DNA of 61,463 nt, the filler included, from Hausera hauseri (Eukaryota): NCBI GenBank assembly GCA_046269625.1. It is 11 parts of 11 records of this genome, joined end to end, with 100 filler letters (N's around TTAATTAATTAA, not from the genome) between each part and the next. Parts side by side here need not be neighbours in the genome. Positions count along the whole stretch, not along the records: positions 4,917 to 11,267 come from JBJURY010109098.1; 10 more parts are not named here. One strand, given 5' to 3'. Below the pieces are notes generated by a model that made no database searches, was not told the origin of the DNA, and worked only from the letters and a program-made list of their open reading frames with translations. The translations under genes were made by a program, and so were the position numbers. How positions within the stretch are numbered: the first letter of the stretch is position 1; every line of letters begins with the position of its first letter. This document shows positions 1-61,463 of the stretch, piece by piece.

Positions 1-876
1 TGACAAAAGTATTATAGTAGAGAAACTGAAAAGATTGTGATCAGACCTTTTGTTATTTAGTGAACTGTTGGTTGAGATTGTGTCATTGAAACAATACCTG
101 TAATGTGTGTGCATAGACAACATCTATACAGTGGCGAGAGGAAGTCACTCACATAGAGAACACAATCATCATTCCATCCACATTTTTTTAATTATTACAG
201 CATGTCCGTAAATACGTTAATAAAGTAATTGTTGTCATTAACTCCGAACCTAGCCTTGAGTCACCAGTTTGAGCTCCATGAATGTGGAGGAATGTGCGTG
301 AGGTTGGTGTTAGTAAATAAAGGAGGTCATACACTGCCGATTACGACCGCCGAATGAACATATCGCAAGTTGTCCATACACTAATAATACGACATATAAA
401 AGGAGGAAAAGGTTTACTACTAATACATATGCCTTGCATTATAATATTCATAATCGGCCAGCGAAAACTGACAACGATCAGTGACAACGCCATTGACTAG
501 TGTCATTTCTTTTAGTCATTTCACACAGTCTGTCACATATTCTATTCTATTTACGTTTCAGATTAATTTAGCTTTTGCTTTTCGTTTATTACTGTTACGT
601 CAATATGGTTATTAGTTTTTCGAATAGATTTTACCGTATTTCAGTAATGACAAAGTCTTTTATTCAATAATGACATTGAATTATTTCATATCAAATTAAA
701 TCCGAAACCGTCTTGCTCTTATTTTAGCTTCTAGAATGTCCGTTTTAAATATGCCCATACGATGTGAAAGAGCAGGTTTTGAATTAAATCAAAGATTCAC
801 CATTGTGTTTATTTCAAGTTGATAAATAAACCTTAATAAGCTCATGATCTTTTTGAGTAAAAAACATTACTCGGGG

Positions 877-1290
877 TTAGTTAGTTAGTTAGTCAACAGG
901 TAGTCATTATTGCATGCGGAACAAGTCCTTAAGTGCTCCGACCTCCTCCTCAGTAGCTCTCGAAGCACACGACGACAACAGTTCCAGTTCTGTATTGATC
1001 AAACAAACATCGGGTACCTCTTGCGTGACGCTCATATCTAGCTGCTCCTCGCATCACCCCAAGTTCATGCATTCTGGAGAAGAAGACAGATTCTGATTCT
1101 GTAGAAAATCCTCCTTCCGGCTGATCTCGCGAAAGGCATTGAAGATGTCAGCTCGGTCCATGGTTGTGCCACTCATAACAGTAGCAGTACTCGCCAGTTT
1201 GTCTGCTCGTTTGTTTTACCTCTCACTCCTGGATGCCCGGGAAGAAAAATGAAGGTGACTCTTAGGAAATCAAACTCAAGCAGGAATTCC
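877..1290 (-). mobile_element. 3' end of an RNase H-containing non-LTR retrotransposon (I-group LINE), decayed, with (TAAC)n tail
   Basis: Minus strand reads VTFIFLPGHPGVRG/NEQADKLA (with a frameshift), matching the RNase H C-terminal motif xxPGHxGxxGNExADxLA. A (GTTA)n tract at 877-893 would be the 3' tail. Confidence 0.6.
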
Positions 1291-2059
1291 TGTTCACTAT
1301 GAATTTTTCTTTTCAGAATGTTTACCACAGACTTGAACCTCGGATCACTGTTTGTGTCTATTTCCAACTGACTAAGGGAACTTATCGAAGGTAACTTGTG
1401 GATTTATAATAACGAGTTTACAATCGTCTTATGTAGCAGACATGATACTGTTTCCTGAATCCGAAGTACCCACATTCACTAAGATTTCTCATTCTGTCTG
1501 GTGGTCTGTTAAACCATCAGGTCAATATTTTGTCTACATTGACTGAGCTTCAACAACTGACATTTTAATTTGGACAACATTATTCACCCAGGATAAAGCC
1601 AAGCTTTACTGAGAATTATTGATAGTCAGTGTGCTCCCCTTTAAAAGAACTTAACCTAACAACAAAATACACATGGAAAAAATAAAACCAAATGGTATGA
1701 CTGTCGATGAGGTAACACCCATAGCAACAAAATGACGAAATAGTATTTAATTGACAGTATGCCTTTTATGTCATGGGTACGTTGGTACTTTGACATGCCG
1801 TTCAAACAGACAATATAACACAGAGGAGAGAGAACCAAACGAAAAGGGAAAGGAACACAGTTTTAACAAAAGACATGTTATGCAAATTCACACCTTACGA
1901 GCAGTTCTTTATATTTTTAATTAGCACCAAAAACATAATTTTCTTGTTTGATTTTCAGAATAACTGAATCACTGTGTATCGCTTTAGCATGTATGCGTGC
2001 ATACATGCATACATACATATATGCATACAAAAATACGTACGTACATAGATACATGCAAA

Positions 2060-2890
2060 CATCATCATCAGCATCATCATCATCAGGTGACACGATGTGA
2101 AGCGTATGCGTTATGGATCTCCATCTCTTTCGATTCCTGGGTTTCCGAGTATTCTCTGCTGTTGACTTACTTCCGGGCTAACTAAGCAAACCATCCAGGC
2201 ACTTCATCCTCTGGTTCGACTACTTCTACTTCGTGGTATTTTGCCTGCGGTGAGCCAGTTCTCGAGACCTTCTGTTCTTAAAACATGGCTTATCATAGAT
2301 GTTTGTCTCTTTCTGATTTTACTGATAAACGTTCTTTCCTGCGTCTGCTTCGTGTAAATCATCTTCATTTGTTCTCTTTGCTGTCCAAGGGATTTTCTTC
2401 AACATCTATGTTGCTTTTAAAGATGTTCCAATTGTGTACTCAATGTTCAAGATTTGCAGCCATACATTAATATGAGTTCGATATAACACAGCATGACGCG
2501 CTTTCTCAACAGTAATGGCAGATCTGACGTACACAATATGCTTTTCATTTTCTGGAATATTGTTAATGCAATTCTATTTTTGATTTGCGTGTCACATCTA
2601 CCTCTGATGTTATGATAATTCCTAGGTATTTCCACTTTTGCATTTGTGGTCGTTTTTATCGTTACATTGCACAACTGTGGTTCTTTCTTCTTAGAGCCTG
2701 TCATCGTTACTGAATTTTTTTTTTGTTTTGTGTGTTTAAGCTGAGTCCATTCTTTTCACGTTCAGTTATTGCCGTTTTAGGCATCTCTTGTAAATCCCTT
2801 TTGTTCTTTCCTATTAGCACAGTGTCATCTGTATAGCGTACGTTATTTAAATTATATCCACCAACTTTTAATCCTGGCAAATCGTTTATT
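2060..2890 (-). mobile_element. 5'-truncated RTE-clade LINE reverse transcriptase fragment
   Basis: Minus strand reads GLKVGGYNLNNVRYTDDTVL (YADD-type motif, ~2820-2870), then GRCDTQIKNRIA...KMKSIL...LRKRVMLCYI..ILMYGC, typical of the RTE C-terminus. (TGA)n tail at ~2060-2085. Frameshifted. Confidence 0.8.
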
Positions 2891-4189
2891 TTGTCTTATT
2901 TCCACCTGGTTATAATATTCGAATAGATTTTACCTATTTCAGTAATTATTATTATTTCATCTAACCGTTAGATGTTTTCAATTGAAATATAATCCAAAAA
3001 ATGAGTTTGTAGCTCACTCAACTTTTGGGACACCGTATCGAATTTTTATCATAGAAATGTAATTTGACAGTGACCCTTTTTGAGTTACTCGTGATAATAA
3101 TGGTGGAATCGACTACAGATATACAACTACTTTTACATTGAACATGGCAATACTAACTCCTTGATTATAACTCATTGACATTTCAATCTTACATATTTAA
3201 TTGTATAATTGAAACAATTAAAAGATGACAAATGAACAGCAATGAAAAAGACAGCTACATGCATATTTCATTATTCTGCTTTTTATAGTGACACTTTCTA
3301 CCCTTTTACCTTCCAACAACCTCTTCTCTTCTCGGATTCTAATCATACTCTCCTCACAACGACGTAGTATGAGCCTGACTAATAGTCTGCATATACCCAC
3401 GGTTTAATCACCTACTCAGTACATTTCATTGAAATATTCCTTAATCATACATCATATCCAAATAATAAATGTCAAAATATATTAACTCCTGGAATAAAGA
3501 ATAACGCTTCTCTATTACAATTCTTAATTTCTCAAAACAGTGCCCTTTCCTCATTAGAGGTCATTCCTCATCACAGTGCAAAGTTTGCGACCGAAACCTG
3601 TAATCAATTTTCATAGTTCAACTAGCCATTCTTAATCTAGTATACGGTCTTCGTCTTTGGACAATTCTCTGCACGTCACAGAAGACTACAGGTGTCTTGA
3701 TGGTTTGATATCATAGTGTCCAATCGTTTTCTCGATCAGCGCCTGTTCAATATTGTTAGTGCAGCATCTACTTCTCCAGCTTCTCAATGCCCTTGATGCC
3801 GATAATATTCCATGATTCTCATTTTCACATTATTGAAGCTCAGTCGCTCATGCTATTGAAGGCTATTTTTTAAACTGACTTGTCCAATAAATATACTAAC
3901 TGGTAAATGTAACGAACTACAAACATGTCTGATTTACGCCGTGGAATGTGATTTAATTTTAAAAGCTTCATTGTGTCTTCTTTTCTGTGGCTTTACCAGA
4001 CATTGTTTATTTATGTCATCATCTTTTAAACTTCTTTTATATTAATTACTCTCCCTTTTGCCATTATCTTTTCATCTTTTTTAAAAAAGACCTTATTCCT
4101 GACAATACAATCACTTGACTACTACTACTCCATAACAATATCTTGCCATTGCTATTTTACGCGTTATAAGAATTATAGTTCTGGTACAT

Positions 4190-4485
4190 GAATCAGAACC
4201 AGGATCAATTTTATCTTGAATTTGATCCACAGACATGGACCTCGAGGTCCTATTGACTTTCATCCCAAAATCTGGTATTGTGCAGTTTTAGAAAAGCTGA
4301 TGTGGGCTGCCATATAGGACACTGCCTATATTTAGTTTGCCTGGGCAACAGAGTCTATCTTATCTTCTATAGTATGGGGGACGGACAGCAGGTGATGTTC
4401 CGCTGACTGATATAGGTGTCTACATCATTCTGTAATTTGTAGGTCTAGTCTGCTCCTGAGGGAATGTAATATGGAATGACCAGTT
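4190..4485 (-). mobile_element. Possible decayed LINE 3' end (CCHC zinc-knuckle region)
   Basis: Minus strand GHSILHSLRSRLDL...CRH...AEHHL resembles the TGH...C..C...EH.L..C terminus of I-group LINEs. Heavily disrupted. Confidence 0.3.
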
Positions 4486-4510
4486 TTTAACCTGAAGCTT
4501 TATGTTTAGT

Positions 4511-4733
4511 CATCATCATCATCCGTTCCGTAACCTATGGTGGTCCTTGGGGCACATTCAATGATTCCAAACGACTTTTCTCGATTCATCTTGGTATTTT
4601 GCTGTGTTCTTTGATGCGGTCAGCGTCAGCCCTGCTTATTCCTTGATATTATCCTCCCACCGTTTCTCCTGTCGACCCTGTTTTCTCCCATCTGGTACAG
4701 TACAGGATTGTTTTTTCAAGATCGTTTGATCTT
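4511..4733 (-). mobile_element. RTE-clade LINE extreme 3' fragment
   Basis: Minus strand RSNDLEKTIL.../GRKQGRQEKRWEDNIKE*AGL matches the RTE terminal motif KTILQG...GRQ.KRW.DNI.EW. (TGA)n tail at 4511-4522. Confidence 0.7.
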
Positions 4734-4752
4734 GTTAGTTAGTTAGTTAGTT

Positions 4753-4816
<64 letters not shown>
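4733..4816. repeat. (TTAG)n microsatellite running into the contig end
   Basis: Direct reading. Same unit as the LINE tail at 877-893. Confidence 0.95.
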
Positions 4817-4916
4817 NNNNNNNNNNNNNNNNNNNNNNNNNNNNNNNNNNNNNNNNNNNNTTAATTAATTAANNNNNNNNNNNNNNNNNNNNNNNNNNNN
4901 NNNNNNNNNNNNNNNN
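4817..4916. other. Artificial contig linker
   Basis: 44 N + TTAATTAATTAA (stops in six frames) + 44 N. Confidence 0.98.
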
Positions 4917-6480
4917 TGTTGCTGCATCTTTTTAATATCCAAAATACCTGCAACGCTCAAGGTTTGTAAAAATTTTACCTTTGTCTTTGTCATTTTTGCT
5001 CCCACATGTCTAGTTTGGCATTAAGCACATAGAGCTTCCGCTATCCGAGATACTCCGTCTGCGTTTGTATGTTCACTGCCTCGACGAAACTGCAGCTGAA
5101 AATTGAAGGTGGCCATATCTTTAACCCATGACTGGAATTGTGGACTTAAAGGTTTTGTCGATTGAGTCATGAACACCAAAGCCTTATGATCTGTGCGGGA
5201 TACGAACTGATTCCCATACAAATGATGTTTGAAGTGTAGCATAAACGCCCGTAGTGCGAGAAACTTCTCCTTAGTTACACAGTATCCCTTCTCATGGTCA
5301 TTCAGTGTCCTGGAACCATATGCCACAACACGTTCGGTTCCGTCATCTTGTAATTGACTAAGAACGCCTTCTATAGCTGAAAAACTCGCATTTGTGTCGA
5401 GGATCATGGGTCGGTCCGTGTTTGGAAAACATAAAACTGGAGTCGTTGTCAATTGTTGTTTCAATTCTTTGAAGCTGGCTTGACACTCTTTTGACCAGTG
5501 GAAATTATCTTTAGCTTTCGTGGTTGCATACAGTGGCGCCGCAATCTGAGCAAAATCTTTGATAAACCTTTTATAATAATTTTCTAAGCCTAAGAATGAT
5601 TGTAACTGAGTGACACATCTTGGAGAGGGTGCTTCTCGAATTTTGACAATCTTGTAATTATTGTTTTCTACGCCGTCTCCACTTACCATATGCCCCAGGA
5701 ACTGAACTTTCGATTGTTTCAGATAACATTTTTCTGGTTTAATCTTCATCCCTACTTCAGCAATTTTCTGGAATACTTTCTCTAAACGGAAGTCATGCTC
5801 GATATTCGTCTTTCCGTAAACCAATATATCACCCAGGTATACTATAACCCCTTTATACAGCATTCCCTCAAAACTTATGTGTATCAGTCTTTGAAACGTC
5901 GCAGAAGTCGTGCATAACCCAAACGGCAATCGATTAAAATAGAACTGACCCATCTTTGTGCTAAACGCTGTCTTCACTTGAGGTTTCTGTTAACTCTACC
6001 TGATAGTATGCGTTGCCGAGGTCTATTCTTCAAAAGACTGTCGCACATTGTAAAGCATCCAAGAGTCCATAAATATCCGGAACTGGAAACGTAAACTTCT
6101 TAGTAAGTGCGTTCAACTTCCTAAAGTTCATGCACATGTGAATGGACCCGTCTTTTTAGGTATTACCACAAGTGGTGTATTCCAATGGCTTTGGCATGTC
6201 CTAATTGTGGTGCCAACGGCGGCCAGTGCCCTTTGGCCTATTTGGTCCGGCGCGGCCGGGCGTCCGTTGCCGTCGCGTCGGGCCCATAGTCGGGCCCGAT
6301 TTTCCGCCTCTAAATCGACTGTCAAGAAAAACGCATGTACTATAAGTAATCGTTGTGGTGCCCGAATCGAATGTTTGCCCTCTGGCCCATTCGATTGGGC
6401 ACGGCCGGGTTTTCCGCTGCCGACGCGTCAGGCACATAGGCAGGTCCTGATTTTCTGCCATGAAAATGAAACCCCACACT
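4917..6480 (-). mobile_element. Ty3/Gypsy pol fragment (RT + RNase H), frameshifted
   Basis: WNTPLVVIPKK, then IDLGNAYYQV, KTAF...RLPFGL, YLGDIL (YLDD mutated), FLGH, FLGL.NYY, and RNase H TNAS/TDHKAL/NADGVSR. The main ORF is 5021-5977. Confidence 0.92.
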
Positions 6481-7877
6481 ATTGAGGAAGATCTTTTATT
6501 ACCAGCTATGAAGAAAGTCGTTGAAATTAAGAGTGACCCAAAGGAGGTGGCAAATGCCTAATGCTTTGCCGTCGTCCGGCGGTGCAGTTCAAAGAAGGAT
6601 TGACTATATGTCGGCTGATGTTGTTGCTAAGATTGTCTCTAGAATTTCAGCCTCCCAATATTCTTAATACGATCAGTGGCTTTTGTCCGTTATAATTCGG
6701 AGAATGTTTTCTGTTCTAAAAACCGTTCCCCATTCATGTCGATGCCAAGATATGTTTCAGCTGCTTTACTTGTGTTGTTAAAAGAAGTTTGATTTATATT
6801 AGTCGAACGATTTCGAAAAATCTATCACAATCCATTGCTGCTGTAACAACTTCAAAAATAATTAACAGTTATACTTCAATCATTTTGTACCAAACCATTG
6901 TTGTCCTTTTCAATAATTGTCACACCAAATTTTTCCTTATACACAAAACAATATTTTTATTTAGTCTACTAATTTTAAACTCTTTCTCTTAATTATGGAG
7001 AGCCTTTTTATTTATGAATGAAGGTTAATAGAGCTAGTCACTAATTTAATTAATGAGATGAGTCTGACGGCTCTGCTCCCGACAGCCCAAGGATACTCTG
7101 GTCAAAATGTTACAAGCTCCGTCGAAAGGCCTGTACTCTTATTACCCAATACGTGCAAATATTCTATTCCTCTCACAAAGCAAACTATAGACTGGAACGA
7201 TAGTCTCAATGACGTGTACCACCAGTCTGTACCCGACGAACGGCCAAGTTCTGCACGATAACTGAGGAATCACCAACTTAAGAGCCCACTTAAAAGTTAC
7301 AAAAAGTCAACCACTCAGTATTTTACCAATCACTGCCTTTATAAAATTATTACTTTTAACTGGATTTGGCTGTTCTCTGAATTGTCCAAATCTCAGTTAA
7401 GGATCAGTCAAATTTAGTTCTCAAACAATATATTTTAGGGCTCGTCTAAATAATTTACAAAACGAACAGTTATGACAATTATGGGTTAAGAAAAAGAGAA
7501 GATAAAAGAAAAACCCACTTTATCAATAATACTCGTCAATTGGAGAGCCCGTTCTTAATCGTTCTTTGTTAAGCTTTCGTAAACCATCAATAGTAGCGTT
7601 AGCAAAAAGAACACAACTCTATATATTTATTCTACTATTCTTTTTTGTTTTACCATCAGTATATATATTTGACTCGATGAAGGAAATTAATTATCGTCTA
7701 GACAGTACACAAAAAATCCATTAATCTACACAAAGAAAATCAAAAAAAAAGTCTGAGACATCCATTATCCGCAACACAAGGGGGGATCATAGTTAGCGCC
7801 TTCCACTGGCGTGATAATGTCAAGGAAAATAATGTCGTACCAAAGCAAAGGTAATCATATCATACGGAATGTTATAG

Positions 7878-9614
7878 TTAAGGAGAATCAAGGATAATCT
7901 GATCGGTCCAAGCAGAAAAATCAGCACTGTCCTTCGGTAGATTACATGCCGCGGCAACCGCGGCCTGTTGGTGAAATGAATTGAGGGGCAAGGTATCCAT
8001 TTGCGGGTCATCGGCGTCAGTTGGTACTAATGGACGATGAAAAGAAGGGTTTATGGGTGGGTTTTCTAATAGGGAGAATTGCGACCAGTCACAGTGGGGT
8101 ATAGAGGTAAGGGGTTTATAGGGTAATTTTGTAGTAAGGGTGGGTAAAAATTGGGGACGCCAGGGAGTAAGTAGATCACTAGAATGGCGTCTTTCTTTGT
8201 ATACATCGTGGGCTATCAGAATCATATACTCAGCATTCATTTTCCCTGGAATATAATACTCAAAGGATTTATACAATCTATTAAAGGGAACGATGCCATT
8301 TTTGGTATGATTAAGATCAATGGCACCCAGTAATACGGTGTACGGCACACGCCAAAGGGTAAGGAAAAAGTGGGGGTCAAAGGTTATTAAAATTCTGCCG
8401 TATAATGCACGGTACACGTGAGCCCTAACAAGTGCAAAATCTGGGGCATAGTCTAGGTCATCCAGGGATACACCGTGACAATGTTTATCTACGTTGTCTA
8501 TCTTTTCCCTGGGTTTTACATACGTTTTATACCTAATATTGAGAGCCTCATCAGGGTCTGTAAGGAGGTCTGCTAGGTAAATTTGAACGATTAAGGGGAG
8601 ATTTCCGGAGAAGGATAGTGTGTATCCAGCGAAAAGAAGGTCCCGAATCATATAGGAATTAGGGATTCGAACATATGAATGTACAAATTGGTGTGGAGGT
8701 TGTGGAAGCCAATCTAATTCATTCAAGGGCAGTCCACTATCAGGGGAGGTATCCAAATATTGTCTCCAGGGCGGGTTGTCAGCATATTCTAACTCAAAAA
8801 ACAATAGAGATGCCTCTCTTATCGAAATAGAGATCGAGTCCGAAGACCAAACATCCGTCTTTAAAATTACGGATCTATAAGAAGATAGATATAATTTAAA
8901 TTTTGGAAGAGGGTTTTTATGAATTTCAATAACTACAGATCCGAGAGCTACGGTCAGTAAAAGGTCTTTAGGCTGTGTGGGAAAGTTCAAAATCGAAAAT
9001 TGCTGTTGTATAAGTTGATATAGGGGATGCGGTCCATAACAATGTAACCAGTGCGATATTAATATACAACGATCTTGCAAACTATTTCCTTTATACCTAT
9101 TAGGGATTGTAAATACAGAGGGGAATTTAGTGATTGTATGACGAAGCGAAGTGTTCATGCGTAAGGACCTATATGTAGAGCGGGAACGCAAGACCTCGCT
9201 GATAAAAGGAATACACGACCGATTTGGTAAATACAGGGGTATAAGAGGCATTTGCTGTAAGGAGGAAAACTGTAATCCTGGTCCTAAATTTCGAATTGGT
9301 GGAGATTGATCTAAGAGGTGAGATATGCCGGGGGGAGATAACACATTAGGGGGTTGAAGTGTTAGGGGTGATTGAATATCCGACGCGGTTATGTCAACGG
9401 ACGCCATTTCGATTTCGATCCGAATAGTAGATTGCATCCAAACCTCAGCATGTGATAAATCTGATTCTCGGGGAAATTGTAATTTTGCATTGTCGCAATC
9501 TGAGATCGGAGTTATTTGATTATTGGTGTTGGTAGAAGTCACTAAAAAATAAAAGTGGGTTTGAGAAGTATACGCCCGCACCTGAAAGTGATAGGTCGTG
9601 GCAATTCTTAATTG
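7878..9614 (-). CDS. Intact orphan ORF (~570 codons) in frame with and 3' of the env-like ORF of a Gypsy element; function unknown
   Basis: Stop-free from 9614 to 7878. Separated from the upstream ORF only by the TGA at 9615-9617. Pro-rich N- and C-termini; no motif recognised. Confidence 0.75.
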   Translation of the reverse strand, partial: QLRIATTYHFQVRAYTSQTHFYFLVTSTNTNNQITPISDCDNAKLQFPRESDLSHAEVWMQSTIRIEIEMASVDITASDIQSPLTLQPPNVLSPPGISHLLDQSPPIRNLGPGLQFSSLQQMPLIPLYLPNRSCIPFISEVLRSRSTYRSLRMNTSLRHTITKFPSVFTIPNRYKGNSLQDRCILISHWLHCYGPHPLYQLIQQQFSILNFPTQPKDLLLTVALGSVVIEIHKNPLPKFKLYLSSYRSVILKTDVWSSDSISISIREASLLFFELEYADNPPWRQYLDTSPDSGLPLNELDWLPQPPHQFVHSYVRIPNSYMIRDLLFAGYTLSFSGNLPLIVQIYLADLLTDPDEALNIRYKTYVKPREKIDNVDKHCHGVSLDDLDYAPDFALVRAHVYRALYGRILITFDPHFFLTLWRVPYTVLLGAIDLNHTKNGIVPFNRLYKSFEYYIPGKMNAEYMILIAHDVYKERRHSSDLLTPWRPQFLPTLTTKLPYKPLTSIPHCDWSQFSLLENPPINPSFHRPLVPTDADDPQMDTLPLNSFHQQAAVAAACNLPKDSADFSAWTDQIILDSP

Positions 9615-11267
9615 TCATAAGATAATACTATAATTATCATTATCGTGTCTGTGGGCCAGTTCATCGGATACAAAGTAGTTCATATTAAAATTAATGTCAT
9701 TTTGTGGGATATTTTCATACTCATTAATATAGGTTGCATAATATATTTCGTTAGATCTTTTAAAATACATGGCGAGGGAGAGACATACTATGATTACTAT
9801 GCCTGAAATACTAATTACAACTACCCATAAATAAAAGAGGGCCAATGAGTTTTGTTTTGATTTTACAAATGCACTAGTTGTTGAGGCAGGTATATTGGAC
9901 AAGAAATAGGAGGCGAACTTTTGTTTCCAATTTGTATAATTTGTTACAAATAATATGGGCTTTTCCAGACGTTTAGACGTTACTAAACGTGTTATATTAC
10001 GTCTGTGTGTTGTTAAATTTGATAAAGATTGATTAGGTGTAAATTTGATTGTTGTAGCTAGGAGATCCATTTTCGTAGGGACTATACGCGAGTTTAACAT
10101 AGCAACTCTTGGTTTTATCCATGGTGATGACCTGGATGCAAATAAATGCTTTAAGTTTAGCGTAGTATTAATTATAATTCGACGTAAGGGATTTACCAAA
10201 ACTGTAAATTGGATCCTGCATACTGAAGGCCGAAAATGGATATCTTCTTTTTTTATTATTGTAAGCTGAGGCGGAGAGGGTCCAACAGACACCAACCAAT
10301 GTTTCCCTACATACATAGCATCCAGTACTGGAGGGCTCCATCGTGTTCGTAAAGCATCAATAGAAAAATAGGGGATTGCTTTCCACAAAAATGATCCTGA
10401 TGTAAATAAGGGTTGAATAGGGGGAATCACCCAATCATATATGAAATATATGTTTGTCTCGGATATTGGCATGGTAATTTTGACCCATGTCGATTTATTA
10501 TAGTATATTGGGAAACGTGGTATATCAAGAAACAATTTTGGGGTAATAGTCCGTTTAGTAAAATTTAATCTAATTTCTTCTATTTGCACTAAAACTCCAG
10601 ACTGGCCTTCAGTCCATAAATATTGATAAGCCAAAAATGGTTCTCTCAAAATTCGGAACGAAGGAGTTCGCAAAAGAGGTGTTTCCCATCTATCGATTAT
10701 TCTCATTGAATCTTGATCAAGTAAGGCGAAAGTTTGCTGCACTGTAGGTTTGTCCACTTGGTAAAAACATGCGCCTCCAGGCGACTCAATTGTACAGAGG
10801 CCAAGAAATTCTATTGACTGGTTGGTCCAAATGTGAAATATTAAAATTTTAACAGTGTTAGTCGTATGAGGAATATTTGTATGCAGATAGGTTATCTGAT
10901 TTTGATGTCTCCATCCCATGTGTATCGCTGGTCGACCTTCATAAGTTCCCAAACAACAAATTAAAGTAAAAATAAATGTTGCGTATGAAATACAATTTCC
11001 AGTTGGGGTAGAGTAGGTTGGTAGAGTAATATCTGTTACTTTTATTTTATCTTTCTTTTCATTTTCCTGTTGTTCTATCTCTGGATTTTTACTTTTCGAT
11101 ATGGGCGGAGAAGTTAATTTGCACCATTCTGCTGCTAGACAAACAATTTCGTTACGTTTACCTACTTTCTTTTTAATAAAAATATTGTTGTCTGTAACTC
11201 GTTCAACCTGATAGGGTCCCTTCCATGGACGAGTTAATTTAGGTGATAAACCTTTTTTTGTTACATG
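9615..11267 (-). CDS. Gypsy integrase C-terminus (GPY/F) fused in frame to an env-like type I membrane glycoprotein (5'-partial)
   Basis: From the contig edge: HVTKKGLSPKLTRPWKGPYQV (integrase GPY module), then a hydrophobic CISYATFIFTLICCLG, 105 codons with no stop before the listed 445-aa ORF. That ORF has 8 N-x-S/T sequons, a C-terminal TM (LALFYLWVVVISISGIVIIVCLSLAMYF) and a 48-aa tail. Confidence 0.8.
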   Translation of the reverse strand, partial: HVTKKGLSPKLTRPWKGPYQVERVTDNNIFIKKKVGKRNEIVCLAAEWCKLTSPPISKSKNPEIEQQENEKKDKIKVTDITLPTYSTPTGNCISYATFIFTLICCLGTYEGRPAIHMGWRHQNQITYLHTNIPHTTNTVKILIFHIWTNQSIEFLGLCTIESPGGACFYQVDKPTVQQTFALLDQDSMRIIDRWETPLLRTPSFRILREPFLAYQYLWTEGQSGVLVQIEEIRLNFTKRTITPKLFLDIPRFPIYYNKSTWVKITMPISETNIYFIYDWVIPPIQPLFTSGSFLWKAIPYFSIDALRTRWSPPVLDAMYVGKHWLVSVGPSPPQLTIIKKEDIHFRPSVCRIQFTVLVNPLRRIIINTTLNLKHLFASRSSPWIKPRVAMLNSRIVPTKMDLLATTIKFTPNQSLSNLTTHRRNITRLVTSKRLEKPILFVTNYTNWKQKFASYFLSNIPASTTSAFVKSKQNSLALFYLWVVVISISGIVIIVCLSLAMYFKRSNEIYYATYINEYENIPQNDINFNMNYFVSDELAHRHDNDNYSIIL

Positions 11268-11367
11268 NNNNNNNNNNNNNNNNNNNNNNNNNNNNNNNNN
11301 NNNNNNNNNNNTTAATTAATTAANNNNNNNNNNNNNNNNNNNNNNNNNNNNNNNNNNNNNNNNNNNN
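11268..11367. other. Artificial contig linker
   Basis: Same 100-bp N/TTAATTAATTAA linker. Confidence 0.98.
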
Positions 11368-11879
11368 AAAAATTTTTTTTGTTAATGAAATATAATTAAT
11401 ACGTCGCATTAATCATATATATGGAGTTAAGACGCGTTCATGATTAAAGACTGATCACGCTAGTTACCTTTCCTGGATACTTACTTGTCTCAATCTCATT
11501 TTATTAAATTGTGATTTTTTTTATTAACCAGAATTTGTGGCGACACCCGAAACTGATGCACCACACTGAATATAGACGTACAAAAAGCCCCACCGAAAGC
11601 AGTAAATTAGAGAAGCCTAAATCGGCAGTAAAAAGTTCTCGAATTACTATTGATAAATCTGATGAGGAAATTTCGCCTCAAAAGTCTAAGTTTTAAAAAA
11701 GAAAAATGCGTCAAAAGTGGACTAGGAAGTTCTATTCATCGTCATCAAATTCTGATGAAATTATAAAGCTAAAATCTATAAAGGCTAGAGTTTCATCGAA
11801 GCTGAAGATGGTAGTTGAAAAGATAGGAAAAACTGAAGAATCATGTGATAAAAATGTATTTTTATGACCAACAGTACTC

Positions 11880-12270
11880 TACTGATCACTGTGACGATTT
11901 CCCATTGAATTCGAAAATTTTGGATACGTTTACCGTTACGAAGATTTATTCCAGTGAATCAGATGATTTCGGGAAATAGTTAAAATTCAATCTCGTTCCG
12001 AAATTGTGTTACTCGTTGAAAGCCCTGCAGGAAATACCAACAGTATTCCTTGTGTTATTTCAATATCAAAAAACCTACATTTCCACCGAAATTTCCGCTA
12101 TCATACCGTTAATCGTTGACTGTGTTAACTTGTTTCCCATCGATATGCAGAAAAAAGACGGTCTGTTTGACAGCAATTTATATTTGAAATTGTTAGCTGG
12201 TCAAGTGAAGACTTATTTTTAGCTCGTGTTGTGAAATATTTTAAGAGAACTGTTGCAGAAAATCACGTTG
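11880..12270 (+). pseudogene. TRRAP: Divergent TRRAP/Tra1 N-terminal fragment, disrupted
   Basis: FNLVPKLCYSLKALQEIPTVFLVLFQ...IIPLIVDCVNL...LFDSNLYLKLLAGQVKTYF aligns by eye with metazoan TRRAP (SLKVLxELPIIVVLMYQ...FVPLIMNTI...LYNKELYADFIAAQIKTLSFLA). Contains stops and a frameshift. Confidence 0.6.
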
Positions 12271-12659
12271 ATAAAAATGTCTGTATGTGCTCGCGTATGT
12301 GTGATAGTTTTTGTTTTAATATTGTAAATTTTTTACAAAATATTTAAAAAAAAATTTTGAATAGATCGATATTTTGCCATTTTTATTTTAGATACCAGTT
12401 TACCCATTTTACACGTTAGAAGTTTTTTTGTGTTGTTATTTTAAGTCTTTATTTTTTGGAATTTTATCATATCATATCATATCATATCTATATCGGATAT
12501 TTATCAGCCAGCTCTATTTTAATAATGTTGATAAACGTTTATAGCCGATTTTGGCGACTTCTGATAAGGGGAATAAGTTATGGTGTATTGTAGTTAAATT
12601 TATTTATTTATAGTTAATACATTTTTATTTGTTTTTAGTTTAATTTGTTTATCATTCAG

Positions 12660-15600
12660 AAATGTCCGCAATGTCCCATGTACTGCATCTCCCTCATAAA
12701 TGAGGGTGGAAAATGACACAAGGAAATTATCAAATATTATTCAGTAAACAAGGACACGTACCTGTGTTCCGCGTGTTTTATTCTAAACACATGCCCGTAC
12801 GCCGACTTTTATGAGATGCACAAGCATCATCTCGGTCCTTTCACGCGGGCCAAGAAATGATGCATATGCATTGCCACACATGCCCACGTTACTGTACTTG
12901 TAAGATGCACGGCGTTGATGGTTGTCATAGTGCAGTGGAGCGGTACTATGGTACAACAACGGTGCATGGTAAACGGGCCTATGTATGTCCCGGTTGTTCT
13001 ATAGTTGAGACGCAAATCAACTATGAACAATTCTACAACAACTATAAGGACTACTTAAACCAGTTTCAGAGGTCCTAAATGGAAATATTAATGGAAGCAG
13101 CAAGAAGCAGCAGCAGCAGGAAACGTCAAGCATCAGCAAACCTTGACGAATACTTTCAAAACAACAGAAGTATGAAACAGCAGCAGCAGGAATGTGAACC
13201 ACCCATTACTGCCAAGTACGACCTGAAGAGATCTTACGTGGACATAAAGGTGGACATGTCGGCGAAAATAGCAAAGCAATTAAGGATGTACCCGCTAATG
13301 TGCGTAACCGGTTGAAATCAGAGGTGGCCAAATTCCAACAAAACCACTGAAAAGTGCAATATTCAGCACTTGCAGAATTTGAAGATATTCAGGGTGACAG
13401 GAAACAATAGTACCTGTCACATAGCGCCGAACCGTATTCCGACGATTTTATTGCCGATGTAGGTGAAAAGATCGATGAAAAAATCGCCAACTACACGGAA
13501 AAGGGTAGTGGATTGCGAATTATAAAAATTGTCACTCTCGGCTTTATCATAACAAAGTCGAGTGATATAATTTACCTCTCCGGACGATCATTCATACCGA
13601 CACCTACAGATCTAAAGCAGTCTTATGCCGTAGTGAATGTAAAAAATACTGACGACGAATACTGTTTCATTTACAATATTCTTGCCGTGTTAAAATATGA
13701 CCAAGTGGAGAGACATAGTGCATATCGTCCAAATCAGTATCGGCAATATTTTTCCGAATTGGACTTTGACGAATGTTGGATGCCTATAAAACTGAAGACC
13801 ATTGCGACTTTTGAGCGGCGTAACCGGACAGTGTCAATTAACGTGTTCCGGTACAACACAATCATGGAAATACCGGTAGACGAAGAAATTTACAAGAACC
13901 CCATCTGGACGTAATTTATAGAAGTCGAAACCCGAATAGACGTCCAATAAATTTGTTGCTGTTAGAGAAAAAGGATTGAAAATTCCATTACGCGGCCGTG
14001 ACAAATGTGGACAGACTGCTGAACACGGAACATGACCCGTTTATCGAAAAAAGTATAACGTTGTAAATGGTGTCCTGCATGTCTGCATGGATTCAGGTTG
14101 GAAACAACATAAGAGAATCATGCGGCACTATGCAGACAAAATACATCGGGAACAACAATGTATGTAATGCCCGTCAAAAAGGAACTCAGGTTCACTGATT
14201 GGTCAAACACAGACAGTCCGGCATATGTAGTATATGCCGATATCGAAGATATCTTACCACGACACAACATATATGGCCAAGAACATGTTCCAATCGCCGT
14301 CGGTATGTTGGTTGTCCCAATAAAAACCGCAGGTCAACCACAATATTATATTTTTCATGGCTGGAACTGCGTAGGCGATTTCCTGCAGCATTTGGAAACA
14401 ATAGTAGAAACGGAAATCGCACCCTGGTACAGTAGAAATAGCAATAATCCTTTGATTTGGACAGATAAAGATGAACGTCTGACGTTTGCAGTCACAGATG
14501 AATGTTACCTGTGCCACAAAATATTGCCGTTTGATTCTCACGAACGGCTCGTAACGGATCACGATTATTTTACCGGTCGATATCTCGGAGCCGCGTGTAA
14601 TTCATGCAATTTGGCATGGCGTGTGCGGTCATTCCTACCGATGATATTTCATAAATTCAAGGTTTACGATTGTCGCCATATTTTGAAATGGTCAATAAAC
14701 GGATTTCCGCACTGGGTACTATCCGTAATTCCAACTACGGTGGATAAGTACCTGTCCTTGTCAGCACGCATAAACCGGTTCCAGGTACGATTCTTTGATT
14801 CATTGCAATTTCTCAATGAATCATTGGCAAAGCTGGTAAATGCCTTGTCACATGTGCCGCTAACATTCCCTGTACATATTGCGTGTAATAAAGGCATATT
14901 CCCGTACGAGTTTGCGATATCGTATAAGCTGCTCCAGACGACAGACGAATTACCACCGCAATGGCCCGGTATCACAGAAGAAGAATATCACAGAGCAGAG
15001 TCGTTTTGGCTGCAGAAACCTGTTGCAGTACATGCCTCAGTATCTGAAATTGGACGTGTACTTGTTAGCCGATGAGTTTCAGACATTTTCAGCTAAAGAG
15101 TTGGCACAAGATAGGTTGGAGCTACTCAACTTTCACTCAATACCAGGAATGAGTTAGGCATCAGCTCTGATATCATTGTATCGGGATGCCGAGCTATTGC
15201 CAGACCCGGAAATGTACTGGCTGTTTGATGTTGGTATTCGCGGCTACATGAAATTTGTAAACAAGCATCAGGTCAGTGCTATCGACACCACATCATTGCT
15301 GTATACTGATATTAATAACCTGTAAGGCTGGGCGCTTTCGCAACCCTTGCCGTACGGTTCATTTGAATGGGTAATCGACGGACAAGATCTGGACGACATA
15401 ATGGTCAATATGCCACTAGCAGACATGGCAGGCTCAGTCAGATACCTGATCGAGATCGATCTCGTGGTTTAAGATGAACTGCATGACGTTTTTGACGATT
15501 TTCCGGTCACACCATTTAACCAATGTCCACCAGGCTGAAAAGTGAAGAAACTGCTCATGACGCATGAACCGAAGCTGAATTACGTGATCCATTGGAATCT

Positions 15601-16109
15601 GACACAGTTCCACATGCAGTTGGGTGTACGCGTTACACAGCTGCATCGCGCAATCCAATTCGCGCAGGCTCTGACATTCAAGCCTTATATCAGTCTGAAT
15701 TAAAAAAAAAACGAGCTGCGGCTTGTACGAAGTTTGAAAAAGATTATTACAAACTGAAAAACAATTCTCTGTACGGGAAAACAGTAGAGAATCTGAAAAA
15801 GCGGCTTAATGTGCGCCTACGCAACTCGGAAAGTGGCTGGTTACATTTACCAGCAAGGCACAGTTTCAACAGTCAGTGAACATTGCCGATGGATTGGTTG
15901 AGGTGCTGCTGAACAGGAAAGAAGTCATTCTGGACCGGCCAAGTTACATAGGACAAGTGTTATTGGACCTGAGCAAGTTACGCATATATGAGCTGCAGTA
16001 TCGTGACTTGGCATGTTATCGGAACATGTTTGACGGCTGCAATATTGACATAATTGACGGCTGTAATAGTGACATAATTGGTAGTTTTTTCCTGCGTCTG
16101 AAAAACGTT
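12660..16109 (+). pseudogene. Maverick/Polinton protein-primed DNA polymerase B, family A, decayed and 3'-truncated
   Basis: GSG, NVKNTDDEYCF, exonuclease YADIE, endonuclease VII-like CYLC...DHDYFTGRYLGAACNSCN, KGIFPY, motif A DINNL, motif B KLKNNSLYGK. Many stops and frameshifts. Confidence 0.9.
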
Positions 16110-16368
16110 AAAGTTGATTCGTTAATTCACCGCGTACCTTTTCAACAGTATTAAAGTAATTTGTATTATACAATCGGTGAATGTACATTTGATTTAACAC
16201 AATAATTAGATTTTCCACAGAGCTGCAATCCGTTGTTGGTGTCATCAATGCTATTGACGCTAAATCTTTAAATTCCAAATCACCTGCTACTCTCTCAACT
16301 TGATCACTATCAAGTACTTGCCACCATAATACCAAGTCTGAAATTGATAATCCATGAAAGTTTTGCAA
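16108..16368 (-). CDS. Small hypothetical ORF downstream of an E2F/TATA-like promoter
   Basis: 86-aa ORF (TTG start in the track) with promoter-like motifs immediately upstream. No homology recognised. Confidence 0.3.
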   Translation of the reverse strand: MQNFHGLSISDLVLWWQVLDSDQVERVAGDLEFKDLASIALMTPTTDCSSVENLIIVLNQMYIHRLYNTNYFNTVEKVRGELTNQL

Positions 16369-16429
16369 TTCCTTCGGTTGATTAACTATTTCCGTGATGA
16401 TGATTATTATTATGACTATAACCTACCCG

Positions 16430-16479
16430 TATTTATAGTTTTTGGATAATCCAACTGAACACGGCTCTTTGGCGCGAAA
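16430..16479 (-). promoter_or_regulatory. Overlapping double E2F-type site (TTTCGCGCCAAA) about 30 bp upstream of a TATA box (TATAAATA)
   Basis: Plus strand TTTGGCGCGAAA at 16468-16479 and TATTTATA at 16430-16437. Confidence 0.4.
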
Positions 16480-16502
16480 TTTCGTGGCGTATTTCCGCTG
16501 GC

Positions 16503-16602
16503 NNNNNNNNNNNNNNNNNNNNNNNNNNNNNNNNNNNNNNNNNNNNTTAATTAATTAANNNNNNNNNNNNNNNNNNNNNNNNNNNNNNNNNNNNNNNNNN
16601 NN
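16503..16602. other. Artificial contig linker
   Basis: Same 100-bp linker. Confidence 0.98.
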
Positions 16603-19600
16603 AACTTCCCGAGGACCTTCTTGTTGGTAATTGAATAATTTGGATGATCCTTCGGATAGTCTGAGGTATCCATATACTGCGCCAATTTTGCATACTTTTC
16701 AAAGACATCATCTGTGCGAATATATTATATGAAACTGTCCGTGTCCATGTACATTATCTGGAGCTCCTTGAATCCGGGGACCATGAATTTGCAATGAAAA
16801 TTATATATCAAGTTCTTGGATAGATCCAATATGGACATGCCCACATATATAAGCTTGTTGAACTCAAGTGATGCCTTGAGCACATGGATGCTCACTAGAT
16901 TCTTTGTGTAGATTGTGCTGCTGTGGACATCGGGCTTAGCGATGAGTTTCTTTGTCCTCTTCCAATCACATACCAGCTCAATGTTTATTCGGTTCCGGAT
17001 ATTCTCCATAGTTGTGCCAAAGACCGAGTTGTTGTAAAGTTCGAATTGGTCCTTTTCAAACTCGTACTTGGTATTGGCCCACAAGTGGGTATTGAGATCT
17101 ATGTGTGGAGTCAGCCATTTTGACTAGATGAACTGCAGGGCCCGATGTATCCTGATGGCTTGGAGTCCATTTTGGATAGCCTGTTGGAAATTTATGTAGT
17201 GGACTACATATCTCTCTCTGTTTTCGAGGTGACAGAGCAGCTTCTTATGCTTTCCGTGGGGCGGAGGCCTGCTTTGCGGCAGAAATGGCAGCTGCTCATG
17301 CCTTGTGTGGATGCCATATGGGTATTCCATATCCACCTCCAGTATATAGCCTGTATATCCGGTGGGATCTATGTCCAATATTGGGATATCTTCAGGCTTC
17401 TCGACCCATTTGAAGTTATCATAGGGCAGTGGGTTGCTGGTATAGCGCAGCATCGCCGCCAAGTTCATTCCTGGAGCTGTAAAGAAATGGACTGGATCTA
17501 ACCTGTGGCTCTTAAGGGTCACATCGCTGAAGCTTCCGAAGACATCTGTAAGGAGCAGAACATCTGTGAGGAGATAGATATCACTGTATTCTCCTATTGT
17601 CATGAACTGGAAGGTTTGAAATACTTTATGGGCATGCTCATAGTCAGCATCGCTAATATGACTGGATGACAAATGACTATAAAAGTCCTCCTTGACCGGT
17701 AATGCTTCTTCATTCAGTGTTTCCCATGACGTTGTATAGTCTTAAGGGAACACGCCTTTCCTCTTGACGAGGTCAAATGCAGTGGGGAAGAATCGCTTTG
17801 TCTCCTTGAGTTCTTCTGCATGGAGGTTCATCAATAAACTATCCAGTGACGAGCACATTTAGCGAAAGCTGTCTATGAATCGAAGCTTGATGCGATCCAC
17901 ATGCTTGGAGAAAGTGATATATTTTTCCTCACTATTGAGAGTGACATCAGTGTTTCCTTCAATGTTAACCAATTCCCGAACAATGAAGTGGGAATCATAG
18001 TTATTGAGATTGTGGAACATTACAGGCATATATGTGCATGTTTTGCAGCAAAGATTGTAGCTGTTGCATGCTGCATTTCGATATGTGCCTGTAAAATGGC
18101 AATGACCCCTGACTTAATAATTATCCTTAGTGAAGAACTTGTCGCATAAGTAACATGTTGCTGCCTTGCACCATTCATCTTCTTGCTGCTTCGACATGAT
18201 CATTGTATCCTTATGCTGCTGAAGCATGTTTTCAAGCTTATGAACCGTGTCTTCTAATCTCTTCATAAAATGTGCTTCTGGGTCTGGCCCTCTGAATAGG
18301 AATGCTTCATTTCCAGTCCTTTGGCATACATACAATATGATGGGGTTCATGATATTGGTTTGTCGTTGTGCTCCTATGTTGGGGATTAGGGCTGCAGCTG
18401 TGAACTGGGCTGAGGATAGCCTCAAAATCACAATGGACAACAATCGGCACCTTCTGCATCTTTTCGAACTCCTTAAATTCCACGTAATCTTCCTTGGCGA
18501 ATTCTACTCGGATGCAGTAATTTGTATTACAGTAGGTCTTGTGCTCCTCCAGCTTTTCTGCGGCTGTGTTTCCATTACATAAATGAAGCATCTCTTGCAT
18601 ATTTCCATCATTGATTTATACTTGGATATTTGGGGCCCTACGAGGCGCTCAGAATTCTTGATCCAGATGAAATGCCTCTTTTCCCCATCAACTAGCAGGA
18701 GTAGATCCCTATGATCCTCCAGTTCCTCCTTGCACACATGTAATGGATAAAATTTGTCCTCCTCCAATCCGAAGATCTTGATTGAGATGTTCACGCTTTC
18801 GAATTTCACGACTTCATCTAGGCTTGACAGGAATGAAATACAGCTGAAGTCGCATGTGTGCTGCACTTTGTCATACATCCAAACTCGGGGAGCATTTTGT
18901 TGATCCTGGACTAGATTTGATAAAATGGCATACATGAAACACATGCTGTCATTATTATGAACATTGACACATGTTTTTTTCTTAACTATCCATTCAGGAA
19001 GCGGTATGTAGGACTTGCCTCTCATGGGAGAATACTTGTGCACATGCACAAGTAACCCCTTTATTGTTGTTAAAGTCCAACCGCTCTTTTGTCCTGGCTT
19101 TCTTCGGCTTCGCGGATGAGCCTTGTATAGTCCTATGTAATGAAATCCTTAATGTTAAAGGAATTTAGTAGTGGCCTGTTCTTTGTCTTGAAGGCCCTAT
19201 TAGACAACTCTCCTTTGACATTGGTGAAGGTGGCTTCTAATTTGAAGTTCACCTTAAGGGCCTTCAGTTGTCCTGGAGAATTCCTGCTGCCTCCTCCTTT
19301 GAATATTCCAGGAATTCATGGAACGATGTGTGCCCCACGGCTGCAGTAAAGTATCGCCGCACTTTGCTCTTCAGTGCAGCTGCATCAACAGGCCACTGTC
19401 TTTGACTTTTTGATGGAGCATCTACTGCTACTTCTAATGGGTGTTTTGTATCAGGCTTTGCTACCAAAGCCGTCTGTGCTGTCATTGCAAGCTGTGCTGC
19501 CAAAGCAGGCTGTGCTGTCATAGCAGGCTGCGCTTCCAAAGAAGGCTGTGCTGTCACAGTAGGCTGTGCTGCCAAAGCAGGCTGCGCTGCCAAAGCAGGA

Positions 19601-20132
19601 TGTTGCTCATTAAATATGACCTTCTTTGGCTGTGAATCGACGTCTGTTAAATGGGCAATATGATCTTTGTAAAATTGCATGTATTCTCCATCACATACCG
19701 TCTCACATCCTGGGCATATATAACAGATGACCCTATTAAATTTGTATCCATAATAGCTCTTCATGGCATTGTGGCAATTCTGAGGGTTGTGTATTACACA
19801 TGTGCAATACACATATGAACTGCACTTTTGGTTTTTCTTTGACACAAAAGACGTTATTGGCATATTGGTACTGAATATTTGTATTTTCGACTTGGCAAAA
19901 AAAATCAAGTGCTGTTTATGGACATTGTAAAATTCCTCGTACCCTGTCCTGCACACTACTTCTCATGTAGGGCATATATAATACTAAACTCTGTTGTACA
20001 TATGGCCAAAGTATTTCTTCATAACACTGTGGCAATTTTCCTGCTCGAGCAATTGAGGCAAACATTCACTGTAAAGTTTGCACATCTAAAATCAACCAAT
20101 TATTTGAGTAGCACAATTAAAAAACTCACCAT
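16603..20132 (-). pseudogene. Maverick/Polinton pPolB, family B, decayed (internal deletion removes motif A)
   Basis: SYIPLPEWI..KK..VNVHNNDSMCF, CDFEA (exo I), CYLC endonuclease VII-like region, YLLTDVLLL, LYNNSVFG (motif B), YMDTDSFI (motif C). LRYT is joined directly to SNPLPY at ~17440. Confidence 0.9.
19455..19605 (-). repeat. 18-bp coding minisatellite (AAQPAL-like hexapeptide, about 8 units) in the pPolB N-terminal linker
   Basis: PALAAQPALAAQPTVTAQPSLEAQPAMTAQPALAAQLAMTAQTAL in ORF 19264-19956. Confidence 0.85.
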
Positions 20133-20289
20133 TCGTTGAAGTGATTTTGGAAATAATAAAATATATTGCCATATCTACATGTACTGCCACGTTTATTGAT
20201 AGGTTTTAATGCACTTTTGTTTTAATGTACTTTTGTTTTAATGCGTCAATTAAAGTAAATATGTGGCGGCGCCAAATTTAAGTTTTTCG

Positions 20290-21649
20290 ACCATGGGGAA
20301 TCGAAGGATGTGATTAGATTCTTCAAATAATGCATACTTGACCAAGATTTTGATTTCGAATAGCTAAGTATTCGACTTGTAAGCTCGAATTCGAATACCT
20401 GATGCCATATTCCGATTCAGCATACATAACTTCCTACCCGTCTGGCTTAAGGATTTATTGATTTTCGCTTCACTGGGCTTTAAGTGCACATTTTGCTTAA
20501 TTCGAAATTTTGATTTTGTGCATTTATAGTACATTTTCGTGAAATAATTTTATGCACAATGGTGTTTTCAAATATGAGAAATCGATTCCCGCTGCTAGAT
20601 TTTTCGAATAGTTCGAACTTCGATAATCGAGATCAAAAATGTTCGAATTTCGAATATCTGACTCGAGATTTGAGATCGCCATAGTTGATTTTCTATCTGT
20701 TTCCGCTAATTCTAATATCGAATTTCGCTTCCCTAGGACCTAGAAAACCTATGCGTGTTTTCCCTCAGTTGCAATTTGGATCGATGTTAATCGATAACTA
20801 ATCGATAAATCTAAATTCTATCTGAACATTTATATACTACACCATATTTGTGTTTGAATGCACCCAATCACATGTTCTAATCATCCATATTAGAAATATA
20901 GGAAATTCAATATTATTGATTTTTGCACACTTGCACACGTGTTTTTGCAGTGAAAAGTATATATCAAAATGTATCTCGATGTGCTGTATCTACCTGCACT
21001 CGACTCCGATCGATTCCATCAATTCTACGCTGCACAACTGCAAAAGTGTGTAAAGTGAAAAGGTGCATTGGCAACCATATCCAAGAACACACCTCATTCG
21101 AGTATTGCTCTACTCGAAAGTACATCAAGTAGTGCACCCGCCAATATATGTGCTGTATTGATATTATTGATTTTCAATTTATACTGGAAAGGCCTATGTG
21201 GGTTCTCCCTCAGTTGGCAATTATTCGAAAACCAATCAATATATTTAAATTCTAACTGCACAGTGGCACAGTCTATCATGTGTGCTTCCGATTGCACCCG
21301 GTGCCGTTCCCAATTAATCAATAGTAGGAATATCGGAAATCCGATATTATTGATTTTTACACACTTGAACATGTGCTGCACATATGCACTATGCACTAAT
21401 CGATGCGTACTGTCGTGCGCCATCGATTAGCATTTTGTCCAGATCGATTCGATCAACCTGCACTGTGCAGCGATTGATTTGTAAAAAGTGAAAAAGTTCC
21501 CTTAGCAACGATACCTAGCGGCACCGTCGCCTAGCACACTATCGATCGATAGTGCTTCGTGTGCACTGTCAATCGGCACATGTGCACTATCGATTTCTCG
21601 ACGCGCACACCCCCGGGAGGTGAGGGAAAACCCGCATTTTTCTCCTATT
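20290..21649 (-). repeat. Maverick terminal (TIR) region of the left element, with internal subrepeats
   Basis: Non-coding and rich in TCGA/GTGCA. Collinear inverted homology with 21873-23150. Ends in 5'-AATAGGAGAAAAATGCGGG on the minus strand. Confidence 0.7.
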
Positions 21650-21872
21650 GTAAATAACTATTTAACTTTACGCAATTAATTTACACCGAACCCGATATAC
21701 TGTCGAAGAGCATTCCGTTTCATTTTTAATCAGTTTTCATGTTTAAAGAGGTCTGTACAACTGACGCGTGATCTGGGACAATATTCTCGATAGACGTTTA
21801 GGTACGACGAAATAAAGTTTTTCAAAATTACTACTAGGAAAGGTACCAGATATAAAGAAGAAAATTACGATA

Positions 21873-23150
21873 AGTAGGAAAAAATGGCGGTTCTGTCCTA
21901 CCCCTAGGGGTTGGTAATCGAAAAATCTAAAGTGCACATGTAAAATCGATAGTGCACCAGGTACACTACCGATTGTTATGTGCACGGCCACGATGCCTTT
22001 AGGCATCGTTGTCATGACACTTTTTCACTTTTCATTTATTGATCGCTGCACAGTGCAGTATTGGTTGAATCGATTGGGCTAAAGTGCTGATCGATAGTGT
22101 ACATCAGTGCATATCGATTTGTGCATAATTGCAAATGGGTGCAAATCATTAATATCGGTTTTCAAATAATTCCAATATTGATGCTTAGCATATTGCACCG
22201 GATTCAATCGATTGGAAAAATGGTGCACTATACAAGCGTGCAATCATAATTTAAAACGATCGAGTGGTTTTTGAATAGTATCGATTCGAAAATTTTGTAG
22301 AGCAGAAGTAACATAGATCTTTTAGGCTTTAAGGAAGCAAAATTGGATAATACATTCAGCGAGGATAGATGGGACACCATGTATGCAGATTCCGAATATG
22401 AAGTCAGATATTCGAATTTGAAAACATTTTTTACTGAATATCGACCTAAGCACTATTCGAAAAATCTGATGAGGTCATTCGATTCCCCATGTGTGAAAAC
22501 TCCTATAACTATTTAAATTATTCCATGAAAATGTAATATATAGTTAAAAATCAATAAAGCGAATTAAGCAAAATGCACATTATGTTCAATGAAGCAGAAA
22601 TCGGAAAATCTTTAAGCGTAGACAGATAGGAAACAATATATAAGAAATCGGAATATGACGTCAAATATTCGAATACAACTTTCCGAATCGAATATTTCGC
22701 TATTCGAATTCGAAAATGCGATCAAGCCTAAATTATTCGAATAATCTCGCGAGTCTATTGGATTCTGCTTACATGAAGACCTATAAAAATTAAAATTGAC
22801 ACTGTGCAGCACATGGATTTCAATTAAAACAAGGTTTTCCATTAAATTAAAATTATTTAATTAATATTATGTATTTCAACTGTGCTTCTTTTGTTTTAAT
22901 TAATTATGAAATCTTAAAATGTGAATTTGAAGGTGAATCATAAAAAAGTCAATAAACCTTTAAGCGTAGACAGATAGAAAACAATATATGAGAAATCGGA
23001 ATATGATGTCGAATATTCAAATGCAACTTTCCGAATCGAATATTTATCTATTTGAACTCGAATTATCAGTCAACCGTAAATTATTCGCATGATTTGATCA
23101 TTTTATTAAATTCTGGATATAGGAAAACCTTCGGGAAATTTTAAATTTGT
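21873..23150 (+). repeat. Maverick terminal (TIR) region of the right element
   Basis: Starts 5'-AGTAGGAAAAAATGGCGG. Diverged inverted copy of 20290-21649. Internal direct repeat at ~22610-22740 and ~22960-23090. Confidence 0.7.
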
Positions 23151-23260
23151 TGCGGTAAAATTTATGTAATTGATGCATTAAAACAATTTGTACTGGAATA
23201 TTCAAAAATCAATAAAATTCAAATAAAAAATAAATTCAGAATTTTGAATTATTTCCAAGA

Positions 23261-25960
23261 ATGGTGAATTTTTAATTGCGCTCCTCGAATAATTGTACTT
23301 TTTCTAGAATTTCAAATCGATGACATTATACGCTTCACAAAAAATCAAAACTGCGATTCCTATACGTTCTGCACATCCGCAGAACTACCATGATACAATG
23401 CAGCGCTACTATTGACACACATTCAACCGGATCCAGTATTATATTTGTCTGGAATGCGAGACTGTATGCGACTTATTATACAAAATCTTTTATGAAAATC
23501 ACAAGACTCATTTTACAGATTTCAAGTCAAAGTCCAAGGAAACCATATGCAATGAGCAATATAATTCTACTGTTGCAGCTGCACAACCACTTCTAGATGC
23601 TGTACAGCCAGTTCCACACACCTCAGTGCAGCAGCAGCACATAGGATTAAAACACGCAGCAACATCACGCTCAGAAGCAGATATTCCAAATGCTCCAGCA
23701 AAAAGTCAAAGGCAGCGACCAGTTGATAGAGCAACATTGAAGTGCCATGTCCGCAACTCTGTCATATCTGCAACTAATCAAACAACGCTCCATGCATTTC
23801 TTCAATATGCAAAGGATAAAAGCATGGGGATTCTCTAAGACAACATGGTGGAGCTGAAGACCCTTAAAGTCAACTTAAAATTAGAGGTCACATATACCAG
23901 TGTTGATGGTGAAGAATCAAATAGGGCCTTCAAGATGAAAAAATATTGGAAACCACCAATATTTCAGAATGGCTGTATGAAGAACACGCGAAGCTGATAC
24001 GTGAAGCTGAGGAGAACCTGGACAAGAAGAACGGCTGGACTCTGGCAACTATAAAGAGATTGCTTGTGTTTGTACACAAGTACTCCGCAATGCAGAGCAG
24101 CTCCTATATACTACTTCCAGAATTGATCGTAAGGGAAAACGCATGTATCAATGCCCTTAATGATAACAAGTTTTTTATGTATGTCATTCTATTTGAACTC
24201 GTACGGGATCAAAAACGTGCAATAGATCGAGTTTCGTTCTATAAGAATGTGCAGCACAGCTATGACTTCCAATATATCACGTTCCTGCAATCAATAGATA
24301 AAGTTAAAAATTCTGGCGATTCAACAATTTATCAATTATTATATTTGAATTGGATGAGGCGGACAAATTTTATCCGCTACAAATATGTGATGCCCAATTG
24401 AAAGATCATATGGATCTACTACTGCTAGACGATGGAGAAAATAAACATTACGTATAGATCAAGAACTTTGAGTGTCTTGTCAGATCCCAAATAACAAATC
24501 ATGAGCATGGAATTGAAATATTCAAAAGATGTTTGTCCTATTTCAGTGGCGATGCAGCTGTGGAGAAGCTGAAGGAGCATAAGATGTACTGCAACAAACA
24601 ATTATTGTATGAGGACAGAATTTTCCAAGGAGGACTATATAGAATTCAAAGAGTTCGAAAAGAAGCTCAAGGTTTCAATAGTCATCTATTGCGACTTTGA
24701 AACAATCCTGAGTCCACTTCAGAGTTGTAGTCCGAATCCTTAACATAGAAAAACAACGGAATACCAATATTACAAACTCTCGTCATTTTGTATGTATGCA
24801 AAAGACTGGACAAGGAGCCTTTTCTATTCAGAGGTCGTAATGCTGCAGCACATTTTATGAAGAGATTAGAAGATATGGCCCATATGATTGGAGTTATATT
24901 GCAGCAAGATAAGGAATTTGATACAATGGGCATGTCGAAGGAAAAAGAAGAATAATGGTGCAAGGCAGCAATATGCTACTTGTGCTCCAAATCCTTTACA
25001 GCGGAGAATCATAAAGTAAGGGATTACTGCCACTTTACAGGCACATATCGAGGTGCAACCTGCAACAATTGCTATCTACGTTGCAGAACAGTGACATTTG
25101 TGCCTGTAGTATTCCACAACCTCAGTAGCTATGATCCCCTATTTCATAATCCAAGAATTGGGAAGCATTGAAGGTAACACCGATGTGATTCCCAACAGTG
25201 AGGAGAAATATGTCATTTTTACAAAACATGTTGGAAAAGTTAGATTACGCTTCGTAGATAGTTTTCAATTTATGTTTTCTTCACTTAATAGCCTAGTGAA
25301 GAACTTCCCAGCCGAAGAACTTAAGGAGACGAAGCAGTTCTTTCCTATTGCATTTGACTTAATCAAGAGAAAAGGAGTGTTTCCTTATTATTACATCACA
25401 TCATGGAGATCAATGGATGAAACCGCATTGCCGGCCAAGTAAGGATTTTAGAGTCAGCTCTCAGATTGCGATATCAGCGATACGGATTATCAACAGGCTC
25501 AAAGGATCTGGGAATCATTCAAATGAAGAACAATAGGAGAATACAGTGATGTATACCTCAAGACGGGCATACTGCTGCTTACAGATGTCTTGAAAGCTTC
25601 CGGGATGTAACACTTGCAAGCCACAGGTTGGATACACCTCATTTCTTTACAGCTCCAGGAATGAGTTGGGCACCCATGCTGCGATATACCGGTATTAAAC
25701 TGCATATCTTGAAGGATTTTGATATGATCCTCATGATCGAGAGAGGTATTAGAGGTGCAAGGTGCTAGGCCACTCGCCGGTATAGTGAGGCTATATGATC
25801 CATCCAAAGCATCCTTATATATTACCTACTTGGATGCCAACAACCTATATGAATGGGCAATGAGTGCCCCATTACCGTATGATAACTTTCAATGGGTTAA
25901 ACATCCCGAAGATCTAGCAATACAAGATGTAGATCCCAATGGAAATACGGGCTATGTGGT
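23261..25960 (+). pseudogene. Maverick/Polinton pPolB, family B, decayed and 3'-truncated
   Basis: GWTLATIKRL, SSYILLP, YCDFET, DYCHFTGTYRGATCNNC, FVDSFQFM, RKGVFPY, motif A YLDANNLYEWAMS. Confidence 0.9.
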
Positions 25961-26357
25961 GTCCACCGCGGCTGGTGTCCTCTGATCCATTTGGTCTGGC
26001 ACGATCGGATGTCTGCTATAGCCGTGTCGGATCCATTGTCGGGCTCGATCTTCCGACTCTTTGCTGTTAGAATTCAATCCGTAAATATGGACGTTACATA
26101 AATAAAGAAACTACCTCCCGCAATACAAAAGGAAACAATGTCAGTGACAATTGGCATTTCATCAGTAGATTTATTTATAAATGGTATTTCAATCAAATTT
26201 ATTTATTTGCCATTCAACCATTTTATAAAGAAAATAAACGAAATGTCTTCACAAAAGAGTTATTTTCAATGAGTCAGTGCCCAAGGAAATGTACTTGCCG
26301 GTTATGACGGTTAGCGTTCTCATTGGAAAATGATTACTATGTATTCGGTAATAAAAA

Positions 26358-26480
26358 TGTTAGTAGTTGAAGGTGGACCCTATTCAACACCAAACTATAA
26401 CAATTATGAAACTTAAATTTAAATAGTATTTATAAGCAGATAAGTCCTAACGTTCTCGTTAGAATGTTTGCACTTGTGAG
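26358..26480 (-). mobile_element. Fragment of an LTR 3' end, same family as the LTR at 44991-45739
   Basis: Reverse complement closely matches 45620-45739 (gtgcaaacattctaacgagaacgtt...ccaccttcaactactaaca). Confidence 0.7.
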
Positions 26481-26679
26481 GAGGAATTTAAACGAATATT
26501 AATGTTTAAATTCAATTCAAAGTCAATTCAATAAATAGCCAATATAAAGTTGAGAAATTCAAAAAAAGGATGAAACTAAGACTCAGTTAATGAGTGAATG
26601 AGATAATTGTTATACAAACTTTTATAATAAATTTCTAATGCATAATTTAATCTTACAATCATCGAATGACGTTGAGGTC

Positions 26680-27520
26680 GGAATGGTAGAAACGCGATCT
26701 TCTAACAGATGTTAAGTGCCTCATTTATGGACAATTGGACATTCAAATATTTATTTTCAAATATAAACAATAGAGTTGCTTGTTTAGTTTGTAACGAAAC
26801 TATTTCCGTTTTTAAAGAATAAAATTTAAAGAGGCATTTTCAGCAAAACATTACAGATTTAAGATCTTTTCATCAGAGCAATTGAAAGTTGAAGCAGAGA
26901 AATTAAAAGTCGGCTTGTGTAAACAACGAAAAACATTGAAAAATTTGTCAAGTATTTATAAAGTTTTGACAAAAGCTAGTTATGTTGTTGCACACAAATT
27001 TCAAACCAATGCAAATCATTTTCGGACATGGAATTTGTAAAGGAGTGCCTGATATTGCTGAATTAGTATAACCTGATAAAAAACCGTCGTTTGAAAAAAT
27101 GTCTCTCGTGCAGAACACTTGTTATGTGTTGTTAATATTTCAAGCGATTTATGCCTTAAAATGAAATTAAAATCGGAAGATTGTAAATACTACGCATTAG
27201 TTTAGACGAATCATGTGGCATTACCGTTACGAGCCAATTGTTAATATTTATTCGAGGTATAAATAATAGATTTGAAATTACGGAGGAATTACTTTCTGCA
27301 TGTCGTATGAAAGGCACAACTACTGGCAAAGATATTTTTATAAGCCTACAGGAAGCTTTGAAAAAGCATAATATAAACTGGGACAAAATTGTCAACATCA
27401 CAACCGATGGTGCTCTACTTTTTCAGGAAACACTGGATTATTAAAAAGAATGTGACAAAATAAACCGTGCTCCAGGAAAAGAAATAATTTTTTACACTGT
27501 ATAAATTATCAAGAGATTCT
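26680..27520 (+). mobile_element. hAT transposase fragment (Buster/Charlie, GTF2IRD2/EPM2AIP1-like), decayed
   Basis: ACLVCNETISVFKE*NLKRH zinc finger, ISLDES, QLLIFIRGI...EELL...MKGTTTGKDIF, ITTDGA. Confidence 0.85.
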
Positions 27521-27920
27521 TTGCATAAAGCTGGAGTCAGTCTTGTTCTGGCATTTCCTGCTGCTCCTCTATGACCTCTCCCTCCCCAGACCATTGTTAC
27601 CAGAACATTCCCCACCTCCCAACACATCTTGACATTTAGGTGCCAGTCTATGTCTGGCCCCTGTCAACGTCCCTCATGTCTCACACCTACCCATTTATCA
27701 GCAGAGGTTGACTTCTGTGGAGATAATCAATGCCAGCTGTTGCAGCTGTCAGGGTTCATTTATTAGATTTTTATGTTTTAGAGGTGTGGTGAATCTTAGA
27801 AGAAACAAACTTTCTGAACAAACGACACAATCATCTAGAAACCCAGACTAATTAGATCACTCAGGAAGAAGGACACAAGGTTTAGTGTTCAACCTACCTG
27901 AATAAAAGTAACACATTAAG

Positions 27921-28253
27921 TGTCGTGATGTGTGGTAGAGACGGTGAAATAGACGCATGCAGACCCAGGTACAGAGAAGAATGATGGTGGTTTAATGATG
28001 AAAACAAGCTGAAACAGTCCAGGTGACTGGCAGAGTGGAAGCTAAGCCGAGAGCTGACGACACAGGACAAACTGACAAATAGCAGGGTAGACGCGACAAG
28101 GACCCGACAAGAGACAGAGACAACAGGTGAAATTAAATACATGGGAGTAATCACAGGAACAAGACACACCTGGGAACAATCAAGGGAGGACGGCACAGAG
28201 ACTCACAGAAAACAGAACCTAGAAAATAAACACAGAAAACTCAAATCCCCACA
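27921..28253 (-). mobile_element. Probable solo LTR of teleost Gypsy type
   Basis: Bounded by TGT...ACA with near-duplicated flanks (attaag/gttaag). Internal ttgattgttcccaggtgtgtcttgtt...tatttaa resembles fish LTRs. GC content is higher than the flanking DNA. Confidence 0.5.
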
Positions 28254-28561
28254 GTTAAGGCTTTTATCAAGAAAAAAACATAAAAACTACACAATAAAAT
28301 TCATTAGAATTTTTTATTAATCCCTTTCATAACCAAGTACATATCTCCCACCACATAAAACAAAAATGTGTTACAAAATTATACTTCATTCAATTCAGTT
28401 TGACACTTCCAGATCATTCCTTCAAACATTAGCTTTATATATGTATATATATGAACCTTATATCCAACAGAGTTAATATTTTATATCCTGTGATATTACC
28501 AAAAACAAATGATTTTAAAAAATCCCACAAAACAACTGATCATTATTAATTCCACAAATGG

Positions 28562-28661
28562 NNNNNNNNNNNNNNNNNNNNNNNNNNNNNNNNNNNNNNN
28601 NNNNNTTAATTAATTAANNNNNNNNNNNNNNNNNNNNNNNNNNNNNNNNNNNNNNNNNNNN
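28562..28661. other. Artificial contig linker
   Basis: Same 100-bp linker. Confidence 0.98.
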
Positions 28662-31610
28662 AAAGCAGTCTGGCGGCAGTGAATGTACAAAAAACTGACG
28701 ACGAATACTGTTTTCTGTACAGTATTCTGGCTGTATTGAAGTACATCGAAATGAACAGATATCATGCAAATCGTCCAAATCAGTATCGGCAGTATTTTTC
28801 CGAATTGCAATTTGATGAATACTGGATGCCGATGAAACTGAAAACCATTTCGGCATTTGAACGGCGTAATTCGGCGCTGACAATCAACATTTTCCGGTAC
28901 AACACAATAATTGAAATACCTGAAGACGAAGAAATTTATAAGAACCCCCATGTGGACATAATTTATCGCAGTCGAAACCCGAATTGACGCTCGGTAAATT
29001 TGTTGCTGTTGGAGCAGGCCGAAAAATTTCATTACGCGGCAGTGAAAAATCTGGATAGACTGTTGAACATGGAGCATGAGCAGCTCATAAAAAAGCGAAT
29101 ACGATGCAAATGGTGTCATGTATGTCTGCATAGATTCAGATCGAAAACAACGTGGGAGAAACATGTAACGCTTTGCAGGCAAAACGCATCAAGGACAACA
29201 ATATACGTCGTGCCCTTCAAAAAGGAGATTAGATTCAGTGATTGTTCTAAAACGGACAGTCCAGCATATGTGGTGTATGCCGATATCAAAGCAAGTCTAC
29301 CACGGCACAATATATACAATCAAGAGCATGTTCCAAATGCCGTTGAAATGTTGTTAGTACCAATAAAAATCGCCGGATAAGGGCAGTATTACGTTTTCCA
29401 TCCTAAGAACTGTGTTTGTGATTTCTTGAAGCAGTTGGAAACCATAGTGGAAACGGAAATTGCGCCGTGGTATCGCAGCAATTGCAATAAGCCATTGATT
29501 TTGGCAGACGAATATCAACCGTTGCTGTTTGCTGTCACCGATGAATGCTATCTGTGCCACAAAATAATACTGTTTGATGCACAGGAAGGACTCGTACCGG
29601 ATCAAGACCATTTCACCGGCTGATACTTGGGAGCATCATGCAATTCATGCAATTTATCAAGGCGAGTGAGACCACTCCTGCCAGTGATCTTTCATAATTT
29701 TCGAGGTTATGACTGCCATCATATTCTCAGATGGGCCATTAACGGCTTCCGCATTGGGAACTGTCCATAATCCCAACGACAGTGGAGAAATACCTATTGT
29801 TGTCGTAACAAGTAAACCGATTCCAGGTCCGCTTCCTTGATTCATTGCAATTTCTCAATGAATCATTGGTAAAGCTGGTAAATGCCTTGCCAGATATGCT
29901 GATAGCACTGACGCAGTTCCCTGCACATATTGCACACAGCAAAGGCATATTTCCATATGACTTTGCAACATAATATGAACGACTCCGGACAGCAGAGGAA
30001 TTACCGTCGCGATGGAAAGGTATCGCAGAAGATAAATGTCGGAGAGCATAAGAATGTTGGACAGAACTGGGCTGTAGAAACATGTTGGATTACATGCTCC
30101 AGTATCTTAAACTGGACGTGTACTTATTAACCGACGTGTTAGAAGTATTTCGGACCAAAGCGCTGGCGGAAGATAGGTTGGAGCCGCTTAACTTTTATTC
30201 CATACCGGGAATGAGTTGGGAGTCATCTCTAATGTCGCTGGATGAAGACATTGAGCTGCTGCAAGACCCGGAAATGTACCGAATGTTTAATGTTGGTATT
30301 TGCAGCGGCATGACATTTGTCAACAAGCATCAGGTCAGTGCTGTTGCTAGTACCAGTATGTATATTGATATTAATAACCTGTAAGGCTGGGCGCTTTCGC
30401 AACCCTTGCCGTACGGTTCATTTAAATGGTTAGTCTACAGACAAGATCTGGACGACATAATTGTCAACCTACTACGAGCAGACATGTCAGGCTCGGTCGG
30501 ATACCTAATGGAAGTCGATCTCGAGATACCAGATGAGTTGCATGACGTTTTGGGCATTTTATCGGTCGCACCATTTAACCAATGTCCACCAGGCTCAAAA
30601 GTGAAGAAACTGCTCATGAAGCATGAACTGAAGCTGATTTATGTGGTCTATTGGCGTCTGCTACAATTCTACATGCAGCTCGGTGTGCGCGTGACACAGC
30701 TGAATCGTGCAATCCAATTCATTCAGGATGCCATATTCAGGGCGTACATAGATGGAAATTCAGAGAAACGAGGCGCAGCTTGTACAAAATTCGAAAAGGA
30801 CTACTACAAGCTGAAAAACAATTCCCTCTACGGAAATACAGTGGAGAATCTGAAAAAGGGGCTCAATGTACGCCTATGTAACTCGGAAAAGCGGTTAATT
30901 ACGTACACCAGCAAGACACAGTTTCGGCGCTCAATGCACATTGCCGATGGATTGATTACAGTGCTGTTAAAGAGAAAAGAAGTCGTTCTGGATCGGCCAA
31001 GTTACAACGGACAAGTGGTATTGGACCTGAGAAAGTTGCGGATGTATGAGCTACAGTATCGCTACTTGGCACGTTACCGGAAAATGTTTGACGGTTGCAA
31101 TATTGACATAATTGCTGGTGACACAAACAGTTTTTTCCTGCGGCTGAAAAATGTCAATCGCGAACAGCTACTGCAGCAAATGCAGTCAGATGAATTACTG
31201 GACACGTCCAACTACCCACGGGATCATCCATTGTACAGCAGCGCGATCACCAATAAAATCGGCTGCTTCAAGGATGAAAGTGAAGGTCGTATCCAGTATC
31301 GGGAATGGATATTCCTACGCCAAAAGTGCTACAGTCTTCTGACGGACTGTGGACCGAAAATAGAGGCAAAAGGAGTCCAGCTGAGACAGACGGAAATCGG
31401 CCAGGGTGATTATCGCCGTATATATGTACCACCAGCAGCAGAAGGTGGAGGGCAATTAGTGGCTGTTCTGTCTCAAACGATCATCCGATCAATTGAGCAC
31501 CAGCTGTATACAATAACTAATGCGAAAGTCGCATTGTCATGTAATGATCATAAGTGAAAGTGGGTTGGGCGAAATAAGAATTGGGCGTATGGACATTGGA
31601 GGTTGAATTA
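28662..31610 (+). pseudogene. Maverick/Polinton pPolB, family A, decayed (5'-partial, complete C-terminus)
   Basis: NVQKTDDEYCF, YADIK, QDHFTG, KGIFPY, YIDINNL, KLKNNSLYG, IAGDTNSFF (motif C), LDTSNYP, FKDE, KCYS, AKGV. The longest piece is 30406-31557. Confidence 0.92.
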
Positions 31611-31902
31611 AAACACGTTCGGTGGTGTCAGATCAAATCAGATACAGGCAATTCAATCTGGTCTGGATATTGTGACAATTATCTTTTGCACATTGTTTTA
31701 TTTCCGTTTTAATAATGTACTTTGTTCAGTGTCTTTTGTGTTTTGTTTTCGGTTACTTACTTAACCTGTTATTATTATTAAGTACCATATAAATAAAAGT
31801 AAAGCAATAACCTTGTACGAGGAAACAAAATATGTAACACGAATACATTTATTTATTGATCGGAAAAAAGCTAAAATCACAAAAATACACAAAGTAAGTC
31901 AG

Positions 31903-32370
31903 TTAAATCGTAGGAAACTTCCCCATTTTCCATATAGGGGATTTGACGCCGCTCCTTTCCTTGAATCCTTTGAGCTTTCGTATCATGTGGCCTTTAGCTC
32001 CTTCCACTGTCAAAACTGCTGCTGCTGCTGCTTCTCCGTCATGCGAACTGACAATTTTTGCCATATTTCCTTTGAGAAAAATCGACGACGTACCTAGGAT
32101 GTCGTTACTCAACACCAAATCACAGTCAACTTTTCTAATTGTGTCTTCCATTGTATCCAACTCATCATCGCCGATCTTTTTCACCAATAAACCATATTTC
32201 ACCGGTTTAAGTTTGACTGTTTGCGTCAATGGCAATTGAATAGCGTTGCGCAGATAATGTAAGTTGTATCTATTATACAACCAGGAATTTCTGAACGAAT
32301 ATTCGCTGTACTTTGGCTTTTTTGAGAAATTCGTCGAACTGTCACCTGCTGAATTGTTTTCCAAAGACAA
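31903..32370 (-). CDS. Conserved Maverick family A gene convergent with pPolB (unknown function)
   Basis: 155-aa open frame with a clear homolog in the same position at 41375-41837 (YSFR..LY..Y.L.YLR..IQL.L; VD..LVLSNDI; EGAKG...KLKG.KE..GVK.P.WK.GKF). Confidence 0.7.
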   Translation of the reverse strand: MSLENNSAGDSSTNFSKKPKYSEYSFRNSWLYNRYNLHYLRNAIQLPLTQTVKLKPVKYGLLVKKIGDDELDTMEDTIRKVDCDLVLSNDILGTSSIFLKGNMAKIVSSHDGEAAAAAVLTVEGAKGHMIRKLKGFKERSGVKSPIWKMGKFPTI

Positions 32371-32577
32371 TTTTTAAATAAGAAAAACGTGAAATGAAAT
32401 TGCATCCATATTTATATCAAATTTGTTTATACCGGTTTGTTTTCATTGTAAACAATAGACATTTACTTTGTGAGTATTGTCTTATCACAATGATACAAAT
32501 TACCTCCGCATCTTTGAAGCCCATGACAATGTTTCGTTTTGTTATTGAAGAAGTCTTTCGTAATAAATGTGTACAAT

Positions 32578-32663
32578 TTACATTATAGCACATTTACATT
32601 CTGGACATTGGTGGATTACTTTGGTGGAACACATTTGACAAACAACGAGATGGCCGCACATTA
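32578..32663 (-). CDS. C-terminal half of an IAP/MDM2-type RING finger (5'-partial at contig edge)
   Basis: Minus strand MCGHLVVCQMCSTKVIHQCPECKCAIM* matches CGH.V.C..C...CP.C...I. Too short for the ORF track. Confidence 0.65.
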
Positions 32664-32763
32664 NNNNNNNNNNNNNNNNNNNNNNNNNNNNNNNNNNNNN
32701 NNNNNNNTTAATTAATTAANNNNNNNNNNNNNNNNNNNNNNNNNNNNNNNNNNNNNNNNNNNN
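32664..32763. other. Artificial contig linker
   Basis: Same 100-bp linker. Confidence 0.98.
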
Positions 32764-32771
32764 ATATTGAT

Positions 32772-33146
32772 ATGAAGTAAGTTTTTATATACTTGTGTAT
32801 ATTTTATACATGTAGTACATTTCAGATTGAAAAGGCCTTGGGCAAACTCAGAAATTTCCGTGGAGTATATCCATTGGATAAAGTCCCCGACTATCTTCTC
32901 GGTAGAGGATATGTGATTAACACACATTCTACTAATCTACCATGAGAAAACTGGATAGCAGTATATGTATCACCAGATAATATTCAAGTGTTTGATCCAC
33001 TTGGGATGTATTACACATCATCGCTGGAGACGAAATTGGAATGTATGTGACAACCCGTCATATACAATGATATTATGCATCAGAATCCATTGACATTTCT
33101 ATGTGGGAATTATTGTTTGGACTGGCTTAGATGCCAATGTTCATAA
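32772..33146 (+). pseudogene. Maverick adenain-like cysteine (maturation) protease with a 39-nt intron
   Basis: After removing GTAAGT...TGTAG (32777-32815): MNTFQIEKALGKLRNFRGVYPLD...YVINTH...LP*ENWIAV...VFDPLG...HQNPLTFLCGNYCL. This matches F.GV.P.D / NT / G.HW / FD..G / Q...CG.YC. Two in-frame stops; the catalytic His position is Asn. Confidence 0.8.
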
Positions 33147-33191
33147 AATTGTTATAAACGTTGTTGTGTTAATAAATGTTTCGTTGAAATA

Positions 33192-33720
33192 ATGTCCGTC
33201 TTATTTATTGACTTTGAGGGATTTGTGAATAATAATAATGATTTCATCATAAAGGAGCTATGTATAATGCCAGTGGATAATATGTTTCAGCCACTGCATT
33301 GCGTATTTGCGTAAGTGAATTTTAGTATAGTACATGTGATTTATGCTATTTTAGGCCTACACTGCATTGTTGAACAAACAAGGCTCAAGCAACAAATGCT
33401 TACTTGACCCAACATCATTACAAACTGAATTGGGAGGAATATAATACTCAGTTTTGCAGAGATTGCCTTATGCCAGATATTGGGAATGTGATATAAATGA
33501 ATCCATGTTCTATGTCAAAGAACATGCTGATGGGCGAAAGAAGATACTTCATAGCATATTTGTAAAATTGCGAATACGTGCATATGAATGTACAAAATTG
33601 GTAACTATACCAAAGAACATTACATGTATTTATCGTCAACATGGTTCACACTGCGCTTATAAAAAGTGTTTAGCGTTATATCAAAGTTATATTGTTGTGA
33701 AATGTGTTATAAAAATTAGT
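33192..33720 (+). pseudogene. Maverick-associated DEDD/DnaQ-like exonuclease-fold gene with a 44-nt intron
   Basis: MSVLFIDFEGFVNNNNDFIIKEL, intron GTAAGT...TTTTAG at 33311-33354, then FAP...NAYLTQHHYKLNWEE...CIYRQHGSHCA. One stop and a frameshift. The fold assignment is inferred from the DxEGF motif. Confidence 0.55.
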
Positions 33721-33777
33721 TGGTTTTTACTCATAAGACATAAGGCATATAATGAAAAAACATGTATTGAACAACAA

Positions 33778-34065
33778 TCACATAATAATTGTATCATCAC
33801 TGTCACTGTCACTGTAAGGTTCTGTACCTGGTAGGAAGTCATGTATGGGTTTTATCAGGAGTCCTACCCATTTTACATACAGGCACTGGTCTGCAGCATA
33901 ATGTACTACCACAAACTCGCACTTTTTCCTGCATAGCGGACACGACATTTTACTCCTTAACCATTTCTCTAGACATCCTATACAGAACGTATGTGTGTCG
34001 CACGTCGCCATTCTCATGGTCTTATCAAGCATATGCTCCCAACAAATAGGACAGGTTTTCGACAT
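33778..34065 (-). CDS. Small RING-finger (C3HC4) protein directly downstream of family B pPolB
   Basis: MSKTCPIC...CDTHTFCIGCLEKWL...CPLCR with an acidic DSDSDD tail. Likely start is the ATG at 34065; frame intact. Confidence 0.8.
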   Translation of the reverse strand: MSKTCPICWEHMLDKTMRMATCDTHTFCIGCLEKWLRSKMSCPLCRKKCEFVVVHYAADQCLYVKWVGLLIKPIHDFLPGTEPYSDSDSDDTIIM

Positions 34066-34288
34066 TTTGAAATAAAGAAAGATTAAGGCAAGTAAATGTC
34101 GCACTGTATTGATTTTTTTATTCAAATTCCAAATTTGTTGATCTTACTTGGTCTTAACCTATATAGTGGTTACTCAGATTTACTTGGCCTTGCCCTACCT
34201 TCCACATTATTTGATCAAATAAGACAACACGATATTTATATACAAGATTTATTGCAACAAAAAATAATAAAAAACAATATGTACATAT

Positions 34289-37200
34289 TTACAGTGCTAC
34301 ATGTCCATGAGGTAGTGTATAGACTCCATCGCTCAGGATCTTCAGATTATCGTCCATCCAATCTAGGCTCTTCTTGTGCAGTTCTACTATTTCGATAATA
34401 TGATCCCTAGATTGGATCCGCCGCATTTTCGGTATTATGTGAGTATGCTCCTGCAGAACTCTAACATAGTCCGCAAACAAAATCTTTTTGCCAATGTATT
34501 TCTTTGAACACCATTTGCTCTCTTTTTGATTTGGCCACATACATCGAGAGCGTACATTTTTGATTTGAGAGCCACCAATCGAATGATGATCTTTCCATTC
34601 ACCTCGTTTTTGAATTTCCTGAGGACTTTCTTGTTGGTACTAGAATAATTAGGTTGATCCTTAGGATAATCTGAGGTATCCATGTGCTGAGCCAATTGGG
34701 AAAAATCCTCATACATGTCCTAAGTATGGATCTGATAGATATAACTGTCAGTGTCCATGTACATCATCTGTATGAACTTGAATGTTGGTACCATTATATC
34801 ATGATGGAAGTGGTATATTAGGGATTTTGATAGGTCCAATATTGCCATACCCACATATATGGGCTTGCTGAATACTAGTGATGCTTTTAGCATATGGACG
34901 TCTACCAAATTCTCAGAATATATGGTGCTGCTATGAAAGTTAGGCCTTAAAATAAGCTTCTTTGCCCGCTTCCAGTAACACAATAGCTCGACGTTGATCC
35001 TGTTGCGGATATTCTTTATCGTCTTGCCCAAAACGCTGTTATTATACAGCTTAAATTGATCTTTCTCGAAATAGTTTTTGGTATTTGTTCGCAATTTACT
35101 ATTTAGGTCAATGTAGGACTGCAGCCACATGGACTGGCTGAACTAAATGGCTCTGTGAATCTCGGTAATGTGGAGTCCATGTTTAACTGCCTGCTGGAGA
35201 TTGATGTAGTGAACTATTCCTATTACCCAAATAACAGAGCAACTTTCGCTGCTTTCCATGGGGCGGTAACCTGCTTTCAGGGAGGAAAGGCAGCTGTTGA
35301 TGCCTTGTGTGGATAAAAGCCGGATATTTCATATTTACTTCCAGCATGTAGCCCGTATCTCCAGTGGGATGTAGATCCATGAGATGATAAATCTATGTAG
35401 ATCCATGTTGAGTCGTATTGAGCCATATACTTGTTGTTGGCCTCACTATACCGGTGAATGCTTGGCATATTCCCCCTCTAATGCCTCTTTCGATCATAAA
35501 GATCATGTCGTAATCCTTAATGATTTGCAGCCTAATACCGGTATAGAGCAGAATTGCTGCCCAGTTTATCTCTGGAGCCGTGAAGAAATAAGCCGGATCC
35601 AAAATATGGCTCTTCATTGTGACATCCCTGAAACTTTCAAAGACATCTGTCAGCAGCAGTACATCGGTTTGGAGATATATATCACTATATTCCCCTAATG
35701 TCCTGTATTAGAATGCCTGCCAGACGTTCTGAGCATGCTGGTAGTTTTCATCATTGATATCGCAGTCCGACAGCTGGCTGTAAAAGTCCTTCTTGGTCGG
35801 CAATGAGGACTCATCCAGTGTTTCCCATGATGTTATATAGTCATAGGGAAACACCCCTTTCCTTTTAAGCAGGTCAAAAATACCCGGAAAGAATCGCTTC
35901 GTTTCCTTGAGTTCTTCGGCAGGCAGGTTCTTCACTAAACTGTCCAGTGACAACGACATGAATCGGAAACTATCGATGAAGCGAAATCGGATTTTACCAA
36001 CATGTTTGGTGAATGTGATATATTTCTCCTTACTGTTGGGGATCACATCTATATTGCCATCAATGTTGCCTAATTCTCGGACTATGAAGTGGATGTCATA
36101 GCCGCTGAAATTATGAAACACTACAGGCACATATTTGCATGTTTTGCAACGAAGATTGCAGTTGTTACATACTGCGCCCCGATATTCACCTGTAAAATGG
36201 CAGTGATCCTTGACTTTCCAATTTTCATTGATGAAGGACTTGTCGCACAAGTAGCATGATGCTGCCTTGCGCCATTCTTCTTCTTGCATCCAAGACATGT
36301 TCATGTCGTACTTATGTTGCTGCAGCATGTTTTCAAGCTTATCAGCTATATCTTTAAGTCTCTTCATGACATGTGCTGCTGCACCTGAACACCTGAATAA
36401 ATATGGTTCACTGTCCAATCCTTTAGCATACAATAAATACAATGATAATTTATGATATTGATATGCTGTTGTACTGCTATATTGAGGACTGAGACTGCAT
36501 GTGTGAACTGGCCTGAGAATAGCCTCAAAGTCTCAATAAACGACAACTGGGACCTTGATCTTCTTCTCAAATTCCTTAAATTCGATATAGTCCTCTTTGG
36601 GAAATTCTGGATTTACACAATAATTGTTGTTACAATACATTTTATGCTCCCTCAACTTCTCCACAGCTAACTTACCGCTGAAATGGGATAAACATCTTTT
36701 GCATATTTCCATTCCGTGTTTATGCTTTGTTATTTGGGATCTGACTAAACGTCTAAAGTTCTTTATCCAAACATAATGTTTCTTATCACCATCGTCTAGT
36801 AGGAGCAAATCCCTATGATCTTCCAATTCAGCATCACATATTTGTAAGGGGTAGAATTTGTCCTCCTCATCCAATCCGAAGATATTGATGGACATATTGT
36901 TGATGTGGCTGAACTTCTTGATTTCATCTATGGATGGAGGGAATGTGATACACTGAAAGTCATAGTTGTGTTGGAAATCATTATATAGCCAAATTCGACT
37001 TGCTGCATGTTTTTGATCCCGTATGAGTTTACATAAAATGGCACACATGAAGCACTTGTCATTATTATGGACACTGATTCAAGCATTTTTCTGCTGACTC
37101 CATTCCCGAAGCTGTATATATGAACTGCCTTGCATGGAGGAGTATCTGTGTACATATATAATCAGTCTCTTGATGGTTGCCAGAGCCCATCCACTCTTCT

Positions 37201-38073
37201 TATCCAGGCTCTCATCGACTTCACGGATCAGCTTCGTATGCTCTTCATGCAGCCATTCAGCTATATTTGTATTTTTCAATATGGGCCTATTTTTGGTATT
37301 GAGAGCCCTACTTGATTCTTCAGCATCGACATTGACGTATGCGGCCTCAAGTTTCATAGTAACCTTAAGGGCCTTGAGCTCAGTCATACTGTCCTGAAGG
37401 ATTCCCTCAGTTTCTTCCTTTACATATTCCAGGAACTCCTTGATGATTGTTTTCCCAGCTGCATCAATGACATTTTTGCGGACTTTTTTCTTTAATGCAG
37501 CAGCATCAACTGGACGCTGTCTTTGGCTTTTTGGCGCAGCCGCTACGCTTGTTGAGCCTGAGGCATCTTATGGATCTGATAAGCGTTTTAATCGTGAATC
37601 TCGATGTACTACTGCAGGCTGTACTACTGCAGACTGTACTGCTGCATCTCGCTGTACTGTGGACTGTACAACTGGCCTATGTTCATTAAATATGATCTTC
37701 TTGGACTTTAATGCGAATTCAGTAAAAAAATGCTTGTGATCTTCATAGAACTGTATGTATTGTCTATCACATACAATCTCACATCCTGGGCAAATATAAT
37801 AGAGGATTCTACTGAATTTGTGGCCATAATAGCTCCTCATAGTATTGTGACAATACTCAGGGCTACGTATTGTACATGTGCAATAAACATATGAACTGCA
37901 CATTTGGTTTTCTTTTGGCACGAAAGACGTTATTGGCATATTGGTACTGAATATTTGTTTTTACGACTTGGCGAAGGAAATCAAGTGTGTTTATAGACAT
38001 TGTAGAATTCCTCATACCCTGTCCTGCACACTACCTCACATGTAGGGCATATATAATATTGAATCTTGCTGAA
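34289..38073 (-). pseudogene. Maverick/Polinton pPolB, family B, near full length, decayed
   Basis: KSGWAL, GSSYI, DHCHFTGEYRGAVCNNCN, FIDSFRFM, RKGVFPYDY, ERGIRGG, KLYNNSVLGK, YMDTDSYI, MDTSDYP, KSKMYA. Confidence 0.93.
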
Positions 38074-38173
38074 NNNNNNNNNNNNNNNNNNNNNNNNNNN
38101 NNNNNNNNNNNNNNNNNTTAATTAATTAANNNNNNNNNNNNNNNNNNNNNNNNNNNNNNNNNNNNNNNNNNNN
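38074..38173. other. Artificial contig linker
   Basis: Same 100-bp linker. Confidence 0.98.
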
Positions 38174-41143
38174 GTGAAGATCATTCATGCCGACACCTGC
38201 AGCTCTGAAGCAGTCTCTGGCAGTAGTGAATGTAAAAAATACTGATGACGAATACTGTTTCATTTACAGTATTCTGGCCGTGTTAAAATATGACCACGTG
38301 GATAGATATAGTGCATATCGTCCAAATCAGCATCGGCAGTATTTTTCCGAATTAGACTCTGATGAATGTTGGATGCCGATGAAATTGAAAACCATTCCGG
38401 CTTTTGAACGGCGTAACCGGACACTGTCAATTAACGTGTTCTGGTACAACACAGTCGTAGAAATACCGGAAGACGAAGAGATTTACAAGAATTCTCATGT
38501 TGACGTAATCCATAGAAGTCGGAACCCGAATGGACGCCAAATAAATTTGTTACTCTTAGAGAAAAAGGATGGGGAAAATTTCCATTACGTGGCCGTAACA
38601 GATTTGGACAGATTGTTGAACATGGAACATGACCAGTTTATCAAAAAACAAATACGATGCAAATGGTGTCCTGTGTGTCTGCACGGTTTCAGATCACAAA
38701 CAACATGGGAGAAACATGTGACGTTGTGTACACAAAATGCAAACAGGAACAACAATGTATGTCACGCCAGTAAAAAAGAGCTGAGGTTCAATGACTGGTC
38801 GAAAACTGACAGTCCGGCATACGTTGTATATGCTGATATTGAGACAATCCTACCATAGCACAACGTATATGATCAAAAACCTATTCCAATTGCCGTCGGC
38901 ATGCTGATTGTTCCAATAAAAGCTGCGGGTTAACCGCAATATTTTGTTTTTCATAGCTGGAAGTGAATATGCTATTTCTTGAATCAGTTGGAAACAATAG
39001 TAAAAACGGAAGTCGCACCCTGGTACAGTAGAAATAGCAATATAACATTGATGTGGACAGATGAAGATGAACGTCTGTCGTTTTCAGCCACCGACGAATG
39101 TTACCCGTGCCACAAACTATTACCGTTCAATGCACAGGAATGGCTCGTAGCGGATCACGATTTTTTACCGGTCGATATTTTGGAGCAGCATACAATTCGT
39201 GCAATTTTGCAAGGCGTGTTTGGCCATTCCTGCCGGTGATTTTTCATACCTTCCGGGGTTATGATTGTCACCATATTTTAAAATGGACCATAAACGGATT
39301 TCCACACTGGGAATTATCCATAATTCCAACATTGATGGAGAAGTACCTGTCCCTATCGGCACGATTAAACCGGTTCCAGATACGGTTTCTTGACTCATTG
39401 CAGTTTCTCAATGAGTCTCTAGAAAAGCTGGTAAATGCCTTGCCAGATGTGCCGCTAACATTGACTCAGTTCCCCATACATATTGCACATAGCAAAGGCA
39501 TATTCCTATATGACTTTCCGATATTGCACGAGCGGCTTCAGACAAAAGATAAATTGCCGCCACAATGACCCGGTATCACAGAAGAAGAATATCACAAAGC
39601 ACAGGAAGCGCGCACAGAGCTCGGCTGCAAAACATGTTGGAGTACATGCTCCAGTACCTGTAACTGGACGTGTGTTTGTTAGCCGATGTGTTCCACGCGT
39701 TTGGAGCGAAAGCGTTGGTGGGACATAGACTGGAGCCACTCAACTTTTACTTCATACCGGGAATGAGTTGGGCATCGACACTGATGCGCTGGACAGGGAA
39801 ATTGAGCCGTTGCAAGACCCGGAAATGTACCAACTATTTAATGTTGGTATTCGTGGCGGCATGATATTTGCCATCAAGCATCACGTAACCAATGATGATG
39901 ATGATGCAATGTCAATGTTTTACATCGATATTAATACCTTGTACGGCTGGGCTCTTTCGCAACCCTTGCCGTACAGTTCATTTGAATGGATAATGAACAA
40001 ACAAGAACTGGATACATTGCTGGACAGTCTGCCAGCAGCAAACACGAAAGACAGCAGCTCAGTTGGCTACCTAATGAATGTCGATCTTTTGGTACCATAT
40101 GAGGTACATGACGCTCTGGAAGAATTATTCATGGCACCAATCAGCCAATGTCCGCCCGGCTCAAAAGTAAAGAAACTGCTTATGGCGCATAAACCCAAAT
40201 CGAATTACATGGTTCAGCGGCGTGTACTGCAGTTTTACATGCAGCTAGGTGTATGCGTCACACAGCTGCATCGTGCAATCCGCTTTAATCAGGCGCCGAT
40301 ATTCAAGGCGTACATTTATGGAAATTCAAAGAAACGAGCCGCAACTTGAAAATGACTATTACAAGCTCAAAAACATTCACTGTACCGGAAAACAGTGGAG
40401 AATTTGAAGAAGCGACTCAATGTGCTCCTGTGCAGCGACGAAAAACGACTAGATACGTACAGCAGCAAGGCTCATTTCAGGCGGTCCATGCACATTACAA
40501 ATGGATTGGTTGCGGTGCTGTTAAACCGGGAAGAAGTCGTTCTGGACCAGCCAAGTTACATGGGACAAGTGTATTGCACCTGAGCAAGTTGCGAATGTAC
40601 GAGCTTTAGTATCGCGACTTGGCACGTTACTGGAACATGTTCGACGTTTGTGAGATCAGTATCGTTGCCGGTGACACAGACAGATTTTTTCTTAAGCTTA
40701 AAAACATAAATCAAGATTACCTGCTCCGACAAATGATGTCAGAATGACTACTGGCCACGTCCAACTACCCGCAGAACCATCCTCTGTACAGCAGCGCGAT
40801 AACAAACAAACTTGGCTGCTTCAAGGACGAAAGTGAAGCCAGAGTTCGATATAGGGATTGGATATCTTTGCGCCCAAATTGCTACAGTCTTCTGACGGAC
40901 TGTGGGCTGAAAATGCGGGCAAAAGACATTCAGCTGAAACAGACGGAAACAAATCAGTGTAATATCGCCGTGTCTATGATGGACAAGAAGAAGGAAAGGC
41001 TGTTGTGTCGCAAACAACCATACGATCGATTGAGCACCAGCTGTATACCATTACAAATAAAAATGTTGCTTTGTAATGCAACGATGACAAGCGAAAGTGG
41101 GTGGGGCGAAATAAGAGTTGGGCGTATGGGCATTGGCGGTTGA
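38174..41143 (+). pseudogene. Maverick/Polinton pPolB, family A, decayed (5'-partial)
   Basis: NVKNTDDEYCF, CPVCLHGF...WEKH..LC, YADIE, FTGRYFGAAYNSCN, FLDSLQFL, GIRGG, YIDINTLYGWALS, VAGDTD, CFKDE. Confidence 0.92.
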
Positions 41144-41374
41144 AGTAAAGCGCATGCATAGTCAGACAGCTCAGATAAAGACAGTTAGACCAGTACAATT
41201 TATAAACTATGACACTTGCTGTTATTTGACTTTGTGAATAATGTATATTTGTTCCACATATTTTGTTTTGTCTTTTTAATTTAACGTATTATTTTGTAAG
41301 GTATTTAATAAAAATAAAGAATTAAGAGAAAAGTAAAATCAATAATTTATGAATCACAAAACACAAAAGGCAAG

Positions 41375-41837
41375 TCAAATCAAACTAAATTTGCCCAATT
41401 TCCACATGGGATATTTCACGCCACACAGTTCTTTATAGCCTTTCAATTTCAGCGTCAGACAGCCTTTAGCACCTTCGGATGGCAACGTCGTCGTTTCTGT
41501 TGCTGTTGTTTTGTCACCACTTGAACGGTTAATCTTTTTCATATTGCCCTTGAGAAAATGAAATTGTGTCCCGAATATCATTGGACAACACCAAACCACT
41601 ATCCACGTCTTTCAGCGTACGTTCCATTGTGTCCAAATCACTGTCGCTGATTTTCTTTGCACAAAAACCGTATTTCGTCGATTGCGCCAATGACAATTGA
41701 ATGGGCGTTCGTAGGTAGTTCAATTTGTAGCCACTGTACAACCGAGACAGTCTGAATGAATATTGATTGTATCATGGTTTACTTGCCGCAGCAGCTGCAG
41801 TAGCATCACTGAATTTGGATGATTCACTAAAATTCAT
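41375..41837 (-). pseudogene. Homolog of the 31903-32370 gene, frameshifted
   Basis: ORFs 41529-41741 and 41375-41599 together align with the 155-aa ORF. ATG at 41837; one internal stop. Confidence 0.75.
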
Positions 41838-42042
41838 TGTTGTTTTGTAGCGGCAGAGAAAGAGAGGCGGAGTGAAATGAAATTTACACGTCTATAAATA
41901 CATGCCACGTTGGTTGAAACTGTTTTTTATATAATACACGCTGCACGCTGGAAAATGGCCAATGAGGGTTTTGTTAAAATTACATATAAACTTAGTAAAA
42001 AGAAATGAGACTAAATAATACTACAAATATTTATTGACACAA

Positions 42043-42662
42043 TTACAAATATTCGTTTGCAAAATCACGCATAGCAGCAATCATATGCATTTGACGAGTG
42101 CTTAAATCGTAGAATTGCTCTATAAGAGTCAAAAGCCGTTGTTTTCGTGCAGCCTCCAGCTGTTTAATTTATGTGTTTGGCTGTGTCAATAATGTGGTTG
42201 TTGTTGTTGTTGGTAAAAGTTCCAATAAATCAAATTTTATAATTAACGTATCGTCATTATCCAGGAGAAGTGATTGTAATTTTATTAATGAAATAAATTT
42301 GGGAAGTCCACTTGCAATGTTGCATTCGTCTTGTGGATTCATGTAACATACTGATCGTAAATCCGTTTTCAATTTGTCAGAGCAGATAACCTTGCCCCGA
42401 TTGTTCAGTAACGACATTTGAATCACTGCACGAAACGGCCCATATAACGAATCATCATGTTCACCTTGACAATTGCAAAGAAAACTGATAAATGCGTACG
42501 TCTTCCGATTCCATCGCCGTCCAGACAAACTATAATACAGAAATTGTACTGCTGCAAAAGGAATGAATCACCAGTTACTACTACTGCATCACTACTCGTT
42601 TTCTGATCTGAGGAATTTTCTAATTTCCAAGTGAAGGAGAAACTAGTTGTTACGGTATTCAT
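42043..42662 (-). pseudogene. Intronless solo TRAF-type MATH (TRAF-C) domain gene with a short helical C-terminal extension
   Basis: FTWKL...CLDGDGIGRRTHLSVFFAIVK / GEHDDSLYGPF...LLN...NIASGLPKF...DDTLIIK is the TRAF-C signature. One frameshift at ~42466. An in-frame stop at 42169 is followed by 41 more open codons. Confidence 0.85.
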
Positions 42663-42735
42663 AACTTTTAAAATAAATAAAAATGCTTGTACAGCAAATT
42701 AAACACTTGTTTCTGACTGATGGTGCAGCATTTCA

Positions 42736-43011
<276 letters not shown>

Positions 43012-43145
43012 TCACACTGATGTAAATGGTTGAAAGCCCCAACAAATTATCTACTAAATCAAGAACTTGGCTCTCAGAGTGCCATCATTTGACACAATTA
43101 GCTTCAGGGTAAATTCTAAATAATTGAATTGCTCTGTGTTACTGT

Positions 43146-43245
43146 NNNNNNNNNNNNNNNNNNNNNNNNNNNNNNNNNNNNNNNNNNNNTTAATTAATTA
43201 ANNNNNNNNNNNNNNNNNNNNNNNNNNNNNNNNNNNNNNNNNNNN
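43146..43245. other. Artificial contig linker
   Basis: Same 100-bp linker. Confidence 0.98.
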
Positions 43246-44610
43246 AAGATAATTGCACCTCGAGTTAGAATTAAGGATACTTTTCCCGACGTTACTGGCA
43301 TTACTAAACCCCAACTCGAAAAAGGAAAAGATTTTTTGGAAATACAAGAAGATATCAGCCACTGTTTATATGGATACGTTGTTACTGGATTCCGAGTCCA
43401 CGAAGCACTAGAAAGATTAGGAATCAGACAGGAATATCTAGCCGGTATCCGAGAAATAAGCCGAAACCCCACTGTCGTGAGTCAAGTAGAAAACACCTTA
43501 ATGCGGAAAAGAAGATGTCTACTTCCCGTCTCAGCGTCGCCCGAATCGCAATTCAAGATGATGCTCGAAGCCACGAATGGCGAAGGATTCAAATTCCCGA
43601 AATTAATGAAGGCGAGTCAAGGAACCAAATATATTAAGAATGTTTATGACCATTTACGATGGGATCATGAATGGAAACCTAGAGATCCTATACAGAATGC
43701 GATGTCTGATAATAACTCCAAATCACTGATACAGAAATTTCGGAAGGGATTTAGTGAATATCCCGGTTATCGGAAAATAGAAAATCAAGGCACAAAACAA
43801 ATTCGAATAACGATACCAAATAATCCCAAAGGGAACTCGATCAGCCCGTTGGAGCCATCAACTAGTAAGGCTCGAGAAGAGCCAGAATCAAGGTCTGACA
43901 AGATGGATAACCCAAAGGGGCACAAGACAAAAATCTCTTTCCTAGAATACATTTACAAAAAGAGAAGTAAGACCAACAAAAGTCAAATCAATGAAAAAGG
44001 ATCAACAATAGATAACTCAATTTCGGAGGAACCCATAGACAATCAGAAAGGAATATCAAATCGAGAGAAAAGAAAAAGGACAGTGAAAAATCGTTGGAAA
44101 TTACAAGATTCGGGTCCTTTAAGTCAGAAGTCAATGTTCTTAGGAAGAACTGGGAGGAAGATACCCCGATTGTGGTTACAGAATTCGGTAAAGTACAAGA
44201 AAATTCTAATCATGGCTGAATATTACAGCAGAGGAAAAATCAAAGAGGCTGTATTTTATGTGTCCACCGTTCCAAGAAGAATAGTAAGTGGAAACGGATA
44301 TGCCAGAGAAGATCATACCATAGGCAGATACTTAGCCCCAATATTTCAATCAAAAAGTGGCACTAATAGGCTAACAATTCCCGTGGACACCCAAGTCAGA
44401 ATTCAGTTAAAAAGACAATATAAGAAAACTAGAATACCTGATCTGGACAAACAAGAAATAGTAGAATGGACCTTAGTAGCAGTATCTGACGATCCCAGAA
44501 AAAGTTCAGTAGACCCCAAGCAAAAGAGATTATACGGATATTTATATCACGACAGAAAAGGACTTGTGTTTGAAAGAATAGAAGTGGATGAGAATAATTG
44601 TGGACATTGA
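43246..44610 (+). CDS. Intact orphan accessory ORF in the 3' region of an LTR retrotransposon (probably 5'-partial)
   Basis: At least 424 aa, basic, with NLS-like clusters (KKRSK, REKRKR). Lies upstream of the RING ORF, PPT and LTR. No domain recognised. Confidence 0.65.
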   Translation, partial: KIIAPRVRIKDTFPDVTGITKPQLEKGKDFLEIQEDISHCLYGYVVTGFRVHEALERLGIRQEYLAGIREISRNPTVVSQVENTLMRKRRCLLPVSASPESQFKMMLEATNGEGFKFPKLMKASQGTKYIKNVYDHLRWDHEWKPRDPIQNAMSDNNSKSLIQKFRKGFSEYPGYRKIENQGTKQIRITIPNNPKGNSISPLEPSTSKAREEPESRSDKMDNPKGHKTKISFLEYIYKKRSKTNKSQINEKGSTIDNSISEEPIDNQKGISNREKRKRTVKNRWKLQDSGPLSQKSMFLGRTGRKIPRLWLQNSVKYKKILIMAEYYSRGKIKEAVFYVSTVPRRIVSGNGYAREDHTIGRYLAPIFQSKSGTNRLTIPVDTQVRIQLKRQYKKTRIPDLDKQEIVEWTLVAVSDDPRKSSVDPKQKRLYGYLYHDRKGLVFERIEVDENNCGH

Positions 44611-44998
44611 TGCTGCTGAAAAAGAAGAATGTCCTGTTTGCGATGCAAACCTATACCAAGGATTCGTAGTCTTAGATAACAAAGATTGCAGTCACAAGTA
44701 CTGTCGTTATTGCTTAGAAACGTGGACCCTGAAAAATGGGAAGACGACCTGCCCAGTATGTAGAGCCGAAGCCACAAGATTACGGTATTATTCGAACGGA
44801 GAAAATAAGAAGATAGTAGAGATATTTCCTGAAAGACCCAGTACGTCATACAATATTGACTCGCGATCCCCATCGAACGAAATAGATTCGGAAGCGGACT
44901 TACGCGGACGAATGGAACGATTACGTCAAATTCCCGGCACCTCTACTGACGCAATGGGCACATCCGAGAGTGCCGTTCAGGGAGGAGAAATGTCATAA
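44588..44998 (+). CDS. RING-finger (C3HC4) protein encoded at the 3' end of an LTR retrotransposon
   Basis: CPVC...CSHKYCRYCLETW...CPVCR. The ORF overlaps the upstream ORF by 23 nt, reads through the PPT and stops 8 nt inside the LTR. Confidence 0.82.
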   Translation: MRIIVDIDAAEKEECPVCDANLYQGFVVLDNKDCSHKYCRYCLETWTLKNGKTTCPVCRAEATRLRYYSNGENKKIVEIFPERPSTSYNIDSRSPSNEIDSEADLRGRMERLRQIPGTSTDAMGTSESAVQGGEMS

Positions 44999-45739
44999 AG
45001 TGCAACGAACTGTAGTATGTATTGAAAGTAAAACTAGAACGGAAATCAAAAACAATATGTAAATAATCCCAACTAATATGTAAATAATTACAAATCGAAT
45101 TAATTAGTTTATATAAATATTTATGTAACAAAGTTAGTTGTATCAACCGATATAAACGGAATAAATCGAAATTATATGCCAAATTGTAAATAAATAATAC
45201 GCCGAAATTGGATTAAAATGGATTGAAATCATTTTGCAAAATGTAAATAAAGGAAGTCCAATCGGTATATAAATCGGTGTTCAGAATGATCAGTGAAGTC
45301 GCTTGTGAAGCAAAATTCGTGAGAAGCTAAAGTGGTTCAGTTCAGTTTAAAGATTTCAGAATCAGTACGACGCTTCAGTTTTAAAAAGTTAACGTTCATC
45401 GTGAAGACTTATTTCATTCATTCGTGATCACAGACTGGTGTGTGGTATATTTATTTTGTATTCAATAAATTTTGTAATTTTCAAAATCTTTTATAGTTTC
45501 CGTCGCTCTTTAAGAGGGACTAGTACTAAACTAGGGTATAAAATCATTTTCTAAAATCTATAGTTAAGACTAGAGTTTGTAATTTACGCATTCACCGCAC
45601 ACAGTACCTGCAAGTTAAAATAGTGCAAACATTCTAACGAGAACGTTAAAACTTATCTGCTTAATTAAAAATATCCTAAATCGATTTCAGTAATTGTTAT
45701 AGTTGGGTGTTGGATAGGGCCCACCTTCAACTACTAACA
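44979..45739 (+). mobile_element. Polypurine tract (44979-44990) and ~750-bp 3' LTR (44991-45739)
   Basis: AGGGAGGAGAAA is immediately followed by TGTCA. Internal TATA-like and AATAAA signals. Ends ...CTACTAACA, an end shared with copies at 26358, 53102 and 58178. Confidence 0.7.
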
Positions 45740-47754
45740 TATGCATGCATAAAATGAAAATAAATATATTCCAATGGATTAACCATCATCAGTAAAATGC
45801 TTTGTTATAACAAACAAATTTTCCTTTACTTTGTCAAACTATAGCACAACGAATCCATGAAATACTATTAATTCTAAATTAATCATTAAACAGAAAAGTT
45901 TTCACAAAATCTGTTTGTTTATTTAACTATTGGACTAAACTTCATAATTCAATTTGATTCTGTAATTTGTCTTCTATTTTTATAACTTAAATTTGATATT
46001 AAAATATTGAATTTTTATATTATTTGTTTACAGTTTAATGAAATGCAGTGACAGCTTGACTTAATATAGTCGTGAACAAATTTTGTACCTTGTCAATTGG
46101 AATGTTCACCAACTCGTGTGTTGAGATGACGTGAAGTTTCGCTTAGTTATGACAATCAAATTGATAGATCAAGTTGGCTAACATTTCTTTGTAGAATCAA
46201 GATTTGTTACTTAAATAATCAATAATTTTGTTTTTTTAAATATCATTTTCAAGTCAATAAAATTAAGAATATTGGAGCCATCTGAATACGGTAATTTCAG
46301 TATATAAGTGGACTTTCTTTCATTCATTGAATTTGCCGATGGGTTTATTAGAGGGAAATTTTCATTTTAAGCATTCCCGTTGAACTCTTTCTGGGTAAAA
46401 TTTGATAGTTTTGTTCAGAATTTGCATGATAAAATTATCATGATACCCATTTACTTCTTATGTATATGCGTTCCTTCCTGTGATATTTTCAAAATTTTGT
46501 AGTTTCTACATGTTATATTGTACAATCGTCAAGAACGAAATGAAACAGTCAAATTAAAACAATTACAGTTATTTTTAAAATGAAAACATAATGCCGCAAC
46601 GAGAATAAAATAATACCACAATAAGGTAAAAATGAAAGATTACGGTCAAAAGTCATACATGTCACCTTCATGCAGGGTGAATGGCAGCATGAGACAGGAT
46701 CGATTAATCAGCTCAGCTATAATTTCAAGTGAACAACCTATGGATGTCGCGGATGTTACCCTCACGATGACATGTGCAGGACCGAGAAGACCGTAAATCC
46801 GCAACAGTTTCCATGTTGCGAGTGTTCGAGGTTAACAATGGCGTGCTCAGGAATGAACAAAACGGCGGATGGACTAAGGGAAATGTCAATCATCACAGAA
46901 CTGACAGAGTGCCCAGATAGCAATGTTGATATCCCAGCTCAATACAAATAAGACATCAAAAGAAGATTTATAGCGATTTCTACTATGGAAATACTCCGTG
47001 TCAGATCTCAGATATATAATTACAGGTGTAGATTTTTTTTCTTTGTTAAATTAAAAATTTCCCGGAAATGTTAACAGAAATGTTTGCAGAATTTATCATA
47101 CAAGAACCGGCTTTCTTCCTTTCTGGCCTTCTGTCGCGGATTCTTAGACCTGGTACTTGTTGAAGATGCGTTGACTAGGTGTATTGCAAGGTGTACATTT
47201 TGACAATACTCTCACGACAATGCACTTATATCTCTCTTTATCTACCGCTCTTTCTCTCTGTACACTTACTGACCGTGACACATGGGGCCCGGCTAATATC
47301 TACAACCGTCGATCATCTGCTTTTTCTCTGAATGTAGTCAGACCCCAACTCACATCACTTTTGATGCAGTGTTTCTTCCTCCAAGTCTTGCTAGGTCGTT
47401 CCTTGTACTCTCCTACCTTACTTGCTGAATGCAAGATTCGTCCCGCAGTGGATGGTCGAATTTCCCAACCAAACTGATTCGGTGTCGACTCAGGTTGCAT
47501 TAAAAAAAACTGTTCAGTTCCGTGCAATGAAAGAAGATATTTCCCAGTGAAATAAATGAGTAAGTTTTTCTCCCAATAAATGAATATTTTAATTTTTTCG
47601 CGTCTCTGTATATAACTTCATTGACAATCCTTTATGTTACTTAAGACGCATTCAATTTATTTCTTGTACGAATTCGTGGGCGGGGGTAGGGGTGAAAGTC
47701 AAGGGTCCTAAATTAGTTATCGTCATGCAGTCGAGGTAACAAAAAAAAAAAAAA

Positions 47755-47836
47755 AAACCACACCTGCCACTACCAAAATATAAACCACACCTGCCACTAC
47801 CAAATTATAAACCACACCTGCCACTACCAAAATATA
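47755..47836. repeat. 27-bp tandem repeat, three units, truncated by the contig end
   Basis: AAACCACACCTGCCACTACCAAAATAT with a period of exactly 27 bp, following a poly-A run. Confidence 0.9.
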
Positions 47837-47936
47837 NNNNNNNNNNNNNNNNNNNNNNNNNNNNNNNNNNNNNNNNNNNNTTAATTAATTAANNNNNNNN
47901 NNNNNNNNNNNNNNNNNNNNNNNNNNNNNNNNNNNN
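47837..47936. other. Artificial contig linker
   Basis: Same 100-bp linker. Confidence 0.98.
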
Positions 47937-50501
47937 CACGAAAGATAATAAAAGAAATGAGGGAAAACAAGATCATTCGACCAAGCTGTTCCCCCTGGAC
48001 GGCTCCTGTAGTAATGGTTAAGAAGAAGGATGGAATCATGAGATTTTGCATAGATAATCTAGCGTTAAATAAAATACCCGAAACGAATACATACCCATTG
48101 CCAAGAATTGACGAAATGCTAGACAGGCTCCACGGATCGACCATATTCTCAACGGTAGATTTACAGAAAGGCTATTGGCAAGTGGAGGTGAAAGAAGAAG
48201 ATAAACCAAAAACAGCATTTTCAATCGGAGAAGGATTATGGGAATTTAACAGGATGCCATTTGGGATAAACAATGGACCACCAGCATTCCAAATAGGAAC
48301 GGAACTCTTACTGTTAGACGCTCCACACGCCATGGTATATATGGATGATGTAATAATAGCATCATCAAATTTCCAACAACATTTAAAAGATCTGCAAGAT
48401 CTTTTCGATAGGCGTGAAATAATGGGTTTGAAGATAAACCCGAAGAAATGTTCATTTGCTCAAGCGGAAGTAGATTTTCGTGGACATAAAGAAGACAGAC
48501 AAGGCGCAAAGCCTCAAGACAAACTATTGGGGAAAATAAGAGATTTCCCAAAACCAACTACAGTTAAAGAACTACGCCGATTCTTAGGTTTGGCGAATTA
48601 CTATCGGATATTTATAAAGGATTTCAGCAAAATCGCAAAACCCTTATATAAACTATTGCGTGAAGACCTGGATATAGTAATTTGGACTAATGAGTGTCAG
48701 AGAGCGTTTAAATATTTAAAAGAAAGATTGCTAACTGCTCCTATCTTAATTTACTCCGATATGAGCAAGCCATTCATATTAGCCACAGATGCAAGCGATT
48801 ACGGAGTCGGAACAGTGTTGTCACAAAAAGGTGAAGACGGTAAGGAGTACCCAGTAGCTTATGCTTCACGGAAATTTAATAAACACCAAAAGAAATATGC
48901 AGTAATTGCAAAGGAGTTGTTGGCAGTAATATTTGCTCTAGAAGTATTTTCACCGTATATTAATGAGAACAAACCACTGTTGATATATACCAATCATTGA
49001 ACACTACAATGGCTGAAACAGCATGAAAATCCAAACAATTGATTATTACGATGGGCTCTTAAACTGCAACCCTATACATTAAATTTCCAGTATATACCTG
49101 GAACACGAAATGCCAACGCAGACTATTTATCCAAAATGACAAAAGATTCAAAAGTGAAAAAAGAGGAAATAGCAGCAGTCTGGAGCATGGATGGATCAGT
49201 AGAAAAGATCAAACAAAACCAACAGGAAGATCTCGAAATAAAAGTAATTAGAAATTTTATACAGAATAAGGTACTACCAACAAACAAAGAATTAGCCCGA
49301 CATCTAGCTCAATTTAGCGAAGAATATGAAAAAGATGGATTTTTGTATTACATCCACCAGGAGGGACCAGCATTAGTGATTCCAAAGAAGAATAGAACAG
49401 TTCTATTAACGCAATATCACGATGGATTACTCGGTGGACACCAATCAGCAAGGAAGACACTTAATGAGCTAAACGAAAATATTTCTGGCCCACTATGATG
49501 TAGGACGTACAAGAATGGTGTGAAAGTTGTAAATTATGCGCTACCCGGAAAAATACCGGATCAAAATTCAAAGCGCCTTTGAAGGTATGGGACAACCCCC
49601 CAGCACCATTCGAATTTACCGCAATGGATATAACGGGACCACTACTATTAACTCTGAATGGAAACAAATATATTTTAGTCTTCATTGACTATTTTACCAA
49701 ATGGGTTGTTGCCGTACCAATGACTGATATAAAGGCACGTACCATTGCTGAGAAGTTTGTCGAAAATATAGTATTTAATTACGGAGCCCCAAGAATTATT
49801 CCTACCGACCAAGCATCAAATTTAACCGGAACTGTAATGCAATCTATATACGATATATTGAAGATATTGAAGTTACGATCCACACCAGGACACCCAGAAA
49901 ATAACGGATTGGTTGAGAGGTATATTGGAGATCTGAAAGGAAAATTACAAACAGTAGTTAATACTAGACAAGACGATTGGGACGAATATGTTAACGCGTG
50001 TGTGTTCGTTAATCGAACGTCAGTACACAAAGCTACTAAAGAGACACCTTTTTATCTAATGTATTTACGGGTGCAAGATTACCAATTGACCTAGACTTTA
50101 ACGTGAGACCTGTCTCACACTTAATCGAAGTGGAAGATTATAAACAATTTATGCGGGAACACCTCTAATTAGCCTACAAAACGATTCGTGATAACCAGGA
50201 GGACTATAAATCAAAATGTAAAAGATAGTATGATAAGAAGACCAAGCAACCAAAAATTAAGATAGGCGACGAAGTAATGTTGTATACTCCGGCAATTAAA
50301 AAGGGTAAAACGTCTAAGTTGGATAGACCATATAAAGGGTCGTATGAGGTAGAGAAAGTGAATATACCGAACATCTGTTTGAAGAGAAATAATACGTCTG
50401 TGAAGATCCACGTTAACAAATGTAAACCAGCGGCCCGAGAAAGTGAGCTAAGGAAAGGTGAAAAGGAAGTGGTACTAAGTATTACTGAAAAGGTAAAATA
50501 G
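47937..50501 (+). mobile_element. Ty3/Gypsy pol (RT - RNase H - integrase), decayed
   Basis: SPWTAPVVMVKKKDG, DLQKGYWQ, RMPFG, YMDD; RNase H TDASDYG and ELLAV; integrase HHCC (HDGLLGGH...CKLC), D-D-E (MDITG, TDQA, VERY) and GPY-like YKGSYEV. Confidence 0.95.
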
Positions 50502-50519
50502 GAAAGTTCAACCCATAGA

Positions 50520-51916
50520 ATGTATTGGTTAATAGAGAGCCTACTATTAACAATCATCCTTTTACTTCCCCAAGTGGCCGGACAGATGAAAAATCAAGAG
50601 GTCGAACAAGTAAAAATACGGCACGCGATAGCTATAACAGAAGACCTGTTAATGAAGAACTTACAGTATAGAATAACTTATTCGGAAAGAGGTCAGAAGG
50701 TGGTAATCTGGAACATGCCGGGACGGATGCCCCTAAAATATATAATGGGAATATAAATAATACCGTGGCAGCAGGATATCAAAAGAAATTTGAACGAACG
50801 CCACTATAACTGTTTAATCCTCTCAGATACCAACCAAACCCGATGCGTAATACAAAGCTCAGGTGTTCATTATGTGTATCACACTCATAATATAGAGAAG
50901 GAGAGTACTATGCGAGTCAGAAAACAAAGTTCTACAGATCAATAGTAATTCCTATCAGACAACAAATGAACGAATCCCAACTAGATGAAATAATACTCAA
51001 TCAGTTAATAGCAAGACCAATGGGATTTAAAAGTGGAAGAAGTTGTATTGAGATAATAACCATGATACAATTGGACCAAATGGGAAGAATTACAATAAAA
51101 CTAGTGGAAACAGTTACACAGAAGTCAGAGTTTGTAGATTAAACGGTAAACGACAACGCGTGTTCTGTATGGTTACACGAGGAAAAATATATCATGTTCA
51201 TTATCTTTTATTTCGCAGGAGAAATGGTAAATTTGGATATCCATTAGAGCGAAAAGGACCCGTAATGTTTATAAGATATAAAAACCAGAAGGAATATAAT
51301 GATGTATAAGAAAAGATCACAACGCCATTCATGCAGTCCTCGGCTGGAAGGAGGGAAATAACCATTGGTAAAACCATATGCTTCCTATTATCGTGCAAAG
51401 CGATCCATATGGGATAATGTTACTATAGTAACAGCCCCTACCGCACTAATTATTTCTGTCAGACCAGATTTAGATTTCGTAAAAATTAAATTCAATTGCA
51501 AGAAACGAGATGTAAAGGTAACCAAAGGAGTCATAACTCCGGTTGATTTAGTAGTGCCATGTGCAGCTTTAGATCCCAATACTCGATATACGATAATCTT
51601 ACAATTACTAGATGATAGAGATAAGACAACTTCTATAAAAATAGTGTCAGCCATAACTACGGTAAGTCATGAAATAGGCGTATCTGATAAAATCAACATA
51701 GTTAGCAATATGATAACTACTAAACCCGTACGAGCTGTGTATAAATATTCTCGATTACAAATAATATGTATAGGATCACTAACCCCTATAATTTTCATAG
51801 TAATATTGAAAATAGTGGTTAGAATTTTATATTGGCAATGCAAAGAAAGAAGAAGCTGGATCAGAATTTATATGCGTAATCTAACGAACCCGTTAGATAC
51901 GGACAACCCCAGCTAA
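50520..51916 (+). pseudogene. Env-like type I membrane protein of the Gypsy element, in frame with integrase, decayed
   Basis: Signal peptide MYWLIESLLLTIILLLPQVAG begins 18 nt after the integrase TAG in the same frame. C-terminal TM LQIICIGSLTPIIFIVILKIVVRILYW with a basic tail. Internal stops and frameshifts. Confidence 0.7.
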
Positions 51917-53000
51917 CGATTAATGTCAGGGACTGCAATACACGCAACCCTAATTAAACCGATAACACAACAACATCGGATTATCTTGCACTTTGGAGAT
52001 AGTAATAGCATAACCACAACGATTACCTCCATAAGTTGTTTGACAACCGTTGTGTTGGTTGTAAGTATAGTTATAAATGACGTATTGACTCTTATGTTTA
52101 CAGTCTAAGCTGCAACGTTTCACCAGATACAATCTATTAACCGTTCCAAACATTTGTATAGCAACGTAAAGAATCACATAATAAATGCCAGTCCATCCAA
52201 CCAATACTATGTGTCGCACAATGACTATATGATTAGCTTGAACTACCCTCAGACTCAGCAAATCTCTAACAATCTGAAAGGGTATAGCATGGCCAATCGA
52301 TCTCTTGCCATAATGCAAATAACCAAAGCCACGTGATTTCTTTTGATTGATATAATCATTCTACCTTATCGATTGCATTCCATGAATTTATATGGTGTAG
52401 TGGGTGAAATTCAAATAAAAACAACAGATAGGAAAACATCCATCAGAGGAGATTTAATCAATGTCGATCCAGAGAATGGTCTTGCTTTTGACCACTCATT
52501 TCTTAATGACAACCTATTCAAAATTCGCTCTTGCACAAATCACGTGATACTAGCACTGGATATAATCAAGCACAAAAAATTTTACCCGAGCCTTCCAGAA
52601 GGAAGGTGTTTCAACCTCTCGGAACCGGATTACATCAAATATAAGAACATCCGTTTTCGAAGATTGGAAAAAATTACAGATAAAGACATGGTCATAGCAG
52701 CCGTCAATTTGGCCTATGACCAGTGGAATCAGTTTCAACCCATTGAAGCCTCGGTTCTAACCTTGAATGGAGATACTCTACTCTACGGAATCATCACCCC
52801 AAGGTAGCATATCATTAATTTCGATACGCGCATAACAGGCCTCGCAGAGTCTAACATTAACAACCAAATGGATCCAGTGGACTTTTATCGGAGAGTGACC
52901 GAAGCCATAACTGACAAGATTGTTATTGGAGCCGACGTGGTTGAAATGGTTATAAACCCTTTCAAATGTCCAATCTGACGGATTGCTGGAGTATGTGATA
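51917..53000 (+). pseudogene. Downstream orphan reading frame, in frame with the env-like ORF
   Basis: ORFs at 51923, 52154 and 52343 share one frame with 51365-51916 and are broken only by point stops. Confidence 0.6.
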
Positions 53001-53100
53001 NNNNNNNNNNNNNNNNNNNNNNNNNNNNNNNNNNNNNNNNNNNNTTAATTAATTAANNNNNNNNNNNNNNNNNNNNNNNNNNNNNNNNNNNNNNNNNNNN
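53001..53100. other. Artificial contig linker
   Basis: Same 100-bp linker. Confidence 0.98.
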
Positions 53101-53101
53101 A

Positions 53102-53340
53102 TGTTATATATTGGTGTGGCCCTTATACAACTCCCACTATATAACAATAGTTACACTTGAAGTTTAATGCTTTTAAGCAGGTAAGGTCTACCGTAATCGT
53201 ATAGACAGAATGTACCTTAACTATTTGAGAAATTCCTTTGCCGGGTAATTGCTTGCGGTCCTGTGCGACGATTTAATTACCACTCTTAGCTATATAAGTT
53301 ACACTTGAGTTTACCCTTACTGTGGTCAAATCACTCTTAA
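53102..53340 (-). mobile_element. LTR 3'-end fragment related to the 44991-45739 LTR family
   Basis: TGTTATATATTGGTGTGGCCCTTATACAAC...TATAACAAT...TAAGCAGGTAAG resembles 26358-26450. Confidence 0.45.
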
Positions 53341-56084
53341 GGGGCGATGGAAAACTACGCAAAAATTTTAAATAACGCAAAAAATATTAATACCAATTAC
53401 GGTTTACAACAGATATTACCAGTGATTAATCAACGTCTTTTCAATCAATAGTCTTTGTTATCGCTTTCCAATGATTCTGACGTTTTCGACTCAAATCTAA
53501 CGCTGATCCACAACTCTGCAATTTGTTTTACGTTCTGTTCTGCCTTCCGATCTTCATCTTTATATAGTCTGACAATTTATCAATTATTCATTTTACATTT
53601 GTTTTATTCTATTTTTCAGAGTAATTTGTTAGTTCGACCGATAAATAATTAATGCCATGACGATATTTACAACTGATTTATAAAACAATTTCAATGCTAT
53701 CGTAAATAATGGACCAATTTCTAATTTAATATTCACATCTTGTATTGTTATTCTATTCTTCTACATAAATAATAAATTTTAATTCTAGTGTATACAGATA
53801 TTGTACAGTTTTCGATTTACCAATGTTTGCCCACTCTATTACAACATGTATATTATTTAATTCTCTTGTAGTGATATAATTTATCTTTTATCTGAAAAAA
53901 AGTTTTATTATTAGTTAATAATCTCTTGTGGTTTTATAGTATTTTTATAGTATCAAAGAAAAACTATATATAATAGATTATATAGGTAAAGAACGACATA
54001 AAATTCTGTTATTTCACTACAGACGATACGATGAGTTGTTACAATAATTGTAAGTGTGTTCTGTTATTTTGTTTTATTCATTTTATCATCTCTTGAGTAG
54101 TATTTAGATCGTTTATATTATATATTCTCATTCTTAACGTTTTCTTTTTGTCTTAAATAACGTAGTGTAGAATATTATTATTAAAGGGATTGTGAAGCTT
54201 CATGTTCCATCTTTTGGTATTGCGGTGATAATATGCCAGTTGTTAAACTTTTTTCTTCATTTTCAATCTTAAAACGTGTTCCTGAACTATTTTTACTCAG
54301 GTGTAAAATAAAATGATGAATAATAATACCATGGAAAATATTCTTACGGCAAAAAGTAAAATAACACATTTGGAGCCTTTCACACTTATTCAAATCTCCC
54401 AACTATGTTTATGAATTTTGATAAATGAACACCCTTTTTATAGATATATTTCGGTAATATACTTACAATCTTCAGTTTTGATTATTTAAACAAATTTTCA
54501 CTGCATTTTTGTACAGAATATTACAATACGAAATTGTTACATAATATATCAATAAAGTTACTGATTTTACAAAATCTGTTTATCTATTTAGATTTGGATT
54601 AAATTTTTTACTACAAATAGATTGTGTAGTTTTCAAAATAAGTTCATGCGTTAAATTACGTTGAAAAAAATTTAAATTTTTAATAGTATTTTTATTTTCT
54701 AATGATTTACAGTTATTGCATGAAATTATATAATCATGAATTGATTTTATACCTTGACCATGGAAAGAACGTGAAGTCTTCACGATATATGAAGAATTAT
54801 CCTAATAGTATACAAAATGGTAAATAAATTTAGAGCATTTCTTCGGGTGAAGGGGAAATTATCGTTAATGAAAATAGATTTCTTCACATTTCTTTTAAAT
54901 ATAGATATACCATCCGAATATGGTATAATTATGGTATAATTAATTATATAAACTAAATTAAAAAGTATTTACATAAATTAGTAGTTCGTAATGAATTTAT
55001 CGGCATCCACAAAATTATAGGATTAACAAAAATATTACGTAAGATATGGCAAAATAAGAATCACTTCTATGGTATTTAATTAGATACATTATATATTATT
55101 TAGAATATAATGGACAAGGAATGTTCAATCCTCTCTAATCAGGCTGGGAGAGACTCTTATTCTTAATTTTGATTAGGGGGAGAACAAAATATCTATACTT
55201 TTATAGTTACTTGCCCACTCCAATAAGGGTTGCAGATATATCGTATGGTAAACCTTACCTACTTATGTCTAGGTAATGTGTAGGGGTCAGTCGTTTATTT
55301 ACGATTAATATCCTACGGTTTAATATCTTATCTTTTAGACAGGCTCTCGTCAAGTAGGGGTGACTTGGACGAGAAAGAATGACCAATTACTTAATTAATT
55401 AGTTACTTAGCAAAAAGAAACCAATATCGTATAAACAATAATTGTAATTAGTATGTACAATTAATACAATGATACGTTATCATAAACAATACAACCAAAA
55501 ACTTACATGAGGTCATAATACAACGTAGGTAAGAACGTAACTTTAATTTCTATTTTTCTACCAAAAACCCATTGCTTATATAGTAAAATAACATATGACA
55601 AAAATTCATAAAAAATCTTTCAACAGATGGCAATAAATCGTTCCCGAGTTTTTTTAAATGACAATCAAATTTTTCTACAAAGCCGTAAGTTCATATCACA
55701 AAGAAAAATTAATTCATAAGACAAATAAAACAAACAATGCTCATAACATAAGTCAATAAATCGAAACATGACAGGTGATTTCATTATTTAGTTAGACTGT
55801 TCATTAATATTTCATTAATTTCGTTTAGTTTCGTTAATGTTCATTACAAAATTGGTTTGTTGTAGTTCAGAAGTGTTCCTTACAGGAGAGTATGTATAGG
55901 GTGTACCGAAAGTTTCTGATGCATTCCCAATTTCTATAGATCTTTTACGACTGCTCTAAGAAAAAATGTGGAGAAAAATCTATTAAAACTATATTAAAAG
56001 TTTCATAAATAAAATATCTTGAAAATTAATTTCTAGACCAAGAAATTTAATGAGTGTCCTACAACAATGATTCAGATTTTCTGA

Positions 56085-57230
56085 TATACAGGGTGTTTGA
56101 AAAGTCCCTGTCGATTAGAAAAACCAACAAAAGTACATGATACTAATTTATTTATCAAAGGGATCAACTTGTTTACCATCAGGTGAGCACAAAATGCAAT
56201 TCTGCGCAAAGACCTTTCATGGATTTTCAATAGCATGTCTATCGTCACCTTTAGGAATACAGATTTGATTGATTTCTCCAATAAATCATGCGTTTTTGGG
56301 TAATCTGCGTGGACATGCTGTTTGATATTACCCCTCAGGGCAATATCATAGGAGGTTAAATCCGAGCTGCGTGGTGGCTATTGCGTTGGCCCGAATTTCC
56401 CAACCCATCTGTCTGGGAAGTGGTTGTTGAGAAATTCTCTGGTAGTGAGGGAATTATGCGTAGGCGCTTTATGACTGATATTCCTCTGCCTCAATGCATG
56501 CAGGAATCTATTCTCCAGGAGGTCAGTGTACACTTCCGATGTTATTTGACCATTTACCACAAATGGTCCGATAAGGTCAGAGGCTGACATGGCTGCCCAT
56601 ATCATAATGGATGGTGGATGTTGTTGTACTTGTTTGTTGAAGTGAGGATTTTCTTTGTTCCACCACACGAGATTTGGTGTTCGGGCATCCGCGTACAGCG
56701 CACATTCATCAGAGAAGAAAAAATTTTGATGTGCAAATGGTGATGAATACTTTGTCAGTAGCGCTCCGCAAGCAAGACACCTGTTCTCCTCATAATCACT
56801 GGAGAGATACTGAGAAAATATCGGGCGAAATGGCTTGAATCCCTCTTTGTGAAGATACTTATAAATTGTCTGTGTCAATGCTCCAATACCAGCAGCCAAT
56901 CCACGGATTGATGAGGTTGGTTTTTGAGAAAAGGTGCTCACCGATTTCATCTTCACGTGATGGCCTGCCACTACGCTGCATATCTGCTAGGGAACCACTA
57001 GTGAACAGCTTCTCCTCACAATTTTTGATGACAGATCCACGAGGTGATGAGGCATCAAATCACTCATTGAGTTTCTTTCGAACTTCAGCCACAACTAGTT
57101 TTGATTTGTCACTTTCATGCCACCAACATGATGACAAGAATCGGTATTAACTGTGTAAATGCTGCTATCAGTCATGGAGTGAAATGTTAAATCCATACAG
57201 AAGTAAATTTCATTTAAATGATTGTTCAAA
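56085..57230 (-). mobile_element. Tc1/mariner-superfamily DNA transposon, decayed
   Basis: Transposase motifs FFSDEC, NPH...HPPSIMIWAAMS...IGPF, FPDRWVG, then *PPRSSDLTSYD (WPPRSPDL..D). The second catalytic Asp (QQDGAP) is deleted. TA + CAGGGTGTTTGAAAAGT TIR-like end at ~56085. Confidence 0.88.
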
Positions 57231-57330
57231 NNNNNNNNNNNNNNNNNNNNNNNNNNNNNNNNNNNNNNNNNNNNTTAATTAATTAANNNNNNNNNNNNNN
57301 NNNNNNNNNNNNNNNNNNNNNNNNNNNNNN
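57231..57330. other. Artificial contig linker
   Basis: Same 100-bp linker. Confidence 0.98.
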
Positions 57331-57624
57331 ACTTTTTTGCCCCTTCCCCTTTCTTTCCCCCGACACCCCATCGACTTCGGTCCTTCACCATTCGATGCGT
57401 CTTCCGCACCCCATCATTTCTATGTGCCACACATGACCGTGCACCACTTTCTTCTAACATCCGCTTTTTTCGTGCACCTCCCCTGCTTCCGCAGTGCACC
57501 GTGCACGGTGTGGTTTTTGGAACCTACGTCGTCGAATTTATCCATTCGTGCGGGTGTGCGCATCAATAACGCATCGGATTGGCTGCATTGGGGGGTGATC
57601 AAAAACCTGCATTTTTATACTACT
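57331..57624 (-). repeat. Maverick TIR end with canonical 5'-AGTAGT terminus
   Basis: Minus strand begins AGTAGTATAAAAATGCAGGTTTTTGATCACCCCC, matching the termini at 21649 and 21873. GTGCA-rich. Confidence 0.7.
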
Positions 57625-57639
57625 GACATTATCTAGAAA

Positions 57640-58195
57640 AAAAAAGTAGTAATGCAGAACAGACTGAAGTGCGAAGTGGCGATTGCCAAAAGTTGTATAA
57701 GAAATTTCGAAACAAATTCAAGTTTGCGAAGAAACCAATAATTGCCAAGAACGACTACTTGCCAGAAATTGGAACAGTATATACCGATCCATCAAGTTAC
57801 AGTGTCGAATCATTCGGAGCGAATCTGCTGCAAGTTATCTTATCCTTGTACGGTTGTTGATCTACGTAATATTGTTATCTGAATAAAGTTTTGATAGTCC
57901 AAAATTGTTGTATTGTTTGAAATCGTTTCCTGAAAACGATTTGAGGTACACTAGATCTTAAAACCGAAGTAACTTGTATAGATAAGTCGAGAGTCATTTA
58001 ATCTGCACAAAACAGCAATCAATACCCGCATATACGAATTTAAAAATCTCAAAATAAGTAAGGTACATTCTGTTTTATCGAGAACGGTAAAACCTTGCCT
58101 GCACGAGGAGTTGAGAAATCGAGGTATTAAAATTATTGTTATAGTCATAAGTTGTATAGGCCCACCGCAACTATAACATTTGATGACCCTAGCAG
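57640..58195 (+). mobile_element. Partial 5' LTR followed by a PBS-like sequence
   Basis: AATAAA at ~57882. Ends ...GGCCCACCGCAACTATAACA (58178), as in the 45739 LTR end, then TT-TGATGACCC (TGGTGACCC-like PBS). Confidence 0.5.
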
Positions 58196-58558
58196 GTCAG
58201 TCTTTGCCTCGCTAGACTTGACTTTGAGAGTTAAATAATTACGCAGGGGCGATCAACGCTATTTACATCAAGTAAATGGAATGTAATCTTGAGAACTTAA
58301 AAGTTTGGAATATAGGAAAACCCTACAAATAAATCAACTTATATTTATATATTTGTTATATAGTGAAAATAAGGTAATCAACAAACGTTCCTTGTCCGAA
58401 TCTAATCTAAATAGCATAGTTCAGAATTCCGAGAAATAAACCTCGTAACGTAAATAAGTTAAATAATGTTAACAATAATATAACAGCACATAATCGAGCA
58501 GTAGCACAAAAACTAGGTATCTTTACATTCGACACTTTGAATTTGCTGACTCTTTGAA

Positions 58559-59230
58559 TCAGCCAAATATCTTGTCCATGTCATCAACAACCTGCTTCAT
58601 ATGTAGTAGATAAGGTTCTCGTACTCTCCCATTCTCAGCGTGCAGAAGTATCTCTTCGGGAGAACAGTATCGTGCATCCTGTAAAGGTCGATCAAAATTG
58701 TAAAGGTGACTCCGGAGACTGTCGAAGGAGTGAAAAAACGAATGAGTTCTGATAAATGGGACATGCCCTAATGTCATGCCGTAATGAAGCACAAGTATTT
58801 ATACTGAAATATAACAACAACAACAGAGACACGCGAAATAAATTATATTGATTCACGAAAACAAAAATGAAGCAAAATAATAATATCTATTTTTGATTAA
58901 ATAAGGTCAATCAACTTTTTCATTACAATACAAAGCAAAGCAGAAAATACAAGTCCAATGAGGAAATTAATCCATCGTTGTTGTTGTTGCCGTTTTCATC
59001 ATATTTCATCTTTTATACGTTGTATGAATAGAGATCTGACAATTAATTTAATATATTCCCGTCGATTAATTATTCTGGTTTCTGCGAAATCACACAAAAA
59101 TTGAACATCAAACACATGTCCAGTCAAAATGTCATCGGTCAATTTTTTAATCTCGCTTTCAATGTACTGTTCCTTGTGATTTTTAGTTGTTGTTGTTGTT
59201 GTTGCTGTTGTAGCGTTTAGAATGATTGTT
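58559..59230 (-). other. Small unknown ORFs divergent from the pPolB gene (possible Maverick accessory genes)
   Basis: A 77-aa ORF at 58559-58792 with a TTTCAG acceptor-like site just upstream, and a second ATG-less open stretch at ~59000-59230 (TTTTTTKNHKEQYIESEIKKLTDDIL...). Confidence 0.3.
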
Positions 59231-59331
59231 TATAGGGGAGTAAGGAGACTTTTTTTTCTCAAGACCGACAAATAAGGTGTCATATTTCAATTTATAGTAT
59301 GTATAACTTAATATAAAACATCTATTTTATT

Positions 59332-61463
59332 TTGTTTTCCATTCATAAGTGTACTAATTATCCCATGAATTGTGTCTCGCGCATACATGTGCAGCAGGAG
59401 CAGTTCCATCAGCAGATGGCTAAAGATTACACCGTTGGCACGGACTCATTTTTGTGTCCAAGGTGCGGTAGTATTTCAGCCCTTTGTCTATACCCCGACT
59501 TTTATGCGATGCGCAAGCACCACATTGGCCCATTTACGCGTGCAAAGAAGATGGTGATTGTGCATTGCCCCACATACCCGCGATACTGTAGTAGTAGAGT
59601 GCATGACGTTAATGGTTGCTACAATGTAATGGAGCACTACTATGGCGCCACAACGGTGCACGGTAAACGGGCCTACATTTGTCCCGGTTGTTTGATAGTT
59701 AATGAAATTAACTAGGAACAATTTTATAACCAGCACAAGGAACACTTGAACCAGTTTCAGCGGTCAAAAAAGGAAGTAGCGATGGCGACAAGAAATACCA
59801 GTATCCCGTCAACAAGCAGGAAACGTCAGTACTCACGAAGTCTTGACGAATACGTCCGAAATAGTACCGAACAGCAGCAGCAGATGCAACATCAGGAACC
59901 TTCCATTACTGTCAAGTACGATCTAAACAAATCGTACGTGGACATGAAAGTAAACATGTCGGAACCACAACACTACAGCTGAGACATATTCCGTCCGGTG
60001 TGCGCATCCGGTTGGAATTAGAGGTGGAGAAATTCCAACACCAACACCGCAAAGTGCAATATTATGCACTTACAGAGTTTGATAACTTTGAAGGTGACAG
60101 GAAATAATGGTACCTGTCACATCGAACTGTACCATATTCGGAAGATTTTATTGCCGATGTAGGCGAAAAGTTAGATGAGAAAATCGCCAACTATACCGAA
60201 AAGGGTAGTGGATGGCGAATTATACGAATTGTCACCCTCGGCTTTATCATAACAAAGTCGAATGATATTATATATTTGTCTGGACGATCATTCATACCGA
60301 CATCTGCAGCTCTGAAGCAGTTTCTGGCGGTAGTGAATGTAAAAAATACTAAAGATGAATACTGTTTTCTTTACAGTATTCTGCCGGTATTGAAATATGG
60401 ACAGACATAGTGCATCTCGTTCAAAATTGTATCAGAAATATTTTCCCGAATTGGATTTCGATGAAAGCTGGATTCGGATGAAACTGAAATCCATCCCGAC
60501 ATTTGAATGCCGTAATCCTTATCTGGAAATCAGCATTTTCCTGTACAACACAATCGTAGAAATACCAGCAGACGAAGAGATGCACAAAAGCCCACACGTG
60601 GATATAATTTATCGCAGTCGGAACCCGAATGGACGCTCGGTAAATTTGCTGATGTTGGAGCAAGCAGATAAATTTCACTACGTGACCGTAACCACATTGG
60701 ACCGACTGCTAAATATGGATCACCACTTATTCATCAAAAGCGCATAAATTGTAAATTGTGCCCTACATATCTGCATGGTTTCAGGTCAAAAACGACATTG
60801 GAAAAGCATGTGGCACTGTGCAGACAAAATTCATCAGGGACAACAATGTACATTATGGCAGTCAAAAAGGACTGACATTTAGTGACTGGTCGAAAATAGA
60901 CAGTCCGGCATATGTGGTATATGCCGATATTGAGGCAGTCCTACCGCAGCACAAATTATACGACCAGAAGCACATTCCAATCGCCGACGGTATGTTCAAT
61001 AAAAGCCGCCGGGCAACAGCAACATTACGTTTTTATGGCTGGAACTGTATACGCGATTTCCTGCAACATTCAGAAACCATTGTGGACACGCAAATCGCAC
61101 CGTGGTACAGTAACAATAGCACTAAACCCTTGATATTGACAGACAAATATGAACCGTTGCTATTCGCTGCCACCGATGAATGTTACATCTGAAACAAAAT
61201 ATTACCTTTTGATGCACAGGAACGGCTCGTACTGGACCAAGATCATTTCACCGGTCGATACCTGGGATCGGCATGTAATTCATGCAATTTAACAAGGCGT
61301 ATGTGACCATTCCTACCGGTGATCTTTCATAAATTCGGAGGTTATGATTGTCACCATATACTGAAATTGGCCATCAACGGATTTCCGCACTGGGAACTAT
61401 CCATAATTCCGACTACGATGGAGAAATACCTGTCACTGTCTGCTCGTATAAACCGGTTCCAGG
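59332..61463 (+). pseudogene. Maverick/Polinton pPolB, family A, N-terminal half, decayed
   Basis: FLCPRC...HH and YICPGC...FY..H N-terminal repeats, KGSGW, NVKNTKDEYCF, YADIE, QDHFTGRYLGSACNSCN. Runs off the window end. Confidence 0.9.

Follow-up and report, generated by a model that had tools for sequence, protein, structure and literature searches.

The closest described systems each resemble the locus reported here in one part of its layout. In bdelloid rotifers the LTR retrotransposons Juno and Vesta encode a DEDDy exonuclease as ORF3, a DnaQ-superfamily domain which lies downstream of pol and which, in the published description, is RNase D-like, keeps its catalytic residues intact, replaces env and has no transmembrane (TM) segment (PMC5408684). 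SIRE1 of soybean, a Ty1/copia element, has one stop separating pol from an env-like ORF, for which stop suppression is described (PMC2194720, PMC2829016). For retroelements, readthrough has been described where gag meets pol and where pol meets env, and the stop between the ORFs of Tca2 is reported to show no detectable readthrough in yeast. Type I readthrough, on a stop followed by CAR-YYA, is known from tobamoviruses and from coat-protein extensions of benyviruses and pomoviruses; natural cases are described mostly for UAG in plant viruses, and according to the same accounts CARYYA also functions after UGA and in animal cells (PMC3542737, PMC4132726, PMC13517186), with about 15% readthrough after UGA in a mammalian reporter (PMC4132726). 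A survey of metazoan errantiviruses whose env is of F type or gB type contains neither 'readthrough' nor 'exonuclease' in its main text (PMC13524379). In Cer1 of Caenorhabditis, a large env-position ORF lies within one polyprotein frame, but its product is described as spliced, is not Env and acts in RNA export (PMC10309623), which warns that an ORF in frame need not signify a Pol-Env polyprotein. Among pseudonucleases, Exuperantia and PML PXL are described as having lost metal-binding residues, and other dead DEDD domains as binding nucleic acid (PMC13659232).

The locus analysed here lies in a stretch of 61,463 nucleotides, filler included, from Hausera hauseri (the window), and is best read as a Gypsy-like retroelement's 3′ half (element 1), in which one frame holds an integrase tail, a predicted glycoprotein, a stop and a 578-residue extension. 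In contrast to the ORF3 described for Juno and Vesta, the domain in the extension is ISG20-like DEDDh and degenerate, and it is not stand-alone but in frame behind a predicted membrane glycoprotein and a leaky-type stop. Like SIRE1 as described, element 1 would be an LTR element in whose 3′ half a lone in-frame stop is read through, but its stop comes after the glycoprotein tail and would extend the glycoprotein, rather than lying between pol and env. The hexamer CAA UUA and the extension of a structural protein in a minor form recall the published type I cases, whereas here the stop is UGA, the genome is that of a retroelement and the protein extended would be a membrane protein. Like the errantiviruses in that survey, element 1 has a Ty3/gypsy-like pol followed by a signal, an ectodomain and a TM, all predicted, but no homology to F or gB was detected for it. 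The DEDDh fold is shared with the RNA-trimming enzyme ISG20, with ISG20L2 and with SDN1, and the apparent loss of metal-binding residues recalls Exuperantia and PXL as described; the domain differs from these in being encoded by a mobile element and in its predicted tether to a membrane.

The open frame and its internal stop

A single frame of 1130 codons runs on the minus strand from 11267 to 7878 with one internal stop, as an earlier note on this DNA had claimed for the 3390 nt, and its start coincides with the edge of the contig, next to the N gap 11268-11311. The probability of its being open by chance, from base composition, is 8e-18 and 1e-13 for the two halves, and the other two minus-strand frames contain 36-45 stops per half. 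The stop stands in the context TTA TGA CAA TTA, with TGA at 9617-9615 and an exact CARYYA hexamer following it (9609..9617). Since an exact CARYYA is rare after stop triplets (22 of 6532 in the background, 0.34%), we consider programmed readthrough of TGA CAA TTA, which would extend the glycoprotein with an ISG20-like domain, to be the best reading of this sequence, and we hold it with moderate confidence. SIRE1, too, reportedly uses CARYYA.

In sequencing run X1, an independent contig over 9536-9776 had no differences and left the TGA unchanged; an assembly error as its origin was therefore rejected. As X1 possibly comes from the source sample, this match bears on the assembly and not on conservation. 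The region 3′ of the stop formed no stem-loop better than shuffles (z -0.09 to -0.89), and a stimulatory stem-loop was accordingly discarded as evidence for readthrough. The sequence TTTCAG/GT at 9582 (phase 0), which had been put forward as a good splice acceptor, turned out not to be special, because it is one of 15 equally pyrimidine-rich AG acceptors in the frame; a further acceptor-like AG lies at 9542.

Over the glycoprotein half the depth of related copies in X1 was 300-2500, against 41. At least 80% identity of many relatives extended only to about 9528, where the depth fell from 313 to 72, and X1 variants lost similarity at 7876-7878, which is the downstream ORF's own end. In related contigs of both runs, X1 and X2, similarity broke over 10937-11115. 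Two X2 contigs span the stop, with no shared substitution at 9609-9617 and three shared substitutions 21-46 bases from the stop among the 40 of 1005 variants listed, and the order of these suggests that the stop may be conserved across copies. Synonymous changes made up 16 of these 40 listed variants, against a neutral 28% (P 0.07), an excess too small to demonstrate selection on the protein. Downstream of the ORF, in 7877-4917, no purine tract followed by TG was present and a 3′ LTR was not recognised; the contig, whose span would exclude a 5′ LTR, contains no long repeat.

The predicted glycoprotein and its nuclease-like extension

At its start the frame carries a C-terminal integrase module of GPY/F type (11118..11267, minus strand, residues 1-50), the remainder of pol being beyond the contig edge. 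Pfam returned no integrase match for this piece itself; the module was recognised from its motif and from its likeness to the integrase tail of a second element in the window (53% over 30 aa, E 4e-4), which bears out the earlier assignment. Neither a stop nor a Met intervenes between the integrase and a signal-peptide-like stretch (10947..10997, residues 91-107), and the first in-frame Met is residue 117. Signal and TM calls were made by hydropathy and glycosylation was predicted by a sequon scan. The hydrophobic core of the signal-like stretch (residues 96-106) reached an 11-residue hydropathy of 2.51 but not the 19-residue threshold. Following it are a predicted ectodomain of 367 aa with eight N-glycosylation sequons and three cysteines (9846..10946), a predicted TM helix at residues about 475-502 (9762..9845; 19-residue hydropathy 2.87) and a predicted 48-aa cytoplasmic tail with two Yxx-hydrophobic motifs (9618..9761), all on the minus strand, so that the glycosylated ectodomain, TM and tail proposed earlier are found as predictions. 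By hydropathy and sequons, then, element 1 has the signal, glycosylated ectodomain and C-terminal TM of an env-type layout.

The identity of this protein as Env is another matter. Sequence and profile searches gave no match to F or gB fusogens, and the cysteine set and furin consensus expected of an errantivirus env are absent from the ectodomain, which has no R-X-K/R-R and one minimal RxxR at residue 205. Residues 91-1129 found no relative by HMMER among 1.84 billion representative proteins. Homologues were likewise not found by word-index searches with each half and with the exonuclease region (confined to proteins of similar length), by scans of viral and metagenome contigs or by single-sequence PDB searches; no Pfam family matched either half or its sub-fragments, and an Atlas lead for the ectodomain reached only 0.81. 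Of the Pol-Env fusion claimed in the earlier note, the sequence supports a retroelement whose integrase tail shares its frame with a predicted type I membrane glycoprotein, for which Env is a putative label. As no relative is detectable among 1.84 billion proteins, the glycoprotein might be a novel entry protein or surface protein. We give about even odds to its release from a Pol polyprotein and to its translation from a spliced RNA.

After the TGA the frame continues as an ORF of 578 aa (7878..9614, minus strand), the first 59 codons of which lack Met, the first Met being ORF residue 60. This part had been taken for an orphan domain of about 570 aa; it proved instead to contain a predicted DEDDh exonuclease fold of ISG20/ISG20L2/SDN type (8331..8645, minus strand, perhaps reaching about 8190), as found by NCBIfam, DnaQ and PDB profile searches. 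With the whole ORF, the NCBIfam search gave five matches, all DnaQ-type (E 0.0044), and PHROGs matched the same fold. The DnaQ profile scored 14.7 bits, and the highest score among 1000 shuffles was 2.6. All eight matches of the PDB profile search were DEDDh proteins, ISG20L2 among them with E 7.4e-7, and this search is independent of the DnaQ alignment behind the AlphaFold model. That model aligned with ISG20 over 136 residues (Z 10.7, rmsd 4.8), a partly circular result because it was built on bacterial DnaQ sequences; single-sequence AlphaFold of the ORF gave a pLDDT of 31. Judged by these searches, the nearest relatives of the domain are ISG20 and ISG20L2.

The first-motif D-x-E is absent from the first strand in either register, and the second-motif aspartate is absent in ungapped registers and is kept in one profile alignment by opening a gap. 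The third motif (H, D) falls in a region of the model with pLDDT below 50. With its acidic catalytic residues mostly missing, the domain is predicted to be catalytically dead.

A second element and the competing explanations

Elsewhere in the window, at 47937..53000 on the plus strand, lies a decayed and highly diverged Gypsy element whose parts are arranged in the same way: RT, RNase H, integrase, signal-like stretch, ectodomain, TM, 26-aa tail, stop and ISG20-like domain. Its upstream ORFs match RVT_1, RT_RNaseH and rve in that order, and a stop and an ATG of its own lie between integrase and signal. The first stop after TM and tail (51914, plus strand) reads TAA CGA TTA, which has five of the six CARYYA bases; no other of the element's 11 stops comes within one mismatch of CARYYA (background 3.1%). 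Past it come an ATG at three codons and then a hydrophobic stretch, and the frame runs on through 361 codons with four stops where 23 would be expected (P 8e-7). An in-frame ISG20-like domain near 52679-52975 scored 12.0 bits, and the highest score among 500 shuffles was 6.1; it too lacks the D-x-E of the first motif and, in the ungapped register, the second aspartate. In pairwise comparison of the trimmed domains of the two elements, with bounds chosen by eye, 2 of 1000 shuffles were as good. The whole downstream ORFs gave no alignment above shuffles (z 0.1), the ectodomain pieces have no detectable similarity, and NCBIfam and Pfam searches with the domains of the second and a third element alone gave no exonuclease match. 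The same layout in so different an element makes occasional readthrough likely.

Four other explanations were weighed. It would be rather unlikely, in our view, that the stop is tight and the downstream ORF a separate accessory gene, expressed as a soluble pseudonuclease through reinitiation or through splicing to a subgenomic RNA. Acceptor-like AGs at 9582, 9542 and other positions and the ATG just past the second element's stop would suit such a gene, as do the published accounts of other LTR elements, in which third ORFs are expressed separately (the rotifer DEDDy ORF3s stand alone without a TM) and the in-frame 3′ ORF of Cer1 is expressed by splicing; it leaves unexplained, however, an ORF in the glycoprotein frame right past the stop, and an exact or near CARYYA, in both elements, and the acceptor at 9582 has 14 equals. 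In this copy, the TGA might also have arisen as a chance nonsense mutation within one long polyprotein comprising Pol, glycoprotein and pseudonuclease. CGA to TGA at CpG is a common change, a single substitution would turn any of 373 codons of the frame into a stop and the copy has no recognisable 3′ LTR; yet none of these 373 codons is followed by CARYYA, the stop of the second element occupies the corresponding structural position, and the two X2 contigs share no substitution at the stop among the variants listed, which leaves this account improbable. Hardly credible at all is a TGA read as sense, by an altered genetic code or as selenocysteine: open frame flanks it on either side, but the frame contains 23 TGG against this one TGA, and the contig has no SECIS-type match at E up to 1 (two weak snoRNA matches only), and on these grounds both were rejected.

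A further possibility, to which we give a slim chance, accepts readthrough as real but takes the membrane protein for a captured receptor-like protein, which either the element or its host would employ on the cell surface and whose extension would be a module for signalling or RNA sensing. The undetected fusogen homology, the few cysteines, the lack of a consensus furin site, the tyrosine motifs in the tail and the dissimilar ectodomain pieces of the two elements all fit this, but the position after integrase and the topology of signal, ectodomain, TM and tail are those of env genes, and the many X1 copies of the glycoprotein half are as expected for a gene of the element. Under programmed readthrough extending an element glycoprotein, which we prefer, most ribosomes would halt at the TGA and yield a short-tailed glycoprotein, and a minority would read through it, yielding a glycoprotein with the extension on the cytosolic face; as the stop directly follows the TM and tail, both products would be coherent. 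By analogy with other dead DEDD domains described as binding nucleic acid (PMC13659232), the likeliest role for the extension, though a tentative one, would be that of a membrane-anchored RNA-binding adaptor, holding or shielding element RNA at the membrane site of particle formation. Equally doubtful, though conceivable, is the wider picture of an undescribed enveloped Gypsy lineage in which the surface glycoprotein would be of a novel class and the leaky stop, of plant-virus type, would be conserved, and in which the minor glycoprotein form would carry a captured, disarmed ISG20-type antiviral nuclease at the inner membrane face, binding and shielding element RNA or acting as a decoy against host RNA defence.

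In the open-access papers searched we found no account of readthrough that lengthens a glycoprotein in the env position, and none of an LTR element with an ISG20-like pseudonuclease. If the preferred reading is true, it adds a recoding strategy and a class of accessory gene to invertebrate retroelements, suggests that a host nuclease fold was captured and later lost catalysis, and offers a natural case of UGA-CARYYA which is testable by a simple reporter.

A third element in the window

The 3′ part of a third element lies at 43246..44998 on the plus strand. Its first ORF starts inside the same DEDDh-like fold and is followed by a RING-finger ORF, and 3′ of these ORFs a purine tract and TG are present at 44979-44992. 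On this third contig, the DEDDh-like domain thus adjoins a RING gene.

The reading frame of element 1 and the domain beyond its stop

The window consists of 11 short contigs with N-padded linkers, and element 1, the Gypsy-like 3' half on the minus strand, sits in contig 4917-11267. As the earlier note had described, one minus-strand frame runs through 1130 codons from 11267 to 7878 with a single internal stop, a TGA at 9617-9615 followed by CAA TTA, and frame analysis bore out both this and the order of the domains. The frame starts with a GPY-type integrase tail, followed by a charged linker and a signal-like hydrophobic core of 11 residues. Next comes a predicted ectodomain, in which 8 sequons and 3 cysteines occur, and then a predicted TM helix and a tail of 48 residues; past the stop the frame holds another 578 codons. 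Both halves are open far beyond chance length (probabilities 8e-18 and 1e-13). The stretch was found in two sequencing runs, X1 and X2, neither of which is recorded as RNA, and since one X1 contig has 0 differences to the window across 9536-9776, the stop is genuinely present in the DNA. The glycoprotein occupies the env position but is not filed as env, because it shows neither the consensus furin site nor the conserved cysteine set of F-type env, and sequence searches detected no relatives of it.

The downstream ORF (7878-9614, minus strand), called an orphan domain in the earlier note, turned out to carry an ISG20-like DEDDh fold, with 320 residues before it and 100 after. The Atlas search offered exonucleases as leads, with scores below 0.9; all five NCBIfam families matched by the whole ORF were DnaQ-type (best E 0.0044), the one matched PHROGs family was an exonuclease subunit, and both phage tblastn matches lay on epsilon-like genes (E about 1). 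A DnaQ profile of 15 bacterial domains, a set seeded from one of these phage matches, gave the ORF 14.7 bits, while the highest-scoring of 1000 shuffles reached 2.6. When a profile of three window pieces alone was compared with PDB, 8/8 matches (E up to 10) were DEDDh nucleases, headed by ISG20L2 (7.4e-7), ISG20 (2.2e-4) and SDN1 (0.0042). Furthermore, a structure model built on the DnaQ alignment, which covers 167 residues, is confident over roughly 11-100 and is poor past 113, had ISG20L2 and ISG20 as its best Foldseek matches rather than the bacterial proteins behind its alignment; it matched the PolC exonuclease with VIA Z 11.1 (rmsd 4.6, 111 aligned) and ISG20 with VIA Z 10.7 (rmsd 4.8, 136 aligned). 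The D-x-E of the first motif was absent in every register examined, the second-motif aspartate was missing in ungapped registers and kept in one gapped register, and the third motif falls in a part of the model with pLDDT under 50; we infer a pseudonuclease. The rotifer LTR elements differ in that they are described as having an active-looking DEDDy exonuclease in a stand-alone third ORF without a TM (PMC5408684).

The layout in elements 2 and 3

Element 2 is a decayed Gypsy element on the plus strand of contig 47937-53000. Its RT, RNase H and integrase regions are followed by a signal-like stretch that shares the frame of the integrase, an ectodomain with a frameshift, a TM helix and a tail of 26 residues, after which comes TAA CGA TTA at 51914. 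Past this stop the frame continues for 361 codons with 4 stops against 23 expected, and arrives at the DEDDh-like fold seen in element 1, which scored 12.0 bits here where the highest of 500 shuffles reached 6.1. Among 11 stops across both examined frames, this TAA alone lies within one mismatch of the leaky-stop hexamer CARYYA (background 205/6532). A stop and an ATG of its own separate the integrase from the signal, and another ATG stands just past the post-tail stop; the extra stop and the ATGs count against a simple picture, and in so decayed an element either stop may have arisen afterwards by mutation.

The contig of element 3 (43246-47836, plus strand) carries the 3' end of that element and opens partway through the DEDDh-like fold (9.7 bits against 4.6), within a 454-aa ORF in the 43246-45500 region. 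An ORF at 44582-44998 that encodes a RING finger (zf-RING_2 in Pfam, E 2e-8) overlaps it, and a purine tract with TG at 44979 and an LTR-like start are also present, so that nuclease fold and RING are combined in an LTR element. In pairwise alignments of the trimmed domains of the three elements, 0, 1 and 2 of 1000 shuffles were equally good, and no similarity between the elements was detectable outside the integrase tail and the DEDDh-like domain. Given the second element, the layout looks like a lineage trait.

How the stop may be used

Of 6532 stop triplets across the window, 22 are followed by an exact CARYYA; in the frame of element 1, 373 codons are a single base change away from a stop, and not one of them precedes this hexamer, hence a chance nonsense mutation would seldom fall in such a context, and we regard a chance origin of the TGA as improbable. 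CARYYA is reported to promote readthrough at all three stops, without downstream structure and also in animal cells (PMC3542737, PMC4132726, PMC13517186), at about 15% after UGA in one reporter (PMC4132726); a hairpin 3' of the element 1 stop was no stronger than in shuffles. Reading the TGA as a sense codon would be most surprising, as the frame holds 23 TGG against 1 TGA and a code change is unlikely. The rare context, the known activity of CARYYA and the unlikelihood of a code change together favour, by a modest preference, low-level readthrough, in which ribosomes would at a low rate pass TGA CAA TTA and the extension would be joined to the glycoprotein on its cytosolic side. SIRE1 is described as having its readthrough stop between pol and env (PMC2194720, PMC2829016). 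A survey of metazoan errantiviruses reports F and gB envelopes, and its main text contains neither "readthrough" nor "exonuclease" (PMC13524379), and we found no report of the present combination in open-access literature.

A separately expressed gene in the downstream ORF is a less likely alternative; in Cer1, an in-frame 3' ORF can reportedly be produced by splicing (PMC10309623). It is doubtful that the membrane protein is a non-envelope, receptor-like protein. As no Met precedes the signal-like stretch in frame, the start of the glycoprotein would have to come from a Pol polyprotein or from a spliced leader, and acceptor-like AGs are present at 11135-11129. The Env function, the Pol fusion and the readthrough put forward in the earlier note stay predictions. 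Under the favoured readthrough, by analogy with dead DEDD domains described as binding nucleic acid (PMC13659232), the likeliest role of the extension would be that of an RNA-binding adaptor at the membrane.

Related copies and other content of the window

At 80% likeness the X1 depth, which as summed contig depth is by the tool's own warning not a copy number, was about 41-53 over 6900-7775, 55-104 across most of the downstream ORF, 313 near the stop, rising to 486-2550 across ectodomain and integrase tail. The glycoprotein half has many related contigs, the downstream half few. Over 9528-9673 the related contigs reached a depth of 392-568 just beyond the stop, at 9563-9588, against 152 for the tail at 9742-9745, and their depth dropped below position 9528; in many relatives, likeness to the extension may be confined to its first 30 codons. 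Variant similarity was interrupted in two places, the linker with the signal (10937-11115) and the last stop of the ORF (7876-7878). Two X2 contigs span the stop region, and among the 40 of 1005 variants listed, all of them differences common to every X2 contig at that position, none falls within 9609-9617 and three fall 21-46 bases beyond the hexamer, which hints that the stop is perhaps not private to this copy. Synonymous changes made up 16 of these 40 (28% expected, P 0.07) and none creates a stop. At 7816, 60 bases beyond the ORF end, the X1 contigs split, with a depth of 41 on one side and about 18 on the other, and the variants reunite at 7876-7878; the branching may mark two diverged alleles or an element boundary, and no PPT was seen at 7816-7878.

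The window is rich in eukaryotic mobile elements: it has Gypsy-type RT and integrase as well as repeated fragments of protein-primed DNA polymerase, a content that suggests an invertebrate host. Two repeat sets of 2-3 kb (12798-16111, 28662-31612, 38176-41149 and 59491-61463; 16603-19983, 23690-25791 and 34613-38058), 70-83% alike and with matches to protein-primed DNA polymerase B and endonuclease VII, are probably Polinton-like elements. Downstream of element 1 on the same strand, a decayed Gypsy RT and RNase H at 5021-6200, the RT having 40% identity to that of element 2, probably belongs to a different element. At 56378-56986 (minus strand) an ORF resembles, by eye, a Tc1/mariner transposase fragment.

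Follow-up and report, generated by a model that had tools for sequence, protein, structure and literature searches.

Introduction

The core genes of Maverick/Polinton elements are usually called intronless, as an earlier note on this DNA had stated, and the accessible parts of two sources bear this out. In PMC8097293, introns were not observed in intact vertebrate Mavericks, and in bioRxiv 10.1101/2022.07.12.499685 the core genes of nematode Mavericks, the protease included, are intronless and introns occur in captured cargo. Introns have also been described in the accessible parts of PMC12220804, which has group I introns in cryptophyte PLVs, and of PMC11957031, which has introners in the Mavericks of dinoflagellates, most of them gained once the element had integrated. 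Our search of the literature returned no description of spliceosomal introns in a Maverick protease or polymerase; Repbase, supplements, and the founding papers of 2006–2007 lay outside this search and may hold spliced models. The available portions of bioRxiv 2023.08.22.554363, PMC8502044, bioRxiv 2025.02.07.637071, and PMC5803895 contain nothing on spliced core genes, nor do those of bioRxiv 2026.10.13.758929, PMC2646287, and PMC6431247, and the string "splic" has 0 matches in the main texts of PMC8502044 and bioRxiv 10.1101/2025.02.07.637071. For intron length in monogeneans, the accessible part of PMC4040987 gives modes near 32 and 58 bp.

Here we describe two introns of 39 and 44 nt, one in a protease gene and one in the gene that follows it (gene 2), that are very probably U2-type spliceosomal mini-introns in a high-copy Maverick/Polinton family. 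Such introns in Maverick genes had been proposed in the earlier note, and the proposal is well supported by the conservation of their ends and positions.

Results

Composition of the window

The window, by which we mean the whole stretch of 61,463 nt that was analyzed, consists of 11 contigs of 4–12 kb each, joined by identical 100-nt N44-linker-N44 spacers. Several of these contigs carry diverged and decayed copies of protein-primed DNA polymerase B (PolB), about 7 copies of two families in the window, and two contigs carry a Gypsy-type reverse transcriptase (RT) or integrase. Thus, the window looks like a bin of eukaryotic mobile-element fragments rather than a single viral genome.

On contig 4 (16603–28561), two diverged polymerase copies that are ~70% identical lie back to back and read outwards, and one polymerase copy has, in its N-terminal part, a Q/P/A-rich spacer encoded by an 18-nt tandem repeat (19449–19610). 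Elsewhere, two adjoining long ORFs of 578 and 550 residues (7878–11267, − strand) have no Pfam match and share their contig with a Gypsy-type RT; one of the pair ends in a hydrophobic, membrane-anchor-like segment and is possibly env-like. A 202-residue frame at 56378–56986 (− strand), which had no Pfam match at 0.05, presumably resembles a Tc1/mariner DDE transposase fragment.

The genes with mini-introns start contig 6 (32764–38073). The protease ATG lies 8 nt from the contig start, so the upstream context comes only from L001, a related locus described below. Elsewhere in the window, neither the protease nor gene 2 has a sister copy. The features of contig 6 are as follows.

32772–32776, + strand: protease exon 1, the start codon plus two bases
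32777–32815, + strand: intron 1, 39 nt, phase 2, GTAAGT...TGTAG, 79% AT, with an in-frame stop inside
32816–33146, + strand: protease exon 2, adenain / Peptidase_C5 family
33192–33310, + strand: gene 2 exon 1, 39 codons, with a D-x-E motif; tentatively DEDD/Maelstrom-like
33311–33354, + strand: intron 2, 44 nt, phase 2, GTAAGT...TTTAG, 75% AT
33355–33693 (end approximate), + strand: gene 2 exon 2, open for 118 codons in L001
33778–34065, − strand: RING-finger gene, Pfam zf-RING_2 E = 3.3e-10, ATG at 34065
34104–34147, − strand: 44-nt GT-AG stretch upstream of the RING ATG, a weak intron candidate
34289–38073, − strand: decayed protein-primed PolB with an EndoVII insert, Pfam DNA_pol_B_2 E = 3.9e-7 and Endonuclease_7 E = 9.3e-8

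The 5′ end of the PolB gene is cut by the end of contig 6. In sister contigs, 1- and 2-nt deletions at 34113 fall inside the 34104–34147 stretch, which is possibly a 5′ UTR intron of the RING-finger gene.

Protease gene and gene 2 in the window

Both introns have the ends, lengths, and coordinates that the earlier note gave them. It had also stated that their removal restores the reading frames, and this holds, but it made no mention of the stops that interrupt these frames. Splicing out intron 1 makes the two protease exons continuous in frame, and premature stops follow in exon 2 at 32943–32945 and 33048–33050. Removing intron 2 likewise restores the frame of gene 2, which then meets a stop six codons past the junction (33371–33373) and is shifted near 33490. 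With stops in both genes, the frame in the window copy is restored yet not open, and this copy of the protease and gene 2 is a dead, decayed pseudogene. If the introns are retained, the protease ATG (32772) reaches a stop at codon 3, the first in-frame Met past that stop is residue 76, which lies beyond the catalytic-His site (~residue 57), and the exon-2 frame of gene 2 meets a stop within intron 2.

The protease had been called adenain-like, and it is so at the level of the family. A profile of 40 protease relatives matches adenain 1avp at E = 7e-12, and 32 of the 40 family members match Peptidase_C5. A Pfam search with the window protease alone gave no match, nor did a PDB sequence search with a four-sequence protease profile.

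The label "exonuclease-like" that gene 2 had been given is not borne out by a family search in Pfam, PHROGs, and PDB, which returned no match; a single close homologue was found. Exon 1 carries a conserved D-x-E motif, and in the atlas Maelstrom and Rv2179c-like nucleases are weak leads (0.78), so that we identify gene 2 only tentatively as a nuclease. A "mael"-linked group of polintons exists according to the accessible part of bioRxiv 10.1101/2025.02.07.637071, and the weak Maelstrom lead fits with it. The best atlas matches of exon 1 are unnamed clusters of 38, 62, and 60 residues (0.94, 0.90, and 0.87), with Preplasmiviricota among the few recorded members of the 62-residue cluster and Arthropoda among those of the 60-residue cluster. 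A further lead is that in these short clusters (38–62 residues) gene callers may have captured no more than the first exon of this split gene. For exon 2, atlas scores are low and the fold model, with a pLDDT of 37, is unusable.

A related locus with the same architecture

Scanning metagenome contigs, we obtained 2 loci from 321 candidate stretches, L001, which served for the comparisons below, and L002; no relatives were found in viral contigs, and a bacterial genome scan gave 2 weak matches from 26 candidates. L002 (1–7631) is a distant Polinton-like element (29% identity, 24% GC) in which the protease match begins ~140 nt upstream of the first ATG ORF.

L001 is 73% identical to the window at the nucleotide level over 944 columns, and its genes stand in the order minor capsid-like ORF (a label that we assume for it), 130-residue ORF, major capsid, protease, gene 2, and polymerase start. 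The capsid gene and its neighbor are uninterrupted, and the protease architecture lies 42 nt behind the capsid stop. Intron 1 is 41 nt long in L001 (2493–2533), with 6/6 donor bases and the last 5/5 bases kept, and intron 2 is 43 nt long (3029–3071), with 6/6 donor and 3/3 acceptor bases kept. The 11 nt that span the protease start and the donor are identical in the window and L001. After removal of the introns, both genes of L001 have open, family-typical frames, the exon-2 frames running to natural stops over 109 codons in the protease and 118 in gene 2, whereas those of the window copy are broken by stops.

The ends of the introns were to be compared with their interiors, a check proposed in the earlier note, and the two introns differ in this respect. 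The interior of intron 2 has drifted, its identity to L001 being 54%, close to the 52% of the intergenic spacer and below the 66–73% of its exons. The interior of intron 1 is 75% identical, nearly the 77% of its exon, and this exon-like conservation weakens the support that intron 1 draws from the L001 comparison alone. A GTRAGT donor and a YAG acceptor are conserved and interior and length vary, as in U2-type introns, and this too is weaker for intron 1. Exon 1 of gene 2 is 72% identical to its counterpart in L001, in the frame that requires splicing.

An alternative in-frame start, together with reads that show no splicing, had been named there as grounds against the introns, and on such starts the outcome is divided, because the window protease offers no Met before the catalytic His but L001 has upstream ATGs. 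From these other ATGs, the unspliced frames of L001 are open in both genes, as ORFs of 136 and 146 residues that fall in clusters of 42 and 11 members, and they gave rise to P0002 and P0022 in the databases; in the window lineage, stops interrupt these unspliced frames.

Membership in Maverick/Polinton elements

Contig 6 carries a PolB (DNA_pol_B_2, E = 3.9e-7) and an adenovirus-like cysteine protease, the latter recognizable as adenain and Peptidase_C5 at the level of the family profile. The double jelly-roll capsid, which is cut off in the window, lies directly upstream of the protease in L001, where its model (pLDDT 76) matches the capsids of iridovirus, PBCV-1, and Sputnik at E ~1e-16; a PDB sequence search with the capsid profile gave no match. 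A retrovirus-like integrase and a packaging ATPase are absent from contig 6 and L001, both of which are short fragments, and an rve match at 49504–50091 follows an RT on another contig of the window.

Variation among sister copies

The element family has a very high copy number, with 22,708 contigs of sequencing run X1 aligning to 1,837 nt. For variants in intron 2, we used 2,990 contigs from 4 runs aligned to 33251–33420 (170 nt). All 7 indel rows lie at 33317–33349, within the intron, and 6 of the 7 are not a multiple of 3; 2 of these rows rest on one contig. There are 20 substitution rows, 8 in the interior of intron 2 and 12 in exons. Sister copies that lack the GT-AG boundaries had been named as grounds for rejecting the introns, and for intron 2 the sister copies keep them, with 0/20 substitutions and 0/7 indels at the donor or acceptor. 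Under uniform placement, the chance that all 7 indels fall in intron 2 is ~8e-5, but AT-rich DNA attracts indels anyway. Intron 2 tolerates frame-breaking indels among sister copies.

Over the 1,837 nt, 12 of the 41 indel rows are listed, 3 of them in intron 2, 3 in the intergenic spacer, and 6 downstream, with none in intron 1. None of the 2,990 contigs, which are of unrecorded kind, skips intron 2, and among 15 of 23 joints, again in contigs of unrecorded kind, none skips intron 1 or 2. As evidence of host range, the ten runs should not be counted separately, because X2–X4 repeat the variants of X1 at far lower depth.

The protease clade in databases

From a profile search, we took the best 150 of 2,898 protease representatives. 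The start MNTFQIEKAL that splicing gives to the window protease had been described as typical, and it does follow the M-N-T-x-Q-I of the family: 54 of these 150 begin MN, 19 begin MD, and 63 have T at position 3. The start is at the canonical place in 109 of 154 alignment rows.

The first 64 of the 154 rows were placed in a quick tree, where the window protease sits in a clade of 12 rows (SH-aLRT 84), of which 7 are N-terminally extended, 4 are without a start (the window exon included), and 1, P0147, is canonical with an ordinary M-N-T start. All 7 extended proteins have C, N, Y, or F followed by S in place of M-N, a pattern present in none of the 26 extended proteins outside the clade. These four residues have only pyrimidine-ending codons, and thus the pattern fits a YAG/T acceptor that has been read through. 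Three of the 7 extensions are long enough to include a donor, and all 3 allow ATG-[AG]A/GT-[AG] at 37, 41, and 47 nt, whereas this is possible in none of 13 controls, which were hand-picked from the 26 outside proteins. The implied intron of 41 nt is confirmed by the DNA of L001; the clade-wide case for the intron is a back-translation of proteins, with DNA for 2 loci only. Beyond the residues compatible with splice sites, the extensions have no common sequence. Taken together, the seven database proteases look like products of gene callers that read through intron 1. The extended proteins are 40–62% identical to P0002, which makes intron 1 probably much older than the expansion of the family.

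A candidate intron at the polymerase start

A third candidate, absent from the earlier note, lies at the polymerase start, in two copies in the window.

20086–20129, − strand: candidate polymerase-start intron, 44 nt, phase 0, directly after the start codon, contig 4
23264–23307, + strand: candidate polymerase-start intron in a more decayed copy, 44 nt

The counterpart in L001 reads ATG/GTGAGT...TTTAG over 51 nt (3639–3689) and has in-frame stops inside, and the L001 polymerase has no other Met ahead of its Cys motif. The interiors of the two window copies are similar, with 0/300 shuffles scoring as high. The copy at 20086–20129 needs no splicing and alone proves nothing, because an ATG directly follows its acceptor. 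No mini-intron candidate inside the polymerase bodies passed the scan.

In the second polymerase family, an AT-rich stretch of ~75 nt precedes the Cys-rich start at ~12580–12660 and ~59275–59350 (both + strand); it is bounded by ATG/GT and CAG in the copy on contig 3, and the copy on contig 11 is without these ends. This stretch is possibly a longer start intron.

Discussion

We consider it highly improbable that the two genes are not spliced at all, with translation beginning at other in-frame starts (an upstream ATG or a non-ATG codon) and the AT-rich stretches serving as N-terminal extensions or leader DNA. L001 and its cluster, with unspliced frames open from an upstream ATG in both genes, would agree with this, as would the exon-like conservation of the intron 1 interior, but protein databases probably over-represent the copies in which the frame with a retained intron is open. 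In the window, the protease frame has a stop in intron 1 and no Met before the catalytic His, and the exon-2 frame of gene 2 is stopped within intron 2. Moreover, lengths differ among relatives by non-multiples of 3, the extensions of these relatives are alike only at residues that splice sites would encode, and the first exon of gene 2 is conserved in the frame that depends on splicing. That the patterns arose from chance and decay, as fortuitous GT-AG matches where degenerate, AT-rich sequence meets the contig edge, is barely credible, even though the copy is decayed and its ATG lies so near the contig end. The pattern that we counted (GTAAGT...YAG, 36–55 nt, at least 72% AT) was chosen after the sites had been seen; it occurs 2 times in the 5.3-kb contig 6, whereas 300 dinucleotide shuffles average 0.027 occurrences and none of them reached 2, so that two such sites exceed chance for what is a post hoc pattern. 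Chance is largely refuted by L001, an independent assembly with the same architecture and open exons.

It is highly improbable, too, that an intron-generating transposon (an introner) recently seeded these introns in copies that were already integrated, in which case they would be uninformative on the active element. Introners have been published inside Maverick-like proviruses of dinoflagellates (in the accessible part of PMC11957031), and the lengths here cluster at 39–51 nt. In a similarity test of 8 candidates (28 pairs), only same-site pairs and one other pair beat the shuffles, this being the two L001 introns, whose mutual similarity exceeded that of 299 of 300 shuffles (1 of 28 pairs). 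Introns 1 and 2 of the window, on the other hand, are no more alike than shuffles (83/300 as high), the introns hold the same position at 73% nucleotide identity and, if the protein extensions are read as above, at 40–60% protein identity, and 0 of 2,990 contigs skip intron 2. An ancient introner origin may nevertheless lie behind these introns.

On the reading that we favor, that of spliceosomal mini-introns, the integrated element would be transcribed by host RNA polymerase II, and the short AT-rich introns would be recognized through intron definition and removed by the major spliceosome. Splicing would join the start-codon mini-exon to the body of the protease and so create the M-N-T-x-Q-I start, whereas an unspliced message of the window lineage would stop at codon 3. 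Because the start codon stands on a 5-nt exon, splicing of the protease would be obligatory, and judging from these gene structures the element likely depends on the host splicing machinery for these proteins. The protease intron appears to be old and common to the clade down to ~40% identity, and would therefore have been carried through replication of active elements; it would predate the death of the window copy and not have been added afterwards. The element is copied from DNA to DNA, with no reverse-transcription route for intron loss, and start-proximal introns often favor expression or export. The start-proximal introns of the protease and polymerase would thus persist most likely because DNA replication gives no easy route to their loss, and they may also aid expression. 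A regulatory switch that acts through these introns is possible.

A broader proposal, which we regard as rather unlikely, is that these loci belong to an unrecognized old clade of invertebrate Polintons in which the start codons of the protease and polymerase stand on mini-exons of 3–5 nt followed by introns of 37–51 nt, such that virion maturation and replication would be spliceosome-dependent and possibly switched. If true, this would limit the usable hosts and cell types to those with spliceosomes that handle very short introns and explain why gene callers hid these genes, and the 38–62-residue clusters would mean that many further elements hide this intron as well.

Surveys detect the core genes of Mavericks and Polintons by their long open frames. 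If core genes carry conserved mini-introns, some lineages would depend on the host for splicing, and intact elements would be scored as broken or protease-less. The gain and retention of introns would become open to study in a virus-like element that replicates as DNA, and junction reads would show that late virion genes are expressed from elements with no particle seen so far.

Adenoviruses have a related protease and polymerase and require the host spliceosome, but there splicing serves to attach leaders to long transcripts with alternative processing, not to remove an intron of 40–50 nt after the start codon. The vertebrate Mavericks of Barreat and Katzourakis (PMC8097293) resemble the present family in their protein-primed PolB, double jelly-roll capsid, adenovirus-like protease, and mostly decayed state. 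Adintoviruses (PMC8502044) and the insect mael polintons (bioRxiv 10.1101/2025.02.07.637071) are alike in having adenain beside the penton and hexon genes. The earlier note had associated very short introns with parasitic flatworms, but the intron lengths here, 39–51 nt, do not closely match the monogenean modes (PMC4040987). With the nematode Mavericks of Widen et al. this family shares the presence of introns inside a Maverick, although in the nematode elements these are in cargo and here in a core virion-maturation gene. The dinoflagellate Maverick-like proviruses (PMC11957031) likewise have spliceosomal-type introns within the element. As far as the accessible parts of these sources go, the dinoflagellate introns are repeated and transposon-derived, whereas those described here are mutually unrelated in sequence and fixed in position across diverged relatives.

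Follow-up and report, generated by a model that had tools for sequence, protein, structure and literature searches.

DnaQ-like domains are known accessory domains of LTR elements (PMC6338049), and the described systems closest to the element considered here are Juno and Vesta of bdelloid rotifers, LTR retrotransposons in which, as in the present case, an exonuclease-like ORF of the DEDD superfamily follows pol (PMC5408684). The discussion of this cargo in that work left its function open; it also cites Maelstrom and EXD1, derived from DEDD proteins, as inactive yet still able to bind RNA. Errantiviruses with an F-type or HSV/gB-type ENV share another trait with our element, an ORF after pol that combines signal peptide, ectodomain and transmembrane helix (TM), and a recent survey classes the env-like genes of animal Gypsy elements as F and gB types (PMC13524379). 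In-frame stops between coding regions of retroelements are likewise on record, for gag-pol in MuLV and Tca2 and for pol-env in SIRE1; readthrough is described for MuLV and, in a title cited by the same source, for SIRE1, while downstream expression in Tca2 is reported as largely independent of gag translation, which is a warning here (PMC2194720). Finally, Luteoviridae, benyviruses, furoviruses and pomoviruses make a structural protein in a short and an extended form, via CAR-YYA or CGG-type contexts (PMC2754532, PMC3159437). As set out in PMC3159437, type I readthrough corresponds to UAG-CAR-YYA and type II to UGA-CGG/CUA or to xxA-stop-CGx-xxx-xxG with a 3' stem, and CAA-UUA placed after UGA raises readthrough in cells.

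We describe here an element that brings such traits together. The window, that is the whole stretch of 61,463 nucleotides of Hausera hauseri DNA that was analysed, contains a decayed Ty3/Gypsy element (47937-53000, contig 9) and a distant counterpart in contig 2. Our best explanation, to which we give a probability of about one half, is that of a Ty3/Gypsy family whose third ORF would code for a type I membrane protein, ended by a leaky stop that would yield a minor long form with a likely inactive DEDDh extension.

Organization of the contig 9 element

The order read along contig 9 is reverse transcriptase (RT)-RNase H, integrase, an ORF with predicted signal peptide, ectodomain and TM, a tail of 26 residues, TAA-CGA-TTA, and 361 further codons (Table 1); the pol order RT-RNase H-integrase is that of Ty3/Gypsy elements, with Pfam RVT_1, RT_RNaseH and rve found in the sequence. 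The contig spans from inside RT to inside the 3' ORF, so that its start cuts the 5' end of pol. Decay is visible throughout: pol has premature stops, and the integrase has two point stops and, near 50070, a frameshift that leaves its core and its C-terminal part in different frames. No long direct, LTR-like repeat was found in contigs 2 or 9, and Rfam had no match in contig 9. The family is nevertheless multicopy, with 13408 and 1593 contigs at a likeness of at least 80% in the public runs X1 and X2 (two organism labels, two studies), whose copies cover 30 of 30 bins of the contig.

Table 1. Features of the two elements, with positions counted along the window
Feature	Position	Strand	Evidence
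Contig 9: Ty3/Gypsy pol (reverse transcriptase, RNase H, linker)	47939..49480	+	Pfam RVT_1 E 1.3e-27, RT_RNaseH_2 E 2.3e-35
Contig 9: integrase core and C-terminal domain	49504..50498	+	Pfam rve E 2.1e-10; translation
Contig 9: TAG closing pol in this copy	50499..50501	+	translation; no variant here among the 40 of 1642 listed
Contig 9: ORF3 ATG and predicted signal peptide	50520..50582	+	hydrophobic leader, KD19 1.83; putative cleavage placed by eye
Contig 9: predicted ectodomain, ~390 codons, no family match	50583..51760	+	translation, profile/structure searches
Contig 9: predicted transmembrane helix	about 51761..51835	+	KD19 2.63
Contig 9: 26-aa cytoplasmic tail, short form (predicted)	51836..51913	+	translation
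Contig 9: stop and 3' context TAA CGA TTA ATG, candidate readthrough site	51914..51925	+	translation, copies, context count
Contig 9: 3' ORF sharing the ORF3 frame, truncated at the contig end after 361 codons with 4 point stops	51917..53000	+	translation, stop count
Contig 9: DEDDh/ISG20-like exonuclease-like domain	52685..53000	+	ISG20L2 7yw5 E 0.0021 (region), E 0.013 (whole ORF)
Contig 2: single fused frame of integrase tail, leader, ectodomain, TM and ~49-aa tail	9618..11267	-	550 codons without stop; TM about 9842-9765
Contig 2: TGA stop followed by CAA TTA, exact CARYYA	9617-9609	-	translation
Contig 2: intact 3' ORF of 578 codons, with codon 60 as its first ATG	7878..9614	-	DEDDh-like domain about 8579-8367

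An earlier, sequence-only reading had placed the signal-peptide ATG in the frame of the integrase across one TAG. This is true of the C-terminal part of the integrase; the frame taken as a whole is broken near 50070 and again near 50890-50940, the second break being a frameshift within the ectodomain, which also has six point stops. As in errantiviruses, pol is followed by an ORF for which hydropathy predicts a signal peptide, an ectodomain and a TM. At the level of sequence, neither this ectodomain nor that of contig 2 had a Pfam or PDB match, the F and HSV gB fusogens included, and single-sequence AlphaFold2 models, with pLDDT of 30.8 and 33.3 (the latter for the ectodomain), were too low for fold comparison. 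The membrane-proximal part of the contig 9 ectodomain looks FN3-like by eye. No fibronectin type III match was above cut-off, the contig 9 candidates had no fn3 match of any kind, and a three-way alignment of the FN3-like candidates was not convincing. Searches of ectodomain and 3' ORF against shorter proteins returned no homologue.

A counterpart in contig 2

Contig 2 keeps about 80 residues of integrase tail, followed by the same succession of parts. The layout that had been taken to be repeated is the same in its order, but there is neither stop nor ATG between integrase and leader, which share one frame. The two open frames of 550 and 578 codons make 1128 codons interrupted solely by TGA-CAATTA, and the ectodomain has three cysteines. 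Near-length proteins and 1.84 billion representatives contained no homologue of the contig 2 3' ORF, and the protein homologue search for that of contig 9 was also empty.

The integrase tails of the two elements are alike (26 of 64 residues identical; score 90 against 29.8 +/- 5.6 for shuffles, none of 500 reaching it), when one control Gypsy element scored 46 and 33. The proteins further along had been judged not obviously alignable, and this is so: shuffled ectodomains scored as well in 935 and 426 of 1000 cases, and direct alignment of the whole 3' ORFs was not significant (475 of 1000 shuffles as good); for a region picked post hoc, 43 of 1000 shuffles did as well. The stops occupy equivalent positions only roughly, behind tails of 26 residues in contig 9 and about 49 in contig 2. 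Locus scans of viral contigs and metagenomes gave no relative with this layout. A further scan gave two loci of ordinary Gypsy type, 40-41% identical in RT; in one of them, L001, the integrase is not followed by a comparable ORF within the stretch examined. The lineage-wide architecture that had been proposed is partly supported, on two families only.

A decayed RT elsewhere in contig 2 (5021-6200) was rejected as the RT of the sister element, because it is heavily decayed next to ORFs that are intact, and because its identity to the contig 9 RT (97 of 242 residues) is no higher than that of the control L001 (151 of 346).

The stop codon and the frame that follows it

Translation bears out the succession of TM, 26-residue tail and TAA CGA TTA ATG at 51914-51925, with an in-frame ATG 6 nt after the stop (51923). 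What matters is the fate of this stop elsewhere in the family. Among the variants listed for other copies (40 of 1642), the codon at 51914-51916 is TGA, at a depth of 3016.8 out of 3026.4 in X1 (48 contigs) and 62.9 out of 62.9 in X2 (9 contigs), while three other stop codons of contig 9 touched by these variants are absent from other copies. The caveat that any single stop might be decay is thus largely answered at 51914, where the stop is kept as TGA. The bases flanking this codon, and the hexamer, appear unchanged in other copies, as no variant falls on them among the 40 of 1642 listed. On both sides of this stop, kept among copies within the same 40 of 1642 variants, the frame is open: it had been seen to go on for about 1 kb with point stops only, and it does so as far as the contig end, over 361 codons that hold four stops against a mean of 23 expected (four or fewer in none of 5000 base shuffles) and 11-34 in the other five frames.

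The contig 9 hexamer CGATTA is, as noticed earlier, one base from CAATTA of contig 2; when stop contexts are paired at random across the window, 0.74% of the pairs agree at five or more of the six positions. Exact CARYYA follows 22 of its 6532 stop triplets (0.34%), and a hexamer within one mismatch follows 205. CGA-TTA lies one base from CARYYA and one from CGG, CGA being distinct from the canonical CGG/CUA; the context fits stop-CGx-xxx-xxG without the 5' A of xxA-stop-CGx-xxx-xxG. Structure 3' of the stop is weak in contig 9 (z -2.08, matched by 8 of 200 shuffles), and contig 2 shows none (z +0.47). In terms of sequence, TGA-CAATTA resembles the viral type I signal, and the TGA-CGA of the contig 9 family resembles type II.

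One might also take the stop as an ordinary one, with the 3' ORF as a separate fourth gene read from its own ATG at 51923, via reinitiation or a spliced or subgenomic RNA. That ATG stands in frame two codons past the contig 9 stop, a hydrophobic stretch at codons 45-63 (KD19 2.38) could be the gene's own anchor, and the rotifer DEDDy ORF3s stand alone (PMC5408684). Yet in contig 2 the first ATG is preceded by 59 open codons, and no hydrophobic stretch matches that of contig 9; the contig 2 stop, in exact CARYYA context, is crossed by a weak Pfam fn3 match (9641-9561; E 0.022, 15.4 bits against a cut-off of 25), and a separate gene would have no need of a shared frame, or of a leaky context in two families distant from each other. 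We hold this explanation to be unlikely, though less so than the two rivals considered below.

A possible nuclease-like fold in the extension

The weak DEDDh likeness was reached separately for each 3' ORF, from different libraries but with one shared register (E 0.002 for contig 9, 0.0007 for contig 2), all exonuclease matches being far below curated cut-offs. To the ISG20L2 match of contig 9 corresponds, in contig 2, NCBIfam NF004719 (E 0.0044 for the whole ORF, 0.00065 for the region), all eight NCBIfam matches of the region being of DnaQ/DEDDh type, together with phrog_192 (E 0.029) and Atlas leads of 0.85-0.87. A profile built from the two sequences matched three chains, all DEDD-type (ISG20L2 E 7e-4, ISG20 0.14, PolC 0.35), a result that is not independent of the contig 9 ISG20L2 match. 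Weak tblastn matches to phages were DnaQ-like in two of four cases for contig 2 and none of three for contig 9. Pfam RNase_T matched neither 3' ORF, NCBIfam had no match to the exonuclease-like piece of contig 9, and Atlas none usable for the 156-residue middle piece of its 3' ORF. Of the comparison once suggested between ectodomains and 3' ORFs, then, the ectodomains do not align, whereas both 3' ORFs weakly match DEDDh proteins in one register and are probably related.

As a nuclease the putative fold is likely to be dead. In the strand expected to carry Exo I (DxE) neither ORF has D or E, in a register set by eye since MAFFT misaligned Exo I; the column of the Exo II Asp has hydrophobic residues in both; the H...D of Exo III falls past the contig end in contig 9, and contig 2 allows two registers, MAFFT's keeping H and an acid.

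It could be that readthrough is kept but that the extension serves counter-defence, as a decoy or, in intact copies, as an active nuclease aimed at small RNAs or RNA sensors of the host. The likeness to ISG20/ISG20L2 would agree with this, and the catalytic residues of the remaining members of the contig 9 family lie outside the 40 of 1642 variants listed. ERI-1 and the arenavirus NP are DEDDh precedents for counter-silencing. Silencing-related roles of retroelement DEDD ORFs are among the points discussed in PMC5408684. Against it, the intact contig 2 ORF also has neither the Exo I nor the Exo II acids (register partly by eye), and counter-defence does not require membrane anchoring; we find it rather improbable.

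Least probable, by a little, is that each family fixed, early on, a nonsense mutation in a gene that was once one ORF, or that the extensions were independent captures with a layout alike by chance: the stop-TM distances differ, the stop seems to split a domain in contig 2 and neither 3' ORFs nor ectodomains align significantly, but the stop is near-universal in copies under two organism labels (40 of 1642 variants listed), contig 2 is otherwise intact over 1128 codons around a sole stop in a context so rare by chance, and both extensions match one superfamily in one register behind integrase tails that are alike.

What the long form might do

We return to the leaky stop. The same layout is present in the distant contig 2 element, and a rare long form made by readthrough is therefore likely. 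Placed behind a membrane anchor, the stop would yield a minor, C-terminally extended form, the extension of which would be cytoplasmic and would end in the likely inactive DEDDh fold. We may tentatively imagine this long form as a membrane-anchored RNA-binding adaptor that aids exit or cell-to-cell passage by keeping the RNA or particle of the element at the membrane, where the short form would build up; readthrough would hold the long form at a low, fixed proportion of the short one, as with the two lengths of coat protein in Luteoviridae. It is a possibility, in our opinion a doubtful one, that we face an undescribed lineage of animal Ty3/Gypsy elements, which would associate a surface protein that is neither F nor gB, perhaps made of captured FN3-like domains from cell-surface proteins, and programmed UGA readthrough adding a cytoplasmic pseudo-nuclease. 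The product would be a membrane-anchored, RNA-binding adaptor between the element's RNA and the cell surface, and with it envelopes would gain a third class and retroelement recoding a new location. If true, a conserved leaky stop that joins, behind the membrane anchor, an unclassified ectodomain to a nuclease-like fold would be a new type of ORF3 and a new use of recoding, and the exonuclease cargo of LTR elements would acquire a concrete, testable role; the intact contig 2 ORFs allow this to be tested without the decayed contig 9 copy.

Comparison with known systems

In the literature searched, the parts are known separately and their combination was not found; the main text of PMC13524379 has no occurrence of readthrough or fibronectin. 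The furin-like RAKR near 51392 in the contig 9 ectodomain is a further likeness to errantivirus ENV, from which our element differs by a cysteine-poor ectodomain of about 370-390 residues with no F/gB family match and by the long in-frame extension behind the stop. In MuLV, Tca2 and SIRE1 the stop stands at gag/pol or pol/env (PMC2194720), whereas here it is inside ORF3, after the TM. The extended proteins of the plant RNA viruses are soluble capsid proteins (PMC2754532, PMC3159437), where we have a predicted retrotransposon membrane protein with a nuclease-like extension. Juno and Vesta, for their part, have a stand-alone ORF3, DEDDy/RNase D-like, with intact catalytic residues and no TM (PMC5408684), while the present extension is DEDDh/ISG20-like, seemingly inactive, and placed behind a unit of signal peptide, ectodomain and TM and an in-frame stop.

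A stop codon that divides ORF3

In contig 9 (47937-53000) the Pfam profile search orders pol as RT, RNase H and integrase, the Ty3/Gypsy arrangement. The sequence-only reading had placed an ATG in frame with integrase across one TAG, and this is borne out for the C-terminal part of integrase (see table). Beyond the leader, translation and hydropathy trace about 390 codons, a transmembrane segment (TM), a 26-aa tail and then TAA CGA TTA ATG, as had been described. Past this stop the same frame extends over 361 codons as far as the end of the contig and is broken by 4 stops; the remaining five frames of this 3′ region hold 11-34, and base shuffles have a mean of 23 (4 or fewer in 0/5000). This is in keeping with the further 1 kb or so, broken by point stops only, that had been proposed. 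The many nonsense mutations noted in this copy are likewise there: it is badly decayed, with 16 in-frame stops and frameshifts near 49470, 50070 and 50890-50940.

Start of the third reading frame (ORF3) in contig 9
Feature	Position	Strand	Basis
TAG after integrase C-terminal part	50499	+	translation
In-frame ATG with hydrophobic leader	50520	+	translation, hydropathy

Contig 2 (4917-11267, minus strand) repeats the order integrase, predicted signal peptide, TM, stop and in-frame ORF, as claimed. Here one frame of 550 codons joins the integrase tail to leader, ectodomain and TM and ends with about 49 aa of tail; TGA CAA TTA and 578 open codons follow. At 10938-11267 (minus) the integrase tail passes into the leader without stop or ATG, where contig 9 has a TAG and then an ATG; the two families may therefore express ORF3 differently. 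A second, heavily decayed Gypsy RT-RNase H lies at 5021-6200 (minus), about 1.7 kb downstream of the intact 3′ ORF and in the same orientation, with no LTR between them.

Aligned to each other, the integrase tails of the two elements are identical at 26 of 64 residues, with a score of 90 where shuffles give 29.8 +/- 5.6 (0/500 as high); for one control Gypsy the scores are 46 and 33. The ectodomains differ little in length, yet they do not align, and neither matches a family or solved structure in Pfam and PDB sequence searches, so that on sequence grounds they are unclassified. The membrane-proximal part in contig 9 (51404-51673), directly after a RAKR motif, has an FN3-like strand pattern by eye, supported by no profile or structure-sequence search; apart from one sub-threshold match spanning the contig 2 stop, FN3 likeness is by eye. 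The stop-split layout is common to two distant families, and the lineage-wide architecture that had been suggested stands to that extent, resting on two families with unaligned ectodomains.

The stop in other copies

The contig 9 family was found in two public runs, X1 and X2, with two organism labels and from two studies, the better sharing 0.34 of words and possibly akin to the source of the window; contigs at 80% likeness number 13408 and 1593, and 30/30 bins are covered. The variant evidence comprises the 40 listed of 1642 rows, which touch 4 of the 16 in-frame stops, one row each, and leave out the other 12, the TAG after integrase among them. Within these rows the stops at 50166, 52106 and 52805 are not stops in other copies, which read TGA at 51914 (X1, depth 3016.8/3026.4, 48 contigs; X2, 62.9/62.9, 9 contigs). 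The caution that any single stop could be decay holds for the three private stops and is largely answered for 51914; the stop-split feature is real, more than decay. No listed row falls on the first or third base of codon 51914 or on the six bases that follow; since a far weaker row 53 bases off is present, we infer that these are not fixed differences among copies.

An exonuclease-like 3′ ORF

Neither 3′ ORF has homologs in the protein and contig collections searched. That of contig 9 matches ISG20L2 (E 0.013 whole; E 0.0021 with its final 122 aa alone, where it is the best of 3 matches, the other two being unrelated at E about 0.7). That of contig 2 matches DEDDh/DnaQ models (5/5 whole, 8/8 on the region, best E 0.00065) and a PHROG polymerase exonuclease subunit (E 0.029), with Atlas DEDDh_C/RNase_T clusters at 0.85-0.87 as leads only. 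All exonuclease matches are below cut-off, and Pfam RNase_T matches neither ORF. In the comparison of ectodomains and downstream ORFs that had been proposed, direct alignment fails (that of the 3′ ORFs is not significant), but the two weakly matching regions fall into a common register, and a profile built from both has ISG20L2, ISG20 and PolC exonuclease as its sole matches. The assignment appears weak but consistent. As Exo I DxE and Exo II Asp are absent from both ORFs (alignment registers and by eye; Exo III ambiguous), the domain is likely a pseudo-nuclease.

Other contents of the window

Eleven short unrelated contigs make up the window, with spacers N44-TTAATTAATTAA-N44 between them, and ORFs listed across spacers are artefacts. 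The DNA is AT-rich, with polymerase-B, RING and MATH remnants, which would point to an animal as its source. Six contigs (11368-43145 and 57331-61463) carry decayed genes alike at 70-78% nucleotide identity; 2 ORFs scanned there match protein-primed DNA polymerase B (PF03175), one also Endonuclease VII, and these contigs resemble Polinton/adintovirus-type elements. Among them lies a RING gene (33778-34143), and a MATH/TRAF fragment (42169-42567, minus, E 1e-9) adjoins a polymerase-bearing element. In 43246-44998, possibly a viral remnant, an open frame of 454 codons without Pfam match overlaps a downstream RING-finger ORF (44582-44998, zf-RING_2 E 2e-8). The stretch 56378-56986 (minus) is similar by eye to a Tc1/mariner-type transposase remnant, with no Pfam match at E 0.01.

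Probable readthrough and known systems

In PMC3159437, type I readthrough contexts are UAG-CAR-YYA, type II are UGA-CGG/CUA or xxA-stop-CGx-xxx-xxG, a 3′ stem usually being present as well, and CAA-UUA is reported to increase cellular readthrough when it follows UGA; the TMV context is effective with UGA and UAA too (PMC2754532). The contig 2 stop has the exact CARYYA context, which follows 22 of the window's 6532 stop triplets, and folding against shuffles reveals no 3′ structure beyond it; the contig 9 family has TGA-CGA-TTA-ATG, with weak 3′ structure (z about -2). The main rival would make the 3′ ORF a separate fourth gene, started at the ATG at 51923, but in contig 2 no ATG follows the stop for 59 codons, which argues against simple reinitiation. 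From these contexts and the ATG-free stretch we favour stop readthrough, at a probability of about 0.6-0.65. By readthrough, the major product would be a short membrane protein ending at the stop, and the minor one a long form whose cytoplasmic part would end in a dead nuclease fold that binds RNA. Most likely this form would hold RNA of the element to the membrane, a function that we offer as a proposal only.

The full-text literature, covering few subscription papers and with Repbase/Dfam outside its scope, yielded no description of a TM-stop-exonuclease ORF3. The DEDDy ORF3s of the rotifer Juno/Vesta elements stand alone, are catalytically intact and have no TM (PMC5408684), whereas here a DEDDh-like, likely pseudo-nuclease ORF lies behind a TM and a stop; the envelopes of errantiviruses belong to the F or gB type (PMC13524379), whereas our ectodomains match no family; and in-frame stops of retroelements have been described between gag and pol and between pol and env (PMC2194720), whereas this one stands inside ORF3, after the TM. 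The layout is a new variation on the Gypsy ORF3 theme.
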